Part shown: positions 1 to 64,000 of the stretch, piece after piece | How positions within the stretch are numbered: the stretch's first letter is position 1 | How the letters are laid out: each line of letters starts with the position of its first letter | Origin: Candidatus Peregrinibacteria bacterium | GTDB taxonomy: Bacteria; Patescibacteriota; Gracilibacteria; UBA1369 | Length of the DNA stretch: 64,000 bases | Direction of reading: 5' to 3' | NCBI GenBank assembly: GCA_963708185.1 | Contig: OY970195.1 | Coordinates: 544,001-608,000, forward strand | Notes under the pieces: model-generated | Seen by the model: the letters and a program-made list of their open reading frames with translations, nothing else | Databases searched by the model: none | Told to the model about the DNA's origin: nothing | Program-made: the position numbers and the translations under genes

Positions 1-2
1 AA

Positions 3-422
3 ATTCTTGAAATTAACATTGACGACGAAGCCGCTGCGCGGCTGGCGAGGTCCACCAGGCAGACACCGCGCATCGCCAACCGGCTCCTGCGACGCGTCCG
101 CGATTTTGCCGACGTCCATGGAAGAACGCGCATTGATTTGCAGACTGTGGAGGAAACGCTGGCGACTTTGCGTGTTGATGACCTCGGTCTGGATAAAACC
201 GACCGCGAAATTTTGAGAACGATCATCGAAAAGTTCCAGGGAGGCCCGGTGGGTTTGAACACTATTGCGGCCGCAACTTCAGAGGAAGAAGACACCGTGG
301 AAAGCGTCTACGAACCTTTTCTTTTAAAGCTCGGTTTCCTGGAGCGTACGCCTCGCGGCCGCATGGTGACCCGCAGAGGTTATGAGCATCTCGGCATCGT
401 TTATCAGGAAAGCAGAGATTAG
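3..422 (+). CDS. ruvB: Holliday junction branch migration helicase RuvB, C-terminal part (5' end outside window)
   Basis: Frame open from base 3: [22 protein letters not shown]...[11 protein letters not shown]...[18 protein letters not shown], the RuvB C-terminal signature. Confidence 0.95.
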
Positions 423-509
423 TTTTTGCGAGAAAAGAAACAAGCTTAAAGTCAACTTGTTCTTTTTGAGTGATCCCCTAGAATAAAGATATTCATTAAT
501 TTTGACGTT

Positions 510-2000
510 ATGAAGAATTATCAGAAACTTTTTCCCGCGCTGATACTGGTTTCATTGTTGACGGTTTCAAGTTTGAGTGGATGTTCATTCTCACAAAATC
601 AACCAAAGGATCAAGGCAACATTGATCAGATACCCCTCGACCGGAGGATCGGAGTGCTGCAATCCCTGGGAGGCGTGGCCACCAACAATCAGGGGACGGA
701 TCTTTTGACGATGGATGACGGAACGACAATGCTGCTCAAGAGCGCGGCCATCAATCTCGATGACGCCAAATACGTCGGCAGAAAAGTCGAAGTCAGCGGT
801 GTCATTACCTACACCACCGACAGTAAACAGATCATGGAGGTTCAAAGCATCGACGTACTCGCCGAAACGGCCGTTGCTCCGCCGACCCAACAACAGGCTC
901 CGACCTGGCGCGATTACGTCAACGCAGGACTCGGCTTCCAGGTGAAGTATCGCGACGATTTCTCCGTTGATGAAAGCAATAACGTCATCACCTTCACCAG
1001 ACCCGTCAGTTCCGACGCCCACATCATGACGACCCAGGAAGTTGTTCCTACAACGATGGAAATGACACAGGCCCACATGATCAGCATCTCGGTTCAATCA
1101 CACGGGACTAATGAAACTCTGGCAAAAGACTTTCTCAATCTTTCCGATAGCCAACCAGCTACGTTGCTTGCCGCCGGATACAGCCAAAGCAAGATCGGTC
1201 TTGATGGGGTTGATGCCTACAAAAAGCTTACTTCCGATGGCGTCGTTTTTTCCTTCGATGACGGTGTGAGGTTTTACCAGGTCAGTTATCAGGGAGGAAA
1301 CGATTCGCAGTCCATCGACGACCAGAATGTGTTCTACGATTTCCTTGCTACTTTTCAGCTTTTAAATGGTTCTTCTTCAACGCAACAGGCTGTGGTTCCG
1401 AGCACCTACATTCCTTCCGTCCAGAGCCCTGCGCCATCGACTCCGACGTTGACCGTTCCAACAACCGCTACGACCGACACTTCACCGTCGAACGATTCGA
1501 TCAGTTCGGCCATGCAGTCTTCGAGCGAGGATTTTTCCTCATCAACTTCAGCGACGAACGATACGTCGACCTCAAATGACACATCGACATCAAATGATGC
1601 TTCAACGACCGTCCCACAGGTCAGTGACAGCAGCACCCAGGAACTTCTTCCGGGATACAGCTCCTTCACGAGCACCGGCTACAAGTTCACCGTCCAGTAT
1701 CCAAAGAGCTGGTACTACGGCCAGACCCAAGCCGAAGAAAGCGACGTCATCCGCCGCTATAACTTCGGATCACAGCCAATCGATGAACAAGCGGGCGACG
1801 TGAATATCGATATCGTTTCGGGGGGAGTCCCTTCAGGATCTTCCACCACCGTCGGTGACAAGTCTGTGGTAAAAACCAGCAGCGGAGGGACCGTTTCCTA
1901 TTATTATCAGGACGCGAACGGGCGTGTGTACCGCGTGAGCGGACCGGCAAGTGCGGACGCTTCCCTTCAAACAATGGTTCAGACTCTTCAGGAACAATAA
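510..2000 (+). CDS. Putative lipoprotein with Ser/Thr-rich linker and two PsbP-like (G-F-x-V-x-YP) domains
   Basis: Signal peptide with lipobox LSGC; WRDYVNAGLGFQVKY and FTSTGYKFTVQYPKSW motifs; S/T-rich spacer. Confidence 0.7.
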   Translation: MKNYQKLFPALILVSLLTVSSLSGCSFSQNQPKDQGNIDQIPLDRRIGVLQSLGGVATNNQGTDLLTMDDGTTMLLKSAAINLDDAKYVGRKVEVSGVITYTTDSKQIMEVQSIDVLAETAVAPPTQQQAPTWRDYVNAGLGFQVKYRDDFSVDESNNVITFTRPVSSDAHIMTTQEVVPTTMEMTQAHMISISVQSHGTNETLAKDFLNLSDSQPATLLAAGYSQSKIGLDGVDAYKKLTSDGVVFSFDDGVRFYQVSYQGGNDSQSIDDQNVFYDFLATFQLLNGSSSTQQAVVPSTYIPSVQSPAPSTPTLTVPTTATTDTSPSNDSISSAMQSSSEDFSSSTSATNDTSTSNDTSTSNDASTTVPQVSDSSTQELLPGYSSFTSTGYKFTVQYPKSWYYGQTQAEESDVIRRYNFGSQPIDEQAGDVNIDIVSGGVPSGSSTTVGDKSVVKTSSGGTVSYYYQDANGRVYRVSGPASADASLQTMVQTLQEQ

Positions 2001-2056
2001 TTTTGTTCACAATACAATTTTTCGCTTATTTCGCAGCAGTAATTGAGCGTGTATTC

Positions 2057-2097
2057 TTGACTTTTTTTCATTAGCACTCTAATATTGTAAGTGCTAA
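2057..2097 (+). promoter_or_regulatory. sigma70 promoter overlapped by CIRCE operator (HrcA site) upstream of clpC
   Basis: TTGACT (2057-2062)-N17-TAATAT (2080-2085); TTAGCACTC-N9-AAGTGCTAA at 2071-2097, one mismatch to CIRCE consensus. Confidence 0.88.
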
Positions 2098-2220
2098 TGT
2101 TACACATACCATATTTTTTTATACGTAAACACCAATTCGCAGAACAAAGTTCAAAATAGCTCTTTCTTATGCTAGAATAATTGGAAAACAACAAAAAATC
2201 TTAACAAACCCAATACAACT

Positions 2221-4887
2221 ATGAATGATAACCGATTCGAAAAGTTCACAAAAGAGGCGAAACAGGCGCTTGTTGTAGCGCAGGAAAAGGCAAGGGACTC
2301 CCAATTGAACTATGTAGGAACCGAGCATGTCCTTCTTGGTATCTTAAGCCAGGAGAATTCGCTCGGTGCTTCGATTTTGACCAGCTTCGGCGTTTCGCTT
2401 GAAAACGTGAACCTGGTTTTGAAGACCGTCGGTCGAATGACTCCGGTCAGCAACTCCTCCCAGAAAGGATGGGGCGGATTGAGCGGATTTGCCAAGAAGG
2501 TTATTGAAGACGCTGTCCGGGCGGCTCATGAGTTCAACCACTCCTATGTGGGAACCGAGCATTTGCTCTACGCACTCGTCTGCCAGGAAAATACGGCGGC
2601 GACCGTCATCCTGGAAAACATGAAGATCAACCCGCAGGACATCAAAGAACAACTTATCCAGACATTTGAAAAAGCCAAAGAGGCACATCGTGCCAATGCC
2701 GCCAACGGCGGTCAGGCCATGAACCCTCAAATGATGAATCCGATCGAATTTTTCCTGAGCGGACTTCACGGGGTACTCGTCGGCAACATGGAAAAAGAAC
2801 AGAATGCCTATCAGAAAACCCAGAAACAGGATCAAAAGGAAGAAAAACCCACCAAGACCCCGGCATTGGACTACTTTACGAGCGACCTGGTCGCCGAATG
2901 CCGCAACGGCAAACTCGGTCCGGTCATCGGCCGCAGCAAGGAGATCGATCGTGCCATCAGCATCCTCTGCCGCAAGACCAAGAACAATCCCGTCCTCATC
3001 GGTGAACCGGGCGTCGGGAAAACAGCGATCGCCGAAGGCCTCGCCCATGCCATCGTCAATGAACAGGTCCCAGACCATATGCTCGACAAGCGCATTCTTT
3101 CGCTTTCGATGAGTTCCGTGGTCGCAGGAACCAAATACCGCGGTGAGTTCGAAGAACGCATCAAGCAGATCATCGACGAGGCGGCTTCCGTCCATAACGT
3201 GATTCTCTTCATCGATGAACTCCACACCGTGATCGGTGCCGGCTCAGCCGAAGGAAGCCTCGACGCCGCCAACATCCTCAAGCCGGCGCTTTCACGCGGC
3301 CGCATCCAGGTCATAGGCGCCACGACGCTTTCAGAATACCGGAAGCATATTGAAACCGACGCCGCACTGGAACGCCGCTTCCAGCCGGTCAAGGTCGACG
3401 AACCGACCGAAGAAGATTCCCTCAAGATTCTTGAAGGTCTCCGCACCAGTTTCGAAGACCACCACAATCTGCTCATTACCGATGAAGCGTTGAAGGCAGC
3501 CGTTTCCCTTTCCAAACGCTACATCAACGACCGCTTCCTGCCCGACAAGGCCATCGATCTCATGGATGAAGCTTCTTCGGTCCGGCGCATCAAGAGCAAG
3601 GTCAATACGGATAAGATCCGCAAACTGCAGAAAGAACTCAGCAAAATCATCAAGTCCAAGGAGGAGTCCGTCGCGGCCCAGGATTACGAACACGCCGCCG
3701 AACTCCGCAACCGTGAACTTGAGCTGCTCAATGAGATCGAAGCGAGCAAGATCGTCAAAATCCCACGCGAGAAACGCGAAAAGGTGAATGAAGACGATAT
3801 CGCACGCATTGTTTCCCAGATGACGGGGGTTCCGGTGACACGCCTCGTCAAAGAAGATGTCCAGAACCTCATGAAGCTTGAAGACGCCTTGAAGAAACGT
3901 ATCGTTGGTCAGGACGACGCCGTGATTGCCGTTTCCAAAGCCATCCGCCGCGCCCGCGCCGGATTCAGCGACGTCAACAGACCGATCGGTTCATTCATTT
4001 TCCTCGGTCCCACCGGTGTCGGAAAAACCGAACTCGTCAAAGCTCTTGCCGAAGAAGTGTTCGGCGACAAGAACGCGCTCATCCGCATTGACATGAGTGA
4101 GTTCATGGAAAGACACAACACTTCACGTCTCGTCGGCGCCACCGCCGGCTACGTCGGCTATGAAGAAGGCGGCCAGCTCACCGAAGCCGTCCGCAGAAAA
4201 CCTTATTCCGTCATACTCTTCGATGAAATCGAAAAAGCTCATCCGGACGTCTTCAACCTGCTGCTGCAGATTCTTGAGGACGGCAAACTGACGGACAGCA
4301 AAGGCCGTTCCGTCGACTTCAAAAATACCATCATCGTCATGACGTCGAACATCGGCGCCAAGAAACTCACCGACAAGGCCGCCCCCATCGGGTTCAACGT
4401 CAGCGATAAGGACCTCGATAAGGCCGAAGAGAGATACAACCACGCCAAGGAGACCATTCTTGATGACCTCAAGGAGTATTTCCGTCCGGAATTCCTCAAC
4501 CGTATCGACAAGATCATCGTCTTCAACGCGCTCACCCATGAGATGATCAAAGAGATCGTCAAACTTCAGATCTCTTACCTCCAGGACCGCATCAAGGGCA
4601 AGGACATCAAGATCGACCTTACGTCTGCGGCGCTTGAGGCTCTCGCCAACTTGAGCTATGACCGCCAGTTCGGAGCACGTCTGGTACGACGCAAAGTCCA
4701 GGAAACAGTGGAAGATCCGCTGACGACGCGCTATCTTGAAGGAGAGTTCAAGGAAGGCGATACCGTCCAGATCGCCCAGAAAGATGAAGGGATCGAACTC
4801 AAAAAGACCACCCCTTCCGTCCTGGAAACGGGCAAAGCGACAAAACCTAAAAAAAGGACGAGAAAAACCACGAAATCCTCGTCCTGA
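2221..4887 (+). CDS. clpC: ATP-dependent Clp protease ATP-binding subunit ClpC
   Basis: Two Clp N-repeats (GTEH), Walker A GEPGVGKT and GPTGVGKT, short UVR middle domain, RIDMSEFME. Confidence 0.95.
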   Translation: MNDNRFEKFTKEAKQALVVAQEKARDSQLNYVGTEHVLLGILSQENSLGASILTSFGVSLENVNLVLKTVGRMTPVSNSSQKGWGGLSGFAKKVIEDAVRAAHEFNHSYVGTEHLLYALVCQENTAATVILENMKINPQDIKEQLIQTFEKAKEAHRANAANGGQAMNPQMMNPIEFFLSGLHGVLVGNMEKEQNAYQKTQKQDQKEEKPTKTPALDYFTSDLVAECRNGKLGPVIGRSKEIDRAISILCRKTKNNPVLIGEPGVGKTAIAEGLAHAIVNEQVPDHMLDKRILSLSMSSVVAGTKYRGEFEERIKQIIDEAASVHNVILFIDELHTVIGAGSAEGSLDAANILKPALSRGRIQVIGATTLSEYRKHIETDAALERRFQPVKVDEPTEEDSLKILEGLRTSFEDHHNLLITDEALKAAVSLSKRYINDRFLPDKAIDLMDEASSVRRIKSKVNTDKIRKLQKELSKIIKSKEESVAAQDYEHAAELRNRELELLNEIEASKIVKIPREKREKVNEDDIARIVSQMTGVPVTRLVKEDVQNLMKLEDALKKRIVGQDDAVIAVSKAIRRARAGFSDVNRPIGSFIFLGPTGVGKTELVKALAEEVFGDKNALIRIDMSEFMERHNTSRLVGATAGYVGYEEGGQLTEAVRRKPYSVILFDEIEKAHPDVFNLLLQILEDGKLTDSKGRSVDFKNTIIVMTSNIGAKKLTDKAAPIGFNVSDKDLDKAEERYNHAKETILDDLKEYFRPEFLNRIDKIIVFNALTHEMIKEIVKLQISYLQDRIKGKDIKIDLTSAALEALANLSYDRQFGARLVRRKVQETVEDPLTTRYLEGEFKEGDTVQIAQKDEGIELKKTTPSVLETGKATKPKKRTRKTTKSSS

Positions 4888-4892
4888 GAATA

Positions 4893-4921
4893 TTGACAAA
4901 GAATCCGGGAACCCTTACAAT
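4893..4921 (+). promoter_or_regulatory. sigma70 promoter of rpsA
   Basis: TTGACA-N17-TACAAT. Confidence 0.7.
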
Positions 4922-5016
4922 GCTTAGGCTTTTGTAAGGGCTTTTCTCAAAATCCCCAGCGAAGTCGGCCCCGCAGAAGCTTTATTTTCTAAGACTTTGC
5001 TGCGGTGTATTCATTT

Positions 5017-6309
5017 ATGCCAGCAACCCAGACCAGTTCCGGGAGTCTCATGGAGCAGCTGTTGAAAAACGCTCCGGACATTACCGCCCCAAAACCAGGT
5101 ACCCTGGTGGACGGAAAGGTTATCAGTATCTATAAGAACAAGGTTCTTGTGGATATTAACGGTGTCATGACCGGTATCATTTCCGGCCGCGAAGCCCGTG
5201 ACAGCCTCGATACACTCAAGAAGATCAAGGTTGGAGATACCATTTCCGCTTTCGTACTCGATGAAGAGGATGATGAAGGTTATATCGTACTTTCACTCCG
5301 CAAGGCCAGCCAGGAAAAGACCTGGAAGCGTTTTGAAGAGGCTTTTGAACGAGGCGATGTCATTACCGTTACCGCCAATGAAGCCAACAAAGGTGGTCTT
5401 CTGCTTGAAATCGACGGTATCAAAGGATTTATTCCGGTTTCTCAGCTTGCTCCTCTGCACTATCCACGCGTGAACGGCGCCGACACCAACATGATTTTAC
5501 AACGTCTTCAGCAGCTCGTCGGAACCAAGTTCCTCGTCAAGATCATCAACATCGATAAAGAGAACGGCAAACTGATCCTTTCCGAAAAAGCCGCCATGGA
5601 AGAACAGCGCAAGGTCGCTCTGGGAAGCCTGAAGGTCGGTCAGAAGGTCAAAGGTAAGATCAGCGGCATCGTCAAGTTCGGTATCTTCGTGGCCTTTGAC
5701 GGCCTTGAAGGTCTCGTCCATATTTCAGAAATCGCCTGGGGCCACGTGAAAGATCCTGCTGATTACGGCAAACTCGGCGACGACGTCGAAGTGCTCGTCA
5801 TCGGCATTGAAGGAGAAAAGATTTCCCTCTCCATGAAGAGACTCGTTGAAGATCCATGGCTCGAAGCAGCCAAAGCGTTCAAGATCGGCGACGTCATTGA
5901 AGGAGAGATCAACCGCCTCACTCCGTTCGGCGCGTTCATCAAACTCGGTGACGATATCAACGGCCTGATCCATCTGACCGAAATCACCGCTGACCCGATC
6001 AAAGATCCTGGTGAAGTGCTGAAGATCGGTGAAAAGGTCAAAGCCAAGGTCATTACCATTGAACCGACCGAACACCGCATCGGACTTTCCATCAAGGCTT
6101 TGAGTGAAGAACCGAAGAAGAAGATCAAGAAAGAAGCCGAAGAGGAAGCCAAGGCAGAGGAAGAAGAAAAAGCCAAGAAGAAGGCCAAGAAAACTGTAAA
6201 GGAAGAACCGGCCGAAGAGGAAGCGACAGAGGCGAAGAAAGAAAAGAAGGAGAAGAAAGAGAAGGCTGAAGCCGCGGAAGACGAAGCTCCGAAGAAAAAG
6301 AAAAAATAG
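5017..6309 (+). CDS. rpsA: 30S ribosomal protein S1 (four S1 domains, K/E-rich tail)
   Basis: S1 repeats NKGGLL..GFIPVSQL, FGIFV..GLVHISEI, FGAFI..GLIHLTEI. Confidence 0.92.
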   Translation: MPATQTSSGSLMEQLLKNAPDITAPKPGTLVDGKVISIYKNKVLVDINGVMTGIISGREARDSLDTLKKIKVGDTISAFVLDEEDDEGYIVLSLRKASQEKTWKRFEEAFERGDVITVTANEANKGGLLLEIDGIKGFIPVSQLAPLHYPRVNGADTNMILQRLQQLVGTKFLVKIINIDKENGKLILSEKAAMEEQRKVALGSLKVGQKVKGKISGIVKFGIFVAFDGLEGLVHISEIAWGHVKDPADYGKLGDDVEVLVIGIEGEKISLSMKRLVEDPWLEAAKAFKIGDVIEGEINRLTPFGAFIKLGDDINGLIHLTEITADPIKDPGEVLKIGEKVKAKVITIEPTEHRIGLSIKALSEEPKKKIKKEAEEEAKAEEEEKAKKKAKKTVKEEPAEEEATEAKKEKKEKKEKAEAAEDEAPKKKKK

Positions 6310-6350
6310 TCCGGAACAGTAAGGAAGATCCGGCCGAAATTGAAGTCATT

Positions 6351-6378
6351 AAAAGCCCCGCCTGCGGCGGGGCTTTTT
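6351..6378. terminator. Bidirectional intrinsic terminator
   Basis: AAAAGCCCCGCC-TGC-GGCGGGGCTTTTT between convergent genes. Confidence 0.85.
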
Positions 6379-6398
6379 TGTCATATCAAATTTCATTA

Positions 6399-8993
6399 TC
6401 AGGTCGTTTTGTCGTCGGATTGTGGATTTTTGGGTTCACCTACGACCGAAGCGATGATCCTGGCGTTGGTCGTTTTGTCGAAATGAAGATGGTCCGGTTT
6501 CTTTTTGCTGAGATCGTACTTATTGTCCATCTTGTCGGGGTCCGACGGATCGGCAAGGATTTCGTCGTAGGGAATGATGACGTCGGGAATGCCGTTTGCG
6601 TCGTGTGATTCCCGGATCATTTTGTTGATCTGTTTGCGTGTTTCGTTGAATTTTTCATAATTTGCACCAAAATATTCCCACCCCTTGAAGGGAGCAAGCG
6701 TTCCCGCGTAGATTTTGAGACCGTGTTTTTTACCGATCTCCCAGATCTGCTGCAGCGCGTTGAAAATACTTTCGGCACCGGCGCCGATTCCGTTCACTCC
6801 CGCAGTCACGACCATGTTTTTCATCTTGTCGATTTTTCCTGTTGCCTCATAGGCTTTTACCTTGGCAAGGAGCGCCGGTGCGCTTATGCCAACCTCGGCG
6901 ACATTATCCAAATCCCCGTCAACATTGATGGTTTCACGGTTAAAGGCGTTCACGGTGTTCGAGTCGCCGACAAATAGTGTTGATCCGTGAATGACGTATT
7001 CTGAAGCCTCCCTGTTTTCGAAAGGAGTTTTTTTCTGTTCGGGAGCCTGGGGAAGAGGCTGCGGTTTGTTTTCCGGGGGTGCCGGAGGCGCTTCGGGAGT
7101 CGGAAGCGGATAGTTTCCAGGGGCTGGTGGCATTTCTTCCCCGCCGCCTCCATAACTCGGAGCAGGCATCCCCCCACTGTACGAAGCCGCCGGGGCAAAC
7201 CCTCCCCCACCCGCATGATGATGCGGAGGAGCCGGCGGAAGCTCTTCTCCCTGCTGGGGAAGCTGAGGTCCCGTCGATGGTGCAAAAGGAAGCGCCTGGG
7301 GTTGGTTCGGAATGGCTGACGTCTCATTCCCGCTTTCTCCCTGAACCATGACGCCGACTCCCGGATGATCGACCGGCGCGCTGGAGTCCGGGCCGTGGAT
7401 TTGGAACTGTGCAAGGTATTTTTTCCCGTTGTATTCAAAAGGGACGATATCTCCGACTTTATACTGATCGCGGTGTTTCAGGAAATATCCCAGCATGACG
7501 TAAGCGAACGGGCCAATGACCTCTCCCCCGCTGGGTTTGTAGCCCTGCGTGTTTTCAACGCGGGATTCGTTGTTGAAGTCCATTTTCATCTGGTACTTGG
7601 TTCCCTTGAACTCCATAACCGCGATGTTGCCTTCGTCGGTATCGACGAAACGTACATGCCCGCCCGGTGCTCCGTGGGCAATGTTGTAATCGTACTCTTC
7701 GTTGGTTTTTCCTTTTTCAAGCTTATCATCGGAAACCGCGCTGAAAACCGGTGTCTGCGCGACTTCTTCCGGCTTGGAGGGTTTTTCTTCCGGTTCGCTC
7801 GGCGCTCCGGACATTTTGCGGATCGCGGCTACGCGCTCCTTCATCCAATCGGCATATTGATATTTATTTTCTTTCGGCAGTTGTCGAAAACCGAATGAAC
7901 CGGCAAGATCGGAATCCGACAGAACGTCCTGGAGTTTGACCGGCTTGCCGTCAAGGTAGACGACGCTCGATGTCAACTGGACGCTCTGGCTGTAATCGTC
8001 GTGATAAATGTCGTGCCCGACGCCCATGGGCTGGACAGTATTACCGTTGGCATAAATGCCGCCGTAGATTTCCAATCTGCTGCGAGCTTTTGTCTCCGGC
8101 TCCTGCTGGATGACCTGTTTGTAATATCCATACACGGATTTGTTGAAATCTATGCCGTGTTCCTGCGCATATTGGCGCGCCTTGTTATTATGAATTTCAA
8201 TGAACTGCGCTGACCGCATGTGTGCAGCATCTTCCCTGTTGAACACCTGTGGCGAAAACGGGATGAACTGTCCGCTTTTCTGGGCGTCTTCGTACATGCG
8301 ATCCACCATCCATTGGTTGGGAATGCTCGTTCCTGTGGCGTCGGCGATGGCCTGGGCCATGGGGCCGTTCATTGGAAACTCCATCGGATCGTCATCGGGG
8401 CCCAGACGAAACCCGCTCGGCGCAGCATACCATTCGAGTTTCCTGCCGTTCTTTTCTACGCTGACCTTATGGAAACCCTTGCGGTAGTTGTCGGGAACGT
8501 TGCCTTTGGCGAGCTGGTCAAGAATGAGCTGCTGGCGTTCCTCGTTGGATTTGCAATGTTCGAAAGCATCGCGGAGTTCTTTTCCGCTCATGGCGTCCTT
8601 GGCGCGTTCCGGAATGTGCGGACCGATTTTCGGTTTTTCTTTCTTCTCCTTCTTTTCTTTTTTTTCTTTGTCCCCTCCGTCCTCTTTATCTTCGCCGGGT
8701 TTTTTCTCCGGTTCACCCAGCTGGGCGCGGAGCGCCGAAAGGTCGCTTTTTGCTCCCGCAACAACCTCTTTGCGTTTCTCGCGGTTGGCTCTGGCTTTTT
8801 CCAGCGCTTCCGCACTTTCTTCGTCTGACATTTTCTCTCCGACGTTGATAAGCGAAATGCGTTTTTTTTGAGGCTCGTTTTTGGAATTTTCTTTTGGCGT
8901 TTCCTGGTTATGAAAAACATGTTTTCCGCGGGAGCCGCGGAAAGTTCCGTTTTGCAGATTCAGACAGGTTGTGAGGTAGATGAATTTTTTCAT
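6399..8993 (-). CDS. Multidomain protein with C-terminal SGNH/GDSL hydrolase domain
   Basis: 864 aa; FVGDSNT, TAGVNG, PDHLH blocks; Pro/Gly linker; charged N-terminus. Confidence 0.75.
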   Translation of the reverse strand: MKKFIYLTTCLNLQNGTFRGSRGKHVFHNQETPKENSKNEPQKKRISLINVGEKMSDEESAEALEKARANREKRKEVVAGAKSDLSALRAQLGEPEKKPGEDKEDGGDKEKKEKKEKKEKPKIGPHIPERAKDAMSGKELRDAFEHCKSNEERQQLILDQLAKGNVPDNYRKGFHKVSVEKNGRKLEWYAAPSGFRLGPDDDPMEFPMNGPMAQAIADATGTSIPNQWMVDRMYEDAQKSGQFIPFSPQVFNREDAAHMRSAQFIEIHNNKARQYAQEHGIDFNKSVYGYYKQVIQQEPETKARSRLEIYGGIYANGNTVQPMGVGHDIYHDDYSQSVQLTSSVVYLDGKPVKLQDVLSDSDLAGSFGFRQLPKENKYQYADWMKERVAAIRKMSGAPSEPEEKPSKPEEVAQTPVFSAVSDDKLEKGKTNEEYDYNIAHGAPGGHVRFVDTDEGNIAVMEFKGTKYQMKMDFNNESRVENTQGYKPSGGEVIGPFAYVMLGYFLKHRDQYKVGDIVPFEYNGKKYLAQFQIHGPDSSAPVDHPGVGVMVQGESGNETSAIPNQPQALPFAPSTGPQLPQQGEELPPAPPHHHAGGGGFAPAASYSGGMPAPSYGGGGEEMPPAPGNYPLPTPEAPPAPPENKPQPLPQAPEQKKTPFENREASEYVIHGSTLFVGDSNTVNAFNRETINVDGDLDNVAEVGISAPALLAKVKAYEATGKIDKMKNMVVTAGVNGIGAGAESIFNALQQIWEIGKKHGLKIYAGTLAPFKGWEYFGANYEKFNETRKQINKMIRESHDANGIPDVIIPYDEILADPSDPDKMDNKYDLSKKKPDHLHFDKTTNARIIASVVGEPKNPQSDDKTT

Positions 8994-8997
8994 GATG

Positions 8998-10719
8998 TTA
9001 GCTTACGAAACTTTCAAAATACACGTTGGGGACGTTTCCGTGGTAGGTGCTGCTGGTACGGATATCGATGCGGTCGTCATCGCTGCGCCAGACCGTATCT
9101 TTTCCTTCTTTTTCAGGGGCGACTCCCGGGAGCAGGGCCGACACCATCTGCCGGTTTTTGTCGGCGAGATGCGGGGTAAAAGTGCTGTGGAGTTTTTTGG
9201 ACGGATCGGACGCGAACCTGATGAACTCCTGGTTGGAGTTTCCGTACGCCGAGTCGAGGAGACCCAATGAAGCGATGCGATCGTACATGTCATGTGAGTG
9301 CAGGATATTCTGAACCGCGAAGTAACCGCCGCTGTGCGAAGCGATGGATATCTTCGCGTCCGCAACTCCGCTGACCTGGTCGGTCAAAGCCATAAGTCTG
9401 GAAAAAGATCCGGGTTGACGGAAATCCTGCCAGCCGCCGATCCTGTTTTCAGGGACCACAAGAATGACCGGATCTCCGGCTTCACGCATTTTCTGGACCT
9501 GCCCTTGGATCATTTTGAGACTGGACTCGATGCTTCCGCCGTTGCCGTGGAAGTAGACGACGACGCGCGGCTTTTTGTCTTTGTACTGTTCAAATTTCGG
9601 AACATTGATGTAGACCCGTTCCTTACCGAACTGGTAGATGGACTCTTTGGCTTCGGGATGTTCAACCTGCTGGAGCTGCTCCGGCTCCTTGGCTTCGTAG
9701 ACTTTTTCGTTCGGTTTGGGCGGTTTGACTTCAACACGTTTGCCGTTGACCGTTGTGTAACGGTAGCCGCTCGTCGGGCTGATGTCGTTTCCCAGTTCGG
9801 TGGGCGCCGCTTCGTCTTTGCGCCAGATGGTTCCGTTCATTTCGGTGTGGGCCTGTTGTTCTTTTTTCGCTTCGGCTTTTGCTTCGTCGCCGCCTTCGGG
9901 AACGGTGTCCAGCACGCCGATGGTGTATCCGCTGAAAATGGGGATGTACCCCTGCGCGTCAAAATAGCCCACGCGGCCGTTCTGGATCTGGCGCGTTCCG
10001 GTGCGCTGCTGTCCCTGCAGGTCGATGACGGTAATTCTGGTGACGCTCGGAGGAAGAATATCTCCGGCGCCAACGTAGTTTTCAAATTTATCATTTCCTT
10101 TGAGGTCCACCTTGAAGGTCAGACCGCTGCCGCGTTGTTCACCAAGAAACATACGGGACATTTTGGCCTTGTCCCACCCGCCCTGGAGGTTGTAAATGTT
10201 CTCGGCTTGGGCTTTTTGAAGATCGGTGTGGGTCTGCTTTTCGGAAGCTTCACGGACTTTTTCGTCCTGGCTGTATTTTTTCGCGACTTCATTCCAGTAT
10301 CCTCCAAGGTTTTTTTTCTGTTCTTCAAGTTTTTTGTCGGTTTTTCCCCTGAGCCATTCCGCCTTCTGGACGACTTCGCCTTTGGCGTTGCGCCAGACCA
10401 CGCCGTCTTTTTCTTTGGTGGCGGTAAGTTTTTCGTCGCGAAAGGCATACTCGGCTTTCTGCCCTTCCCGGCTCAGGCCGCGTTCAATGGCGAGCATCTC
10501 CTTCATGGGAGTTTCCACGCCGATTTCAAGACTCAGGTTGGCCAGTCGGGCTTTGGTGCCGAACCTTTCCACGGTCGTCACCTTTTCCGAAGGCTGTTGC
10601 GCTTCGGGCTCCGGCTGCTTTTCAACCTGGACCGACGGCTGTTCCGGAGCCTTCTGATACACGGGTCGTGAAGCCTTGAAAGTCCCTTGTTCCCAGCTGT
10701 AATTTTGTTTACAGTGCAT
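8998..10719 (-). CDS. Multidomain protein with C-terminal alpha/beta hydrolase domain
   Basis: 573 aa; VVVYFHGNGG, ASHSGG nucleophile elbow, LLDSAYG, terminal YHG. Confidence 0.7.
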   Translation of the reverse strand: MHCKQNYSWEQGTFKASRPVYQKAPEQPSVQVEKQPEPEAQQPSEKVTTVERFGTKARLANLSLEIGVETPMKEMLAIERGLSREGQKAEYAFRDEKLTATKEKDGVVWRNAKGEVVQKAEWLRGKTDKKLEEQKKNLGGYWNEVAKKYSQDEKVREASEKQTHTDLQKAQAENIYNLQGGWDKAKMSRMFLGEQRGSGLTFKVDLKGNDKFENYVGAGDILPPSVTRITVIDLQGQQRTGTRQIQNGRVGYFDAQGYIPIFSGYTIGVLDTVPEGGDEAKAEAKKEQQAHTEMNGTIWRKDEAAPTELGNDISPTSGYRYTTVNGKRVEVKPPKPNEKVYEAKEPEQLQQVEHPEAKESIYQFGKERVYINVPKFEQYKDKKPRVVVYFHGNGGSIESSLKMIQGQVQKMREAGDPVILVVPENRIGGWQDFRQPGSFSRLMALTDQVSGVADAKISIASHSGGYFAVQNILHSHDMYDRIASLGLLDSAYGNSNQEFIRFASDPSKKLHSTFTPHLADKNRQMVSALLPGVAPEKEGKDTVWRSDDDRIDIRTSSTYHGNVPNVYFESFVS

Positions 10720-10798
10720 ATGTGCGACTTTTTTGTTTTTAAAATCTTATAATTATAGCACAAATAAGCCAACTTTTGAATATTAAAGTGAATACCAA

Positions 10799-11089
10799 AT
10801 GAACACAAAAACCATCCAGCCGCAACGCACCTGTGCGGGCTGCAGAAAGAAGCATGATCAGTCCGACTTATTGGCTGTCACAAGGCTCAAAAACGGAGAG
10901 GTCATCGTCAACGATCCTTACGAACAACGCGGAAGGAGCGTTTATATCTGCAGAAAAAAAGAATGTCTCCGCAAAATCCGTGACCGTAAAGGACAAAATG
11001 GATTACAATACGGACTCAAGGTGCAGATTCCGGAAAACATCTGGAAAATTCTGGAAGAGAAGACCGGTTCCGCCAATTCCACCAAATAA
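10799..11089 (+). CDS. ylxR: YlxR/DUF448 family RNA-binding protein
   Basis: PQRTCAGCR...GRSVYIC...C motif. Confidence 0.85.
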   Translation: MNTKTIQPQRTCAGCRKKHDQSDLLAVTRLKNGEVIVNDPYEQRGRSVYICRKKECLRKIRDRKGQNGLQYGLKVQIPENIWKILEEKTGSANSTK

Positions 11090-11101
11090 ATTGCCGCAGT
11101 T

Positions 11102-14100
11102 ATGAACGCGACGGAAAATTACGACAAGAAATTCGAGGAACGTTACGGAGCCTTGAACGCGCGACAGCAGGAGGCCGTCGACGCCATTGATGGTCCGGTG
11201 CTTGTGGTTGCGGGTCCGGGATCGGGAAAGACCGAACTGCTGAGTCTGCGTGTCGCCAATATCTTGCGCAATACCGACACGCTCGCTTCATCGATCCTGT
11301 GTCTGACCTTTACCGATTCGGCGTCGGTGAACATGCAGAAACGTCTCGAGGGTCTCATCGGTGCCGAAGCCTATAAAGTGACGATCCATACGTTCCATAG
11401 TTTCGGGAGGGAGATCATCGCCCAGAACGCGGAATATTTTTACAAAGGCGCCAACTATTCTCCGGCCGACGAAATCCAGCAGCTGGAAATTCTCCAGGAG
11501 ATTTTTGAAACACTTCCCCACGACAACAGCCTGGATTCCCGACATCCGGAACAGGGATACACCTACATGAAGGAGGTCAGGGAACGTATCGGCGATCTCA
11601 AGAAGGCCGGCCTGGCCCGGACGAATTCAGAAAGCTCCTGGAAGCTGACCGGGTTTTTCTGGAAGAAGCGGCTCCGCTGATCGCGGAGACGTTTGAAGGA
11701 AGAGTGGATAAAAGCATGATCCCCAAAGCCGGAGAGCTGCTCAAAAAACTCGCAGCTCTGACGGACGCCCCGGTCGCTCCCGGGACACGTTCCAAGAGCC
11801 TCAAGGAAAAAATTACGGAGTCGCTGGCACTGGCGCTTGAGCAGGCCGGCGGCGACAAAGGAAGCACGAAGCCCCTCACCGAATGGAAAAACAGTTTCAC
11901 CAAAAAGGACGAAGAGAAAAAAACTGTGCTCAGGGACGCCGCGCGGCTCCGCAAGAATTTCGATCTCGTTCAAATTTACGAAGCCTATCTCCAGAAGCTT
12001 CGCGAGCGCGGCCTTTTTGATTACGACGACATGTTGCTCGACGTCATCCGTGAGCTGGAAAACAGCCCGGATCTGCGCTATACGCTCCAGGAAAAATTCC
12101 TCTACATTCTGGTGGACGAGTTCCAGGATACGAACGGAGCGCAGATGCGTCTGCTTGATCTGCTGCTCGATTCCGAACTTTCCGAAGGTCGTCCCAACAT
12201 CATGGCTGTGGGAGACGACGATCAGTCCATCTACAAGTTCCAGGGCGCCAACGTGGAAAACATTTTGGGTTTTTCCGGAAAATTCGTCGATCCCAAGATC
12301 GTCGTCCTCACCGACAACTACCGTTCAACGCAGGAAATCCTGGACTTCGCCCGTACCGTGGTCCTCCGGGGAGAAGACCGTCTTGAATCCAGACTGGAGA
12401 ACATCCGGAAAGATCTCAAGGCTTCGCGGCAGCACCTTCCCAAAGGGATGCTCCTGCAGAAAGATTTTGAAACCTCCTATGAAGAACTGTTCTGGATGGC
12501 CAAAGAGATTAAGCGCATCCTTGATGAGAAACGATGCGACCCCGGTGAGATAGCGGTGCTCGCTCCAAAACACAAAATTCTCGAAGCGGCGGCAAAAACG
12601 CTCAATTACTTCGGCATTCCCGTGGCCTATGAACGCCAGCAGAACCTGCTCGAAGATCCGCTCATTCACGAGATCGTCACTATTCTGGAATACGTGGATT
12701 CGATGGTCCGCAACGACCGCGACCAGGCCGATCACCTCCTTCCGGAAATTCTGAGTTTCAAGTTCTGGGGCATCAACCGCGTGACGCTGTGGAAGATTTC
12801 GGTCGCGGCTTCCAGATCACGCAAAAAAAACTGGCTCGACATCATGGTGGATTCCGAATCCGCCTCGCTGCGCAACATCGCCAAATTCCTGATGGAACTC
12901 GCCGCGGACGCCAAATCCAAAACCGTCGAGGAGATCATCGACCTCATCACCGGGATCGAGGCCACGGATATCGCCGATGACACCTACGGCGACGACGACC
13001 AGTCGGTGCTGCGGTTCGAGGACAACGTTCCCTACCGCAGTCCGTTCAAGTCTTTTTATTTCAGCGAAGAACGTCTTACCGATCCCGCGAGCGGCTACTT
13101 TGAATACCTTGAAAACCTTCAGGCGTTCATCGCCAAGATCCGTCAGTATAAAGCTGCAAAAGTTCTTTCGTCCGGGGACGTCATCAAGTTCGTGAAGCTT
13201 CTCGACAACAACAAACTTCCGCTCAACCACACTCTTCAGTTGAGCACGAACGACGACGCGGTCCAGTTGATGACGGTGCACAAGGCCAAAGGTCAGGAGT
13301 TCGACAGCGTGTTCGTTCTGAACTGCCAGGATAAAGCATGGGTCAGAAGGCGCGGCGACAAACTTCAGTTCCCTTCTAACCTGCCGCTCTCCGCGGAGAA
13401 CGAAACTCCCGACGACGTGCTTAGACTTTTTTACGTCGCCATCACCCGCGCCAAACATTTCCTGTACCTGACGAGACACCGTTTTGACGACAAGGGCCGC
13501 GAACTGATTCACTTAAGATTTTTAAGCGGCGCGGACGAGCAGGCACAGGGCAGCGGAAAAAGCAGGGAAAGCATCGACATGGAAGCTGCCAAGAGCCGCG
13601 CCGCCAAGGAGTACGGCGCCGAAAAGTTTTTCCAGCTCATCGACGACGTCAGACGACACGAACCCCATTCCGAAGACGAGAAACATCTCCTCAAAGCGAC
13701 GCTCCAGAACTACCGGCTCAGCGTCACCCATTTGAAGAACTTCATCGATGTCGCCAAAGCCGGTCCCCAGGTCTTTCTGGAAAGAAACCTGTTGCGGTTT
13801 CCCCAGATGATCACGCCGAGCCTGGCGTTCGGAAACGCCATGCACAAAGCGCTCGCCAATTTCTATCTCGTTTACAAACGTGAAGGATCACTTCCCGCGC
13901 TGGACTTCCTGCTCAAGAATTTCGAAGAAACGCTCGCGCTGCAGCGGCTCAACGACAACGATTTCAGAAAACAGCTCGGCAGAGGGCGTGAAGACCTGAC
14001 CTGCTTTTATCAGAACCGCAGTGCATTGATCGACCCGCAGGACAAAGTGGAGGTCAATTTCCGCAGCCAACAGGTGGTGGTTGAAGACGTTCCGATTTCC

Positions 14101-14511
14101 GGAGCCATCGACCGCATCCATGCCGTTCCGTCTTCCTCCGAAATTGTGGTGTTCGATTACAAGACCGGAAAAACGTTCGACCGCTGGGAACCTTCCGACG
14201 AGTACCTCCAGTACAAAGCGTGGGACTACAAGATGCAGCTCCAGTTTTACAAAATTCTGGCGGAACATTCGCGTGAGTACCGCGGAAAAGTCGTCCGCAA
14301 AGGCGTACTGGACTTCCTCAAACCCCGCGACGGAAAGATCATGTCGCTGGAACTCGAGATCGCCGACGAAGACGTCGAACGACTCAAGAAACTCATCGCC
14401 GTGGTCTACCGGAAGATCGTCGCTTTGGACTTCCCGGACGTCAGCACGTACGATAAGGATCTCTTCGGCATCGGACACTTTACGGAAGACCTTATTGCCG
14501 GGCGCGTGTAA
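11102..14511 (+). pseudogene. UvrD/PcrA-like helicase with C-terminal PD-(D/E)XK nuclease, split by a 1-nt frameshift near 11615
   Basis: AGPGSGKT, LTFT, TFHSF in 11102-11680; VDEFQD, VGDDDQSIY, NYRS, MTVHKAKGQE, YVAITRA, GAIDR..DYKTG in the second frame, which is open from about 11617. Confidence 0.8.
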
Positions 14512-14587
14512 AGCGGTCGCACAATTTTCTTGACGGTGAGTGGACACTCACCTACACTGAAAGATGTTCAATTTTCTTCACAACTTT

Positions 14588-15700
14588 ATGGAAATTCTCT
14601 ACGTCATCATCGGGCTCGCCGCCATTTGTATAGCGGGCGCGCTCGTCTACCTCATTTCGGAACTGCAGAAACTCAAGAAACCCCAGGACGAAACGTCGCA
14701 AAAGCTGATGCTCGACGTGATGGAAAAGCTGCGCGTGTCGGTCCAGGACAGCGACGATAAAACGCGCAAGACGCTTCAGGATCAGCTGGATAAGATGACC
14801 AAACAGCTGGCCGAACATCAAAAAGGTTCACTCGATACCCTGCAGAAACAGTTCGGGCAGAGCGCCAAGATTATCGAAGAGGTCACCAAAAAACTCACCA
14901 AGCTCGACGAGACGAACAAACAGGTCGTCGGCTTCGCGGAACAGATGAAGAGTCTGGAAAACATTCTCAAGAATCCGAAACAGCGCGGTATTCTGGGTGA
15001 ATATCTCCTGGAGTCGCTCCTCGGCAACATCCTCGCACCCGACCAGTTCCAGATGCAGTACAAGTTCAAGAACGGTGAAATCGTGGACGCCGCGATCTTC
15101 TTCAAGGACAAGATTATTCCCATCGACGCCAAATTTTCGCTGGAAAAATACAACGAGATCATGCAGGAGAACGACAAAAAACGCCGAGAGTCCCTGGAAA
15201 AAGAGTTCAAGACCGATCTCAAGAACCGCATCGACGAAACCTCCAAATACATCCGCCCGGTGGAGAACACCACGGATTTCGCTTTCATGTTCCTTCCGGC
15301 CGAGGGCATCTACTACAACCTGCTCGTCTACAACGTGGGTACGGTGGAAGTGAACACGCAGGATCTTATTGAATACGCTTTCAAGAAACACGTCATCATC
15401 GTGTCCCCCACTTCGTTCTTTGCCTACCTGGAAACGGTTTTGCAGGGATTGAAAGCTTTGAAGATGGAAGAGTCCGTCCAGGACATCGTCAAAAAAGTCG
15501 GCGAACTCGGCCGCCATTTAAAGAGCTACCAGACCTACATGGTCAAACTCGGCAACAATCTCGGAACGACGGTGAGCATGTATAACCAGGCCTCGCACGA
15601 GTTCAAGAAGATCGACAAGGACGTCTATAAAATCTCCGACGGACAGGAGCAGATCGGCGCGGAGCTGCCGCTGCTGGAGAAACCCGGCGTTGACGATTAG
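14588..15700 (+). CDS. rmuC: DNA recombination protein RmuC
   Basis: N-terminal TM and coiled coil; KQRGILGE, IPIDAKF, FAFMFLPAEGIY, VSPTS. Confidence 0.92.
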   Translation: MEILYVIIGLAAICIAGALVYLISELQKLKKPQDETSQKLMLDVMEKLRVSVQDSDDKTRKTLQDQLDKMTKQLAEHQKGSLDTLQKQFGQSAKIIEEVTKKLTKLDETNKQVVGFAEQMKSLENILKNPKQRGILGEYLLESLLGNILAPDQFQMQYKFKNGEIVDAAIFFKDKIIPIDAKFSLEKYNEIMQENDKKRRESLEKEFKTDLKNRIDETSKYIRPVENTTDFAFMFLPAEGIYYNLLVYNVGTVEVNTQDLIEYAFKKHVIIVSPTSFFAYLETVLQGLKALKMEESVQDIVKKVGELGRHLKSYQTYMVKLGNNLGTTVSMYNQASHEFKKIDKDVYKISDGQEQIGAELPLLEKPGVDD

Positions 15701-15784
15701 TTTCAGCTCAGCTGAGGTTTGACTTTTCAGCCCGTTTTGCCTAGACTGCTTACGCTAATCCAGCGTTTTTAAGCCAATTTTTTC

Positions 15785-18040
15785 GTGCCTACCAAGAAAA
15801 CCCCAGCCCAAAAAACGACCAAGACGGCCAAAACCGTTAAGAGTTCAACGAGGGCTGCATCCAAAAAAACGAAAGCGCCCGCCACGTCTTCCGCCAAAAC
15901 AACCAAGCAAACGGCGGCAAAGGCTCCCTCAAAAATTTCAAAAAAAGTTGAAGAAACGAAGCAGGCTGCTCCTGCTCCGCAAGCCGCTGCCCAGCAACCG
16001 GCTCCAGTTCAACAGCAACCAAAACCGCAACAGCAGCCTCACCACAAACCCCATGAAGCACCAAAGCGCGCGGGTTTTGCCGAAGACATTCTGGGACCAA
16101 CGAATAAAACTCCGGAAGAACAGGCCGATATTTATGACGAGCTCATCTCTCAGCAGATGGAGCGCGAAATTGTCCGCAGTCAGCGCAAACAGACCGCTGG
16201 AAAGGACAGCGGCAAGAAAGGCCACAAGAAACATACTTTTTATCAGCAGCCCAAACCGGTGACCGACCGCGTGGTGGAAATTCCCGAGGTCATTACCGTG
16301 AAAGAGTTTTCGGAAAAGACGGGCATCGGCGCGGCCAAGGTGATCGGTGAATTGATGAAGAACGGCATTCTCGCCAACATCAACCAGCAGATTGACTACG
16401 ATACCGCGCAGATTATTGCCGACGATCTTCATATTCAGATCAAGAAAAAACGCGGTGAAGGTTCCGCGGAAGACGTGTTCAGCGGAAACCTCGACGCGCT
16501 GTTACAACAGGACGAAGCCGCGGATCTGCAGACCAGACCGCCGATCGTGGTGGTGATGGGGCACGTTGACCACGGAAAAACCAAACTCCTCGACTATATT
16601 CGACAATCCAACGTGGTGGCCGGTGAGGCTGGTGGTATTACCCAGCACATTGGCGCCTACCAGGTGGTCAAGAACGACCGCAGGATCACGTTTCTGGACA
16701 CTCCGGGTCACGAAGCCTTCACGGCCATGCGTGCCCGCGGCGCCAAAGTCACGGACATCGCCATTCTGGTGGTGGCCGCGGATGAGGGCGTGAAACCCCA
16801 GACGATTGAAGCCATCCAACATGCCCAGGACGCGGGAGTACCGATCATTGTTGCTATCAATAAGATTGATAAAGAGAACGCCCAGCCGGATAAAGTAAAA
16901 GGCGAACTCGGCGAGTTCGGCCTGGTGCCGGAAGAATGGGGCGGTTCCACCATCATGGTGCCCGTGTCGGCCATGACCGGCCTGGGTATGGACCAGCTTT
17001 TGGAAATGATTTTGCTGGTTGCCGACGTTGCCAATTTAAAGGCAAACCCCAATCGTGAAGCCGTGGGAACAGTGATTGAAGCGCATCTGGATCAAAGCCT
17101 CGGCCCCATCGCAACGATCATCGTCAATACCGGAACCCTGAAAATCGGTAATAATTTTGTGTTGGGAAGTACCTACGGCCGCGTGAAAGTGATGAAGGAC
17201 AGCACCGGGAAAAACATCCTGGAAGCCGGCCCGTCCGTGCCCGTGCTGATCGCCGGACTTTCCGCATCCCCGCAGTCCGGTGACATTTTGCACGTAGTGC
17301 CCAACGAACAGGCAGCACGAAGCCAGGCCCTCAATGTTCAGACCCTCAAAGACGCCGAACTGCTCAAAAAACGCGGGGTTGGTGAAATCATGTCGCAGAT
17401 CAGTTCCGGTCAGCTCAAACAACTCAAACTCGTACTCAAGGCGGACACCAAAGGTTCGCTCGAAGCCTTGAAACAGTCCATCGCCCAGATCAAGAACGAA
17501 AGCGTGGGCGTAAAAATCATTCTGTCCGGGGTTGGGAATGTGACGGAATCCGACGTATTGATGGCGGCAGCCGGAGGCGGCATCGTCATGGGCTTCAATG
17601 CCGAAGTCAATCTGAAGGTCAAAAAAATGGCTGAACGCGAGCACGTTGAAGTTCTCCAATATTCCGTGATCTATAAACTCTTCGACGACATCAAGAAAAT
17701 CCTTACCGGTCTCCTGGAACCTGAAATCGTGGAAAATATCCTGGGCCGCGCAGAGGTCAAACAGATCTTCCTCACCGAAAAACGCGAAATGATCGTGGGC
17801 TGCAAAGTCATCAAGGGCCACGTGGAAAACAAGGCCAAGGTCCGCATCTTCCGCAACAGCGCCCAGGGAGAGGAAAAAGTCGGCGACGGCACGATCGTTT
17901 CTTTGAAGAGTTTTGAAAAGAACGTCACCGAGGTCAGCGAAGGCAACGACTGCGGCGTACGTTACGAAGGTTTCATGCCGCTGCTCGAAGGCGACATCCT
18001 GGAAGCCTACAAGATGGAGAAGAGGATCAGGACCTTATAA
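15785..18040 (+). CDS. infB: Translation initiation factor IF-2
   Basis: MGHVDHGKT, GGITQHIGAY, DTPGHEAF, NKID; GTG start. Confidence 0.97.
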   Translation: MPTKKTPAQKTTKTAKTVKSSTRAASKKTKAPATSSAKTTKQTAAKAPSKISKKVEETKQAAPAPQAAAQQPAPVQQQPKPQQQPHHKPHEAPKRAGFAEDILGPTNKTPEEQADIYDELISQQMEREIVRSQRKQTAGKDSGKKGHKKHTFYQQPKPVTDRVVEIPEVITVKEFSEKTGIGAAKVIGELMKNGILANINQQIDYDTAQIIADDLHIQIKKKRGEGSAEDVFSGNLDALLQQDEAADLQTRPPIVVVMGHVDHGKTKLLDYIRQSNVVAGEAGGITQHIGAYQVVKNDRRITFLDTPGHEAFTAMRARGAKVTDIAILVVAADEGVKPQTIEAIQHAQDAGVPIIVAINKIDKENAQPDKVKGELGEFGLVPEEWGGSTIMVPVSAMTGLGMDQLLEMILLVADVANLKANPNREAVGTVIEAHLDQSLGPIATIIVNTGTLKIGNNFVLGSTYGRVKVMKDSTGKNILEAGPSVPVLIAGLSASPQSGDILHVVPNEQAARSQALNVQTLKDAELLKKRGVGEIMSQISSGQLKQLKLVLKADTKGSLEALKQSIAQIKNESVGVKIILSGVGNVTESDVLMAAAGGGIVMGFNAEVNLKVKKMAEREHVEVLQYSVIYKLFDDIKKILTGLLEPEIVENILGRAEVKQIFLTEKREMIVGCKVIKGHVENKAKVRIFRNSAQGEEKVGDGTIVSLKSFEKNVTEVSEGNDCGVRYEGFMPLLEGDILEAYKMEKRIRTL

Positions 18041-18126
18041 TCCGCACGATATCATGCGGGTTCACTTTTAAGACTCTGTTCATCAAACCTTCATGCCTCA
18101 GATGGTATTTTAGACGTGCCGGTCCA

Positions 18127-18176
18127 TTGACCGTTTTCGATTTGAAGTGTACACTTAAGGTACATCTTAAATGTAC
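18127..18176 (+). promoter_or_regulatory. TA operon promoter with palindromic operators
   Basis: TTGACC-N17-TACACT; overlapping imperfect palindromes TGTACacttaagGTACA and GTACATcttaaATGTAC. Confidence 0.55.
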
Positions 18177-18179
18177 ACC

Positions 18180-18431
18180 ATGACCACCAAATTCATCGGC
18201 CTCAAACAGTTCCGCCAAAACCTTGCCGGTTATACCAAAGAAGCAAAAATGAAAAATATCCGTTTTATCATCCTCAAAAAGAATGTTCCGGTCCTTGAAG
18301 TGAAGGCGCTCGACGAAAAAGAGTTTGCTTATGAAAAACTGGCGGCGGAAATAGCCGAGGCCCGCAAACAGGTTAAAGAAGGCAAGGTCTACACCCAGGA
18401 AGAGATCATGAAAGAGTTTGGTTTAAGCTAA
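18180..18431 (+). CDS. Type II antitoxin (Phd/YefM-like)
   Basis: IGLKQFRQNL N-terminus; EARKQVKEGKVYTQEEI C-terminus; directly upstream of RelE. Confidence 0.75.
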   Translation: MTTKFIGLKQFRQNLAGYTKEAKMKNIRFIILKKNVPVLEVKALDEKEFAYEKLAAEIAEARKQVKEGKVYTQEEIMKEFGLS

Positions 18432-18434
18432 TGT

Positions 18435-18704
18435 ATGCATCACGTCATTTATACCCAGACCGCCAGGGAAGATCTCAAGATGTTGGAAAACAAAACCGCT
18501 CAACGAATCATTGGTAAAATATTCCATTACAGCCAGCAGAAAGATCCACTCTCTTTTGCCAAAAGCCTTACCGATTCCGATATCGGCAGGTTCCGTTTCC
18601 GCATCGGCGATTACCGTGCCATCTTTGACGTCGATAGTAAGGGCAAAATCTACATCCTGATGATTTTGCGCATCAAACATCGCAAAGATATTTATAGGGT
18701 GTAA
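18435..18704 (+). CDS. Type II toxin, RelE/ParE family
   Basis: YTQTAREDL...FRFRIGDYRAIF...IKHRKDIY. Confidence 0.9.
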   Translation: MHHVIYTQTAREDLKMLENKTAQRIIGKIFHYSQQKDPLSFAKSLTDSDIGRFRFRIGDYRAIFDVDSKGKIYILMILRIKHRKDIYRV

Positions 18705-18855
18705 AGCTTTTATCTTCCCAAACTGTCTCTGATTTTCAATACCTTCCCAGGCCATACCCATGGCCTGAAACCGTATTGGATTTTGCAGTGGTTTGAACGC
18801 AGCCAAAGAAGGTCGCCGCTGCTCTGACATCATCAATTCTGCCATCATCAATCAA

Positions 18856-18882
18856 AAAAGCCCCTCAGTTCCGAGGGGCTTT
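18856..18882. terminator. Intrinsic terminator downstream of hup
   Basis: AAAAGCCCCTC-AGTTCC-GAGGGGCTTT. Confidence 0.75.
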
Positions 18883-18915
18883 CGATTTCTTTGTAAATCC
18901 TCGCGGATTTCGCAA

Positions 18916-19194
18916 TTAACCACGAACTGCATCCTTCAAAGATTTGCCTGCCTTGAAAGCCGGAAGCTTCATGGCCGGGATCTTGATTTTCTGGCTTGGG
19001 TTGCGTGGGTTCACACCGGTGCGAGCTGCGCGCTTGGAAACGCGGAAAGTTCCGAAACCGGTCACGGTCACGTTTTCACCCTTTTTGAGAGACTTTGTGA
19101 TGCCTGCGAGTACTGCTTCGAGCACATCGCCTGCTGCTTTTTTGGTAACGCCTGCTGACTTTGCAGCTGCGTCAACGAGATCTTGCTTTGTCAT
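18916..19194 (-). CDS. hup: DNA-binding protein HU
   Basis: MTKQDLV...GFGTF..KRAARTGVNP...PAFKAGKSLKDAV. Confidence 0.95.
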   Translation of the reverse strand: MTKQDLVDAAAKSAGVTKKAAGDVLEAVLAGITKSLKKGENVTVTGFGTFRVSKRAARTGVNPRNPSQKIKIPAMKLPAFKAGKSLKDAVRG

Positions 19195-19340
19195 GTTTCT
19201 GTTGATTAAGAAATAAGATGACTCGCCTATTATATGGCTTCCACAGCAGAATACAAGCCCAAAGCACGTTATTATGGCTTTTCTGCACGTTTTCTCTATA
19301 ATATATCCGGTTTCAAGCTCATTTTAACGCCCGGCAGCCT

Positions 19341-19748
19341 ATGTCCGACTCCCCCTCCGAAAAATTCACACTCGTCAAAATCCCGACCCATACCGATCCG
19401 CGCGGCAGTTTAAGCGCGATCGAACTCAAGGACTACGTGGACTGGCCGGTCAAACGCGTTTACTACGTGACGAACGTGACGCAGGACCGGGGCGGCCACG
19501 CGGTTCGCGGCGAAAAAAAGATCTACGTGTGCATGGAAGGCACCATGACCGCAAGAATCCATGACGGCAAAGAGTGGCACGAATTAAAACTTAAAGGCCC
19601 GGAGGACGCCATCGTGATGAACGGCATGTGCTGGCGCGAATTCAAGGACTTCAGCCCGGGCGCCGTCCTCTGCGCCATTTCCAACATGAACTACGAGAAG
19701 GAAAAGTATATTTATGATTTTGAGGTGTTCTTGGGGGAAACGACCTAG
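19341..19748 (+). CDS. FdtA/WxcM-like sugar 3,4-ketoisomerase (cupin)
   Basis: DPRGSL..E, VKRVYY, RGGHA, WREF..FS. Confidence 0.85.
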   Translation: MSDSPSEKFTLVKIPTHTDPRGSLSAIELKDYVDWPVKRVYYVTNVTQDRGGHAVRGEKKIYVCMEGTMTARIHDGKEWHELKLKGPEDAIVMNGMCWREFKDFSPGAVLCAISNMNYEKEKYIYDFEVFLGETT

Positions 19749-19857
19749 CGGTAGCAATGCCGTCTTGATGACATTTTTATGATATTCCCTTTTTTGAATG
19801 AATATTTTTTAGTGTGGAGTATAATTTGAATGCTTATCTTCCTTCTCCCCAATTTTT

Positions 19858-20781
19858 ATGTCAGTTTTTAATAGTTTTACACGTCGGTATGCACTTTCTA
19901 AGACGGTGAGGTTTGAGTTGAAGCCGGTTGGAAAAACTCGTATAAATATTGAAAAAGCTAATCCGAAATTTATTCATGATCAAGAAATTGAAGATGCGTA
20001 TCAGGTTTTGAAGCCGGTGTTTGATAAATTACACGAAGAGTTTATTATCTGCACTTTGAATGGTAAGGAGGCGAAGAAATTGGATGTGACGGAATATTTT
20101 AAGTTGTATCAAAAATTGCGAGCAGAGCAGGATAAAGATAAAAAAGACATGATTGAAAAAAATATTGGAAAAAGGGAAGGGGAATTGCGAAAGTTTTTTG
20201 GTGATATTTATGAAAAATCAGGAAAGCAATTTAAGGTAGATGCTATTGACCAAAATGCAAAAAATATGCTTGTTACCAAATTGGCTAATGCTGCAGATGA
20301 TAAAGAACAGAAGAAAATAAAAAAAGAAATAATGAAATTAGAATTTTTAAAAGAGAAAAGTTACAAAGTTTTGACTGAGGCGGGTATTTTGAAATATATC
20401 AAGGCGAGGATTGATCGTTTTGTAGCGATGGAGTTAAAAACGCGTGATGGGAAATTGGTGAATAAGGCGGATTTGGAGAAAGCATTGGGTACGACTCATT
20501 CAAAAGGTGTATTTGAAGGATTTTTCACTTATTTAAGCGGTTTTAATGAAAATCGTGAGAATTATTATTCTACAGATGAAAAAGCGACTGCAGTGGCAAA
20601 TAGAGTGGTTGGTGAAAACTTGCCAAAATTCTGTGATAACGTTTTAGGTTTTGAAAAACAAAAAAATAAATATTTAGGGATTTATAAGTTTTTGGAAGAT
20701 AAAAACATTGCTTTAAAGGGAAAAAGTCAGGATGGTCAAGATATTGATCTGGAACCGACAAGCAGGTTGGTACAAATATGA
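19858..20781 (+). pseudogene. cas12a: Truncated type V-A CRISPR effector Cas12a (N-terminal 307 aa only)
   Basis: FTRRYALSKTVRFELKPVGKT, DKLHEEFI, FFTYLSGFNENRENYY, NRVVGENLPKFCDN match the Cas12a WED-I/REC1 region; AT-rich; no RuvC part. Confidence 0.9.
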
Positions 20782-20947
20782 CCATTAAGAACCCCCAGTT
20801 TAAGAAAGCGCTGGAGAAAAACATAAGTTTGATCATCAATGATCTTGAACGGGACAGGTATAAAGAATATGAGATCTAGCCTCGGGGAAATATGGCTTTC
20901 CTTTCCTTTTTCCGTATACTATAATCACTGTCCAGTAACTTTGAGCC

Positions 20948-21988
20948 ATGTCCAAGAAAGTTCTTATTACCGGGGGGGCCGGGTTTATCGGGAGTAACTA
21001 CGTTCATTATTATGTGGAGCATCATCCCAAGGATGAGGTCGTGGTGCTGGATAAGCTGACCTATGCCGGGAATATGGATAATATTGCTTCGCTCGTGAAC
21101 GCCAAGAAGGTGCGGTTCGTGGGCGGGGATATTGCGGACCAGAACTATATTTCCAGCTTTTTCCAGACCGAGAAGTTCCATACGGTCATCAATTTTGCGG
21201 CGGAGACGCACGTGGACCGCAGTATTATTGATCCGCATATTTTTGTGCAGACCAACGTGATGGGCACGCATAATCTGCTGCTTTCTTCGCGCGATACGGG
21301 CGTCCAGCGCTACCATCAGATCTCCACGGACGAGGTCTACGGCGACCTGGGCGGCTCCAAAGATTACTTTACGGAAAAGACGCCCATCAATCCGAACTGC
21401 CCGTACGCGGCTTCCAAGGCGGCGGCGGATATTCTGGTGATGTCCTATTTTGAGACCTACAAGATGCCGATTACGATTTCCAGGTGCTCCAACAACTACG
21501 GGCCGTACCAGTTCCCGGAAAAGCTGATCCCGTTCTTTTTCCGGCTGGCTTCGGAAGATAAGCCTTTGCCGGTGTACGGCGATGGCCTAAACGTCCGCGA
21601 CTGGCTTTACGTGCTGGACCACTGCAGCGCGATCGATCTGATTGTTTCCAGCGATAAATACGGCGAGGTCTACAATATTGGCGGGCACAACGAATACACC
21701 AATCTGGAGATCACGCGGCATATTCTGAAGTTTCTGGGCAAGGATGAAAACCTCATCACGTTTGTGGAGGACCGCAAGGCCCACGACAGAAGGTACGCGA
21801 TGGACCCTTCAAAAATCGAACGCGAGCTGGGATGGAAGCCTTCGGTGACCTTTGACCAGGGCATCAAGAAGACTTTTGACTGGTACAAAGCGAATCCGGA
21901 ATGGGTGTCGAAACTTTCAGACCGCAACCACAAGGCATTATACAACACCAAGGTCGTGAGCAAGACGCCGCTCAAGACGACGAGATAG
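20948..21988 (+). CDS. rfbB: dTDP-glucose 4,6-dehydratase
   Basis: TGGAGFIG, DKLTYAGN, AAETHVDRS, STDEVYG, YAASK, NNYGPYQFPEKLIP. Confidence 0.96.
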   Translation: MSKKVLITGGAGFIGSNYVHYYVEHHPKDEVVVLDKLTYAGNMDNIASLVNAKKVRFVGGDIADQNYISSFFQTEKFHTVINFAAETHVDRSIIDPHIFVQTNVMGTHNLLLSSRDTGVQRYHQISTDEVYGDLGGSKDYFTEKTPINPNCPYAASKAAADILVMSYFETYKMPITISRCSNNYGPYQFPEKLIPFFFRLASEDKPLPVYGDGLNVRDWLYVLDHCSAIDLIVSSDKYGEVYNIGGHNEYTNLEITRHILKFLGKDENLITFVEDRKAHDRRYAMDPSKIERELGWKPSVTFDQGIKKTFDWYKANPEWVSKLSDRNHKALYNTKVVSKTPLKTTR

Positions 21989-22008
21989 TTTGAACTGGTG
22001 AACGCGAG

Positions 22009-22188
22009 TTATTTCCAACGGTACAGATGTACGGCGATATACATCGCGAGCAAGCCGAGCAGAAATCCGCCGGAAACCAGCAACGACGTATGGAATGTTG
22101 CCGTCGAGTCCACGAGCCAGGCGACATAGTTGACGATAACGAGCGCGATGATGACGCCGATGATATACACATGGAGAGGTTTTTTCAT
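22009..22188 (-). CDS. Small two-helix membrane protein (59 aa, not in ORF track)
   Basis: Manual translation MKKPLHVYIIGVIIALVIVNYVAWLVDSTATFHTSLLVSGGFLLGLLAMYIAVHLYRWK. Confidence 0.65.
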   Translation of the reverse strand: MKKPLHVYIIGVIIALVIVNYVAWLVDSTATFHTSLLVSGGFLLGLLAMYIAVHLYRWK

Positions 22189-22447
22189 GTTTCAAATTTA
22201 GCACGACCAATCCAAAAAGCTCAATGCCTGGACCCGGCCAAACATTGAGCATAGGTGTTTTATCACGCCACACATGACACTTTCACAAACAGATTCCAAG
22301 AAAATATTATGTTGATTTTTCGCTATGGGTAGCGGTAAAATATTGATGTCGACTTTAGTCACCAAATGGCCGGAAAAAAGCTCCCGTCGCGGAGCTTTTT
22401 TAAAAACACTCGATGTGTTATGATTCTGGCGGATTTTTTTAATTTTT

Positions 22448-23050
22448 ATGGAACAAAACGTCGACATACAGGAAATCGACGCGACCGTGGAACGTATTGT
22501 GGAACAGGGTGTTTTGCTTGTTGCCAAGACCAAGCCGTTGTTCAAAGACCATTGGCGGGTGGAAGGGCTGCGGCAGGGTTTTCGGGAAAAAATTCTCAAA
22601 CGTTTTCACAACCCGATTCCGGGGGAAAAAGGCAATCTTGCCATTTCCGTTTCTGATTTTTTGACGGAATGGAACCGGGATATTCTTCAACAGGACGCTT
22701 TTCTGAACTACCAGCAGGTCATGCTTGCCCAGGGCGAAACGCCGTTAAGCGAAGAAGCGTTCCGTCATTCCAATCCTGAACCAATATACTACACCCGCGG
22801 CCGGCACGGCCGCGGCTTCGGGAAACCCGACCGCATTGAGCGCCGGGACTGCCCGGCCGAACATTGGAGGCATATTGCCGAACGGGGCATTGTCCCGGGA
22901 AGAATGGTGGAAGACAACACCGCGTTTTCCGCTTCGAGTCCGAAGCAGATTTTCCGGGTTTCAAAAATCACCCCGCGGTGCAAGGTGATGCTTGAAGGGG
23001 TCGAATACCCCCGGATGCCGCACAAGTTGATGGTGGTCAAAGAGCAATAA
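22448..23050 (+). CDS. Hypothetical protein, paralog of 24494-25009
   Basis: 200 aa ORF with AT-rich leader; shared C-terminal motif. Confidence 0.65.
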   Translation: MEQNVDIQEIDATVERIVEQGVLLVAKTKPLFKDHWRVEGLRQGFREKILKRFHNPIPGEKGNLAISVSDFLTEWNRDILQQDAFLNYQQVMLAQGETPLSEEAFRHSNPEPIYYTRGRHGRGFGKPDRIERRDCPAEHWRHIAERGIVPGRMVEDNTAFSASSPKQIFRVSKITPRCKVMLEGVEYPRMPHKLMVVKEQ

Positions 23051-23057
23051 CTCCGGG

Positions 23058-23447
23058 TTACATCTTCGGCTGCAAAAGGCTCATCTGGTTGCCTTCCGTG
23101 TCGGTGAACTGTACATACAGGCCTACGCCGGGAATTTCCACCGGCTCGCCGCTGACCGTGCCGCCGGCGTCTTTGACCTTCTGCATGGAAGCATTGATGT
23201 CTTTGACCGCCACGGCGAGGCTGGCGTTCCAGTTGGTTTTTTCGGACTTCTGGAAGAATCCGCCGTTGATGGCTCCGGGCTGTTTGGGCCTGTTTGTCGC
23301 TGGATCCGATTCCGTGGTGGTGGCGAGAACGTAATCGCCCATTTCCGGGCCCATGACCTGGAATTTCCAGTCAAAGCATTTGCCGTAAAAGTCCATCATG
23401 CGTTTTTTGTCGCCCGCCGGCATTTCAAAATGTACGATTGGATCCAT
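23058..23447 (-). CDS. VOC/glyoxalase family protein
   Basis: IVHFEMP, FYGKCFDW, GAINGG, AGGTV, FTDTEGN. Confidence 0.9.
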   Translation of the reverse strand: MDPIVHFEMPAGDKKRMMDFYGKCFDWKFQVMGPEMGDYVLATTTESDPATNRPKQPGAINGGFFQKSEKTNWNASLAVAVKDINASMQKVKDAGGTVSGEPVEIPGVGLYVQFTDTEGNQMSLLQPKM

Positions 23448-23484
23448 AAAAAAAATTAAGTAAGGAAGTAAAAATACCGTTCCA

Positions 23485-24408
23485 TTATTCCAGACCGGCG
23501 GCCCGGCGCAAAGCCTGGATGTCGAGTTTTTTCATTTTGAGCATGGCGGCGGTGGCTTTTTCACCGTTCGGGCCACTGAAGATCTTGCTGATCTCCGTGG
23601 GCACGACCTGCCAGGACACGCCGTATTTGTCCTTGAGCCATCCGCACTGCTGGGCCTTGGGATCGCCGCCTTCGGTGAGCTTGTCCCAGTAACGGTCAAC
23701 CTCCTCCTGGGTATCGCAGTTGATAACAAAAGAGGTTGCTTCCGTGATGGTGAATTTATGATCAAGACCGCTTTCCAACGCCATGAACTGCTGGCCGTTC
23801 AACAAAAAAACGGCGTGGCTTATTGTCCCCTCTTTTTCCAGCTCGCCCGGGCCCGCGCGGAAAATGTTGACGATTTTTGAATCCGGAAAAACCGAACAGT
23901 AAAATTTCATTGCTTCCTCGGCTTTGCCCAACTGCGCTCCAATGAACATAATGAACGGGGAGATTTTCTGCGGGACTTCATTAAGGATGAGCTGCCAGGA
24001 TACGCCGTATTTGTCCTGGATCCAGCCGTATTTTTTACTGAACGGATACTCGCCGAGTTCCATAAGGGCTTTCCCTCCATCGGAAAGTTTGGCCCAGAGT
24101 TCATCCACTTCCTGAGCCGTTTCACATTCCACGGTAAAGGACACCGCGGGGGTGAAGGTAAAGACCGGTCCCCCGTTCAGGGCCGAAAAACGCTGGCCGC
24201 ACAGTTCGAACTCCACCGTCATCACGGAACCTTCCGGCCGTCCGGAAACTTTTTCGACCTCCTTGCCCTGGTAGCGGGTGGTGTTCAGGATTTTCGAGTT
24301 CTTGAAAGCGGAGACGTAAAAGTTGGCCGCCTCCTCGGCCTGGTCGTTGAACCACAAAAACGGGGTGATTTTCTGCATGGGGATTTGGAAAGAAGTAGCG
24401 TTGCTCAT
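23485..24408 (-). CDS. VOC family protein, tandem PhnB-like domains
   Basis: QKITPFLWF..QAEEAANFY; DKYGVSWQ twice. Confidence 0.9.
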   Translation of the reverse strand: MSNATSFQIPMQKITPFLWFNDQAEEAANFYVSAFKNSKILNTTRYQGKEVEKVSGRPEGSVMTVEFELCGQRFSALNGGPVFTFTPAVSFTVECETAQEVDELWAKLSDGGKALMELGEYPFSKKYGWIQDKYGVSWQLILNEVPQKISPFIMFIGAQLGKAEEAMKFYCSVFPDSKIVNIFRAGPGELEKEGTISHAVFLLNGQQFMALESGLDHKFTITEATSFVINCDTQEEVDRYWDKLTEGGDPKAQQCGWLKDKYGVSWQVVPTEISKIFSGPNGEKATAAMLKMKKLDIQALRRAAGLE

Positions 24409-24493
24409 CTTAACCGGAAACCTTAATTTTTGCCAAAAAATAATGATATGTTATGCTTCCGGCAGTTTTTTACGGATTTATCACTTTCTTGCG

Positions 24494-25009
24494 ATGGCAC
24501 AAGGTTCCGATATGGTTGCACATGACGGACTCGAACAACTTTTTGAGGAAAGAATCCCGCGCATTATCCCCGCGGAACGCGTGGAGGAGTTTTATCCCGC
24601 ATTGGCTGAAGCGGTCGAACATACCCGCGAGCGTATTCAACGGCTCCAGGAGCACGGTATGGAAGTGATCCCGGTGGAGCAAGTGGATTCAACGCTGAAA
24701 AACTGGAAAAAAGGTGATCCTAAAATCAGCGCGTACGGCCGTTTTTTCCGCTACATGAAAAACAACGGCGTGGTTCCGGCGAGGATTTATAAATTCGCCT
24801 ATTTCCGCAAGGATTCGCCCCGCGCCCAGGTTTTTCAACGATGGTCGCACATTGAGCGGAAGGGTTTGTGGCCGGGGGCCAAAGTTGTTTTTAAAGGCAT
24901 CCCGGATGAAATTTTTACGGTGGCTAAGATCGAACTGGACTGCAAACTTTTCCTGGAGGAACTTCCCGGCGACAGCGTTGACAGCCGCGAATGCATGCCG
25001 GTGAGGTGA
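24494..25009 (+). CDS. Hypothetical protein, paralog of 22448-23050
   Basis: 171 aa from ATG 24494; WSHIERKGLWPG...IFTVAKI..DCKLFLE. Confidence 0.65.
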   Translation: MAQGSDMVAHDGLEQLFEERIPRIIPAERVEEFYPALAEAVEHTRERIQRLQEHGMEVIPVEQVDSTLKNWKKGDPKISAYGRFFRYMKNNGVVPARIYKFAYFRKDSPRAQVFQRWSHIERKGLWPGAKVVFKGIPDEIFTVAKIELDCKLFLEELPGDSVDSRECMPVR

Positions 25010-25093
25010 GTGATAAAGCGCTCCAAAGCCGCTCTTTTCGTTTATGCGAGCGCGTGCTATGATAGCTCGTGATTTACTCTCGTGTTTTTTGTT

Positions 25094-26875
25094 ATGCGTT
25101 ACTCAAAGTTTTTCGGAAAGACCAGTATGTCGGTTCCCCACGACGCCGACAGCGTGAATGCCAAGCTGCTGACGCAGGGGGGTTTTGTGGACAAGATGGC
25201 TGCGGGCATCTACAACTACCTGCCGCTCGGCAAAAGAGTTTTGGATAAAATCATCCAGATCATCCGCGAAGAGATGAACGCCGTGGACGGCCAGGAAATT
25301 GCCATGCCGGCGCTCCACCCCATCGAACTGTGGGAGCAGACCGGCCGCAACGTGACCGCGGACGCCATTTTGTACCGAACCAAGGGCGCCGGCGACAAGG
25401 ATTTCGTGTTCGCGCCGAGTCATGAAGAAGCCGTCACTCCTCTTGCCAAGAAATACGTCCAGTCCTACAAAGACCTGCCCTTGAGCGTGTACCAGTTCCA
25501 GACGAAGTTCCGCAACGAACCACGCGCCAAGTCCGGCGTTTTGCGCGGACGCGAGTTCGGCATGAAAGACATGTACAGTTTCCATGTTTCCGACGACGAC
25601 CTGGATCAGTACTATGAACGCGCCAAGCAGGCATACCTCAACGTCTACATGCGCTGCGGTGTCAAAGCGTACGTGGTGGAAGCCTCCGGCGGTATTTTCT
25701 CCGACAAGATTTCCCACGAGTTTTCAGTGGTCACTCCGGCGGGTGAAGACACGATCCTCGTCTGCAACAAGTGCAACATCGCCCAGAATCTTGAAATCGC
25801 CGAGGGCAAAATCCACAACCCGCACGATCCCGAAGAAAAAGAACTTCCGATGAAGGAAGTGGAAATGGAACGCGGTCCTTCGGTGGAAGAAAACGCCAAA
25901 GCGCACAAGGTACCTGCTTCAAAAATTCTCAAGAGCGTTGTCTATAAACTCCAGAGCGGCGGGCGCATCGGCGTGTGCATCCGCGGTGACCTGCAGGTCA
26001 ACGAACACAAACTTTCCAAATACGTGGGGTCGGAAGTGCATCCCGCCTCAAAAGAAGATCTCGCTGCGATCGGCCTCATCCCGGGATTTATTTCTCCGGT
26101 GGGTCTGCCCAAAGTTGAGGGCGGTTTGAAACATGCGGCCGAGGTCAAAGGAAACGACAAAGGGGTGAAAGAGGTCGTGCACGGCAACACCGCGCTGCCG
26201 TTCATCGGCGACCAGTCGATCCGCAACGTCAAAAACTTCGTGACCGGGGCCAATAAAAGGAATCTCGACCTGGTGAACGTGAACCTCGGCCGCGACTTTA
26301 CGGTTGAGGAGTTCGTGGACGTGGTTTCGATCGAAGCCGGGTTCGCCTGCTCGAAGTGCGACTCCAAACTTGAAGAGGTTACGGCGATCGAAGCCGGCAA
26401 CATTTTCAAACTCGGCACTAAATATTCCGAAGCGTTTGATCTGAACTTCACCGACGAAAAGGGCAAACGGCAGCTGGTCACGATGGGATGCTACGGCATC
26501 GGCACCACCCGTCTGGTGGGAACGATCGTGGAAGCCAGCCACGACGAAAAGGGCATCATTTGGCCAAAATCAGTTGCTCCGTTCCATGTGCATCTTATCG
26601 CGCTCGGTGCGGAGAAAGATTCTGAAGTGAAAAAAGAGGCCGAAAAACTGTACGAAACGATGATGAAGGAGCATGTGGAAGTCCTCTATGACGACCGCGA
26701 CGAATCCGCGGGCAAGAAGTTCAATGATGCGGACCTTATCGGCATTCCTTTGCGCATCGTCATCAGCAGCCGCACCCTCAAGGAACAGAGCGTTGAGTGG
26801 AAAATGCGCAGCGAAAAAGACGGTCACAACATCAAGCTCAACGATGTGATGATCGAGATCAAGAGTTGGTTATAG
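25094..26875 (+). CDS. proS: Proline--tRNA ligase with INS editing domain
   Basis: KFRNEPRAKSGVLRGREFGMKDMYSF, GNIFKLGTKYS, MGCYGIG, anticodon domain. Confidence 0.96.
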   Translation: MRYSKFFGKTSMSVPHDADSVNAKLLTQGGFVDKMAAGIYNYLPLGKRVLDKIIQIIREEMNAVDGQEIAMPALHPIELWEQTGRNVTADAILYRTKGAGDKDFVFAPSHEEAVTPLAKKYVQSYKDLPLSVYQFQTKFRNEPRAKSGVLRGREFGMKDMYSFHVSDDDLDQYYERAKQAYLNVYMRCGVKAYVVEASGGIFSDKISHEFSVVTPAGEDTILVCNKCNIAQNLEIAEGKIHNPHDPEEKELPMKEVEMERGPSVEENAKAHKVPASKILKSVVYKLQSGGRIGVCIRGDLQVNEHKLSKYVGSEVHPASKEDLAAIGLIPGFISPVGLPKVEGGLKHAAEVKGNDKGVKEVVHGNTALPFIGDQSIRNVKNFVTGANKRNLDLVNVNLGRDFTVEEFVDVVSIEAGFACSKCDSKLEEVTAIEAGNIFKLGTKYSEAFDLNFTDEKGKRQLVTMGCYGIGTTRLVGTIVEASHDEKGIIWPKSVAPFHVHLIALGAEKDSEVKKEAEKLYETMMKEHVEVLYDDRDESAGKKFNDADLIGIPLRIVISSRTLKEQSVEWKMRSEKDGHNIKLNDVMIEIKSWL

Positions 26876-26891
26876 TCATAATTTTTTCACC

Positions 26892-27749
26892 ATGCGCGTC
26901 CTCATCCTGGGAAAAAACGGCATGCTCGGCCACGACCTCATCAAGGTTTTTTCGAAGGACGACGTCATCGCGCTCGGTTCCGCCGACCTGGACATCACCG
27001 ACCAGGAACGTGTTTTTGAGGAGTTCATGACGATCCAGCCCGACGTGGTCATCAACGCCACGGGCTACACCAACGTGGATCTGGCCGAAAAAGAGGAAGA
27101 AAAAGCCAACGAGGTCAACGGCTACGCTGTGGGCATTCTGGCCAAAGCCGCCCGTGAGATCGGTGCCAGTCTGGTGCACTTCAGCACGGACTATGTTTTC
27201 GACGGAACGAAAAAATCCGGTTATAAAGAGGAGGAAGTCCCCTCTCCGCTCAACGCCTACGGCCGTTCCAAGGACCTCGGAGAAAAACTGCTCGTGGAGG
27301 AAATGGAACTGCAGGAGGATATGTACGAGCCGGAAGGGAAATACTTTTTGATCCGCACATCCTGGCTTTTCGGAAAACACGGGAAGAATTTTGTGGACAC
27401 CATGCTCAAACTCGGCAAGGAACAGAAAGAGCTCAAAGTCGTCAACGACCAGCACGGAAAACCCACCTATACTTTGGATCTGGCCAGACAGGTCAAATTC
27501 CTTTTGGACACGCGTGAATACCCCTCCGGCATCTACCACGTGACGAACGAGGAGGAGACGACCTGGTATGACTTTGCCGAGGCTATTTTTGGGTTGTACA
27601 AGACCAGGGTCAATGTGGTATCATGCACCTCCAAGGAGTACGAAAGGCCGGCCAAAAGGCCCCAGTATTCCACCCTCATCAACACCAAGCTTCCCCCGCT
27701 CCGTCCCTGGAAAGAAGCTTTGGCCGAATATTTATCCGACAAATCATGA
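26892..27749 (+). CDS. rfbD: dTDP-4-dehydrorhamnose reductase
   Basis: GKNGMLG, STDYVFDG, YGRSK, VVNDQHGKPT. Confidence 0.95.
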   Translation: MRVLILGKNGMLGHDLIKVFSKDDVIALGSADLDITDQERVFEEFMTIQPDVVINATGYTNVDLAEKEEEKANEVNGYAVGILAKAAREIGASLVHFSTDYVFDGTKKSGYKEEEVPSPLNAYGRSKDLGEKLLVEEMELQEDMYEPEGKYFLIRTSWLFGKHGKNFVDTMLKLGKEQKELKVVNDQHGKPTYTLDLARQVKFLLDTREYPSGIYHVTNEEETTWYDFAEAIFGLYKTRVNVVSCTSKEYERPAKRPQYSTLINTKLPPLRPWKEALAEYLSDKS

Positions 27750-28516
27750 AAGGAGTTCTCCTCGCAGGCGGAAACGGGCGCAGGCTCAATCCCCTCACCG
27801 ACATCACCAACAAACATCTGCTTCCGGTCTATGACCGTCCGATGATCGTGTACCCTTTACAGACCCTCGTGAACGCCGGCATCGATGAGATCCTGGTTGT
27901 CAGCGGCAAGGATCACGCCGGCGGATTCCTGAAACTTCTGGGTTCCGGCCGCGACTATAACTGCACCCTGTGGTATGAGATCCAGGAAGAAGCCGGCGGT
28001 ATCGCGCAGGCTCTAGGTCTCGCCGAAAAGTTTGCCGACGGAGACAACATTGCCGTCATTCTCGGTGACAATATTTTCGAGGATTCTTTCAAGAAAGATA
28101 TCGAAGAGTTCGAAAAAGAAAAAGGCGCGAGAATCTTTTTGAAACAGATCAAAGACGCGCGACGCTTTGGCGTGGCGGAACTTGAGGGCGACAAGATCAT
28201 GAACATCGAGGAAAAACCTGAGAAACCCAAGAGCGATCTGGCCGTCACCGGATTTTATCTTTTCGACAACGACGTCTTCAACGTCATCACAACGCTCAAA
28301 CCTTCCGGTCGCGGCGAACTGGAAATCACCGACGTCAACAACCACTACATCAAAGAGGGCAAGATGAAAGCCCACGTCGTGAAGGGAAACTGGACCGACG
28401 CCGGAACCTTCGAAAGTCTGTACCGCGCCAACCGCATCGCCCGCAATATTGCTCTTTCCCGTGAAGGGCTGACCCACGAACAGATTTTACAACGCGACAC
28501 CGAACTGTTAGAGTAG
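27746..28516 (+). CDS. rfbA: Glucose-1-phosphate thymidylyltransferase (short form)
   Basis: LAGGNGRRL.P, KHLLPVYDRPMI, EEKP, SGRGELEITD; ATGA overlap with rfbD. Confidence 0.9.
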   Translation: MKGVLLAGGNGRRLNPLTDITNKHLLPVYDRPMIVYPLQTLVNAGIDEILVVSGKDHAGGFLKLLGSGRDYNCTLWYEIQEEAGGIAQALGLAEKFADGDNIAVILGDNIFEDSFKKDIEEFEKEKGARIFLKQIKDARRFGVAELEGDKIMNIEEKPEKPKSDLAVTGFYLFDNDVFNVITTLKPSGRGELEITDVNNHYIKEGKMKAHVVKGNWTDAGTFESLYRANRIARNIALSREGLTHEQILQRDTELLE

Positions 28517-28539
28517 CCGCGTATTTTTCGTGCAACCCT

Positions 28540-29484
28540 ATGTCGCGCATTCTGGTTTCAGGTTCGCTGGCTTACGACCACGTGATGAATTATGACGGGC
28601 TTTTCAAGAACGTCATTCTTCCTTCCAAACTCGACCATCTGAGCGTGGCTTTTACGGCTTCAAAAAAAACGGTGAACTTCGGCGGATGCGCCGGTAACAT
28701 CGCCTACACCCTGAAGCTTTTCGGCTTGAACCCGCTGATACTCGCCGCCGTGGGGAGCGATTTTGCCGCATACGACAAATGGCTTAAACAGTGTGGCATC
28801 GACACCTCGGCACTGTTCCGGCATTCGGAAGTTCTCACGGCGAGCGCCACCATCATCACGGATCAGGAACAAAACCAGATCACGATTTTTTACGGAGGAG
28901 CAATGAGTTTCGCCCCGCACGTTTTGAGCGTCCGCGACCACAAGTACGACGGTCTGGATCTTGCCATCATCGCTCCGGACGATCCGCAGCGCATGGTGCG
29001 TCTGGCCAAAGAATGCAAAGAGATGAACATTCCCTATATTTTCGATCCGTCGCAGGCGCTGACGAACATGACGGTACCGGGTTTGCAGGAAGCCTTGAGC
29101 GGAGCCGCCATTTTGATCGGCAACGAGTACGAAGTGGAGCTTATCTGCAAGATGCTCGGCACGACCAAAGATCACCTGCCGGAACTTGTCCCGACGTTTA
29201 TCGAAACCTACGGAGCCAAAGGCTCGAGCATTGTTTCTCCGGAAGGGATGTTTTTCGTCAAAGCGGTGCAACCGGGAAAAATCGCCGATCCGACCGGATG
29301 CGGCGACGCTTTCCGCGCTGGCGTGCTTGCGGGTATGCAGATGAAACTCGGCATTGAAAAAGCCTGCCGGATCGGCGCGCTTGCCGCCACCTATTCCCTG
29401 GAACACGAAAGCACGCAGGGTCACACCTTTACCGTTGAAGCGTTTAAAAAAAGAATGGAAGACGATTACGGTGAAAGTTTTTAA
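28540..29484 (+). CDS. PfkB family carbohydrate/nucleoside kinase (adenosine kinase-like)
   Basis: GSLAYD, GGCAGNIAY, DPTGCGDAFRAG. Confidence 0.9.
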   Translation: MSRILVSGSLAYDHVMNYDGLFKNVILPSKLDHLSVAFTASKKTVNFGGCAGNIAYTLKLFGLNPLILAAVGSDFAAYDKWLKQCGIDTSALFRHSEVLTASATIITDQEQNQITIFYGGAMSFAPHVLSVRDHKYDGLDLAIIAPDDPQRMVRLAKECKEMNIPYIFDPSQALTNMTVPGLQEALSGAAILIGNEYEVELICKMLGTTKDHLPELVPTFIETYGAKGSSIVSPEGMFFVKAVQPGKIADPTGCGDAFRAGVLAGMQMKLGIEKACRIGALAATYSLEHESTQGHTFTVEAFKKRMEDDYGESF

Positions 29485-29493
29485 AAAGCGCAC

Positions 29494-29517
29494 AAAAAAA
29501 AGAACGCCGAAGCGTTT
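29494..29517 (-). terminator. Intrinsic terminator of cassette A
   Basis: Minus strand AACGC-TTCG-GCGTT followed by C and T8. Confidence 0.65.
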
Positions 29518-29586
29518 GAACTGAGCGCACGGCGCGAAGGCGTAAGCGTGTGGCTTTGCCACCGCTGGAGCGCGTTTAAAAAGAGA

Positions 29587-31089
29587 AAAACTCGCAGAAG
29601 TGTAAATCCCGGTCCGAAGAGGAGGAGGACGACCGCCGGTTTGAAAGGGGGGTCGGGATCACATGGATCCTGCAGTACCGCGTCGAGCGATACCGTTCCT
29701 CCGTCCTCTATCGGACGTGGGAAAGGTTATTCCCCCGCCGCTCTATGAGAGCGGCGGGGTACTGTTGTTGTTAATGGGTGAATGCTGCTTCAAGTCCGAC
29801 GGAATCGATCCGACGGACGAGCAGCGGTTGTTCCTCACTGCACGACGGCTGCGCACGCGATCTGAGACTGGCTGTCTCCGACCGCCTCGTTGTCGATCAA
29901 CGAGTTGTTGTTGGCCGTACCGCGATCGATGAACTCGGACGAGCAGGACCCGGGGAGGCAGTTGCGGAGGTCCGCAGCCGCGTCCTGGAGGCCCTGCAAC
30001 CCAGCCACGTAGCTGAGGTTGTCCGGGTTCTGCCCGTGGTTCGCGGCCAACACGCTCTTCAGCGGGTTGTACCACTCGCACGGGTGATCGCCCGAGCAGG
30101 TGAGGACGTTGTTCGCACCGTACAGGACGGCGCAAACCACGGTCGTCCCGTCAGACGAGCTGACGATGACGGTCTGGCCGGGGGTGAACGAGCCGTCCGT
30201 GGTGAGCGAGGCGTCGACCCAGCCGAGCGTGCTGCTCGACAGGGACGGCTTCCACGTCACGTCCGTGCCACCCGAGCTGTTCGGGACGCAGGTCCCGCTC
30301 GAGCAGTAGTAGCCGCTCGAGCAGGCCGGGGTGCAGCTTCCGCTGCCGTTGGGAACGCACACGCCGTTTTCGCACGTGGTGCCGGATCCGCAGCTGTTGT
30401 TGCAGTTGCCGGAGCCGGAGACGCACTGCCCGTTCGAGCAGTAGGTTCCCGACCCGCAGCTTCCGCCGCAGGTGTCGCTGCCGGACCCGTTGCCGCCGGG
30501 TACGCAGTACCCGTTGTTGCAGATCGTTCCCGTTCCGCAGGTCACGGAACAGGAGCCGGTCGCCGGGCGGCAGGTGGCGGGAGACGAACTGCTGTCGCAG
30601 TACGTGCCCCCATCGCACATGTCGTTGCACGGATCGTTGCCGCTGAACTGGCACTTGTCGGTGAGCGTGTTGCAGACGGCGCCGTCGTGGCAAATGCCGT
30701 CGCATGCCGTGTTGCTTCCGCCGCCCGTACCGCTGCACGCGGGATCGCCGTTCAAACAATACGGTTGGTCGTTGGACGACCCGCCGCAGCCGACGGCCGC
30801 GAGCGCGGTGACGAGGGTGACGAAGATGGCGACACTGAGCTTCAGGTTGGTCTTGGTCATGACTTGTTTCTCCAAACTGGGCTGAGGGCTTTGGGCCCCC
30901 CGAGGAATTTTGGGCTGTAGGGCCCTGGGTAGCACCACCATGGTGCGCCCCCGGTCCCTACTTCCTCGAAAGTTAGGGCCCGAATCCGACTGCTTTGCTG
31001 GCTGCGTCTATCTTCCACAAACGCAAAAACAAACAGGTTCGGACCCTGACTTTCTTGTTGAATAACCATTAAAATCTTCTGCGAGTTTT
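29587..31089. repeat. 14-bp inverted repeat enclosing cassette A
   Basis: AAAACTCGCAGAAG (29587-29600) is the reverse complement of CTTCTGCGAGTTTT (31076-31089). Confidence 0.85.
29835..30860 (-). CDS. Cys-rich repeat lipoprotein, myxobacterial style (cassette A)
   Basis: Lipobox LAAVGC; repeats C..TCG.GT.C.NG.CV; SD GGAGA before ATG. Confidence 0.8.
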   Translation of the reverse strand: MTKTNLKLSVAIFVTLVTALAAVGCGGSSNDQPYCLNGDPACSGTGGGSNTACDGICHDGAVCNTLTDKCQFSGNDPCNDMCDGGTYCDSSSSPATCRPATGSCSVTCGTGTICNNGYCVPGGNGSGSDTCGGSCGSGTYCSNGQCVSGSGNCNNSCGSGTTCENGVCVPNGSGSCTPACSSGYYCSSGTCVPNSSGGTDVTWKPSLSSSTLGWVDASLTTDGSFTPGQTVIVSSSDGTTVVCAVLYGANNVLTCSGDHPCEWYNPLKSVLAANHGQNPDNLSYVAGLQGLQDAAADLRNCLPGSCSSEFIDRGTANNNSLIDNEAVGDSQSQIACAAVVQ

Positions 31090-31176
31090 CAAAGAACTGT
31101 GCTGATGCACCGCTTGCGAAAAGACGCAAAAATACATCAGGTCACGAATGATACTATATTTTTGCTGTTTTGTCAA
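31086..31176 (-). promoter_or_regulatory. sigma70 promoter and boxA-like element of cassette A
   Basis: TTGACA (31176-31171)-N17-TATCAT; GTTCTTTGAAAA at 31097-31086. Confidence 0.75.
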
Positions 31177-31332
31177 TACTCCTGAGAACAAAAATATCAT
31201 ACGAATTCGTCCGGTTTTCAGGCCGGAAAATGATAATGTTTTCAAGGGTTTTCCATTACAAAAAAACCGCTGTCCCGAGTCAAAAACCGGAACAGCGGTC
31301 AAATCGCTCGTTCACCAGGTAAATTGGAAAAA

Positions 31333-32196
31333 TTAATGGGTTTCCACGATGCCGTCACTGGGAACGTCAGCGCAGTGGATGGCGACGTCCGTGTCTGCTA
31401 TCGGATCGTTTTCCTGCCAGCTCTGGTTGGAGCCCGCGGCGCGCCAGACAAAAGCGTTCGCCGGGCGGTATTGTTGAGGGGTCGTTCGGTAGCTGATGAG
31501 CTGCCCGGCCGCGTCTTTTGCGGCCTGTTGTGATGTTAAGTATGCCAAATCACCCGGGCTGTGGCCGGTTTGAGCCGCCAGAAAATTCGATTCAACATCC
31601 CACCATTCCCCGCTGCCGTTCATGGTTAAAATCGTGCCGCTGCCGTATCCGACAAAACAGACTGTCGCCGGGGTTTCGGTTTGATGAAACCAGACCGTGT
31701 TTCCCAAAGGGTAATTTGCTCCACCGTTGTTGATGGTCTCTATCCAGCCGTTTCCGGAACCTGCGTGCGCATTCTGCCAGGTGACTCCTGCAAAGGTATC
31801 ATGGGAAACCGGATCACATTTTTTGGTGTCGGGATTGCAGACCGTTCCTTTTCCGCAAAGATTGTCGCAAGGATCGTTGTTAGTGTCGGGAACACAGTGT
31901 TTTGTGGCTTCATCACAGTGTGTTCCACTGCCGCAATTATCACCGCAGACGTTCATTCCGGCATCGGAACCACCGTCTCCCAAGCTGTAAGGACCGTCAT
32001 CGGATCCGCCGCATCCCTGGGAAAGCAGCCCCATGCTGATACCCGCAGCCGCAAGAAATTTAAGTACCGCTCCGCGGGCCTGATGACGTTTTGACGTAAA
32101 GTTTGGCGTCGAAACTCCGCTTGTTGCCGCAGATTCAGGATGAGGGATCGCATCCGGCCGTGAAAAAACCGCTTCAGCCTGTTGTGGGTGAGACAT
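31333..32196 (-). CDS. Cys-rich lipoprotein paralog of cassette A gene, in resident-genome style
   Basis: LLSQGC lipobox, two Cys repeats, C-terminal domain alignable to 29835-30860; no SD. Confidence 0.75.
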   Translation of the reverse strand: MSHPQQAEAVFSRPDAIPHPESAATSGVSTPNFTSKRHQARGAVLKFLAAAGISMGLLSQGCGGSDDGPYSLGDGGSDAGMNVCGDNCGSGTHCDEATKHCVPDTNNDPCDNLCGKGTVCNPDTKKCDPVSHDTFAGVTWQNAHAGSGNGWIETINNGGANYPLGNTVWFHQTETPATVCFVGYGSGTILTMNGSGEWWDVESNFLAAQTGHSPGDLAYLTSQQAAKDAAGQLISYRTTPQQYRPANAFVWRAAGSNQSWQENDPIADTDVAIHCADVPSDGIVETH

Positions 32197-32313
32197 AGGT
32201 TTGGGGGTTAGGGATATGAAAAAAGGGTGTTGTGAACGTGATTGACATATTTCTGAAAACTTTAATGCAAACTCCGGCAGGTTCATTACAAAATACAGGT
32301 TGCATAGATAAGG

Positions 32314-32355
32314 AAAAGGGCCGTCCTCGTAGCTTGTAAGCTTTGAAGACGGCCC
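32314..32355 (-). terminator. Intrinsic terminator of cassette B
   Basis: Minus strand GGGCCGTC...GACGGCCC-TTTT. Confidence 0.65.
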
Positions 32356-32547
32356 CTGATCCTGTTCTGATTGTCTTTGGCCTCCGCATAGCGGGGCTGT
32401 GCACCGTGACCGTGAGGTCTTGGCGCAATCCGGTTCATGAAATATCCATTCTGCCTTACTTTCCGCGAAGGCTTGCGTGCTTCGATGAGAGTCGAAACCG
32501 CTCTTGCCCGAATGCAGTCGGACGCTGTGTGCGAATGTAGGGCCTAC

Positions 32548-34884
32548 TCAGTAGTTGAAGACGAAATAGGCCCAGTTGGACGGACAGTCCGCGCTCACCG
32601 AGAACGATCCGGGGTTGGTCTTGAGAAGGACGTACCCCGTCGTGTAGATCGCTCCGTAGAGATCGGGTTCCAGCTTCGGCGCCGGTCCGGGAGAAGGAGC
32701 CGAAGGAGCGCACTTGAAGTAGACGCTCAACGGCCCCGTTCCCGAAGCGAACGTGAAGTCGACGGTCTGTCCGGGAGTGAGGTTGATTGCGACCCCGACA
32801 TCGTCATTCGGTGAAGTGTTGACGGTGAAGGGGGTGCTCTGGCAGGTAGTGTCGTCCGATGACGAATCTCCGAGGATGACTCCGTAGTGGAGATGAATCA
32901 CCTTGGTACAGGTGCCCGCTTCGATGCAGGTACCCGTGGTAGACGAGCAGGGACCGCCGGCATCGCTGCCGCCGCTTCCTCCCGAACCCGAGCTACCACT
33001 GGAACCGCCGGAACCGCTGGAGCCGGAGCTCCCGCTCGTTCCACCGGAACTGGTACTTCCGGCTGCACCACTGCTTCCGGCAGTGCCTCCGCTTCCGCCG
33101 CTTCCGGCATCTGCAGGAACACACATGTCGGTTGCAATGTCGCAGACCGTACCTGCTCCGCAGGCGCCTCCACAAGGAAGGCCGCCATCAGAGCCGCCCG
33201 CACCACCACTACCGGATGCGCCCCCACTGCCGCCGCTGCCGGCGTCAGATGGGACACACATGTCGGTCATGGTGTCGCAGACGGTGCCAGCTCCGCACTT
33301 TCCGTCACACGGCAAGACGAGGTCGCACAACCCCGTCATCGTGTTACAGACCGTACCGAGACCGCAGTGACCGCCGCAAGGATCTCCCCCGCCGCTGCCA
33401 CTGGACCCCGAACTGCCGCTGGAACCGCTGGAGCCGGAGCTCCCGCTAGATCCAGCACTGCCACTCGTGCCGCCGCTGCCTCCGGATCCGGAGGTGCAGA
33501 CACCCAGGGTGACGTTGCACGTCGTCCCTGGGCCGCATGCGCAGCTGCACGGATCCATGGCCGGGGTGCACGAACCGGCATCGCTGCCGCCCGCGCCTCC
33601 CGTTCCGGATGAACCAGATGAACCGGAAGAGCCGCCGCTGCCGGAGCTTCCCCCGGTGCCGCCGCTGCCTCCAGATCCGCCGGAGATATCGCACAGCCCC
33701 GTCATGGTGTTGCACACCGTGCCGGGGCCGCACTTATTCCCACAGGGATCGGTTCCTCCGCCGGAACCGCCGCTTCCGCCGCCACCCATATCCCGGTAGC
33801 AGTCGTTGTCGACGATTCCGTCGCAGTCGTTGTCGATGTGATCCCCGCACTCCTCCGGGCCCGTAGGCACGCAGATGCAGAGCGGAAGACCGTCATCAAC
33901 CTTGTTGTTGCAGTCGTTGTCGCGACCGTCGCAGACTTCGGGCATGGGCGAGCCCGGGATTGCGTCGCAACGGGTTGCCCAGGGCCCGTCGCAGATCACC
34001 TTGCCGAAGGCAAGGCAATCCCCAACGCCGAGAGTGCAGGGAAGGTTCGTCCCCCAGCCCTCGTCGATGAGGCTGTTGCCGTTGTTGTCGATACCGTCAC
34101 ATTTCTCGGCAACACAGAGCTTCGTGACGGGGTTGCAGACGGTGGTGCTTCCACAGACGCCGCCGCAGGGATCGCTCCCCGAGTCGCCGCCGCTTCCGCT
34201 GTCACCGCCAGTTCCGGAGTCGCCCCCGGTGCCGGCGTCGGACCCGCCCGTTCCTCCATCGCTGGATTCACAGGTGCAGGTCGACGTGTTGCAGTGGGTT
34301 CCCTGGCCGCAGTGGTTGTTGCAGTTGTTGCAACTCCCGCCGTCGGTGTTGGGAACACACTGTCCGTTGAGGCAGGTCGTGCCGGAGCCACAGTGGCCCC
34401 CGCAGTCCCCGCCGCCGTCTCCGCCCGGTACGCATTGCTTTGTATCCGGGTCGCAGACGGTAAGGGGTGGAGCGCAATGCCCTTTGCAGGGATCGCCTCC
34501 GCCGCCGGTCTCGCACTTGCCAGTATCCACGTTGCACGTGGTCCCGGAGGCGCAATGACCGCCGCACGGATCTCCACCACCCGCGACGCACTTGTCGGTC
34601 GCGACGTCGCAGGTGGTTCCGGGAGCGCATTTGCCGTTACAGGGATTGCTCCCCGGCGGCAAACACTTTCCGGTGTTTTGATCGCAGACGGTTCCGGGGC
34701 CACACGTGCCCTCGCAAACGTCCACGCCGCCCTCTCCGGTTCCGGAGCTTCCTCCGGTTCCGGGAGGGCATTGCCCGTTGAGGCAGAAGGGATGGTCTCC
34801 CTCGCTGCTGCATCCCACCGCGATAGCGATGGGGGCGAACAGTGAGAGTACCACCCACTTCCACCGCCTACGCGGTGAATACAT
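32548..34884 (-). CDS. Large Cys/Gly-rich repeat lipoprotein with MopE-related metal-binding repeats (cassette B)
   Basis: IAVGC lipobox; many DPC.G.C..GT.C repeats; EKCDGIDNNGNSLIDEG, EVCDGRDNDCNNKVDDG; GGSSG and DAG linkers; SD GGAGA before ATG 34884. Confidence 0.82.
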   Translation of the reverse strand: MYSPRRRWKWVVLSLFAPIAIAVGCSSEGDHPFCLNGQCPPGTGGSSGTGEGGVDVCEGTCGPGTVCDQNTGKCLPPGSNPCNGKCAPGTTCDVATDKCVAGGGDPCGGHCASGTTCNVDTGKCETGGGGDPCKGHCAPPLTVCDPDTKQCVPGGDGGGDCGGHCGSGTTCLNGQCVPNTDGGSCNNCNNHCGQGTHCNTSTCTCESSDGGTGGSDAGTGGDSGTGGDSGSGGDSGSDPCGGVCGSTTVCNPVTKLCVAEKCDGIDNNGNSLIDEGWGTNLPCTLGVGDCLAFGKVICDGPWATRCDAIPGSPMPEVCDGRDNDCNNKVDDGLPLCICVPTGPEECGDHIDNDCDGIVDNDCYRDMGGGGSGGSGGGTDPCGNKCGPGTVCNTMTGLCDISGGSGGSGGTGGSSGSGGSSGSSGSSGTGGAGGSDAGSCTPAMDPCSCACGPGTTCNVTLGVCTSGSGGSGGTSGSAGSSGSSGSSGSSGSSGSSGSGGGDPCGGHCGLGTVCNTMTGLCDLVLPCDGKCGAGTVCDTMTDMCVPSDAGSGGSGGASGSGGAGGSDGGLPCGGACGAGTVCDIATDMCVPADAGSGGSGGTAGSSGAAGSTSSGGTSGSSGSSGSGGSSGSSGSGGSGGSDAGGPCSSTTGTCIEAGTCTKVIHLHYGVILGDSSSDDTTCQSTPFTVNTSPNDDVGVAINLTPGQTVDFTFASGTGPLSVYFKCAPSAPSPGPAPKLEPDLYGAIYTTGYVLLKTNPGSFSVSADCPSNWAYFVFNY

Positions 34885-35136
34885 CGTTTTCTCCATGTGC
34901 CGGTCGTCACCGGCGTCGAAATTCCTCCGCAGGTGCGATCGTCATCGCAGCGGATTCACACTTTGCGCCGACCGTATTGTCTGGCGCGATGTTCTTGTTG
35001 GTAAACGATCGCGCCATAGTCGGCGACGTTGGTTGAGGTTGAGGTTTTGCATTCCCCGCGGGTGACGGATGTCGAATCCGTAAACCCGCGGGGTGCGCGA
35101 GGTGCCGTCTCAATTCCTTGCGGAAGAGCCGGCGGA

Positions 35137-36276
35137 TCAGAAACGGGCCCCGAGCGTACCGTGGGCATCGATGGCAGCGGCGTAGACGTTCTTGTCGCCG
35201 CCGTCGATGTGGTAGGACTGCATGAACGGCAACTGGGGAGAAGTCCCCAGCCCGAGGTAGACGCCGCGCCTCTCGTCTCCCGTCAACATGAAGTTGACGC
35301 CGAGATTGAGCGCGAGGCCGCCCTCGATGTCGTTCTTGGCGTGGTTGTTCCAGACCGTACCATCGGCCGCCTGGCCGATGTTGGTGTCGGGAACGTGAAT
35401 CCAGCGCATGAACGGGCCACCACCCAGGACGACGTCCACGCGGCTCCCCACCGGGATGCCCGCCTGGAACATGACGCCCCACCAGGTGATGTCCTGCCAC
35501 ACGCTGGGCTCGGTGAGCGGAACGCCCACCACGCCGCGGTTGTCGATGCGGCCGCGGGCATACCCCGCGAACGCTGCAACCTCGAAGGCCGTCTCGTTCA
35601 CCGGACCCACGTGGTACGTGAACTGTCCCTGCACGCCTCCCGCGACATCGAAGCCGCCGGTACGGAAGTACGCCATCGGCTCGAGGTCGAGCCTGGTGCG
35701 TCCGTCCGAACCGAAATGGGCACCCAAAGGCTCGTACCTCGAGTCGGATTCCGGCCTGGTGTAGGAGTCGCCGATGTTGGCCTTGCCGACGAGATCGCTC
35801 TTGTCGGCCTTGCCGTCGAGCTTGCCGTTGACCGCGTCGATGGCCGGCTGTTCCACGAGCTTGTCCTTGCCGTAGACCATCACGGTGAAGGTAGCACCGC
35901 TACCGTCCGTGAAGGTCAGCGTCTTGGACGCACCCGGGTCGACCGCCACCTCGCCCTCGAACTCCGCGAACGCGGAGACGAGGACGACAGTGGTGCCGCT
36001 CTTCGTTTCCGACACCTCGGGCTTCGTCAGCGGAGCCGGGAAATCAGAAGAAGTGACCTTCCCCTGGGTCCCGTTCTTGCAGTACAGGCGAATCCGAAGA
36101 CTCGCCGAACCGCGGACCACCACACCGGAGGTGTTGGTGGTGCCGACGTAGTCCTGGATGCCGTCCTTGAAGATGAGCGGCTGCCGACAATCGGCAGCGA
36201 ACGCGGTCTTGCCCACCACGATGGTGGCGAGCGCGAACACCAACCCGACGAACCCTTTCATGAGCTTGTGAGACAT
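35137..36276 (-). CDS. Secreted protein with putative outer-membrane beta-barrel C-terminal domain (cassette B)
   Basis: Signal peptide ending AFA; alternating hydrophobic strands; ends HGTLGARF; SD-like AAGGTG. Confidence 0.7.
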   Translation of the reverse strand: MSHKLMKGFVGLVFALATIVVGKTAFAADCRQPLIFKDGIQDYVGTTNTSGVVVRGSASLRIRLYCKNGTQGKVTSSDFPAPLTKPEVSETKSGTTVVLVSAFAEFEGEVAVDPGASKTLTFTDGSGATFTVMVYGKDKLVEQPAIDAVNGKLDGKADKSDLVGKANIGDSYTRPESDSRYEPLGAHFGSDGRTRLDLEPMAYFRTGGFDVAGGVQGQFTYHVGPVNETAFEVAAFAGYARGRIDNRGVVGVPLTEPSVWQDITWWGVMFQAGIPVGSRVDVVLGGGPFMRWIHVPDTNIGQAADGTVWNNHAKNDIEGGLALNLGVNFMLTGDERRGVYLGLGTSPQLPFMQSYHIDGGDKNVYAAAIDAHGTLGARF

Positions 36277-36289
36277 GTTTTTCACCTTT

Positions 36290-36980
36290 CATCTGACTGT
36301 TGAACTCTTGTGTCCGAGCCGCGCTATGGGAGCAACGAACCGGACGAACCTATGATACTCCGCCTTATGGGCGGTGGCCGCCTACGGCCCAACTTTTCCT
36401 TTGAATCGTAAGGCCGATACGGCCTAAACCGCCCGCCACCACAGCGGAGCGGTTCGCCCTTAGTGCATGTAACTACCCTTTCGGGGCTGCATGCACATAG
36501 GGCCGAGGCGGTGGTGTGGGCGCCTCTTGCGGAAGCGCTTCATACTACCTTTTCCTTTCCTCTACCCTCTTGCTCTTACCTTAACTCACCGAAGTGTGAG
36601 TATGTCGGCGAACTCGAGAGCTCATAACTACTCTCCAGGGCTGGGCCCTATTAAGCAGACCCGTCAAACGGACCTGCAGAAAAGCAGCTTTGAGCTCTCG
36701 AGTCACCAAAAAAATTTTAGAATGTTTTGTACACACGAACTTGCGTTGGCCCGCTCTTAAGGAGCTAGCACACTCGCTTCTTCGTGTTTCATGAACCGGA
36801 TTTTCAAAGATCCATCAGTACAGGAAGCCCAAACAAACAATTTCGTTCTGTTTGAGCTTGTAAAAGACACTTAAAATCGAGCCCTTCCAGCCTTTTCCTT
36901 TGCCGGAATCAGTAGCCCGATGTTCAATTTGTGTCTTTTATAAGCCCAAAAGAGTTGAGGGGTAGGTAAATTTTTAAAGG
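36290..36980 (-). ncRNA. Long structured 5' leader RNA of cassette B
   Basis: About 700 nt between promoter and first ATG with many stems, e.g. ACTCGAGAGCTCA/TGAGCTCTCGAGT (36612-36624/36691-36703). Confidence 0.55.
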
Positions 36981-37015
36981 AAGTAATTATAACCACAAAA
37001 GTCTATTTTTGTCAA
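36801..37015 (-). promoter_or_regulatory. sigma70 promoter and boxA-like element of cassette B
   Basis: TTGACA (37015-37010)-N18-TATAAT (36991-36986); GATCTTTGAAAA at 36812-36801. Confidence 0.75.
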
Positions 37016-37169
37016 TACATTTCGGGTCATATTTCTCCCTTTACCCTCGTAAATGCTTTTTGGCTTCGGGTATTACAAAACTGCGGTTTGAAATTTTGAA
37101 AAATTATGATGCAATCTTGAAGAGATCTTCTCTTTCGCGTGAAAGCTATTTTTGGGCTACAATACAATC

Positions 37170-38303
37170 ATGAAGCAAACACCTCATTTTGTGATTTGCG
37201 GAAATTACGGCGCCACCAACATTGGTGACGAAGCTATTTTGCAAAGCATTTTGCAGTTTTGCCGCCACGCTTTTCCGCATGCGGACATTACCGTCATCAG
37301 TTCGAATCCCGCACGCACCGCCGAGCAGTACGACGTCAAAACCGTTCCGATGATGCCCGCTGGCCTTCGCTCCTACGTCAAAGCTTTTTTCAGCAGAAGC
37401 ATGCGAAAAACACTCCATGCCTATAAACGCGCCGACGCCGTCATTTTTGGCGGAGGAGGCCTTTTTACCGATGAAAGACCACACGCCATTTTCATCTGGC
37501 TCATGCAAATTCTTCCCGCTTTCCGATATAAAAAGCCAGTAATGAGTCTCGGTCAAAGCGTCGGTCCGCTCATGAACAGATGGAGTCGCTGGGTCGTGGG
37601 GAAAATTTTCAGGAAAATGAAAATCGTTACCGTCCGCGATGAAGCCTCGCAACTGCTGCTCAGAAAACTGAACGTCCGCAACATCCACGTTTTGCCTGAC
37701 CCTGTTTTTGGCTTTCACCTGAGGAAATCACACGAATCTCCAGCCCCACGCGAACGCAAACCCTACATTGTTTTTTCGTTGAGGCCGTGGATCAGAAATG
37801 CCGAAAAAATCCGCGGAATTCTCGCGCAATTCGTTGACTGGATTTTTGAAACGTACCATCTGCGCACCTACTTCGTTCCCTTCCAGTCGCTCCATGATGA
37901 TGACGAAAATGAATGTCTCCAGGTTCTTCTCAAACTGGAACATCGAAGCGTCTGCGAGGTTCTTTCGCACAATGAAGAGATGCGTGACACCCTCAAATTG
38001 ATGGAAGAGTCCACGGCGGTTATCGGGATGCGTCTTCATTCCATTATTTTTTCTGCGATAACGCATACCCCGTTTTTAGCGCTTTCCTACAGCCTAAAAG
38101 TAGCAGAGGTTGCCAAACAGCTTGGGATGGAAGACTTCCTGGACGAGTACCGGTTCGTGGATCTGGATACGTTGAAAAAGAAATTCGAAAAACTTTTCAG
38201 TGAGCGAACGCACGTGGAAAAATCTCTTGAGGAAATGCATAAAGAGCTGGAGCACAAAACCGAACAGTATGCTCACATGATCAAACAGCTTGTGGATGCC
38301 TGA
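37170..38303 (+). CDS. csaB: Polysaccharide pyruvyl transferase, CsaB-like
   Basis: GNYGATNIGDEAIL, GGGGLF.D, QSVGP, TVRDEAS, GMRLHS. Confidence 0.85.
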   Translation: MKQTPHFVICGNYGATNIGDEAILQSILQFCRHAFPHADITVISSNPARTAEQYDVKTVPMMPAGLRSYVKAFFSRSMRKTLHAYKRADAVIFGGGGLFTDERPHAIFIWLMQILPAFRYKKPVMSLGQSVGPLMNRWSRWVVGKIFRKMKIVTVRDEASQLLLRKLNVRNIHVLPDPVFGFHLRKSHESPAPRERKPYIVFSLRPWIRNAEKIRGILAQFVDWIFETYHLRTYFVPFQSLHDDDENECLQVLLKLEHRSVCEVLSHNEEMRDTLKLMEESTAVIGMRLHSIIFSAITHTPFLALSYSLKVAEVAKQLGMEDFLDEYRFVDLDTLKKKFEKLFSERTHVEKSLEEMHKELEHKTEQYAHMIKQLVDA

Positions 38304-38319
38304 GCGTTCTGAGCGCACG

Positions 38320-38946
38320 TCATTCAATCGTCATCTGAAGAAGATTGTGCACCGGAGAGAAACTTTTGCGGTGGATCGGGCAGGCTCCGTGTGTTCTGAG
38401 TGCTTCCTGATGCTCTTTTGTGCCGTAGCCTTTGTGACCGGCAAAGCCGTATTGCGGATATTTTTCGCCGAGTTCGCTCATGAGCCGGTCACGGACAACT
38501 TTTGCCATAATGGAAGCGCAGGCGATAAGTTTTACCTTTTCATCGCCCTTGATGAGGGTCTTCCACGGATGCGGAAGACTCATGCGGTCCCTGCCGTCCA
38601 CGAGGATGAATTCAGGCACATGCCCCTTTTGTTTGAGCTCTTTCAATGCCCTGATGAATGCCAGGTTATTGGCTTTTAAAAGTCCAAAACGATCGATTTC
38701 ATCGACTTCCGCCCTTCCGATGCCGAACGCCGCTTTCCGTTCAAGAAGCTCGTAAAACTCCTCTCTTTGGGCTTCAGAAAGGTGTTTGGAATCCTTCAGA
38801 TGGGCCAGGCGCAGTGACTGGGGGAACATCAAGGCACAGGCCACGATCGGGCCGGCCCATGGTCCCCGTCCGACTTCGTCCAGACCGCATACCAGATGGT
38901 CGTCTACCCCTGGGGGAACAAGTTTATGTATCGGAAGAAAAGCCAT
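38320..38946 (-). CDS. rnhB: Ribonuclease HII
   Basis: GLDEVGRGPWAGP, DSK, ASIMAKVVRD, HKGYGT, HRKSF. Confidence 0.95.
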   Translation of the reverse strand: MAFLPIHKLVPPGVDDHLVCGLDEVGRGPWAGPIVACALMFPQSLRLAHLKDSKHLSEAQREEFYELLERKAAFGIGRAEVDEIDRFGLLKANNLAFIRALKELKQKGHVPEFILVDGRDRMSLPHPWKTLIKGDEKVKLIACASIMAKVVRDRLMSELGEKYPQYGFAGHKGYGTKEHQEALRTHGACPIHRKSFSPVHNLLQMTIE

Positions 38947-39004
38947 GCCAACACTGTAGCTCCGTTTTGAATTTTTGTGTTTTACTCCGGCTTGCAAAAT
39001 ACAA

Positions 39005-39030
39005 AAAAATCCAGCATACGCTGGATTTTT
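39005..39030. terminator. Intrinsic terminator after rplS
   Basis: AAAAATCCAGC-ATAC-GCTGGATTTTT. Confidence 0.75.
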
Positions 39031-39055
39031 GACAGTTCGGGTTGAAACTTCTCGA

Positions 39056-39661
39056 TCAGTCCTTCTTCTCTTCTTTTTTCGCTTCAGCCTTGGTTTCCGT
39101 CTTTTCCGGAGCTTTTGCTTCTTCGGTTTTGACTTCCGGCGTCTGAGGAGCGGTCGTTTCTTCGGCCTCGCCTTTTGGCGCGCCTTCGGCTGGAGCCTCC
39201 ATCATGGATTCCATTTTTTCAGCTTCAGCGGCAGCCTGGGCTTTGTGGTCGACACCCATGGATTCCATGAGATCAGCCTTCTTTTTGCTGTACTTCTCGT
39301 CTTTTGCAGTCAGACCCACGTGAGCGCGGAGGCGGGTTGCCTTACCGGAAAGTTCACGCATGTAAAAGAGCTTGGCTCTGCGAACCTTTGGCGTCTTGGT
39401 AATTTCAATTTTCGTCACGAGCGGTGAATAAAGCGGGAAAGTCTTTTCCACGCCGATTCCCTGGACCATCTTGCGGACCTTCATCATTTTGCTTCCGCCG
39501 TGACCTGCATTAAAGCCCATCACCAGGCCTTCAAAAACCTGTACGCGTTCCTTTTCACCTTCACGGATTTTCTGATGGATGCGAACGGTGTAACCCGGAC
39601 GGATCAACGGAAGTTTCTTGATGAACTTCTTTTCGATGTCTTGGAGTAAGTGGTGCGTCAT
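39056..39661 (-). CDS. rplS: 50S ribosomal protein L19 with long charged C-terminal extension
   Basis: EGEKERVQVFEG, GVEKTFP, VRRAKLFYMR. Confidence 0.95.
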   Translation of the reverse strand: MTHHLLQDIEKKFIKKLPLIRPGYTVRIHQKIREGEKERVQVFEGLVMGFNAGHGGSKMMKVRKMVQGIGVEKTFPLYSPLVTKIEITKTPKVRRAKLFYMRELSGKATRLRAHVGLTAKDEKYSKKKADLMESMGVDHKAQAAAEAEKMESMMEAPAEGAPKGEAEETTAPQTPEVKTEEAKAPEKTETKAEAKKEEKKD

Positions 39662-39741
39662 TGCTTTAAAACTAAAAATTTGCCTTTGTAGTGTACGGAT
39701 TGGATGCTGAAAAATCAAGAGCAAAAGCGCTCTCAATCCTG

Positions 39742-40299
39742 TTATTTTTTCTCAAGGTGGTTCACGGCCACGATGTTCTCGGGATCATCGACGAGATCGG
39801 ATAAAAACTTGTCCTTACACTGTCGGCGGTAAATATAATCGTCGCGGGTCAAGACGGAATAGCGCACGGGACGTTCGGTTTCGAGCTCATTATTGAGGTA
39901 GTTTTCGAGGGTGTTGCGGTCGATTTTCCCCACAATCAAAAGGTCCAGCGGGCTTTCTTTTTCAACGAAAAATCCCGAAAGCACCATGACGTCAATCGTT
40001 CCCATCTGTGAAATTTTCTTGATGAGGGCGTCTTTATCCCCCATGGCTTTGAGGATGATACTTTTGAGCTCGTGGAAGATGACAAAATTTTTATTCACGA
40101 TATAGTACTTCTTGCGATTTTTCTCCTTGCTCTTCAAAAGGCCCATTTTCTTGAGATTATCAAGCTCGCGGCGGATGGAATTGATCTGTTCGTCGAGGCG
40201 TCTGGTGAGCTCGCGAATAAAGAACTCTTCGTCGGGGTTTAAAAGAAAGAGCGTGAGGAGTTTTATACGCGTATTTGAGGTAAAGAGCCGTTTAAGCAT
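39742..40299 (-). CDS. Winged-helix transcriptional regulator with nucleotidyltransferase-like C-terminus
   Basis: LFTSNTRIKLL..F, IRELTR..DEQINSIRRELDNL, DLLIVG. Confidence 0.75.
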   Translation of the reverse strand: MLKRLFTSNTRIKLLTLFLLNPDEEFFIRELTRRLDEQINSIRRELDNLKKMGLLKSKEKNRKKYYIVNKNFVIFHELKSIILKAMGDKDALIKKISQMGTIDVMVLSGFFVEKESPLDLLIVGKIDRNTLENYLNNELETERPVRYSVLTRDDYIYRRQCKDKFLSDLVDDPENIVAVNHLEKK

Positions 40300-40425
40300 G
40301 AGCTGGTGAGACGCTTGATGTATACATATTTTATACAAGCTGCCTGCACTGTATAAGTTTTTTTTTCAGATTGCAAGGTAAAAAAGCAGCGTCTGCGCTC
40401 AATTCCTCTTTATTTGGATAGAAAT

Positions 40426-40677
40426 TTATTCGTTTTCGATATCGGAACCGTTCGTATCCCTCTTTTCCTTGATCAGCTGCAAGAAGAACAAGGTATAAAA
40501 AGCCCCGGTTACAGCTCCTAAAGCCGCAAGGATAAGAACAATGAAAAATGCCGGAATGCTATCGGCAGGGACCAGAAGAAACAGAAAATACAAGGTTTTT
40601 GCTCCGAGATTTTCGAAAGCCAGGATCAAAACCAAAAAGCTGAATAAGATCGCTATGCTGAGAGAAAAAAACTTCAT
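40426..40677 (-). CDS. Small membrane protein, LapA/DUF1049-like
   Basis: Two TM helices with LILAFEN motif. Confidence 0.6.
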   Translation of the reverse strand: MKFFSLSIAILFSFLVLILAFENLGAKTLYFLFLLVPADSIPAFFIVLILAALGAVTGAFYTLFFLQLIKEKRDTNGSDIENE

Positions 40678-40742
40678 ATCAATATTTATTATACCATATT
40701 CATTTTGCATATGCTATAATATAGAAAAGTAATCATGAAGCC

Positions 40743-40988
40743 ATGAAAGGTTTTTACTTCGGTGTTTCAATCTTCCTGACCGTCGTCATCCTCATCATCG
40801 CATTCGAAAACATCAATGCGATGCTCAACAAATGGCTATTTTTTTTCGGGGCTTTCGGTCAGTTTGACGGATTTTTCATGGTTTTAGAAATCACCTTCAT
40901 TGGAGCGGTTATCGGTGTTTTCGGCACTTTGTTCCTGGCTAATCTCATGAGTAATGATGAAGAAGAGCCGGGCGGAAATGAATGGTAA
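40743..40988 (+). CDS. Small membrane protein, LapA/DUF1049-like (paralog of divergent neighbour)
   Basis: Two TM helices with LIIAFEN motif. Confidence 0.6.
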   Translation: MKGFYFGVSIFLTVVILIIAFENINAMLNKWLFFFGAFGQFDGFFMVLEITFIGAVIGVFGTLFLANLMSNDEEEPGGNEW

Positions 40989-40992
40989 TTCG

Positions 40993-42273
40993 TTACTTCC
41001 CGAGAAATCTTTCAAACAGTTTGTCCATCTTCATCTTGTTTTCCAGACGGCGCAGAAGGTAGCTGCCCTCTTTATATTCCTTGCGGACCTTGTACTGCTC
41101 GTTTTTTGGATACAGTTCGATGATGTGTTCCATTTCCTTGTTCAGTTCATCCTTGGAAACGTCGATCTTTTCCTGTTCAAAAAGTTTCTGCAGGCCGAAG
41201 CGCAGGGTCAGGCGTTTGACGGCTTCCTTGCGGCGTTCGTTGCGCAGATCCTTGAGCTCTTTTTTATTCTGCTCCAGGAACTGTTCAAGGGTTACGCCGA
41301 TCTGCTGGCCGAGCTCGTTCTTGAACTCTTCGACCATGGCGTCGATCTCTTCTTCTTCCAGAATTTCAGGAATGTCCACATTGGTGTGTTCAATAACTTT
41401 GTCCAGGAAGGCGTTTTCACGGCGAACCTTCTCGGCTTCCTGCTTGTCGCGCAGCAGGTTCTGGCGGACCACTTCCTTGACCTGATCGATCGTTTTTTCT
41501 TCGCCGGTGACCTGTTTGATGAATTCCGGCGTCCATTCGGGAAGCGTCGTTTCCTCGATGCGGTTCAGAGTGACCTTGAACTCGACCTTTTTGCCTTGGA
41601 ACGGCTTATGGAAGTAGTCTTTGGGGAACGTCACCTTGAACTTTTTTTCTTCGCCTTTCTTCATGCCGACTAATTCATCTTCAAAACCCGGAACCAGCGT
41701 GTTGTCGCCGATGACAAGCGGATGGTTCTTGCTGTTGGTGTTGTCCAGGGGAGCTCCTCCTTCGTCAAAACCCTGAAAATCAATCTCCACACGGTCCCCT
41801 TTTTTGGCTTCACGGTCAACGTCCTTGTAGGTGGCGTGGCGCTTGCGGATATCTTCCAGCACCTGGTCCACGTCCTTTTCCTCAACCTTTGGTTCCTCTT
41901 TTTTGATGGAAATCTTGTCGTAACCGGTCACGCTCACATCCGGGTAGATTGCGACCGTGGCTTCGTAGACGAGCGGATTTTTGGTCTTGATATCCACCTT
42001 GGGGCGGCTCACCACCTGCAGTTTTTCCTTCATCACGGCTTCGGTATAGGTTTCGGGAAGGGCGATATCAAGCATATGGGCTTCAATCCCCTGCTCGTTG
42101 ACGTGCTGTTTGAGGACGTCCAAAGGAACGTGGCCGGGGCGGAAACCCGGGATCTTGAAATGCATGGAAACCTGTTCGGCGGCCTTTTGCATGAATTTTT
42201 CAACCCGTTCGGAAGGCACTTCGATCGTCAGCTTCACCTGCGACTTGGGGAGTTTTTGAACGGTAACTTTCAT
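40993..42273 (-). CDS. tig: Trigger factor
   Basis: IPGFRPGHVP ribosome-binding motif; FKBP domain LVPGFEDELVG..VTFPKDY. Confidence 0.95.
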   Translation of the reverse strand: MKVTVQKLPKSQVKLTIEVPSERVEKFMQKAAEQVSMHFKIPGFRPGHVPLDVLKQHVNEQGIEAHMLDIALPETYTEAVMKEKLQVVSRPKVDIKTKNPLVYEATVAIYPDVSVTGYDKISIKKEEPKVEEKDVDQVLEDIRKRHATYKDVDREAKKGDRVEIDFQGFDEGGAPLDNTNSKNHPLVIGDNTLVPGFEDELVGMKKGEEKKFKVTFPKDYFHKPFQGKKVEFKVTLNRIEETTLPEWTPEFIKQVTGEEKTIDQVKEVVRQNLLRDKQEAEKVRRENAFLDKVIEHTNVDIPEILEEEEIDAMVEEFKNELGQQIGVTLEQFLEQNKKELKDLRNERRKEAVKRLTLRFGLQKLFEQEKIDVSKDELNKEMEHIIELYPKNEQYKVRKEYKEGSYLLRRLENKMKMDKLFERFLGK

Positions 42274-42354
42274 TGGGATACAGTTAAAATGCCCATAAAG
42301 CTTAGCGGGAAATGGCGGGTTTATCAATGGTTACTTAAATATTTTTAGGTGAAG

Positions 42355-44337
42355 TCACTTTTTCAAAAATTTCTTTTCTCTGTTTCCAAATTGTTTTCGA
42401 AATTTCATATTCTCCTGAGCCAGTGATTTCAAGTCGTTTTGTTCATTTTCACATCGAGCTATTAGGGTTCGATAGTTTTTTTTAGCTTCACTTAATTTCC
42501 CTAAGAGTTCAGATGTTAGCGCTGCCCCGTAATGGTTCCATATAGTTGTTTCATGTGTTTCAATACCTTTACAAAATCTTCGATAGGCTACTTCAATATC
42601 ATCAATACTTTGTGCCTTCGATAGACACTTCAAGCCATCTTCAAAACACTGTCGAGCTTCATTCTTTTGACTGTTCCTGGTTAACTCAACAAGTTCAACA
42701 AGTGATTCATTTGTTTTTTCGATGGAATCAATAATTGATTCTCCTATTCTGAGAACTGTTTCATCAATTCGGCGCAGTTCAGCGACTACCGCCGTTCTAG
42801 ATATTATCATTTCCATTTGAATGTTAGAAAGGGTCTTGTGGATGGATTCCAGTCTCACATTTGCTAATCTCATTTCGCTGGCGACACTCCCAATACTTTG
42901 GTCGATTTTTGTTAGTCTTTGGTCAACACTTCCTAATATTGTGATAGTAGCTCCAAATCCTCTTTGTAATGTCCAATTCACTTGTTCAAATCCCTCCTCT
43001 ACCATATCGGCGAAAACTCCGACAATTGATCCAAGATCAATCATTCCATCTTTTATTTCGGCCAGATTTCCGACGATGGATGTGAGATGGTAATTTGATA
43101 CGTCTCTTTGCCGGATTCCGATATCGCCTTGTTCAACCATTCTCTCACGCTGTACTATGGCCGCTTGATTCTGCCCAACCATAGTGTCCAGTTTGTGAAG
43201 TCCTTCTTTACGCTGGCGGTTCCCCACTTCCAGATGACTTACGGCTGTTTCCCCTTGACGGTAGAGTTTTTCTTGCTGTTCAAGCGATGCCGCTCCCAGG
43301 GCTGCTAGGACGTTCCGCTGGCCGATCGCCGTACGTGTATCTCTAGCGATATCGAGCAAGCTGTAATTGATGGTCGTCAGGGACGCATCATCTCTTGTTT
43401 CGGGAAAATATTTTAACACTTCGTGTTGGTTCGAGGGTGCAAGGAGGTGTTTTTTTCCCAAACTTACAAGCATTTCCTGAGGTACCGGCGTCTGTTGAGC
43501 TCTTCGGTAAGTCTCAAAAAAGCGATCTACAAAATCGACGACGCTTTTAAGCAACGGAAGGTTATATTGTTCTGCCGTCTTGAGAGCGGTTGCCAAATGG
43601 TCATACACTTTTCCCCGGTCTGAAGTTAGAAGTCCGAGAGGATTTCTAAAAAGATTAAGAGAGTCTCTGATTTCAGGAAAATCAAAGATCGTTTTGAGCG
43701 GAGGGATGGGAAGTTCTGTTTCTTCATTTTCCTGCTGGACTTGCTGATATCGAATCATCTGCTCTTTTTGAATTTTCGTTTCAAGTTCTCTTTCTATGTG
43801 CGGCACCACATTTTTGATTGGTTGCATTTTTTCCTGGAAAAGCTGCTGAAATTCTCCTATAGCATTGCGATTGAGAATTCCTTTGCTGTAAGCGCACATT
43901 GCGGCAAAAAAATCGCCATTTTTTTCGATCATAGCGGCTAGATTTTCGTGTGGATACGGAGGTCCCTTGAGGTCATTCAAATCACCGTGGAGCTGACCAA
44001 ACCCCTCTGAGGTCGCGTGTCCGAGTGCTTCGAGTTCCTGAGCACTGCGTTCGTGGGCGTTGTAGGCATTTTGCATTTCATAAGCAAGGTCCCCGAGAAT
44101 GCGTGCGGTTTCAGTGGCGCGAAAATCGCCAGCGGGTATTGTCATTGATCCGCCGTGAGCTTGAGCCAGCCTGTCGATAGCCTGTTCCTGGAAAGAGATC
44201 AGCTTTTGCTGAAAATCCCGATTCTCTTTTCTCCCTCTGTGGAGTTCGGCGACAATTCTCCCGTCCGGCGTATGGCTGGCCGGATACATGGGAATATCAT
44301 GGACCAAATTTTCCAGGAAACGGGAATTTTTAGCCAT
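42355..44337 (-). CDS. Hypothetical coiled-coil protein with TPR-like C-terminus
   Basis: 660 aa ORF, AT-richer, heptad-like helical segments. Confidence 0.65.
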   Translation of the reverse strand: MAKNSRFLENLVHDIPMYPASHTPDGRIVAELHRGRKENRDFQQKLISFQEQAIDRLAQAHGGSMTIPAGDFRATETARILGDLAYEMQNAYNAHERSAQELEALGHATSEGFGQLHGDLNDLKGPPYPHENLAAMIEKNGDFFAAMCAYSKGILNRNAIGEFQQLFQEKMQPIKNVVPHIERELETKIQKEQMIRYQQVQQENEETELPIPPLKTIFDFPEIRDSLNLFRNPLGLLTSDRGKVYDHLATALKTAEQYNLPLLKSVVDFVDRFFETYRRAQQTPVPQEMLVSLGKKHLLAPSNQHEVLKYFPETRDDASLTTINYSLLDIARDTRTAIGQRNVLAALGAASLEQQEKLYRQGETAVSHLEVGNRQRKEGLHKLDTMVGQNQAAIVQRERMVEQGDIGIRQRDVSNYHLTSIVGNLAEIKDGMIDLGSIVGVFADMVEEGFEQVNWTLQRGFGATITILGSVDQRLTKIDQSIGSVASEMRLANVRLESIHKTLSNIQMEMIISRTAVVAELRRIDETVLRIGESIIDSIEKTNESLVELVELTRNSQKNEARQCFEDGLKCLSKAQSIDDIEVAYRRFCKGIETHETTIWNHYGAALTSELLGKLSEAKKNYRTLIARCENEQNDLKSLAQENMKFRKQFGNREKKFLKK

Positions 44338-44506
44338 AATTACTCGTTAGAAGATAGCAGTACTATCATGAATTTCACGAAAAAGTCAACTCTTTGTCTT
44401 GCTTATGCCTTTTCTTGTCATTTTTTTGTTACAAATCCAGCCTTTTTTGTAATAAGGAACTATGGTATAATATTTAGATTAAAAGAATCTAAAAAATTCA
44501 TTAAAT

Positions 44507-47500
44507 ATGTCCGGAAAAGAACACCACAGACCGCTTACCCTCGAGGAAATGCAGGAGGAAGAGGAACTGAAAGCCGCCGAGCACCTGCACGAAGGCATTA
44601 AAGGCTTTTATTTGACCGATCCGTTTGATGGGGATATTGAACCGGAACGTCTTGGTGTTCGTGACGATATCGCCCATGCGCTTGAGCACGACTATCACGG
44701 GAAACGCGTTCAGGATGTCCTCCTTGATGCCCGGGTTACTGAACAGCTGCGACAAAAGATAAAACGAAAAAAATCCCATGAACACAAAACATGGAAACGG
44801 CTTGTTCCAGGCAGTGAGGAGTGGATGGGCAATAGAAAGCGAGAGATAAAGAATGCTGCTCGTACTTTAACAAACCCGATGCGTTGGTTCAGAGACGATT
44901 TTGATGAATATGCAGAAGAGATACAAAAGGAGTTCTGGGGAGATCCGGATTCTAACAAAAAAATCCGGAATGATCTTATTCAAGCGGTCAACCTCAATGC
45001 TCTTCCGCAGGATATTCAGGATAAAATCAAAAAATCTTTTGGAGCAATAAAGCCTGGTTCTCCGTCATTAGATCAACTCTTTTCCAGCGCTGACAACAAA
45101 AAACTTCTAGAACTTCTGGGAAGCATTAAAGACAATGGAGGTAAAAAATTTTTTGAAGGAAATGCAGCTTTTCAAAGACTTCTTGCGGCCAGTATACCTG
45201 AAGAACCTTACGCAAATGAGTTGATGCTGCATTCCCGTGACCGTTTGTATTTTTTTACCAAATATGAAATAGGAGCGATTTCCGATCAGAATGAACAAAA
45301 AAGGGTTGTGGGCACAATAAACAATGTTTTTGGAATACAAAGTGACACCACTTTGGCTGACTTTGACCATTTTTTAAAAGCTACCCCTGATCAACTTCAA
45401 AAACTTTCGAAAACATTTGATGCTATTTTTGTAGAGGGAAAAGCAAAAATCGGAAAACAGCACATTGAGAGAATCAGAGAAATTGAAAGAATTATAGCTA
45501 TCGAAAAAGCAAAAATTTTAAGCGTACAGATTTATGATCCACATCGACTGCAAGATCAATTTGTACATAAAATTTCTGAATCTACAGCCTCCGCCGAAGA
45601 TAAAGATCTAAAAGAAAAACTCGAAAAACTTCTCGGTGGTCATTTTGATCGACAGATGGAACAAGACCACAATTTACAGGCTTTATTGGCAGAACTTGAG
45701 TCTCAAAGAGCAACGAATATTACTCAACTTAATGAGCATCTTGAAAATGTATTGATTGATTACCCGGTCGAAAAAAGGACTGTCGTAAAAAGAGAGCTCT
45801 CTGAAGATGAAAAACAAAACAATCAGAAACTTGATGAATACGTTGAAACCATAAATAATGTCGCAATAAAACTCGATGAAAAACTCGATGAAAAACAAAA
45901 AATTAACAGTTCATTCATAGATATTGGAAGGAAAAGGAATGATTTGGAAAAAACCAGAGGAGCTAAAAAACAACAAGAACATGAGGTAAAAATGAAGATA
46001 GGAAATGTACGCGAAGAGCGTAAAAAAGCTATTATAGAAATTGACTCAACCCAGAGCAATCTTACTGAAAAAGAACTAGAGATTAATACAGCAAAATCTG
46101 AATGTGATCGTATTGAACGTGAATTACGTGATGAAAAAAAGAAAAACAATCCTGACCAAAGTGTGACTAGTAAACTTGAAAAAGATTTAAGTGATAGAAA
46201 GGAAGAACTCGAACATTTAAAAACAGATGCCAAAGGTTTAAGAGCTAAACTTCAGGAAAAAAAGGCTCTTAAAACAGACGTCGATCAAGATCTTGAGAAG
46301 CTGGAGAAAGAACTTCGGGAAATCGCGACGCTTGATGAATTTGCAGATTTGAAGACAAAAAATGCTGAATTTACAAACCGTGAAAACGAACTTAAAAAGA
46401 GGTTATTGGAACTCAACAAAGAAATCGTTGAGGCAGAGCGTGAGTTTAAAAAATCCGCAAACAGTTTTGTGATGTTTGTCGAAAAAACAATGAAGAAAGA
46501 GATTAAAGGCACAGTCCTGACAAATGACGTAAAAATCAAAATGATCAAAGATACTCTAACCACATTGAACCCTTCGTTTGTGAAACAAATCGCTACTGAC
46601 CTTGTGTTTAAAAATGAGTTTAATCAAGAAATTAACGTGCTTAAAGCTGTAGGAACTGAGGTCAAAAGTCTTTCACCAGATAATTTACTTTTTGAATTAA
46701 AAAAGCAACAAACATTGGCTATACAAGAAAATGGCCACTCAAAGTATACTGATGAGCAGGCAAACAAAATAGCCCGTATGGCTACTTCATTTGCTGAAAT
46801 TGACGCCAAGAACGTTGAGCTCTTCCGTGCCGGGAACCGCGAGATCGCCGAAAGCAAAGTTAAGGGATGGCGTGGAATTGAAGGGGTATGGAGAAAATCC
46901 AAACAGCAGGCGGCTTCCAGGTTTTTTGACAGTGAAACCTTCCGGGCGCGTGATATTATTGAACATATCGCCGGGCTTGATCATGCCTTTGAATGTTTCA
47001 AAGACCTTCCTGCCGACGCTTCTCTTACGGATATCCGCAACGCCATCAAACACCACGGCGGCATGAGTACGGAAAATCTCATGAAGTTCTACCTGCATCT
47101 CCAGGAAGCTTTGAAGTCTTTTCAGGTCGGTGGACATCGTATCGTGGAAATTGCCGATCACGACTGGCCGATCGAACAGGTCGCTCTTTTTGCCGAACGT
47201 ATCCATGCGGAGATCGAGGCCCGTGAATTCTGTCATAAGATTGAACATCCGGAAACGGAAGAAGACAAGAAACTTTCCAAAGATAACAAAGCCGCGTATT
47301 TCCAGAAACTTCTTAACCAGCGCGACGAAAATCTTAAGAATCTCGAGCAGCAACATCTTGAAGAGATGCGCAATCCGAGCAGTCTCTGGCAGACGAGTTT
47401 TTTGAAGAGCCTGATGAAGGGCAAATTCGGTGAAGCTTATGACAAAGCGCTCAAAGCCGCGAAAGAAAAGGGGCTGAAAGGACAGGCGATGAGGGACTAT

Positions 47501-48034
47501 CTCCAAAAGGAAACGAGTGCACCGAAAACCATCCTGAAACATCTCATGACCGGCCTTGCCCTGAAAGAGGCCTTGGACATCGGCAGCGGCATCGTGAAAT
47601 GGACCGGCAGCAAGCTTGGGAAAGCCTGCAGCAAGGCCGCGAAATTCGGCGTCAAAAAAGGCGGCGGCATCGTGGCATCGGTCTGGCAGAAGCTCGGCAA
47701 ACCCGCATTAAAAGGGACCGGCAAAGGCATCGCGTACGTTGGGAAAGGCGTGGGCAAGGGAGTGTACAAAGCCGGAAAATTCACGGTCTGGACCGCCCCG
47801 AAATTCTTCTTCTGGGATGCCCCGAGGTGGACGGCAAAAACGACTGCAAAGGCTTTATGGTGGCCTTTCAAGACCGTGGGTCGCGGCGCCAAAGGATTCT
47901 GGAATTTCTTCCATTATTCCGATGAAACACGCGCCAAAGACGCGGCCTGGTATGCCCAGAAAAAGGCTCATTCCGGAGGCCATGGCGGTGGTGGCGGCCA
48001 CGGAGGTGGCGGTCATGGCGGTGCCCATGGCTGA
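44507..48034 (+). CDS. Large hypothetical coiled-coil protein (1175 aa)
   Basis: Long K/E coiled coil; basic Gly-rich amphipathic C-terminal region; HGGGGG tail. Confidence 0.75.
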   Translation: MSGKEHHRPLTLEEMQEEEELKAAEHLHEGIKGFYLTDPFDGDIEPERLGVRDDIAHALEHDYHGKRVQDVLLDARVTEQLRQKIKRKKSHEHKTWKRLVPGSEEWMGNRKREIKNAARTLTNPMRWFRDDFDEYAEEIQKEFWGDPDSNKKIRNDLIQAVNLNALPQDIQDKIKKSFGAIKPGSPSLDQLFSSADNKKLLELLGSIKDNGGKKFFEGNAAFQRLLAASIPEEPYANELMLHSRDRLYFFTKYEIGAISDQNEQKRVVGTINNVFGIQSDTTLADFDHFLKATPDQLQKLSKTFDAIFVEGKAKIGKQHIERIREIERIIAIEKAKILSVQIYDPHRLQDQFVHKISESTASAEDKDLKEKLEKLLGGHFDRQMEQDHNLQALLAELESQRATNITQLNEHLENVLIDYPVEKRTVVKRELSEDEKQNNQKLDEYVETINNVAIKLDEKLDEKQKINSSFIDIGRKRNDLEKTRGAKKQQEHEVKMKIGNVREERKKAIIEIDSTQSNLTEKELEINTAKSECDRIERELRDEKKKNNPDQSVTSKLEKDLSDRKEELEHLKTDAKGLRAKLQEKKALKTDVDQDLEKLEKELREIATLDEFADLKTKNAEFTNRENELKKRLLELNKEIVEAEREFKKSANSFVMFVEKTMKKEIKGTVLTNDVKIKMIKDTLTTLNPSFVKQIATDLVFKNEFNQEINVLKAVGTEVKSLSPDNLLFELKKQQTLAIQENGHSKYTDEQANKIARMATSFAEIDAKNVELFRAGNREIAESKVKGWRGIEGVWRKSKQQAASRFFDSETFRARDIIEHIAGLDHAFECFKDLPADASLTDIRNAIKHHGGMSTENLMKFYLHLQEALKSFQVGGHRIVEIADHDWPIEQVALFAERIHAEIEAREFCHKIEHPETEEDKKLSKDNKAAYFQKLLNQRDENLKNLEQQHLEEMRNPSSLWQTSFLKSLMKGKFGEAYDKALKAAKEKGLKGQAMRDYLQKETSAPKTILKHLMTGLALKEALDIGSGIVKWTGSKLGKACSKAAKFGVKKGGGIVASVWQKLGKPALKGTGKGIAYVGKGVGKGVYKAGKFTVWTAPKFFFWDAPRWTAKTTAKALWWPFKTVGRGAKGFWNFFHYSDETRAKDAAWYAQKKAHSGGHGGGGGHGGGGHGGAHG

Positions 48035-48077
48035 ACCCATTATGTATTACTCACAATAAAAATTTAATCTCAACATT

Positions 48078-48452
48078 ATGTCTAAAAAACCACAATATTT
48101 CGATCCCACGGTCTTCGTGGACAAAGTCATGCGCGACTGCGATTTTGGCGACATTGACGATAAAACCCGTTCTGCTCTGGAGGAAGGCATCCAGCGCCGT
48201 CTGGCCGAACGCATCGTCGCTTCAATCATCGACAGTTTCAACGAACGGGAGTTCACTTTGCTCGAAAAGGTCATGGAGGACCATCCCGAACTCGATGACA
48301 TCGACTGCATCATGCTGATTTCCACCGAGGTTCCGAATCTCGAACAACGTCTCGAAAAAGCCATCATGGATCTTTATGACGAACTCACCTATGATGCGCG
48401 TCAGATCCAACAGGCCATGGATAACCGAAAACAGGCCGAACATGCTGCTTAA
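48078..48452 (+). CDS. Small acidic CPR protein (DUF5663-like)
   Basis: 124 aa helical ORF, RLAERI..IIDSF..EF..L..V.E pattern. Confidence 0.55.
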   Translation: MSKKPQYFDPTVFVDKVMRDCDFGDIDDKTRSALEEGIQRRLAERIVASIIDSFNEREFTLLEKVMEDHPELDDIDCIMLISTEVPNLEQRLEKAIMDLYDELTYDARQIQQAMDNRKQAEHAA

Positions 48453-48573
48453 ATAGGTTTAGGCCACCTTTTTGCCATTTGCGCAATCTTAAATACCCCC
48501 TCGAAAACGGCTCCAGGCATAGAAAAATGGGCCGTTTTTTGCTATAATATAAAGATTAATTTTGTACAAAATT

Positions 48574-51078
48574 ATGGCTCAGGGACCGATAGACCCACAT
48601 GTCGACCTCGACTATTACCGCCAGTATGACCAGAAAGAGGCGGTCAATGCCGAAAATGAACGCATTCCCCAGAAGGAAACGCTCAACGCTCGTTACGTGA
48701 GCGACTTTTTGAGGCAGCGCGGTATTACGGCCGAGAATTTCGACAAGAGCTTCACTTTAGCCACGGCCGTAGATTTGACCGCGGCCAAACATTCCAAAGG
48801 TGAAGCCGAAATGTTCAATGTCCTGAGCAAAACCAAGGCTTACCTCGACCAGCGCAATCTGGGCAATCTTCTGGAAAGCACCAACGAAGCCATGGTGAAA
48901 TCCGACATTCACAAGGAACTCAACGATCGCAATGAACTCAAAAATGAAGCTGATCTGCAGCGTGGGTACTATACCTACCGCGTGGTCCGCGATTACTGCG
49001 ACCGCATGTTCAAGATCCGCGAACAGTTCAGCGAGACCCGCGAAAAAGAAAAGACCAAGGTGGAAAAAGGGGTCAAGGAGGAGTTTGCCGGGGTCATGGA
49101 AACCGCCAAAAAGAATTTCGGCAATCTCGACGGCAAAGAAAAACTGCTTGTGGTTGTCGGCGGAATCATCGGAGCCGCCATGCTCATGGGTTCGGAAAGT
49201 CCCCGCGTGGCAAAGATCAAAGAAACGATGTGGACGTGTTTAAAAATCGGCGGGTTCGCCTGGTTCGGTAACACGCTCTTCAAAGTTTTTACCGGAAAAA
49301 CCGCGCTCGATACGGTCAGCGACTGGAGCAAATCCAATGTGGCCACGGAGAGCTTCTGGACCAAGACCTATAAGACCAACGCCGACCAGGCGGAAATTCT
49401 TCGTGCCAGCACCATCTATCTTGGCGACAAGGATTTTATGTATCTGGCTTCAGAATATAAAAAAGCACGTGATCTTGGAAAAAACGAGATCGTGCTCCCG
49501 ACCGTCATGCAAAAAGATATGGATCCGAAACAGATCTATACGTCGCTCGATGTTTTCTTCAAACGTTATCCGGTGGAACAGCTCATGCGCAAATATGCCC
49601 AGGTCACGCCAAAAGCGACCTGGCGGGAAGTCGTGGGATCGGAAATGATCGAAGACAAGAGCATTGAAATGCAGGACAGTCTCGTCAGCCGTACCGTTGA
49701 CGCCGTTCACGGAACCGTGGACAGGGCCTATAACTATATGGCTCCGCGCGCCGCCGCTGCCGTCGACTACGTTTCTTCCGGCAAGTTTGCCGAAGCAGCA
49801 GCAAAAACCGGTGAGAAAGTCGGCGGCGCCGTCAATGAAATCGGCCATGGCATCGGCAGAGGCGTTAAAGGTCTCGCCATCGGTGTCGCGGCTGGTGCCG
49901 GCGGCATTGCCAAAGGTGTCTACGAGGGCGGCAAAGGTGTCGCCAAAGAAGCCATCGGAGGGGGACAAGAGGTCGCCAGCGATGTAAGCGAAGCCGCCAA
50001 AGAAGCCTGGGCCTGGGCCAAAGATCTTTACCATAAAAATTTCGGGAAAGAAGGTACCGACGACCAGGTTCTTGAATGGTCCCAAAAATCATTGAAGAAC
50101 TGGGATGAAAGCAAGAGCGGAGACCTGGAAAAATTCATCCGGGAAAACAATGCCGAAAAAATGAAAGCGGACGGTTACATCGAAGCTTTCCGCAACGGCA
50201 GTTTTGAACGTATAAACGACGTCGATGTGAAATACGCCGTGCGCGACAATGATTCGATTTATGTATCAGCGGGATGCCGCGTCCCAGGCGTGATCGGCAA
50301 TGAAGCCGGAGTTCTTGAAGCCATGAAAAAATCCGACAGTGCCGCCCGAGAATTTTTAAAGAAAAAATATCCCCAGGTCGGTGACAAGATCGACCAGTTC
50401 GTCGAGTTTGGACAGGGCGTCTATGTGGTCAACGACAACAGTTATAAAGTGTTCGTCCGTATGCCTTTGCCGGGAACGGTGGAGTTCAACGAGCGCAATG
50501 CCGGACGGTGGGGCCAGCAAGAGATGAAGTCCCGTAAAAACATTGAAATTTTCGGGACTGACAACAAGATTGAATACGGCAAACTGGAACCTTGGCAGCA
50601 GCAAAACCTGCGTCTTCGTTTCTACCTCGATGCAAGTCAGACGACTGAACTTGAAGCGGTCTGCGACAAATATACCCGCATATACAACACGAAAGGAAAG
50701 TCCATGGCCGAGGTCATGGCCCGCCTGACCGAAAACAATGAAGACCGCGACGCCGTGGTCAAGGCGCTCAAAAACAGTATCCAGCTCGACCAGAAACTCT
50801 ACGCGCACCGCGGCGTTCTGGAAGCCAATGAAAGCAAGATCGAATCCATCGAAACTGAAGCCGCCAAGAAAGTGGCGGGTTCGGACAAGGTCAAACATGA
50901 TTTCCAGGAACGGATGAACAGAACCCTCGGTTCTTCACTTCGTCTTGCGCTGCTTGGAGACAAACCTTCAATGGAGTTGTTTCATTTCGATCCTGCCACG
51001 AAAAGCGTGGACCAACTACTCAAGGAATACCAACATAAACTCGAGGATTTCTCCAAACAGGCCAACGTGGAATCGTAA
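48574..51078 (+). CDS. Large hypothetical protein with hydrophobic hairpin and Gly/Ala amphipathic repeats
   Basis: 834 aa; LLVVVGGIIGAAMLMG and IGGFAWFG segments; GIGRGVKGLAIGVAAGAGGIAKG. Confidence 0.75.
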   Translation: MAQGPIDPHVDLDYYRQYDQKEAVNAENERIPQKETLNARYVSDFLRQRGITAENFDKSFTLATAVDLTAAKHSKGEAEMFNVLSKTKAYLDQRNLGNLLESTNEAMVKSDIHKELNDRNELKNEADLQRGYYTYRVVRDYCDRMFKIREQFSETREKEKTKVEKGVKEEFAGVMETAKKNFGNLDGKEKLLVVVGGIIGAAMLMGSESPRVAKIKETMWTCLKIGGFAWFGNTLFKVFTGKTALDTVSDWSKSNVATESFWTKTYKTNADQAEILRASTIYLGDKDFMYLASEYKKARDLGKNEIVLPTVMQKDMDPKQIYTSLDVFFKRYPVEQLMRKYAQVTPKATWREVVGSEMIEDKSIEMQDSLVSRTVDAVHGTVDRAYNYMAPRAAAAVDYVSSGKFAEAAAKTGEKVGGAVNEIGHGIGRGVKGLAIGVAAGAGGIAKGVYEGGKGVAKEAIGGGQEVASDVSEAAKEAWAWAKDLYHKNFGKEGTDDQVLEWSQKSLKNWDESKSGDLEKFIRENNAEKMKADGYIEAFRNGSFERINDVDVKYAVRDNDSIYVSAGCRVPGVIGNEAGVLEAMKKSDSAAREFLKKKYPQVGDKIDQFVEFGQGVYVVNDNSYKVFVRMPLPGTVEFNERNAGRWGQQEMKSRKNIEIFGTDNKIEYGKLEPWQQQNLRLRFYLDASQTTELEAVCDKYTRIYNTKGKSMAEVMARLTENNEDRDAVVKALKNSIQLDQKLYAHRGVLEANESKIESIETEAAKKVAGSDKVKHDFQERMNRTLGSSLRLALLGDKPSMELFHFDPATKSVDQLLKEYQHKLEDFSKQANVES

Positions 51079-51161
51079 GCTCTTTCACTTTTGAGGATTA
51101 TCTTTCTCCAAGAGGAGCGTTTTTTCGTCATACCTCCTCCGTGTTTGAGGAGCTCCACGCA

Positions 51162-51229
51162 TTGACAAATTTGATAATTTATGGTATACTCCTCAAGCTT
51201 TTACTGCGCATAATTTTTGCTCTTTGACA
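51162..51229 (+). promoter_or_regulatory. sigma70 promoter and boxA-like element of cassette C
   Basis: TTGACA-N17-TATACT (51162-51190); TGCTCTTTGACA at 51218-51229. Confidence 0.75.
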
Positions 51230-51298
51230 TTCCGTTCAAGCAGAGAGGGACTTGCTGACAATGTGGTTTTCCAAAGCCAACATTGACGGCAGATCTCC

Positions 51299-61072: not shown

Positions 61073-62086
61073 ATGAAAAAAACTACTTTCACAAAACTTT
61101 TCGCTTTGCTGGCGGGCATCGCCTTGATTGTTCCGGGTCTTACACTGGCTTCCGAAATCCGAGCTGGCGCCAATGAAAACGTCGACCAGACGGAAACCAT
61201 CAATCAGAATCTCTACCTCGCGGGTCCGAATCCGATCATCGCCGGTACCGTGCAGGGAGACCTGCTGGTTTGGGGCAGCAACATTAACATGAGCGGCACG
61301 GTTTTCCAGGACGCCATGCTGGCAGGAGCCGCTATCAATATTACCGGGCACGTCGGCGGAGACCTGAGGGTCGCAGCCGGGAACATTGTCATTGACGGTC
61401 CCGTGGACGGGGAACTCATGGCGGCCGGCGGAAATGTGAACATCGGCCCGCATGCCGTGATCCGTGGAGACGTGAACATTGTCGGGGGACAGGTCAACGT
61501 AGATCCTTCGGCCCAAATGCTCAGTTCAAAAATCAACATCCAAAACGGTGAAAAAGATCGCCAGACGGCGCCTCGCCCGTTGTTGATGGATACGAATAAA
61601 TTTTTAACCACAGCGTTCTGGGTCGGACAACTTTTGATGCTTCTGGGAATTTTCGTGGTGGTGGCGATCATGCATCTGCTTTTTCCGGGCTTCACCAAAA
61701 AGTTTGTGCTGGAAAGCTCGCCAAAAAATTTCTGGAAGAGTTTCGTGCTTGGACTTGTGCTGTTTATCGTGATGCCGATTGCGGCCATCATCTCTTTCGT
61801 AACGATAATCGGCGGATTCCTTGGCGGGCTTATTTTGATCGCCTATGTGGCCATGATCATTGTCAGCGTCATTTATGGCGGCGTGGTCCTTGGTGTGCTG
61901 CTTTATGATTTCATTAAAAAGCCCAAACGCTATGCTTTTGGCTGGTGGTGGCTCATCCTTGGTATCGTGGGACTCCACGTGATTACCTGGATCCCGATCG
62001 TGGGTTGGATCATTGGCTTTGTGTTCTTCCTTACCGCGTGGGGAGCTTTGCTTTCGCTCAAATGGAAGCAAATGAAGGCGATGTAG
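61073..62086 (+). CDS. Bactofilin-like beta-helix membrane protein
   Basis: Signal peptide; I.G.V.GDL..AG repeats; five C-terminal TM helices. Confidence 0.75.
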   Translation: MKKTTFTKLFALLAGIALIVPGLTLASEIRAGANENVDQTETINQNLYLAGPNPIIAGTVQGDLLVWGSNINMSGTVFQDAMLAGAAINITGHVGGDLRVAAGNIVIDGPVDGELMAAGGNVNIGPHAVIRGDVNIVGGQVNVDPSAQMLSSKINIQNGEKDRQTAPRPLLMDTNKFLTTAFWVGQLLMLLGIFVVVAIMHLLFPGFTKKFVLESSPKNFWKSFVLGLVLFIVMPIAAIISFVTIIGGFLGGLILIAYVAMIIVSVIYGGVVLGVLLYDFIKKPKRYAFGWWWLILGIVGLHVITWIPIVGWIIGFVFFLTAWGALLSLKWKQMKAM

Positions 62087-62196
62087 TTTTGAACAGGTTC
62101 TTTATTGCAAAGCCAGACAACCGGCTGGTCCGAACTCGGCTGTTTGACTTTCGCATGGGTTTTGTTAGAGTTTACCCCGCTGAATATTGCGCATAT

Positions 62197-62275
62197 TGGG
62201 GCGTCGCCCCCGAAGGGGTAAACAAGTGGTAAGGCACCCCATTGGGGCATTCGAAGGTTCATTCTTACCCCCGGC
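62197..62275 (+). pseudogene. Degenerate copy of tRNA-Gln with hairpin insertions
   Basis: TGGGGCGTCGCC, CAAGTGGTAAGGCA and CATTCGAAGGTTC blocks identical to tRNA-Gln at 62522. Confidence 0.75.
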
Positions 62276-62278
62276 ATC

Positions 62279-62521
62279 ATGTATCATGTTTATATATTGC
62301 GAAGCGAAAAAGACGGAAAGCGGTATATTGGCCAGACAGGTAATCTTGAACAACGATTGAGCAGACATAATGAAGGAAGAGTTCCTTCGACGAAATACCG
62401 GAGGCCACTTCACCTCATTCATTCTGAAGAATACGAAACAAGAGCAGACGCGTTAGCAAGAGAAAGATATCTTAAATCACCTGACGGATATTACGAACTG
62501 GAAGTGATCACCGGAGATTAA
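62279..62521 (+). CDS. Small GIY-YIG nuclease family protein
   Basis: YHVYILRS...YIGQT.NLEQRL..HN.G...T...RP...E......A..RE..LK. Confidence 0.92.
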   Translation: MYHVYILRSEKDGKRYIGQTGNLEQRLSRHNEGRVPSTKYRRPLHLIHSEEYETRADALARERYLKSPDGYYELEVITGD

Positions 62522-62596
62522 TGGGGCGTCGCCAAGTGGTAAGGCAGTGGCCTTTGGAGCCACCATTCGAAGGTTCGAATCCTTCCGCCCCAGCCA
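62522..62596 (+). tRNA. tRNA-Gln(TTG)
   Basis: Cloverleaf, anticodon arm GTGGC-CTTTGGA-GCCAC, GGTTCGAATCC, encoded CCA. Confidence 0.95.
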
Positions 62597-62815
62597 AGTG
62601 ATTCAGTTTGTTCAGCTATGATCCACCTCCATAGGGTTGTGATAATTTGAAATGGTGCTCTTTTTGATGCTGAAAAGGTCCTTGTGGACTTGTTTATGGT
62701 ACTAGACCCACGTCCCATAGGCGAAGTAGTCATTGGAAAGTTTTCATTCTTGCTATGTACGTTTCCCGCCGGCTATAATTGGTATTTAATTATAAGATAC
62801 CTTCATTTTTTCTTT

Positions 62816-63274
62816 ATGAAACATTCTGTCAGTACCGCGGTGAAAAAATTTTTCGAGGATTATGAAACAAACATCAACGCCGGTGGGTCTGAATTCATTA
62901 CCAAGGCGTACGGCGATCCGGTCATGATCGCGATGCCCAAAGGTTCGTACGCTTTCACGAATGAAGCTTTCCGGAAAATGATTCCAAACCGTAAACAGTT
63001 CTTTGACGCTACCGGGTTAAAGTCTTCATCCATTTCGTCACTGGAAGAGCTGAGCGGCGACGAAAGCTTTTTCATCGTAAAGACCGTCTGGAATTTTCAT
63101 TTTGAAAAGAATCCCGGAAAACCGTTTGATGTTCGGACGGCTTCGACCTATGTCTTACGGAAAGAAGGCGATTCACCCCGGATCATTTTTCAGCTGGACC
63201 ATGAAGATCTCAAGGAGAAAATCCAGGGACATGCAGAAACCGTGACGCATGATGGAGTTGAGGCTTCTTCGTGA
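62816..63274 (+). CDS. NTF2/SnoaL-like protein
   Basis: 152 aa; FF..Y, TYVLR...PRIIF..DHED pattern. Confidence 0.55.
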   Translation: MKHSVSTAVKKFFEDYETNINAGGSEFITKAYGDPVMIAMPKGSYAFTNEAFRKMIPNRKQFFDATGLKSSSISSLEELSGDESFFIVKTVWNFHFEKNPGKPFDVRTASTYVLRKEGDSPRIIFQLDHEDLKEKIQGHAETVTHDGVEASS

Positions 63275-63312
63275 ATCCGTTATAATCGAACGTAAGCGAT
63301 TCAAAACAAACC

Positions 63313-63804
63313 ATGCAAATAAACATCTTCATGTGGATCCTGTTCATTGTCCTGTGCGAGGCCGTAGGGCTGGTGGGTTCGTTTTCCGTTACGCAGGCCA
63401 TTCCAACGTGGTATGCCAAACTAAAGAAACCTTCCTTTAGTCCGCCGAACTGGGTGTTCGGGCCTGTGTGGACGATCCTCTATTTTTTGATTGGGATTTC
63501 CGTTGCCATGCTGTGGGAACAGCTTCCGGTGACTTCCCTGGCATTCCTTTTATTTGTGATGCAGTTGTTTTTGAACGGGATCTGGACTCCCGTATTTTTT
63601 GGTCTGAAAAATATTGAAAGCGCTTTTTATATCATTGTCACTCTCTGGATTTTTACGTTATTGACAATTATCGCGTGCTGGACGGTCAGCCTTGCCGCGG
63701 CTGTCCTGCTTTTGCCTTATTTTGCCTGGATTTCCTTTGCCGCTTTGTTGAACTTCAAAATCTGGCAACTGAATAAAAAGTCCTGGTTCCCTTTCCATTT
63801 TTAA
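63313..63804 (+). CDS. tspO: TspO/MBR family tryptophan-rich sensory protein
   Basis: WYAKLKKPSFSPPNWVFGPVWT, LNGIWTPVFFG, PYFAWISFA. Confidence 0.95.
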   Translation: MQINIFMWILFIVLCEAVGLVGSFSVTQAIPTWYAKLKKPSFSPPNWVFGPVWTILYFLIGISVAMLWEQLPVTSLAFLLFVMQLFLNGIWTPVFFGLKNIESAFYIIVTLWIFTLLTIIACWTVSLAAAVLLLPYFAWISFAALLNFKIWQLNKKSWFPFHF

Positions 63805-63814
63805 AGAACGGTCT

Positions 63815-64000
63815 ATGGATAGATTCATCAAGGTCGGGTATTTTCTGGGTTTTGCCGTCGTGGCCATCGGCTCGTTTTTTGCACTGTTCATGAGACCGCA
63901 GATTCCGCCGATTGAAAGTTCTCAGCAGCAGACGCAAGTCTTTACGCAGTATGCGTCAACGGTTACGGAGCAGACACAAGCAACGATCCAGCCGACCCAA
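63815..64000 (+). CDS. Membrane-anchored protein, N-terminal part (runs off window)
   Basis: MDRFIKVGYFLGFAVVAIGSFFALFMRPQ... open to window end. Confidence 0.55.
   Translation, partial: MDRFIKVGYFLGFAVVAIGSFFALFMRPQIPPIESSQQQTQVFTQYASTVTEQTQATIQPTQ

What the first reader, a model, noticed from the sequence alone, without database searches (positions are those of the whole stretch)
29587..31097. Cassette A: boxA-adjacent 14-bp stem enclosing about 1.5 kb, with densely folded UTRs
Leader GTTCTTTGAAAACTCGCAGAAG pairs with 29587-29600, and a second 8-nt match (GGTTATTC, near 31061-31068 and 29724-29731) could extend the closure. The 3' UTR holds a long imperfect stem (29607-29721), CCCGCCGCTCT-ATG-AGAGCGGCGGG (about 29734-29758) and a further hairpin (29783-29826). 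The 5' UTR has nested GGGCCC / CGAGGAA / GTAGGG stems (30890-30980). Almost all non-coding bases appear paired.
Basis: partly seen in the sequence, partly recalled or inferred. Interest (0 to 1): 0.7.

Follow-up and report, generated by a model that had tools for sequence, protein, structure and literature searches.

The report
Messenger RNAs built like ribosomal RNA precursors
In a tiny-genome Peribacteria bacterium, two GC-rich surface-protein gene units are transcribed as heavily folded RNAs whose two ends pair next to an rRNA-style boxA-like signal, a layout normally seen around ribosomal RNA rather than protein-coding genes.

Summary
The 14-nt inverted match (29587-29600 / 31076-31089) is real. 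It beats all 300 shuffles of the two non-coding flanks (longest shuffled match 11) and is kept in all 5 related loci. Both UTRs fold far better than shuffles (z -5.1 and -9.2; co-folded -11.5).

A second unit in the same island (32427-36812, two genes) has the same design. TCTTTGAAAA runs straight into a different 16-18 bp end-to-end helix that covaries in 5 lineages. The organism's own 16S and 23S leaders also place boxA directly against their processing helix.

These two units are the only stretches of the 1.44 Mb genome with GC >= 0.62. Their coding regions fold much better than synonymous-codon permutations (z -7.3 and -6.8; controls -1.4 to +1.6).

Best reading: mRNAs for fast-evolving Cys-rich surface lipoproteins that copy pre-rRNA architecture. 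NusB/S10 would tether the 5' arm, the ends close, RNase III may trim them, and the result is a compact, nuclease-resistant message. The helices are well supported. Nus binding, cleavage and stability are inferred. I found no description of this combination in print.

The parts
31148..31176 (-). Promoter of cassette A: TTGACA, 17 nt, TATCAT
   Evidence: 11 of 12 consensus matches, second best in 29400-37200. The same GTATTGACAAAA...TAGTATCAT is present in G002, G003, G004 and L039 (by reading).
31102..31140 (-). Leader hairpin upstream of the boxA-like element, in a boxB-like position
   Evidence: MFE fold. Both stem halves (CTGATGTAT / GTGCATCAG) are kept in all 5 lineages. G004 and L039 carry an insertion of about 110 nt in the loop (by reading).
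31086..31097 (-). boxA-like element GTTCTTTGAAAA
   Evidence: It matches 10 of 11 positions of the consensus GYTCTTTAANA quoted in PMC5725501. CTTTGAAAA is invariant in 10 of 10 instances (2 units x 5 lineages). The organism's own rRNA boxA is GTTCTTTAACA.
31076..31090 (-). P1, 5' strand of the end-to-end helix; overlaps the AAAA of the boxA-like element
   Evidence: Conserved in 5 of 5 lineages.
31060..31067 (-). P2, 5' strand (GGUUAUUC in the RNA)
   Evidence: present in the co-fold MFE; a different sequence pairs in each lineage, and cognate pairing is best of 120 permutations.
30883..31054 (-). Structured 5' UTR: stem-loop about 30968-31054, nested stems about 30902-30967, hairpin about 30883-30900
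   Evidence: Consensus fold of 5 sequences: 43 pairs, 8 with compensatory changes. 76-79% DNA identity to G002 and G003.
30870..30873 (-). Shine-Dalgarno GGAG, 9 nt before the ATG at 30860-30858
   Evidence: Read. GGAG/AGGA sits at the same place in the orthologous loci.
29835..30860 (-). Gene A: 341-aa lipoprotein (signal peptide, lipobox ...AAVGC), Cys-rich CxxGxxC repeats and a conserved C-terminal domain. GC3 is 0.89 and the coding RNA is hyper-structured.
   Evidence: No Pfam family. Only 5 homologues at E<=0.001 among 5.8 billion proteins. GC3. MFE -507.7 versus -448.9 +/- 8.1 for synonymous-codon permutations, z -7.3, 0 of 40 as low.
29784..29825 (-). 3' UTR hairpin H1, just after the stop codon
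   Evidence: (columns 20-63, several compensatory pairs).
29733..29759 (-). 3' UTR hairpin H2: 12 bp, conserved loop CUCAUA, flanked by GUAC and GGAAU
   Evidence: columns 93-125; the stem sequence differs in each lineage.
29725..29732 (-). P2, 3' strand (GAAUAACC in the RNA)
29607..29722 (-). 3' UTR long imperfect stem H3; forms a three-way junction with P1 and P2
   Evidence: (columns 142-259).
29586..29600 (-). P1, 3' strand
   Evidence: Conserved in 5 of 5 lineages, 10-20 nt before the terminator in G002, G003, G004 and L039 (by reading).
29503..29516 (-). Intrinsic terminator of cassette A (AACGCTTCGGCGTT followed by a T run)
36986..37015 (-). Unit 2 promoter: TTGACA, 18 nt, TATAAT
   Evidence: 12 of 12.
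36801..36812 (-). Unit 2 boxA-like element GATCTTTGAAAA
36787..36802 (-). Unit 2 end-to-end helix, 5' strand (AATCCGGTTCATGAAA)
   Evidence: I10: 16 nt, 100% complementary; 16-18 bp in 5 lineages with compensatory changes; 16 nt versus a shuffle maximum of 12.
32427..32442 (-). Unit 2 end-to-end helix, 3' strand
35137..36285 (-). Gene D (382 aa, signal peptide, no Pfam family), first gene of unit 2. GC3 is 0.86 and the coding RNA is hyper-structured.
   Evidence: MFE z -6.8 against synonymous-codon permutations, 0 of 30 as low. Found in 4 of 205 genomes of the order, all in one genus.
32548..34896 (-). Gene C (782 aa, Cys-, Gly- and Ser-rich secreted lipoprotein), second gene of unit 2
   Evidence: weak Cu-binding_MopE motif, 25 bits, below the cut-off of 27.
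31333..32196 (-). Gene B, a paralogue of A's C-terminal domain lying between the two units. It is not enclosed and has host-like composition, so it serves as an internal control.
   Evidence: 32% identity to A. GC3 0.55. Flanks share only an 8-nt inverted match. Coding-RNA z -1.4. No boxA-like word within 1 mismatch between 31096 and 36800.

Best explanation
Cassette A is a single-gene transcription unit for a lineage-specific, fast-evolving, Cys-rich surface lipoprotein of a Peribacteria (Candidate Phyla Radiation) bacterium. Its RNA is built like a pre-rRNA.

Layout, reading the minus strand: a strong sigma-70 promoter, a leader hairpin, then a boxA-like element (GTTCTTTGAAAA) that runs directly into the 5' strand of a 15-bp helix (P1). 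The partner strand of P1 lies 1.5 kb downstream, just before the terminator. A second, covarying helix (P2) and a long 3' hairpin complete a three-way junction. The whole message, UTRs and coding region, is therefore enclosed. Everything inside is GC-rich and far more base-paired than its protein sequence and codon usage require.

Proposed mechanism, by analogy with rRNA transcription complexes:
1. NusB/S10 bind the boxA-like element on the nascent RNA and hold the 5' arm at the polymerase.
2. When the 3' arm emerges, the two ends pair reliably despite the strongly folding RNA between them.
3. The closed end is either trimmed by RNase III, as for pre-16S, or simply left sealed.
4. Either way the message is compact, with no free single-stranded 5' end for RNase J and few single-stranded A/U stretches for RNase Y. 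It would therefore be long-lived.

What is shown and what is inferred:
- Supported by sequence comparison alone (no RNA probing data): the two long-range helices and the conserved UTR folds.
- Also shown here: the repeat of the design in a second unit, the parallel with the organism's own 16S and 23S leaders, the excess structure in the coding regions, and the presence of nusB, rnc, RNase J and RNase Y genes.
- Inferred: Nus binding, RNase III cleavage, higher stability and high expression.
For: Helix P1 (unit 1):
- 14-nt perfect match versus a maximum of 11 in 300 shuffles of the two flanks.
- Only two exact copies in the genome.
- Both arms kept in 5 of 5 lineages (G000, G002, G003, G004, L039), while the enclosed protein is only 42-66% identical.

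Helix P2:
- A different paired sequence in each lineage.
- The sum of cognate duplex energies is the best of 120 permutations.

Unit 2:
- 16-18 bp helix. G000 has AATCCGG.../...CCGGATT; G002 and G003 have TTCAG/CTGAA; L039 has TTCGG/CCGAA; G004 has a U.G pair.
- Cognate pairing is best of 120 permutations.
- 16 nt versus a shuffle maximum of 12.
- The arms of the two units are unrelated in sequence, yet both start at CTTTGAAAA, which is invariant in 10 of 10 instances.

Parallel with the organism's own rRNA:
- 16S leader: GTTCTTTAACA followed at once by the helix arm, with the partner after the 16S.
- 23S leader: TGTTCTTTAACAA, two bases, then an arm whose partner lies after the 23S.

Structure:
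- UTR fold z -5.1, -9.2 and, co-folded, -11.5.
- Compensatory changes in 25 of 64 consensus pairs (3' UTR) and 8 of 43 (5' UTR).
- Unit 2: 5' UTR z -8.2, D-C spacer z -5.9.
- Coding RNA against synonymous-codon permutations: A z -7.3 (0 of 40), D -6.8 (0 of 30), A orthologues -3.3 and -2.9 (0 of 25 each). Controls: pfkB -0.5, rmlA-like +1.6, unenclosed paralogue B -1.4.

Composition:
- The only two stretches of the genome with 1-kb GC >= 0.62 are these two units.
- GC3 of A orthologues is 0.87-0.96 in 5 lineages whose host GC is about 40-50%, although four-fold sites share a base in only 40-41%.
- EF-Tu and GroEL have GC3 of 0.57 and 0.61 and prefer GGT/GCT. The bias is therefore not ordinary codon adaptation.

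Machinery:
- nusB and rnc are present and adjacent.
- RNase J and RNase Y are present.
- Rho was not found with PF07497, and nothing exceeded the TIGR00767 cut-off, in a 99% complete genome. Plain anti-Rho antitermination is therefore an unlikely role for boxA here.

Literature:
- The rrnTAC holds the boxBAC leader at the polymerase and keeps the two halves of the RNase III helix together (10.64898/2026.03.17.712431, abstract and sections 19 and 21).
- boxA elements act on mRNAs too (PMC5725501, passages).
Against: - No RNA data: no sequencing run could be listed.
- The boxA-like element differs from the genus' rRNA boxA (GTTCTTTAACAT) at 2 of 12 positions, including A8 to G. In 4 of 5 lineages it also has A at the Y position.
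- No rRNA leader with the G variant was seen in the 30 relatives' loci examined. My motif search found a convincing rRNA boxA (TGTTCTTTAACAT) in only 5 of those 30; in the rest it found either nothing or weak A/T-rich matches I did not credit.
- P1 is 13-18 bp, shorter than this organism's rRNA helices (about 30 bp by reading) and shorter than the roughly two helical turns usually quoted for RNase III (recalled, from no call).
- In unit 1, P1 barely varies, so on its own it cannot separate an RNA helix from a DNA site.
- No second helix is supported in unit 2 (34 of 120 permutations).
- Sense and antisense MFE do not decide the strand. Sense is better for both 5' UTRs and for CDS D. Antisense is slightly better for the 3' UTR, the D-C spacer and CDS A.
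- Only five lineages are available, all close relatives.
- The loose single-genome scan had a background as high as its signal.
Confidence: 0.6

Rival explanations
1. End-to-end closure without Nus factors or RNase III. The helices are real, but CTTTGAAAA is not a NusB/S10 site. It could be part of the helix, another protein's site, or an anti-Shine-Dalgarno-like pyrimidine run. Closure would act as in B. subtilis hbs mRNA, shielding the leader and both ends from RNase Y, RNase J and 3' exonucleases.
For: - A 14-bp 5'/3'-UTR interaction that modulates RNase Y cleavage is documented for hbs (PMC5737220, abstract).
- This genome has RNase Y and RNase J.
- The motif departs from the genus' rRNA boxA at 2 of 12 positions.
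- P1 is short for RNase III.
- In the fold of the 5' region alone, the boxA-like stretch pairs with the Shine-Dalgarno region.
Against: - CTTTGAAAA is invariant in 10 of 10 instances, next to two unrelated helices.
- It sits where boxA sits in the organism's own 16S and 23S leaders: after a hairpin and directly against the long-range helix.
- A 1.5-4.4 kb strongly self-folding RNA would seem to need help to pair its two ends. That is the role shown for the rrnTAC.
Confidence: 0.25
2. Translation gating. Until the 3' arm is transcribed, the boxA-like element and 5' arm pair with the Shine-Dalgarno region and block initiation. Formation of P1 at the end of transcription frees the ribosome-binding site, so only full-length transcripts are translated.
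For: - In the MFE of the 5' region alone, the boxA-like stretch pairs with the region around GGAG. In the co-fold with the 3' UTR it pairs with the 3' arm instead.
- Nus complexes at boxA repress translation of suhB (PMC5725501, passages).
- icaR uses 5'-3' UTR pairing to control its ribosome-binding site (PMC3868564, search listing and start of abstract only).
Against: - The complementarity is short (5-7 bp, by reading) and is expected between any CUUU run and a purine-rich Shine-Dalgarno sequence. I did not test it against controls.
- About 200 nt of stable structure lie between the two elements.
Confidence: 0.07
3. A DNA-level feature. The inverted repeats are ends of a mobile or exchangeable GC-rich cassette (terminal inverted repeats, or recombination or inversion sites) acquired from a GC-rich donor. 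The RNA pairing would be incidental.
For: - The GC-rich content begins and ends close to the arms.
- The cargo proteins are hypervariable between conserved flanks.
- P1 of unit 1 shows almost no variation.
Against: - The arms of the two units are unrelated in sequence.
- Unit 2 arms and P2 change by compensatory substitutions that keep pairing rather than sequence, including a U.G pair that works only in the sense RNA.
- No other copies exist in the genome.
- No further large ORFs beyond genes A-D, and no Pfam match to them; no dedicated transposase or recombinase search was run.
- Position and orientation are the same in 5 of 5 lineages.
- No GC-rich donor homologues exist: 5 hits at E<=0.001 in 5.8 billion proteins.
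- GC3 stays near 0.9 although synonymous sites are saturated.
Confidence: 0.04
4. The GC richness and apparent structure come from GC-biased gene conversion in a recombination hot spot for surface-protein genes. The closing helices would be a separate, minor feature.
For: - Hypervariable surface proteins and conserved flanks fit frequent recombination.
- GC3 of 0.87-0.96 is maintained in hosts of 40-50% GC.
Against: - Synonymous-codon permutations keep GC content and codon usage, yet fold 59-66 kcal/mol worse for A and D in G000 (27-29 kcal/mol worse for the G002 and L039 orthologues of A). Composition alone therefore does not explain the structure.
- The GC-rich zones coincide with the helix-enclosed intervals, and paralogue B lying between them is not GC-rich.
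Confidence: 0.04

Closest known systems
Pre-rRNA leader-trailer (processing) helix with boxA and the rRNA antitermination complex (rrnTAC: NusA, NusB, NusE/S10, NusG, SuhB, S4) and RNase III
   Same: The order of elements is the same: promoter, hairpin, boxA, 5' arm of a long-range helix, a 1.5-4.4 kb highly structured RNA, 3' arm, terminator. The organism's own 16S and 23S units have exactly this order. nusB and rnc are present.
   Different: The enclosed RNA encodes secreted proteins rather than rRNA. The helices are 13-18 bp rather than about 30 bp. The boxA-like word has G at position 8 and A at position 11. No processing data exist.
boxA-regulated mRNAs (E. coli and Salmonella suhB; a ParE-like toxin gene in Citrobacter koseri): PMC5725501, passages read
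   Same: A boxA in the 5' UTR of a protein-coding gene. An RNA loop between boxA and the polymerase is proposed as the working principle.
   Different: In those cases boxA lies within about 50 nt of the start codon and represses translation, promoting Rho termination. Here it lies about 225 nt upstream, Rho was not found, and it abuts a helix that closes the whole transcript.
B. subtilis hbs mRNA 5'/3'-UTR interaction: PMC5737220, abstract read
   Same: [quoted passage not shown]
   Different: hbs has no boxA, no second helix or three-way junction, a message of about 0.4 kb, and no GC-rich hyper-structured coding region.
S. aureus icaR mRNA 5'-3' UTR pairing: PMC3868564, search listing and start of abstract only
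   Same: UTR-to-UTR base pairing within one bacterial mRNA, linked to RNase III.
   Different: In icaR the 3' UTR pairs with the Shine-Dalgarno region to repress translation. Here P1 and P2 lie more than 180 nt upstream of the Shine-Dalgarno sequence.
Designed 'superfolder' or highly structured therapeutic mRNAs: PMC8499941 and 10.1101/549022, search listing and start of abstracts only
   Same: Coding sequences with synonymous choices that maximise base pairing, proposed to lengthen functional half-life.
   Different: Those are engineered eukaryotic messages. Here the pattern is natural, bacterial, and combined with end closure.

Membership tests
boxA (NusB/NusE-binding antitermination element) | Sequence match to the boxA consensus (GYTCTTTAANA in PMC5725501; this genus' rRNA form is GTTCTTTAACA) | tested here: inconclusive
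   G000 unit 1 GTTCTTTGAAA matches 10 of 11 positions. The other nine instances (GATCTTTGAAA, GGTCTTTGAAA or GACCTTTGAAA) match 9 of 11. All carry G at position 8, where the rRNA forms have A.
boxA (NusB/NusE-binding antitermination element) | Located in a transcribed leader, downstream of a promoter and a hairpin, as in rRNA operons | tested here: met
   Promoters. Leader hairpins (I7). Same order as in the organism's own 16S and 23S leaders.
boxA (NusB/NusE-binding antitermination element) | Bound by NusB/S10, with an effect on the transcription complex | not testable with these tools
   Only the presence of nusB could be shown.
rRNA-type leader-trailer processing helix | Base pairing between sequences flanking the whole enclosed RNA, maintained in evolution | tested here: met
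   P1 is kept in 5 of 5 lineages. P2 and the unit 2 helix covary, and cognate pairing is best of 120 permutations in both tests. Shuffle controls.
rRNA-type leader-trailer processing helix | The 5' strand directly follows or overlaps boxA | tested here: met
   0-3 nt offset in both units and all lineages, as in the organism's 16S and 23S.
rRNA-type leader-trailer processing helix | A long duplex of two or more helical turns, cleaved by RNase III | tested here: not met
   Length: 13-15 bp in unit 1 and 16-18 bp in unit 2, against about 30 bp in the organism's 16S helix (by reading). Cleavage itself cannot be tested here. rnc is present.
rRNA-type leader-trailer processing helix | The enclosed RNA is ribosomal RNA | tested here: not met
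   No Rfam family in the region. The enclosed ORFs have signal peptides, a lipobox and protein homologues.
5'/3'-UTR-interacting bacterial mRNAs (hbs / icaR type) | Intramolecular pairing between the 5' UTR and 3' UTR of a protein-coding transcript | tested here: met
5'/3'-UTR-interacting bacterial mRNAs (hbs / icaR type) | The pairing covers the ribosome-binding site (icaR) or a mapped RNase Y site (hbs) | tested here: not met
   P1 and P2 lie at 31060-31090 and the Shine-Dalgarno sequence at 30870-30873. Nuclease sites are unknown.
Mobile element bounded by terminal inverted repeats | Several copies, or a transposase or recombinase, and the same repeat ends on related elements | tested here: not met
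   Two exact copies of the 14-mer in the genome, namely the two arms. No Pfam-recognisable enzyme among genes A-D. The two units have unrelated arms. Locus and orientation are fixed in 5 lineages.

The most novel reading that the evidence does not exclude
These are natural 'pre-rRNA-mimic' messenger RNAs. Whole protein-coding transcripts, UTRs and codons alike, have evolved under selection to fold into a compact particle. They are made and matured by the ribosomal-RNA pathway: the Nus/boxA tether brings the ends together and RNase III trims the closing helix. The result is ultra-stable messages for fast-evolving surface adhesins in a slow-growing, ribosome-poor episymbiont. On this reading the high GC content of the enclosed DNA is a consequence of selection on RNA structure and not a mark of foreign origin.
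Probability: 0.35. Interest if true: 0.85.

Novelty: new variant of a known kind. Interest (0 to 1): 0.72.

Why it matters
Three things are each known separately:
- boxA elements on mRNAs
- 5'-3' UTR pairing in a few bacterial mRNAs
- leader-trailer helices around rRNA

Here they occur together around protein-coding genes, and the coding sequence itself is selected for base pairing.

If confirmed, this would matter in four ways:
- It would show that the Nus/boxA machinery can serve as an end-joining chaperone for messages, in an organism where Rho was not found.
- It would give a natural counterpart to engineered highly structured mRNAs.
- It would offer an alternative to 'horizontal transfer' when a GC-rich island is seen in a small genome.
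- It points to the surface proteins that Peribacteria apparently invest most in. An earlier genome paper suggested such Cys-rich extracellular proteins mediate attachment to other cells (PMC4736985, passages).

The two helices with natural compensatory variants make the idea directly testable with reporter constructs.

Tried and rejected
- **Rfam:** nothing but two tRNAs at gathering scores in the whole window. Only four chance-level matches at E up to 5 in 29400-37200.
- **RNAduplex on long windows** (70 nt versus 276 nt): uninformative, because long interior loops let shuffles score as well. For the P2 windows, 41-195 of 300 shuffles were as good. I replaced it with short-window cognate versus non-cognate tests.
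- **Loose genome-wide scan** for a boxA-like word plus a >=12-nt complement within 9 kb: 11 of 307 motifs in the genome versus 14 of 548 in the reversed-genome control. It cannot stand as a statistic.
- **Metagenome pattern scan:** 26 loci, of which only 2 (L039 and L045, near-identical) are true relatives; 24 are chance matches.
- **Second helix in unit 2:** not supported (34 of 120 permutations).
- **Sequencing runs:** none was listed and no RNA holder was listed.
- **AlphaFold2 model of protein A** from a 7-row alignment: mean pLDDT 50.2, pTM 0.34. This is too poor for a fold search, so none was run and the cargo's fold remains unknown.
- **Pfam on genes A-D:** no family above cut-off.
- **rRNA boxA variants in 30 relatives' 16S leaders:** a convincing rRNA boxA turned up in only 5 loci. 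I cannot say whether a G-variant rRNA boxA exists elsewhere in the order.
- **Sense versus antisense MFE:** did not decide the strand.
- **Codon adaptation as the cause of high GC3:** rejected, because EF-Tu and GroEL have GC3 of 0.57 and 0.61 and use different preferred codons.
- **In-frame upstream ATG at 30941:** rejected as the start codon, because in G002 the corresponding ATG is out of frame with the gene (by reading).
- **Other exact G[AG]TCTTTGAAAA sites in the genome** (388018, 965078, 1241581, 1431169): no long-range complement and no GC-rich downstream region. The third exact TCTTTGAAAA in the window (45169-45178) sits in ordinary sequence.
- **Literature searches**: none surfaced a description of boxA plus a leader-trailer helix around protein-coding genes, or of these Peribacteria cassettes. 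The supplementary tables of PMC4736985, which list Cys-rich proteins, might bear on the cargo.

Full report
**Setting**

The window is G000:C1:544001-608000 of a single-contig, 1.44 Mb, 99% complete genome with 49.8% GC. Record titles of same-genus matches name Candidatus Peribacteria / Peregrinibacteria MAGs of the Candidate Phyla Radiation.

The finding lies at the left edge of a GC-rich island (29.6-36.7 kb, about 65% GC). All the island's genes are on the minus strand:
- A, 29835-30860
- B, 31333-32196
- C, 32548-34896
- D, 35137-36285

The island sits between a pfkB-family kinase gene and a downstream housekeeping gene.

Gene A encodes a 341-aa protein with a signal peptide, a lipobox, CxxGxxC repeats and a conserved C-terminal domain. 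It has no Pfam family. Only 5 homologues at E<=0.001 were found among 5.8 billion proteins.

**The observation**

The 14-nt inverted match is exact and has no other exact copy in the genome. The longest perfect inverted match between the two non-coding flanks is 14 nt, against a maximum of 11 in 300 dinucleotide shuffles.

Folding against dinucleotide shuffles:
- 5' region: z -5.1
- 3' region: z -9.2
- both UTRs co-folded: -238.9 versus -161.8 +/- 6.7 kcal/mol, z -11.5, 0 of 100 shuffles as good

The co-fold MFE contains a 15-bp P1 and an 8-bp P2, with 67% of bases paired.

A loose genome-wide scan had as much background as signal. The case therefore rests on comparison with relatives.

**Comparison with relatives**

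The island is syntenic in three other species of the genus (G002, G003, G004). It is also present in two near-identical metagenome contigs of a more distant relative, L039 and L045, whose flanking DNA is about 40% GC. A fourth congener (G001; 220 contigs, 90% complete) shows only a fragment at a contig end.

Protein D was found in 4 of 205 genomes of the order, all in this genus.

In all 5 lineages, cassette A has the same order of elements:
1. promoter GTATTGACAAAA...TAGTATCAT
2. leader hairpin
3. G-N-Y-CTTTGAAAA
4. 5' arm
5. structured 5' UTR
6. gene
7. structured 3' UTR
8. 3' arm
9. terminator

The 5' UTR is 76-79% identical in DNA between species, like the housekeeping genes. The enclosed proteins are only 32-66% identical.

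Consensus folds of 5 sequences give 64 pairs in the 3' UTR, 25 with compensatory changes, and 43 pairs in the 5' UTR, 8 with compensatory changes.

P2 is made of a different sequence in each lineage:
- G000: GGTTATTC
- G002: GAAAAGTTATT
- G003: TTAACAGTT
- G004: TTGAATGTTTATTC, with one mismatch
- L039: TTGAAGAGA

The cognate combination has the best summed duplex energy of all 120 permutations.

**A second unit**

A 16-nt perfect inverted repeat (32427-32442 / 36787-36802) encloses genes D and C. Its 5' arm follows GATCTTTGAAAA directly. A 12-of-12 promoter and a leader hairpin lie upstream.

The helix is 16-18 bp in 5 lineages and changes by compensatory substitutions, including a U.G pair in G004. 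Cognate pairing is again best of 120 permutations.

The arms of the two units are unrelated in sequence. What the units share is the CTTTGAAAA word and its position, in 10 of 10 instances. This argues strongly against recombination sites or transposon ends.

**The rRNA parallel**

- The organism's 16S leader has GTTCTTTAACA followed at once by the arm of the processing helix, with the partner after the 16S.
- Its separate 23S unit has TGTTCTTTAACAA, two bases, then an arm whose partner follows the 23S.
- nusB and rnc are adjacent genes.
- Rho was not found with PF07497, and nothing passed the TIGR00767 cut-off.
- RNase J and RNase Y are present.

A 2026 preprint reports that the rRNA antitermination complex bridges the boxBAC leader to the polymerase. 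This keeps the two halves of the RNase III helix close and boosts co-transcriptional cleavage (10.64898/2026.03.17.712431, abstract and sections 19 and 21).

**Composition and coding-region structure**

The only two stretches of the whole genome with 1-kb GC >= 0.62 are the two enclosed units.

GC3 values:

| Gene | GC3 |
|---|---|
| A | 0.89 |
| D | 0.86 |
| C | 0.72 |
| B (unenclosed paralogue) | 0.55 |
| EF-Tu | 0.57 |
| GroEL | 0.61 |

EF-Tu and GroEL also prefer different codons, so the bias is not ordinary codon adaptation.

A orthologues keep GC3 at 0.87-0.96 in 5 lineages, although four-fold sites share the same base in only 40-41%. The bias is therefore maintained and is not a fading trace of transfer.

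Coding RNA compared with synonymous-codon permutations, which keep the protein, codon usage and GC content:

| Coding region | z | Permutations as low |
|---|---|---|
| A | -7.3 | 0 of 40 |
| D | -6.8 | 0 of 30 |
| A orthologue, G002 | -3.3 | 0 of 25 |
| A orthologue, L039 | -2.9 | 0 of 25 |
| pfkB (control) | -0.5 | 13 of 40 |
| rmlA-like (control) | +1.6 | 28 of 30 |
| B (control) | -1.4 | 4 of 30 |

MFE per nucleotide is about -0.50 for A and D, against -0.35 for the organism's 16S.

The non-coding parts of unit 2 are also structured: z -8.2 for the 5' UTR and -5.9 for the D-C spacer.

**Interpretation**

The end-to-end helices and the folded UTRs are supported by covariation. The boxA role and any RNase III step are inferences from position, from the parallel with the organism's own rRNA units, and from the presence of the factors.

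I propose that the Nus complex tethers the 5' arm so that it can find the 3' arm across 1.5-4.4 kb of strongly self-folding RNA. The closed, GC-rich, heavily paired message would then resist RNase J and RNase Y and be long-lived. RNase III may trim the closing helix as it does for pre-16S.

Points against:
- The boxA-like word differs from the rRNA boxA at two positions.
- The helices are short for RNase III.
- P1 of unit 1 hardly varies.
- Sense versus antisense energies do not settle the strand.
- There are no RNA data.

**Comparison with known systems and novelty**

The closest known systems are:
- the pre-rRNA leader-trailer helix with boxA
- boxA-regulated mRNAs such as suhB (PMC5725501)
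- the 14-bp 5'/3'-UTR pairing of B. subtilis hbs mRNA (PMC5737220)
- icaR (PMC3868564)

None combines a boxA abutting a transcript-closing helix with protein-coding cargo and coding-region-wide structure. Seven literature searches found no such description.

An earlier genome paper on Peribacteria noted large Cys-rich extracellular proteins that vary between strains and may mediate attachment (PMC4736985, passages). That fits the cargo here.

I rate this a new variant of a known kind and of high interest. Confidence is about 0.85-0.9 in the RNA closure itself and about 0.6 in the full mechanism.

Noticed in passing
window 29505-29590; also G000:C1 about 373957-373992, 871317-871337 and 965121-965163: A small GC-rich repeat element of about 70 nt is inserted between the P1 3' arm and the terminator in G000 only. 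A related copy follows the 16S gene. There are 4 hits in this genome and many copies in relatives, including tandem copies in G010.
   Followed up: partly
G000:C1:667052-667969 (outside the window): nusB (667595-667969) and the RNase III gene (667052-667441) are adjacent on the same strand.
   Followed up: no
whole genome G000: Rho was not found. RNase J, RNase Y and a second RNase Y-like gene are present. This is a B. subtilis-type RNA decay set.
   Followed up: partly
G000:C1:372254-373755 (16S) and 377947-381062 (23S): The 16S and 23S genes are separate transcription units. Each has its own promoter, hairpin, boxA and processing helix, and a protein-coding ORF follows the 16S.
   Followed up: partly
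L028 (G004) and L039, leader of cassette A: The loop of the leader hairpin carries an insertion of about 110 nt containing a GGCCTTTAAAAGCC hairpin. The insertion is absent from G000, G002 and G003.
   Followed up: no
window 31333-32286: Gene B is a paralogue of A's C-terminal domain. It lies between the two enclosed units with host-like GC3 (0.55), no closing helix and no excess RNA structure. Its true start codon is uncertain; ATG candidates lie at 32286 and 32196.
   Followed up: partly
window 30939-30941: An ATG in a 5' UTR hairpin loop is in frame with gene A in G000, which yields the 368-aa ORF in the ORF list. In G002 it is out of frame, so it is probably not used.
   Followed up: partly
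L027 (G003) cassette A; L028 (G004) cassette A: The G003 orthologue of A is split by an in-frame stop or frameshift: two matches with open frames of 124 and 411 aa. The G004 copy contains NN. These may be assembly errors in repeat-rich GC-rich sequence.
   Followed up: no
window 20001-21000 and 45001-47000: AT-rich stretches (GC 0.35-0.38) stand out from the 50% background. I did not examine them beyond one motif hit at 45169-45178.
   Followed up: no

Follow-up and report, generated by a model that had tools for sequence, protein, structure and literature searches.

The window analysed here is a stretch of 64,000 nucleotides from contig OY970195.1 of a Candidatus Peregrinibacteria bacterium. 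All genes, boxes, stem arms and promoter-like sites given below, and all features of gene B, are on the minus strand. Gene B (31333..32196, ATG at 32196, stop codon 31333–31335) encodes a lipoprotein-type protein of 287 aa that is present identically in the protein collection. Gene A (29835..30860) lies 470 nt from B on the same strand and encodes a related protein of 341 aa. On the other side of B are gene C (32548..34896), coding for a 782-aa Cys/Gly-rich lipoprotein that has the lipobox region and the stalk repeats in common with A and B, and gene D (35137..36285), coding for a secreted protein ending in ...GARF. An SD-like GGAG stands before an ATG at 34884, which may therefore be the true start of C.

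Genes A and C+D are embedded in two cassettes of the same design. In each, a near-consensus promoter is followed by a boxA-like box that abuts a leader–trailer stem of 14–16 nt. Cassette A contains a promoter-like site (TTGACA-17-TATCAT, 11/12, 31148..31176) that is also present in the related genome G002, and a boxA-like TTCTTTGAAAA (31096..31086) that overlaps the 5′ arm AAAACTCGCAGAAG (31089..31076) of the stem around A. This arm is kept in G002, G003 and G004. The 3′ arm (CTTCTGCGAGTTTT on the RNA) lies at 29587..29600, and a terminator-like site follows at 29516..29503. In the second cassette, the boxA-like TCTTTGAAAA (36810..36801) overlaps the 5′ arm AATCCGGTTCATGAAA (36802..36787), and the 3′ arm (32427..32442) is followed by a strong hairpin with a U-run at ~32300–32360. 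Both stems, of 14 nt around A and 16 nt around C+D, are perfect. In the C+D stem, G002 and G003 carry compensatory changes and G004 a G-U pair. The 16S leader of this genome is laid out like the cassettes: boxA TGTTCTTTAACA runs straight into the arm of the processing stem. A genome-wide scan for a boxA-like box plus stem returned, beyond 16S, A and C+D, only matches of 11–13 nt, in roughly the number that we estimate for chance.

Gene B belongs to neither cassette. It begins 230 nt downstream of the 3′ arm of the C+D stem and lies outside both stems, 230–270 nt away on either side; in both G000, the genome under study, and G002, stems and boxA-like boxes enclose A and C+D, not B. A sequence-only reading of this DNA had seen no boxA and no enclosing stem at B, and quantification bears this out. 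Within 230 nt upstream of B, the closest approach to TCTTTGAAAA differs at 3 of 10 positions, compared with exact matches for A and D. The longest complementary run between the flanks of B is 8 nt; in shuffled flanks it averages 7.3 and never exceeds 10. When the four cassette traits (boxA-like box, enclosing stem, SD and GC3 of at least 0.86) are counted, B has none, A and D have all four, and C has the stem and the SD in common with them, at a GC3 of 0.72.

Between G000 and G002, the sole well-conserved stretch upstream of gene B is a G-free translation-initiation region without SD (CCCTAACCCCCAAACCT, then ATG; 32197..32213), similar in style to the G-poor leaders of ribosomal-protein genes. 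An ATG at 32286 was considered as an alternative start and rejected: the sequence conserved with G002 extends only ~20 nt upstream of the ATG at 32196, where four of the five database orthologs also start. At its other end, 33 nt past the stop codon, B has its own intrinsic-terminator-like hairpin of 14 pairs with a T-run (31265..31300). We found no sigma-70-like promoter upstream of B in either G000 or G002. B may be expressed weakly or by read-through from the C+D unit.

Sequence comparison identifies B as a true paralog of A. The two products align with 30% identity over 226 aa (BLASTP, E 5e-23), and a second segment covering the lipobox region aligns with an E of 2e-05. All of the motifs on which the sequence-only reading had based its alignment (GCGGS..D.PY, VTW...GW, VC.V.YG, LAA..G..P..L.Y, DAA..L and I.CA) were recovered. 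Also as described there, B has fewer Cys repeats (two C-x3-C-x5-C units and 11 Cys, versus five units and 33 Cys in A) and a long polar N-terminal extension, with 61 residues ahead of the lipobox Cys versus 24 in A.

This extension is part of an unusual signal region (aa 1–61, 32014..32196), in which a conserved N-terminus MxQPxxAExVxS is followed by a polar spacer, the segment R-x-G-x-L-K-x-L-A-A-A-G, a hydrophobic core and a lipobox ending in ...SQG and C62. The first 45 residues, polar in character, are conserved in the orthologs. Lipobox cysteines usually occur within ~35 residues of the N-terminus, and C62 is far past this position; no ATG, GTG or TTG that could serve as an alternative start occurs between M1 and M55. 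We assigned the lipobox (...LKFLAAAGISMGLLSQG before C62, after a hydrophobic h-region) by comparison with the usual pattern. Its positions −3 and −2 (S and Q) are atypical in G000; the orthologs read LTQGC, LTSGC and LASGC. Because R-x-G-x-L-K-x-L-A-A-A-G resembles a Tat motif, we also considered Tat export. This option was rejected, since TatC was found in none of the four genomes (G000, G002, G003 and G004); TatA gave a sub-threshold match only. The segment in B reads A-R-G-A-V-L-K-F-L-A-A-A-G with a single Arg, and only the ortholog P0003 has RR. The genome does encode LspA (Peptidase_A8, E 4.7e-29) and two copies of Lgt (LGT, E 1.6e-69 and 3.1e-43), and the lipoprotein-type signals of A, B and C all suit these enzymes.

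The mature part of B consists of two modules. Residues 84–127 (31816..31947) comprise two Cys-rich repeats (C-x3-C-G-x-G-T-x-C-x7-C, by motif count) that align to repeats of A and C. Residues 133–287 (31336..31800) form a head domain common to A, which alignments and an AF2 model describe as a beta-sandwich with three helices. The model of residues 131–287 is confident, with mean pLDDT values of 80–94 per ten-residue block. B-type heads contain two Cys, in B the conserved pair C180 and C275, whereas A-type heads contain six. Ten columns, the Cys pair among them, are invariant in an alignment of 15 members of the A/B head family. This family is defined by a C-terminal domain of ~150 aa with the signatures VTW, G-W, V-C, Y-G, E-W-W, Q..D.A and I-x-C, all of which fit B.

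Database searches assign no known family to these proteins. B matches no Pfam or NCBIfam family at E 0.1 or better, A and D likewise have no family in these collections, and C matches no NCBIfam model. None of the proteins scores above the cut-off for the MopE-type or Myxococcus cysteine-rich repeat models; only C comes near it, with 25 bits against a cut-off of 27 for PF11617. A protein atlas placed B in unnamed clusters alone, at 0.89–0.90, with recognition below the mark of the tool. A Foldseek search of the B head against the PDB gave no match at E 0.001 or better. In structural alignment, the best matches are galactose-binding-like and CBM jelly rolls such as the N-terminal domain of GH2 enzymes: ~90 residues of the head align with 6mvf_A (Z 5.5, rmsd 2.8 Å) and 2xvg_A (Z 5.4). 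These matches to jelly-roll sugar-binding domains are weak, as even the best VIA-align score (Z 5.5) is below the informative level of the tool, and the identity of only 3–9% amounts to no sequence similarity; they indicate no function. By prediction, B is a surface lipoprotein whose beta-sandwich head is carried on a stalk.

The family is confined to a narrow group of organisms. A profile of the head domain found 11 relatives among 1.84 billion representatives, and genome searches recovered the A/B head family in 4 of 41 and in 3 of 401 genomes, all from one genus. Peptide patterns from P0001 identified no related locus in genome contigs, and the B-type alignment identified none in metagenome contigs. 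The protein collection contains four orthologs of B with 52–58% identity.

Having established the kinship of the two proteins, we turn to the features in which the genes differ. The claim that B uses more A/T-ending codons proved correct by a wide margin, with a GC3 of 0.552 in B and 0.895 in A (Fisher p 4.5e-23). When only the homologous domain is compared, GC3 is 0.63 in B and 0.92 in A, with equal GC1 and GC2 (p 1.7e-9). For example, Lys is encoded by AAA in 7/7 positions of B and by AAG in 5/5 positions of A, and Phe by TTT in 8/8 and by TTC in 4/4. By this measure B is an ordinary gene of its genome: the mean GC3 of all ORFs is 0.58 (sd 0.08), which puts B at z −0.38, and 70% of ORFs have a GC3 at or above that of B. 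Conversely, the values of A and D (0.859) are reached by none of the ~1210 ORFs outside the island. High-expression codon bias was rejected as the cause of the GC3 of A: ribosomal-protein genes and EF-Tu have a GC3 of 0.51–0.75, so the cassette bias is distinct from the high-expression bias of the host.

The two genes also differ in their ribosome binding sites. As the earlier reading had it, B has no SD: the last 20 nt before the ATG contain no G, and GGAG, GAGG and AGGA are absent from the 30 nt before the start, while A is preceded by GGAG. The missing SD is the norm of this genome and not a peculiarity of B. SD-like motifs precede none of the 23 genes checked in the ribosomal-protein cluster and neither of the two B genes. 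Across the genome they occur at 75 of 1214 longest-ORF starts, compared with 125 of 1214 at a control offset. By contrast, such a motif stands before all 12 cassette genes in four genomes. The 3′ end of the 16S rRNA retains CCUCC as an anti-SD, which leaves the cell able to translate the cassettes on its own. Retention of the anti-SD alongside SD-less genes is also described for Bacteroidetes in the available text of PMC7797042; unlike there, the SD-led exceptions here make up an island of surface proteins with extreme GC3. We found no published statement on SD use in this lineage and nothing relevant on codon usage in Peregrinibacteria.

The architecture of the cassettes resembles that of an rRNA operon, where leader–trailer helices and boxA have a general role according to the accessible part of PMC10250234. 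Like an rRNA operon leader, the cassettes present a promoter, a boxA-like element abutting the 5′ arm of a helix, a 3′ arm after the gene or genes and a terminator. B has no such feature. Unlike the rRNA case, the helices of the cassettes surround protein-coding genes and measure only 14–16 bp, and the boxes are 1–2 bases off both the resident rRNA boxA and the gamma-proteobacterial GYTCTTTAANA. A second precedent is the control of suhB, rpsJ and other genes by BoxA and Nus factors, in which, as in the cassettes, a boxA-type element lies in the 5′ UTR of an mRNA (PMC5725501, in part). In those documented examples the element sits ~50 nt or less from the start codon and represses the gene, whereas the boxA-like box of the cassettes, known from sequence alone, is 215–520 nt upstream and paired with an enclosing helix. 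Our literature searches returned nothing on boxA combined with leader–trailer helices around mRNAs.

Why, then, do two genes of one family on one strand differ in third positions (0.6 versus at least 0.9), in their use of an SD and in leader and trailer signals of the rRNA type? The A/B pair amounts to a controlled comparison. Since the contrast exists within one family and across 470 nt, both regional mutation bias and protein-level constraints are ruled out as causes of the cassette traits. An explanation by ancestry would have A, C and D acquired horizontally, as an island, from a donor with high GC and SD use, with B as the native gene. This scenario accounts for several observations: of the five regions in the 1.44-Mb genome with 1-kb windows at a GC of at least 0.60, the cassettes form the largest two, their Lys and Glu codon preferences are opposite to those of the genome, SD-like motifs are confined to them, and C carries the sub-threshold MopE-type motif. 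We nevertheless consider it improbable. Across four species with housekeeping proteins that differ by 13–39%, the island keeps its flanking genes, its stems and its promoters, and it shows no amelioration, as GC3 is still 0.87–0.97. The layout of the cassettes copies the resident 16S leader. Donor-like homologs were found neither for A, which has five matches among 5.8 billion proteins, each either of A-type architecture or from a contig with B-type genes as well, nor among the 11 relatives of the head domain.

A further argument against simple foreign ancestry comes from the A/B pair together with X_G003, a B-type gene located inside the cassette of a relative. In the tree, the B clade and X_G003 are split from the A clade and X_G004 with a support of 95/94; the grouping of A with X_G004 involves long branches (0.68 and 0.9). 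The GC3 of the domain is 0.63 and 0.59 for B, 0.92 and 0.96 for A, and 0.87 for X_G004. X_G003, although B-type in sequence, is cassette-type in composition, with a GC3 of 0.97. Codon style thus follows the position in a cassette and not ancestry. From the resident composition that B retains near the stems, and from the composition of X_G003, we conclude that the cassette traits belong to the cassette transcript and not to the protein family, the chromosomal region or a foreign ancestor. The resident format of B itself is described from the B DNA of two genomes, G000 and G002.

B could instead be a redundant, relaxed duplicate that escaped from a cassette and has fallen out of use. Searches of G003 and G004 did not find B, which makes it dispensable in some species; it also has no consensus promoter, and fewer repeats and disulfides than A. 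However, the frame of B is intact in five lineages (G000, G002/P0005, P0002, P0003 and P0004) that have diverged to 52–58% identity, and its pN/pS of 0.43–0.44 is near the 0.38 of a neighbouring housekeeping kinase gene, these values being rough because pS (0.63–0.68) is near saturation. Also conserved are its start region, N-terminal motif and head invariants, and the predicted fold is confident. On these grounds decay is very unlikely. Neither of the two outcomes that the sequence-only reading had set against its own proposal, indistinguishable codon usage and a decaying B, was observed; what stands of this proposal is that one protein family exists in two expression formats side by side and that B is a valid internal control, as documented by the contrasts in codons, SD, stem and boxA.

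We consider it likely that B is a functional, long-conserved paralog of the lipoprotein A that is expressed as an ordinary gene of a CPR-type genome. Its mRNA would combine a resident G-poor, SD-less start and resident codons with a terminator of its own, and would have neither a boxA-like box nor a leader–trailer stem. The protein would be made with a 61-residue lipoprotein signal of the Sec type, whose conserved polar n-region is unusually long. Processing by Lgt and LspA would probably leave it lipidated at Cys62 and exposed at the cell surface. Mature B would consist of a short stalk of two disulfide-knotted repeats carrying a head of ~155 residues, a beta-sandwich that is probably a binding module. 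A would present the same head on a longer and more disulfide-rich stalk, expressed from an rRNA-operon-like cassette with a strong promoter, boxA-like box, enclosing stem, SD and a GC3 near 0.9. By comparison, expression of B is probably lower or differently regulated. The conservation of A and B as a pair predates the divergence of the sampled species.

The sequence-only reading had gone further and suggested that one copy may serve the symbiont's own surface and one export, such as in a homotypic adhesion pair. Spelled out, the cassette copy would be made for export to a partner cell, as protein or even as RNA, and B would stay on the symbiont. Circumstantially, the cassette genes use an SD and codons foreign to the resident style of translation, and the ends of the cassette RNAs can pair. 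Published Peribacteria genomes have also been noted for Cys-rich extracellular proteins, secreted and built from repeats, with a proposed role in attachment (PMC4736985, in the part available). Still, this part of the proposal found no support, and we regard it as highly improbable. A and B both have lipoprotein-type signals for enzymes that the cell encodes and, on a plain reading of these signals, would both end up on its own surface. The retained anti-SD permits translation of the cassettes in this cell, and the genome contains tRNAs for the G- and C-ending codons favoured by A (for example, Lys-CUU and Glu-CUC), Asn excepted, for which ARAGORN at default settings detected no tRNA at all. 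The locus shows no link to an export device. Two runs predicting a complex of the A and B heads, without controls, gave a score of 0.00, which speaks neither for nor against a pair.

We give equally little credence to a reading of the cassettes as a dedicated second expression channel, which in its boldest form would supply RNAs to a high-GC, SD-using host, so that the partner displays A while the symbiont keeps B. Transcripts of this channel may be made by a boxA-modified polymerase, closed by the leader–trailer helix, recoded to a GC3 of ~0.95 and translated by the otherwise unused SD/anti-SD route, B being the same family left in the default channel; in the boldest form, they may be made for stability and translation inside another cell.

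With B taken as an ordinarily expressed paralog of A, the testable question is which transcript-level force holds GC3 at ~0.95 inside a leader–trailer helix in a genome that is otherwise SD-less. The proteins themselves represent a family of predicted stalked surface lipoproteins, restricted to one genus, with a possible role in attachment in an uncultured CPR lineage. Units of C-x3-C-G-x-G-T-x-C occur in A, B and C, which are in this respect like the Cys-rich proteins of Peribacteria and the cysteine-rich repeat proteins of Myxococcus. The Peribacteria genomes in the available part of PMC4736985 are of 1.25 Mb and 58.5% GC, unlike the present genome with 1.44 Mb and 49.8% GC.

Gene B (31333-32196, minus strand) starts with an ATG at 32196, ends with a stop codon at 31333-31335 and encodes 287 residues. 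The same 287-residue product with an identical start (P0001) is contained in a large protein collection. The sequence-only reading described B as a resident-style paralog of the lipoprotein encoded by gene A (29835-30860), and we could confirm this observation. BLASTP aligned both products over 226 residues with 30% identity (E 5e-23) and identified a second segment spanning the lipobox region (E 2e-05). Every motif listed for the pair was found. B is indeed the less cysteine-rich protein, with two C-x3-C-G-x-G-T-x-C units and 11 cysteines versus five units and 33 cysteines in A, and it carries the predicted long polar N-terminal extension: 61 residues precede the lipobox cysteine, versus 24 in A. 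The head domains contain one Cys pair in B-type and three in A-type proteins.

The source genome is a closed contig of 1.437 Mb with 49.8% GC. The interval between S5 and L15 holds no uL30 gene, in keeping with a CPR organism: PMC9297842 reports that all CPR genomes lack uL30. Gene B belongs to an island of four minus-strand genes in the order D, C, B, A. D (35137-36285) codes for a secreted protein with the C-terminal end ...GARF, and C (32548-34896) for a 782-residue Cys/Gly-rich lipoprotein. Only five regions genome-wide reach a GC content of at least 0.60 in 1-kb windows. The two largest, 29501-31000 and 32501-36500, correspond to A and C+D, and B occupies the 53% GC gap between them. Protein C contains at least 11 stalk repeats and long Gly/Ser-rich linkers; a MopE-type metal-binding motif (PF11617) scores below threshold in it (25 bits, cut-off 27).

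The contrast between the neighbors is sharpest in their codon usage. Relative to about 1210 longest non-overlapping open reading frames (mean GC3 0.58, sd 0.08), A (0.895) and D (0.859) have GC3 values that no other frame attains, and C (0.72) falls in the top 2.6%. B, for which more A/T-ending codons had been noted, is ordinary at 0.552 (z -0.38). Within the homologous head domain GC3 is 0.92 in A and 0.63 in B (Fisher p 1.7e-9) with equal GC1 and GC2, so the codon usage of the two copies is clearly distinguishable. The preference is reversed, not merely amplified: lysine is encoded by AAG in 5 of 5 cases in A and by AAA in 7 of 7 cases in B (genome, 68% AAA), and phenylalanine by TTC (4/4) and TTT (8/8), respectively. 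A host bias for high expression can be eliminated as the source of the bias in A, since ribosomal-protein genes and EF-Tu have GC3 values of only 0.51-0.75. Default ARAGORN detects 45 tRNAs in this genome, none for Asn. Its intron mode proposes a tRNA-Asn(GTT) at genome positions 272778-275614, interrupted by 2745 nt, and also yields an obvious false positive within gene A.

The two genes also differ in their start signals. This genome appears to start translation without Shine-Dalgarno (SD) motifs. None of the 23 genes of the ribosomal-protein cluster, EF-Tu and SecY included, has an SD-like motif, and their leaders are G-poor. GGAG, GAGG or AGGA occurs at -20 to -5 of 75 of 1214 longest-frame starts; at a control offset the count is 125 of 1214. 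CCUCC is still present at the 16S 3' end. As proposed, B lacks an SD: its leader, ccctaacccccaaacct-ATG, matches the resident type, and no other stretch upstream of B is well conserved between this genome and its relative G002. By contrast, a purine-rich motif resembling an SD lies 5-13 nt ahead of the ATG in all 12 cassette genes (C, D and A or its equivalent, in four genomes). For C, the SD-like GGAG suits the ATG at 34884 better than that at 34896. Leaders in the ribosomal-protein cluster (examples at genome 38000-53600) frequently contain CTTAAC or CTTAA 10-20 nt upstream.

Cassette A (minus strand) has a promoter-like TTGACA-17-TATCAT (31176..31148). The boxA-like TTCTTTGAAAA (31096..31086) overlaps the 5' arm AAAACTCGCAGAAG (31089..31076), which finds its perfect complement at 29600..29587, past the stop codon of A. 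The D+C cassette (minus strand) repeats this plan with TTGACA-18-TATAAT (37015..36986), the boxA-like TCTTTGAAAA (36810..36801) and an overlapping arm AATCCGGTTCATGAAA complemented at 32442..32427, past the stop codon of C; a strong hairpin with a U-run follows its 3' arm (z -6.0). The genome's own 16S leader shares this layout: the 5' arm of its processing stem comes immediately after boxA TGTTCTTTAACA. B has neither element: the sequence closest to the box differs from it at 3 of 10 positions, and the flanks pair over at most 8 nt (shuffled mean 7.3, maximum 10). The region upstream of B showed no sigma-70-like site in either this genome or G002. B does possess a terminator-like hairpin of its own, with 14 pairs and a T-run, at 31300..31265 (minus strand). 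The D leader, about 730 nt from promoter to start, contains a hairpin ACTCGAGAGCTCA... (window 36290-36800, minus strand; arms 36612-36632 and 36683-36703) that recurs in the D leaders of the related genomes G002, G003 and G004.

The family is rare. A head-domain profile searched against 1.84 billion representatives matched just 11 proteins, and members occur in 4 of 41 related genomes and 3 of 401 class-sample genomes (both counts include the source genome), all of one genus. B has four orthologs (52-58% identity) and A has five (42-63%). Contigs of 13,241 bp supply one A-type and one B-type protein, as do contigs of 22,374 bp. The same genes flank the island in the source genome, G002, G003 and G004, and all four keep both stems. 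The stem around A does not vary. In the C+D stem, G002 and G003 have two compensatory changes (C-G to U-A, G-C to A-U), and G004 has one compensatory change plus one U-G wobble. G002 shares the order D, C, B, A, with B again outside both stems and head-domain GC3 of 0.59 in B versus 0.96 in A. Between these two genomes pN/pS is 0.43-0.44 for B, 0.53-0.63 for A, 0.38 for the neighboring kinase and 0.88 for D, with synonymous sites near saturation; B is thus not a decaying duplicate. D and its orthologs diverge very fast (31-37% identity across four species; flanking enzymes, 61-87%), yet keep a GC3 of 0.86-0.91.

B was not found in G003 or G004, each of which has a single gene within the A-type stem (X_G003 and X_G004). 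Fourteen head domains (X_G003 trimmed to 156 residues; P0010, missed by the motif filter, excluded) were used for a maximum-likelihood tree, which separates six B-type proteins and X_G003 from six A-type proteins and X_G004 with 95/94 support, although the stem branch of the A clade (0.68) and the X_G004 branch (0.9) are long. Since the X_G003 head also has two cysteines and the motifs YRPANAF and IHCAFVPNNG, this protein is B-type by sequence. Its gene has a GC3 of 0.97 and an AGGAG SD. It follows that format tracks position: a B-type gene within the cassette stem is cassette-style. X_G003 (L014:10416-11511) changes frame near L014:10724, by frameshift or by sequencing or assembly error, and has a C-terminal extension of about 70 residues found in no other member. 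Housekeeping proteins suggest that the source genome is no nearer to G002 than to G003 or G004 (kinase identities 61%, 78% and 74%), and the A/B split therefore probably predates the four species, with B lost or relocated in two.

Residues 1-61 of B open with a conserved N-terminus (MxQPxxAExVxS) and a polar spacer, continue with R-x-G-x-L-K-x-L-A-A-A-G and a hydrophobic core, and lead up to ...SQG|C. The Tat-like look of this segment is misleading, as TatC was found in none of the four genomes. LspA and two Lgt genes are encoded. AlphaFold2 (15-row alignment) gave pLDDT below 50 at residues 1-3 and 5-82, and ten-residue-block means of 80-94 for residues 131-287, with about ten strands and three helices. 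Foldseek returned no match to this model at E 0.001 or better. VIA-align ranked jelly-roll sugar-binding domains from GH2, GH31 and GH3 enzymes highest, with Z scores (5.1-5.5) at a level that the tool rates uninformative. From these features we infer that B is a surface lipoprotein whose stalk carries a binding head of beta-sandwich fold.

The contrasts in GC3, SD, boxA and stem support and sharpen the idea of one family in two expression formats side by side; the further suggestion that A and B form an export or homotypic adhesion pair is speculation. B would most likely be the default-channel member, made from an ordinary SD-less mRNA as a lipoprotein with an extended n-region in its signal and a lightly cross-linked head on a short stalk. 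In A, this same head would sit on a longer stalk rich in disulfides, and the protein would be made from an rRNA-like cassette. Plausibly, the GC-rich structured cassette mRNA would be barred from the resident route, which depends on unstructured leaders, and would hence need SD/anti-SD pairing. The boxA-like box and closed ends would make transcription more processive and the RNA more stable, in keeping with a major surface protein. B shows that the force holding GC3 at 0.87-0.97 works on the content between stems, not on the family or neighborhood.

Earlier papers already describe protein genes under boxA control (PMC5725501), rRNA leader-trailer helices (PMC10250234), SD-less genomes with a retained anti-SD (PMC7797042) and Cys-rich extracellular proteins of Peribacteria with a proposed role in attachment (PMC4736985). 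Our literature search found no paper on mRNAs enclosed by boxA and a leader-trailer helix, and nothing relevant among the papers listed for codon usage in this lineage. Elsewhere on the minus strand (genome 421377..415547), a TTCTTTAAAA box precedes a pair of complementary 13-nt segments spanning 5.8 kb of ordinary GC content (0.48); this pair could be due to chance or could mark a third enclosed unit.

What the first reader, a model, noticed from the sequence alone, without database searches (positions are those of the whole stretch)
32427..36812. Cassette B: perfect 16-bp stem starting at boxA and spanning 4.4 kb
The leader reads GATCTTTGAAAATCCGGTTCATGAAA on the minus strand. Its last 16 nt have an exact complement at 32427-32442, between the final stop (32548) and the terminator (32314-32355). 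An exact 16-mer at this specific place is unlikely by chance. No transposase or recombinase is nearby, which favours an RNA-level stem.
Basis: seen in the sequence. Interest (0 to 1): 0.8.

Follow-up and report, generated by a model that had tools for sequence, protein, structure and literature searches.

The report
rRNA-style end-pairing helix around mRNA operons
A small uncultivated bacterium wraps several protein-coding operons in the same signal-plus-long-range-helix design that bacteria normally reserve for ribosomal RNA, which suggests that whole messenger RNAs are made, folded and perhaps trimmed the way ribosomal RNA is.

Summary
The 16-nt inverted repeat is real: 32427-32442 pairs exactly with 36787-36802, and each arm is unique in the 1.44-Mb genome. 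As a bare repeat it is not remarkable, since simulations give about 0.3 such pairs within 10 kb per window.

Its context makes it significant. On the minus strand the 5' arm overlaps the last two bases of GATCTTTGAAAA. That sequence matches the boxA-like consensus of Bacillus subtilis rRNA operons, reported to bind NusB. The 3' arm lies 106 nt after the last stop codon and 72 nt before the terminator.

Three congeneric genomes keep both arms, although protein 1 is only 29-35% identical, and they show compensatory changes (C-G to U-A, G-C to A-U). The neighbouring "cassette A" and a third unit elsewhere in the genome have the same design with different arms. So do this genome's own 16S and 23S rRNA genes.

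My reading: a Nus/boxA leader plus a leader-trailer RNA helix, copied from rRNA onto mRNAs for secreted, lipoprotein-like and small hydrophobic proteins. NusB and RNase III genes are present; Rho was not found. No RNA data exist, so helix formation, Nus binding and cleavage are all inferred. I call it a new variant of a known kind.

The parts
36986..37015 (-). Cassette B promoter: TTGACA, 18-nt spacer, TATAAT (12 of 12 consensus positions)
   Evidence: Conserved in G001-G004.
36856..36945 (-). Leader hairpin upstream of boxA, in the position of a boxB. A 15-bp stem (GCTTATAAAAGACAC / GTGTCTTTTACAAGC) carries a variable insert.
   Evidence: Sequence. Both strands are conserved in 5 genomes while the insert varies.
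36801..36812 (-). boxA-like element GATCTTTGAAAA
   Evidence: Its core GAUCUUUGAAA is identical to the B. subtilis rrn boxA-like consensus AUGAUCUUUGAAA, which that paper reports to bind NusB (PMC13753749, passages read). The same 12-mer precedes the 23S leader-trailer helix in family member G010.
36787..36802 (-). 5' arm of the long-range helix, AATCCGGTTCATGAAA; overlaps boxA by 2 nt
36277..36786 (-). About 510 nt of conserved, structured untranslated leader. It includes a long hairpin (36703..36612) and a 27-codon small ORF with a Shine-Dalgarno sequence (36543..36460).
   Evidence: Searches show compensatory changes in the hairpin. No Rfam match. Single copy in the genome.
35137..36276 (-). 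Gene 1, 379 aa, with a signal peptide. The model shows an N-terminal beta domain and a C-terminal OmpX/OmpA-like 8-stranded beta-barrel. GC3 is 0.86.
   Evidence: (no Pfam match).
32548..34896 (-). Gene 2, 782 aa. A lipoprotein-like protein (lipobox AVGC) with Cys-rich repeats and Gly/Ser linkers.
   Evidence: One search gives a weak PF11617 match below the curated cut-off.
32427..32442 (-). 3' arm of the helix (TTTCATGAACCGGATT on the RNA strand); 106 nt after the stop codon
32381..32396 (-). Small conserved hairpin between the 3' arm and the terminator
   Evidence: CCYCGC-loop-GCGRGG in 4 genomes.
32310..32355 (-). Intrinsic terminator of cassette B: GGGCCGTC...GACGGCCC followed by UUUUCC
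   Evidence: Read directly from the sequence. The consensus scan did not list it.
31148..31176 (-). Cassette A promoter: TTGACA, 17-nt spacer, TATCAT
31114..31129 (-). Cassette A small hairpin (TTGCG-TCTTTT-CGCAA) upstream of boxA
31076..31097 (-). Cassette A boxA GTTCTTTGAAAA (31097..31086) overlapping its 5' arm AAAACTCGCAGAAG (31089..31076)
29835..30860 (-). Cassette A gene: 341-aa Cys-rich lipoprotein-like protein, GC3 0.89
   Evidence: (no Pfam match).
29587..29600 (-). Cassette A 3' arm, CTTCTGCGAGTTTT
29495..29516 (-). Cassette A terminator: AACGCTTCGGCGTT followed by a U-run

Best explanation
The two arms are the leader and trailer strands of an RNA helix that closes the whole cassette B transcript (about 4.4 kb, two genes) into a loop. 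The design is copied from ribosomal RNA operons.

Proposed mechanism:
1. A consensus promoter drives transcription. A hairpin and then a boxA element emerge on the nascent RNA.
2. NusB/NusE (S10) bind boxA and, with NusA/NusG, convert RNA polymerase into an rRNA-type antitermination complex. This complex elongates fast through the roughly 700-nt untranslated leader and the GC-rich genes, and keeps boxA tethered at the RNA exit.
3. The adjoining 5' arm is therefore tethered too. When the 3' arm emerges just after the last stop codon, it pairs with the 5' arm.
4. Because the helix invades the 3' end of boxA, it may also release the Nus factors about 70 nt before the intrinsic terminator.
5. The paired ends may be cut by RNase III and/or may protect the mRNA ends from decay.

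What is shown: the anatomy, the conservation and covariation of the helix, the parallel units, the same design on the genome's own rRNA, and the presence of nusB and rnc genes.

What is inferred: helix formation in vivo, Nus binding, tethering, Nus release, cleavage and stabilisation.
For: Anatomy. Searches show the order promoter, hairpin, boxA, 5' arm, leader, genes, 3' arm, terminator.

Conservation of cassette B. G002, G003 and G004 keep both arms in the same places, with the 3' arm 92-112 nt after the stop codon. G001 keeps the 5' arm; its contig ends there. Gene 1 proteins are only 29-35% identical to the G000 protein. The arms are 88-90% identical between genomes, while the flanks are 19-34% identical.

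Covariation in cassette B. Position 4 is C-G in G000 and U-A in the other 3 genomes. Position 6 is G-C in G000 and G004 and A-U in G002 and G003. Position 5 is U.G in G004. In all, 66 of 72 cells are paired, against 16-37 when the partner strand is slid by 1-3 nt.

Cassette A. The helix is 13-16 nt in 4 genomes of the genus. In the syntenic locus of another genus (G023, L066) there are 3 compensated double changes. Overall 76 of 85 cells are paired, against 37-45 when slid.

Third unit. At G000:388018 a 17-bp helix with two tandem G.U pairs encloses a 48-aa ORF. G004 has Watson-Crick pairs at those two positions plus one G-C to A-U compensation, although its cargo is larger. G002 keeps 9+7 bp with one A.C mismatch.

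Own rRNA. The 16S and 23S genes each have their own promoter, hairpin and boxA (GTTCTTTAACA). In each, the leader-trailer helix starts inside boxA.

Family scan. Of 65 GDTCTTTGAAAA sites examined in other genera, 3 have an exact complement of >=15 nt starting 7-10 nt into the motif. One encloses a 23S rRNA gene, which serves as a positive control. One encloses a PF07399 antiporter gene. One is the cassette A ortholog. From the random-position rate, about 0.07 such sites would be expected.

Folding. The minimum-free-energy fold of the complete transcripts keeps 14 of 14 pairs in A and 15 of 16 in B.

Factors. nusB and rnc are present and adjacent.

Literature. The motif GAUCUUUGAAA equals the core of the B. 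subtilis rrn boxA-like consensus, which that paper reports to bind NusB by NMR (PMC13753749, passages). The tether model for leader-trailer helix formation comes from PMC10250234 (passages) and the preprint 10.64898/2026.03.17.712431 (abstract and sections 19 and 21).
Against: No RNA evidence of any kind. No RNA run holds this sequence, so co-transcription of both arms, pairing, Nus binding and cleavage are all untested.

The helices are short. They span 14-18 bp, against about 50 and 74 predicted pairs in this genome's own 16S and 23S duplexes and 25-40 bp in Enterobacteriaceae (PMC10250234). That may be marginal for RNase III.

Covariation alone cannot separate an RNA helix from a DNA inverted repeat. 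In cassettes A and B the wobble count gives no strand signal: 4 G.U cells against 5 A.C cells, mostly at helix ends. Only the third unit gives a clear sense-strand wobble signal.

The genomes are related, so the compensated changes represent few independent events: about 2 in B, 3 in A and 1 in the third unit.

The motif GDTCTTTGAAAA is no commoner in family genomes than its reversed control, so most copies are chance. Of the 6 copies in G000, one (965078) sits in the leader of a 1494-aa secreted protein without any helix, and two others have none.

Rho was not found, so the classical anti-Rho role of boxA cannot be the reason here.
Confidence: 0.72

Rival explanations
1. The RNA helix is real and selected, but it has nothing to do with Nus factors. 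The A/U-rich motif beside it is only a spacer, or a site for something else such as an RNase or a ribosome standby site. The helix alone sets mRNA stability or RNase III processing, as in known 5'/3' UTR pairings.
For: The motif is not enriched over its reversed control in family genomes. One boxA-like leader has no helix. Rho, the usual target of boxA antitermination, was not found. 5'/3' UTR pairings without Nus are documented for icaR and hbs (PMC3868564 and PMC5737220; search listing and start of abstracts only).
Against: In all 5 units of G000 the helix starts inside the 3' end of the motif. These units are the 16S gene, the 23S gene, cassette A, cassette B and the 388018 unit. The same holds in G010, G011 and G023. 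The motif itself is invariant across genomes whose flanks are unalignable. It also equals a sequence reported to bind NusB in B. subtilis (PMC13753749).
Confidence: 0.13
2. The arms act at the DNA level. They could be crossover sites of an invertible segment (an on/off switch placing the genes sense or antisense to the fixed promoter), paired binding sites for a DNA-looping protein, or the ends of an old mobile cassette of higher GC content.
For: The arms bracket the compositionally odd segment: about 65% GC against a genome value of 49.8%. Inverted DNA repeats would show the same 'compensatory' pattern. In cassettes A and B the wobble count does not favour one strand.
Against: All 4 cassette B loci and all 5 cassette A loci have the same orientation relative to promoter and boxA. 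No resolvase or integrase gene lies in the window; the nearest is more than 140 kb away. Each arm is unique in the genome, the match does not extend, and the flanks are not direct repeats. The three units have unrelated arm sequences, so no single protein could recognise all of them. The third unit has two tandem G.U pairs mid-helix, which would be A.C mismatches on the other strand and imperfections in a DNA repeat. The identical design on rRNA genes is an established RNA helix.
Confidence: 0.1
3. The 16-mer is a chance inverted repeat with no function.
For: Simulated windows hold 0.32 such pairs within 10 kb and 1.27 anywhere. The genome has 32 such pairs within 10 kb, most without obvious meaning.
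Against: The arms are conserved with compensation in genomes whose proteins are about 30% identical and whose flanks are at random-level identity. The same design recurs in cassette A, the third unit and the rRNA genes.
Confidence: 0.03

Closest known systems
rRNA operon leader (boxB-boxA-boxC) with leader-trailer helix, the rrnTAC system (Warner et al. 2023, PMC10250234; Chaban et al. 2026 preprint, 10.64898/2026.03.17.712431)
   Same: Strong promoter, hairpin, boxA, then the 5' strand of a long-range helix whose 3' strand follows the cargo. The helix is supported by covariation. nusB and rnc genes are present. The genome's own 16S and 23S genes have exactly this layout.
   Different: The cargo is protein-coding (1 or 2 genes of 48 to 782 aa), not rRNA. 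The helix is 14-18 bp rather than 25-40 bp or more. The 5' strand overlaps boxA instead of lying 18-19 nt downstream as boxC does in Enterobacteriaceae. No Rho gene was found in this genome.
boxA elements outside rRNA: suhB and other genes in gamma-proteobacteria (Baniulyte et al. 2017, PMC5725501); CRISPR arrays (cited in PMC13753749)
   Same: A boxA in the 5' untranslated region of a non-rRNA transcript, presumably recruiting Nus factors.
   Different: In the passages I read, those cases have no leader-trailer helix enclosing the unit. In suhB the effect is translational repression followed by Rho termination. Here boxA lies 215-520 nt upstream of the start codon and adjoins a helix that spans the operon.
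5'/3' UTR base pairing in bacterial mRNAs: icaR of S. aureus (PMC3868564) and hbs of B. subtilis (PMC5737220)
   Same: A sequence in the 3' UTR pairs with the 5' UTR of the same mRNA. RNases, including RNase III for icaR, are involved.
   Different: In icaR the 3' UTR pairs with the Shine-Dalgarno region to block translation. Here the arms are far from any Shine-Dalgarno sequence, adjoin a boxA, span up to 4.4 kb and two genes, and recur as a design on several units. I saw these two papers only as search listing and start of abstract.
Invertible DNA segments and terminal inverted repeats of mobile elements
   Same: Short inverted repeats flanking a few kb of DNA with deviant composition.
   Different: No recombinase or transposase nearby, no target-site duplication, single copy, fixed orientation in all 9 loci seen, and syntenic conservation across deeply diverged genomes.

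Membership tests
rrn-type Nus leader with leader-trailer helix | boxA sequence of a type known to bind NusB | tested here: met
   Cassette B has GAUCUUUGAAAA and cassette A has GUUCUUUGAAAA. The core GAUCUUUGAAA is identical to the B. subtilis rrn consensus AUGAUCUUUGAAA printed in PMC13753749. The same 12-mer precedes the 23S helix of G010. Against the gamma-proteobacterial GYTCTTTAANA (PMC5725501) there are 1 mismatch (A) or 2 mismatches (B). This is a match by sequence only; binding was not tested.
rrn-type Nus leader with leader-trailer helix | Hairpin (boxB-like) upstream of boxA | tested here: met
   Cassette A: 31129..31114. Cassette B: 36945..36856. Both are conserved in the relatives. 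The 16S and 23S leaders of G000 have one too. The structure is read from sequence complementarity only.
rrn-type Nus leader with leader-trailer helix | 5' strand just after boxA pairs with a strand just after the cargo | tested here: met
   Cassette B 16 bp, cassette A 14 bp, third unit 17 bp. The pairs are kept in whole-transcript minimum-free-energy folds.
rrn-type Nus leader with leader-trailer helix | Helix supported by covariation | tested here: met
   Six base pairs carry changes on both sides across three helices, and wobble-to-Watson-Crick changes occur as well. The number of genomes is small (4-5 per helix) and they are related.
rrn-type Nus leader with leader-trailer helix | Nus factors and RNase III encoded | tested here: met
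   NusB (PF01029) lies at 667595-667969 and RNase III (PF14622) at 667052-667441, adjacent to each other. NusA, NusG, S10, S4 and SuhB were not searched.
rrn-type Nus leader with leader-trailer helix | Cargo is ribosomal RNA | tested here: not met
   The cargo is open reading frames with signal peptides and orthologs. There is no rRNA or other Rfam family inside.
rrn-type Nus leader with leader-trailer helix | Long helix (25-40 bp in Enterobacteriaceae, PMC10250234) | tested here: not met
   The consensus helices are 14-18 bp. The genome's own rRNA duplexes are predicted at about 50 and 74 pairs.
rrn-type Nus leader with leader-trailer helix | NusB/E binding, modified polymerase, RNase III cleavage in the helix | not testable with these tools
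   No RNA run holds the locus, and the organism is known only from assemblies.
Invertible DNA segment (inverton) | Site-specific recombinase nearby | tested here: not met
   PF00239 matches lie at 722 kb and 1380 kb, and PF00589 matches at 1024 kb and 1414 kb. The locus is at 576-581 kb.
Invertible DNA segment (inverton) | Both orientations observed | tested here: inconclusive
   None of the 9 assembled loci is inverted. The one DNA run found covers only short interior pieces and neither arm.
Transposon with terminal inverted repeats | Transposase, target-site duplication, multiple copies | tested here: not met
   Each arm occurs once in the genome, and the flanking bases differ (GCGC versus GAAA), so there is no direct repeat. 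Pfam scans of the genes inside and beside the arms found no transposase family.
5'/3' UTR pairing of the icaR type | 3' UTR pairs with the ribosome-binding site | tested here: not met
   The 5' arm lies about 510 nt (B) and 215 nt (A) upstream of the start codon.

The most novel reading that the evidence does not exclude
In this group of small-genome bacteria, a set of mRNAs is produced by the ribosomal-RNA pathway. Nus factors load at boxA and hold the 5' end at the polymerase while the operon is transcribed, uncoupled from translation. When the trailer emerges, the leader-trailer helix snaps shut and strips the Nus factors by invading boxA, which re-arms termination. RNase III then trims the ends. 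The product is a GC-rich mRNA with double-stranded ends, encoding secreted or lipoprotein-like proteins. This would be the first natural case of co-transcriptional 5'-3' RNA looping used to build and process whole protein-coding operons.
Probability: 0.3. Interest if true: 0.85.

Novelty: new variant of a known kind. Interest (0 to 1): 0.7.

Why it matters
Leader-trailer helices and the Nus/boxA complex are treated as machinery for ribosome biogenesis. boxA outside rRNA is known only as a local regulator, and 5'/3' UTR pairing only as isolated cases.

Here the complete rRNA design encloses protein-coding units of 0.35 to 4.4 kb. These units encode secreted, lipoprotein-like or small hydrophobic proteins, and one unit in a related genome encodes an antiporter. 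The helices are maintained by compensatory evolution, in a lineage where Rho was not found.

If the helices form in vivo, three things follow:
- The polymerase-tethered looping mechanism would be shown not to be specific to rRNA. The 2026 single-molecule preprint on the rRNA antitermination complex explicitly leaves that question open.
- It would offer a natural test bed for how Nus complexes are released before terminators.
- It would suggest a way in which small-genome bacteria stabilise abundant mRNAs.

It also provides a simple, searchable signature (boxA plus an adjoining long-range complement) for finding such units in other genomes.

Tried and rejected
Bare inverted-repeat statistics are not significant on their own.

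Rfam found nothing in the leader or the cassettes, whether at gathering thresholds or at E<=5. It also found nothing in the loci of the other boxA-like sites.

More relatives of gene 1:
- Genome contigs returned only the three congeners I already had.
- Metagenome contigs gave 0 relatives from 483 pattern matches.
- A DNA pattern built from boxA plus the conserved half of the arm gave 7 metagenome stretches. All are unrelated contexts without a 3' arm.

RNAduplex energy scanning after boxA-like sites did not discriminate. Random positions scored a median of -31 kcal/mol, better than the real units at -27 to -30, because the arms are A/U-rich. It was useful only as a way to spot the G.U-containing helix at 388018.

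Consensus duplex folding found no conserved extension of the helices beyond the core.

The G000 sites 1431169, 1241581 and 965078 have no credible helix. PF07399 was not found in G000, but that search also found nothing in any control genome, so it says nothing.

nhmmer with the cassette B leader found no second copy in G000 or in the stored loci.

Expression: no RNA holder was listed for the locus.

DNA inversion test: the one DNA run found (X1, 0.11 of the words) gave 5 short contig pieces inside the genes. Neither arm is covered and no joints were reported, so the test is uninformative.

The protein-atlas search for gene 1 gave only sub-threshold leads (0.86-0.87) to beta-barrel clusters. 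The fold search later agreed with them.

Supplementary files of the papers were not opened; the boxA site tables of PMC5725501 and the alignments of PMC13753749 could bear on how unusual the motif variant is.

Literature: eight searches were run. None surfaced a paper describing a boxA-adjacent leader-trailer helix around protein-coding genes. The search 'Peregrinibacteria' + 'antitermination' returned 0 papers. This statement covers the held library only.

Full report
**Observation.** The + strand at 32427-32442 reads AATCCGGTTCATGAAA, and 36787-36802 is its exact reverse complement. On the minus strand the leader reads GATCTTTGAAAATCCGGTTCATGAAA, as the finding states. The match is exactly 16 nt, does not extend, and each arm occurs once in the 1,437,033-bp single-contig genome, whose GC content is 49.8%.

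**Chance.** As a bare inverted repeat it is not remarkable.
- The window has 3 exact inverted pairs of >=16 nt. One is low-complexity and one is a local palindrome.
- Sixty third-order Markov simulations of the window gave a mean of 1.27 such pairs anywhere and 0.32 within 10 kb.
- The genome has 32 such pairs within 10 kb.

Conditioned on position, the picture changes. At random positions, a complement of the next 40 nt within 12 kb downstream reached >=14 nt in 11 of 2000 trials and >=16 nt in 1 of 2000. Among the 19 exact TCTTTGAAAA sites of the genome, two reach >=14 nt. These are this cassette and the one next to it.

**Anatomy of cassette B (minus strand).**
- A perfect TTGACA-18-TATAAT promoter lies at 37015..36986.
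- A 15-bp hairpin with a variable insert follows at 36945..36856.
- GATCTTTGAAAA lies at 36812..36801, and the 5' arm at 36802..36787 overlaps it by two bases.
- About 510 nt of untranslated leader follow.
- Gene 1 runs 36276..35137. It encodes 379 aa with a signal peptide and has no Pfam match.
- Gene 2 runs 34896..32548. It encodes 782 aa with a lipobox, Cys-rich repeats and Gly/Ser linkers. It gives a weak PF11617 match below the cut-off.
- The 3' arm at 32442..32427 lies 106 nt after the stop codon.
- A small hairpin and a hairpin-plus-U-run terminator at 32355..32310 close the unit.

Both arms lie in untranslated RNA, so ribosomes would not cross them.

**Relatives.** Records of related genomes are titled as Candidatus Peregrinibacteria or Peribacteria assemblies; one is titled Gracilibacteria. 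A DNA search of 41 genomes (G000 plus 40 relatives) found the operon in the 4 other genomes of the genus. In G002, G003 and G004 the two genes and both arms are in the same places, with the 3' arm 92-112 nt after the stop codon. In G001 the contig ends just after the 5' arm.

The gene 1 proteins are only 29-35% identical to the G000 protein, so neutral sequence should be saturated. The arms are indeed islands of conservation: 88-90% identical between genomes, against 19-34% for the 30 nt beside them. The differences that do occur are compensated:
- Position 4 is C-G in G000 and U-A in the other three genomes.
- Position 6 is G-C in G000 and G004 and A-U in G002 and G003.
- Position 5 is U.G in G004.
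- The pair extending the inner end of the helix is C.A, U.G, G-C or U-A in the four genomes.

In register, 66 of 72 cells pair. With the partner slid by 1-3 nt, 16-37 pair.

**The same design elsewhere.**

*Cassette A* (minus strand) has a promoter at 31176..31148 and a small hairpin. GTTCTTTGAAAA at 31097..31086 overlaps the arm AAAACTCGCAGAAG at 31089..31076. A Cys-rich lipoprotein-like gene runs 30860..29835. The complement lies at 29600..29587, and a terminator at 29516..29503. The helix is 13-16 nt in the four genomes of the genus.

I then scanned for the motif across the family. The scan covered 31 genomes and 76 places. I examined 65 places in other genera, left out one place at a contig end, and handled the 10 places in G000 and G002 separately. 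It recovered the syntenic locus of another genus (G023): a small lipoprotein gene convergent with a pfkB-type kinase gene, as in the window. Its arm is GAAAAGTCGCATTAG. That is three substitutions relative to G000, each matched in the 3' arm.

The same scan found two more sites with exact complements of >=15 nt starting 7-10 nt into the motif:
- One encloses a 23S rRNA gene with group I introns in G010, which serves as a positive control.
- One encloses a single gene for a PF07399 putative Na+/H+ antiporter in G011.

From the random-position rate, about 0.07 sites of 65 would be expected; 3 were seen.

*A third unit in G000* lies at 388018 (+ strand). It has a promoter, GATCTTTGAAAA, and a 17-bp helix with two tandem G.U pairs. 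It encloses a 48-codon ORF for a small hydrophobic protein and ends in a terminator. In G004 the two wobble pairs are Watson-Crick and one G-C has become A-U, although the cargo there holds two genes. In G002 the helix is 9+7 bp with one A.C mismatch. The tandem G.U pairs would be A.C mismatches on the other strand, which argues for pairing of the sense RNA.

**The rRNA parallel.** The genome has one 16S gene (372254-373755) and one 23S gene (377947-381062), 4.2 kb apart. Each has its own promoter, a hairpin, a boxA (GTTCTTTAACA, a perfect match to the published GYTCTTTAANA) and a leader-trailer duplex that begins inside boxA. So five units in this genome share the layout [quoted passage not shown]. 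Two carry rRNA and three carry protein-coding genes.

The cassette motif GAUCUUUGAAA equals the core of the boxA-like consensus of B. subtilis rRNA operons (AUGAUCUUUGAAA), for which direct NusB binding is reported (PMC13753749, passages read).

**Supporting computations.** Minimum-free-energy folding of the whole predicted transcripts keeps the long-range helix: 14 of 14 pairs for A (1642 nt) and 15 of 16 for B (4670 nt). nusB and the RNase III gene are present and adjacent. No Rho was found with either PF07497 or TIGR00767; the latter hit only sub-threshold paralogs.

**Mechanism proposed.** This follows the published model for rRNA. NusB/S10 bind boxA and stay attached to the polymerase, so the leader strand is held at the RNA exit until the trailer strand appears and pairs with it (PMC10250234, passages; preprint 10.64898/2026.03.17.712431, abstract and sections 19 and 21). 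I propose the same for these mRNAs.

I add two inferences from the anatomy. First, because the helix invades the 3' end of boxA, its formation could release the Nus factors about 70 nt before the terminator. Second, the base-paired ends, with or without RNase III cleavage, could protect the mRNA. None of these steps has been observed here.

**Rivals.**
- A DNA-level role (inversion, looping sites or old mobile ends) would also give "compensated" repeats, and the arms do bracket the high-GC segment. Several observations argue against it. All 9 loci have the same orientation. The nearest recombinase genes are more than 140 kb away. Each arm is single-copy, and the bases beside the arms are not direct repeats. 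The three units have unrelated arms. The third unit has mid-helix wobble pairs.
- A helix independent of Nus remains possible. The motif is not enriched over its reversed control, and one boxA-like leader (965078) has no helix.
- Pure chance is excluded by the conservation.

**Weak points.**
- There is no RNA evidence. No RNA run holds the locus.
- The only DNA run found covers neither arm.
- The helices are 14-18 bp, much shorter than rRNA helices.
- There are few genomes per helix and they are related, so the six compensated pairs represent few events.
- The wobble statistics in A and B are not strand-specific: 4 G.U cells against 5 A.C cells.
- My family scan used exact complements, so it undercounts helices that contain G.U pairs.

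**Comparison with the literature.**
- boxA upstream of protein-coding genes is known (PMC5725501, passages).
- Leader-trailer helices are described for rRNA in all phyla. In PMC11404451 a term search found no mention of boxA or protein-coding cargo.
- 5'/3' UTR pairing is known for icaR and hbs (listing and start of abstracts).
- Eight searches of the held library found no description of a boxA-adjacent leader-trailer helix around protein-coding operons.

I therefore rate this a new variant of a known kind.

**Verdict.** The RNA-level reading is supported by comparative evidence but has not been shown directly. Confidence in the best explanation is 0.72 and interest is 0.7.

Noticed in passing
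window 36290-36786 (minus strand): The cassette B leader is a conserved, structured RNA of roughly 300-500 nt. It has a long hairpin (36703..36612) with a compensatory C-G to U-A change in G004, and a GNRA-capped hairpin with covariation. Two further blocks are invariant in 4 genomes. It has no Rfam match and is single-copy. It could be a new cis-regulatory RNA.
   Followed up: partly
window 36460-36543 (minus strand): A 27-codon ORF (MKRFRKRRPHHRLGP...) lies inside the leader behind a GAGGAAAGGA Shine-Dalgarno sequence. It is present in G000, G003 and G004 and deleted in G002. It overlaps the covarying hairpins, so whether it is coding or structural is unresolved.
   Followed up: partly
window 29835-30860, 32548-34896, 35137-36276: The cassette genes have third-codon-position GC of 0.72-0.89, against 0.53-0.66 in neighbouring genes including the L19 and trigger factor genes. 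The units found in other genera are likewise 15-16 GC points above their surroundings. The bias persists across deeply diverged genomes and I cannot explain it.
   Followed up: partly
window 35137-36276 (gene 1): The predicted structure has mean pLDDT 61.8, and mostly 60-86 in the C-terminal half. It shows a C-terminal domain of long antiparallel strands. That domain matches 8-stranded outer-membrane barrels such as OmpX, the OmpA transmembrane domain, NspA and OmpW (Foldseek E about 1e-5, target TM-score 0.5-0.63). The protein ends in Phe. From recall, not from a call: this lineage is generally regarded as lacking an outer membrane, which would make such a fold unexpected.
   Followed up: partly
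G000:C1:387930-388420 (outside the window; locus L095): A third boxA-plus-helix unit encloses a 48-aa hydrophobic small protein. In G004 the same helix encloses that gene plus a 119-aa Cys-rich lipoprotein gene.
   Followed up: yes
window 29511-29586; also G000:C1 about 373950-374010 and about 965150-965210: A GC-rich element of about 70 nt (GCGCTCCAGCGGTGGCAAAGCCACACGCTTACGCC...) recurs at transcript ends. It is multi-copy in G004, G002 and G001, and appears in either orientation, including in the 16S trailer.
   Followed up: no
window 29640-29660 (cassette A 3' UTR, minus strand): A CCUCCUCCUC run, resembling the anti-Shine-Dalgarno end of 16S rRNA, is conserved upstream of the 3' arm in G000, G002, G003 and G004. 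It could pair with a Shine-Dalgarno sequence once the helix brings the two UTRs together.
   Followed up: no
G000:C1:372254-381062: The 16S and 23S genes are 4.2 kb apart, with apparent protein-coding sequence between them. Each has its own promoter, boxA and leader-trailer helix. nusB and rnc are adjacent at 667 kb, and no Rho gene was found.
   Followed up: partly
G000:C1:965078 (minus strand; locus L097): A boxA-like GATCTTTGAAAA sits in the leader of a 1494-aa secreted protein gene. Its context is conserved in G002 (L093), but no leader-trailer helix is detectable.
   Followed up: partly
L033 (G010:C95): A 23S rRNA gene with two Rfam group I intron matches. About 2 kb holding LAGLIDADG-like ORFs lies between the Rfam 23S end and the trailer arm. 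Two boxA-like elements are present in its leader.
   Followed up: no
window 31333-32286 (minus strand): A 317-aa ORF with no Pfam match sits between cassettes B and A in G000. In G002, G003 and G004 cassette A follows cassette B directly.
   Followed up: no
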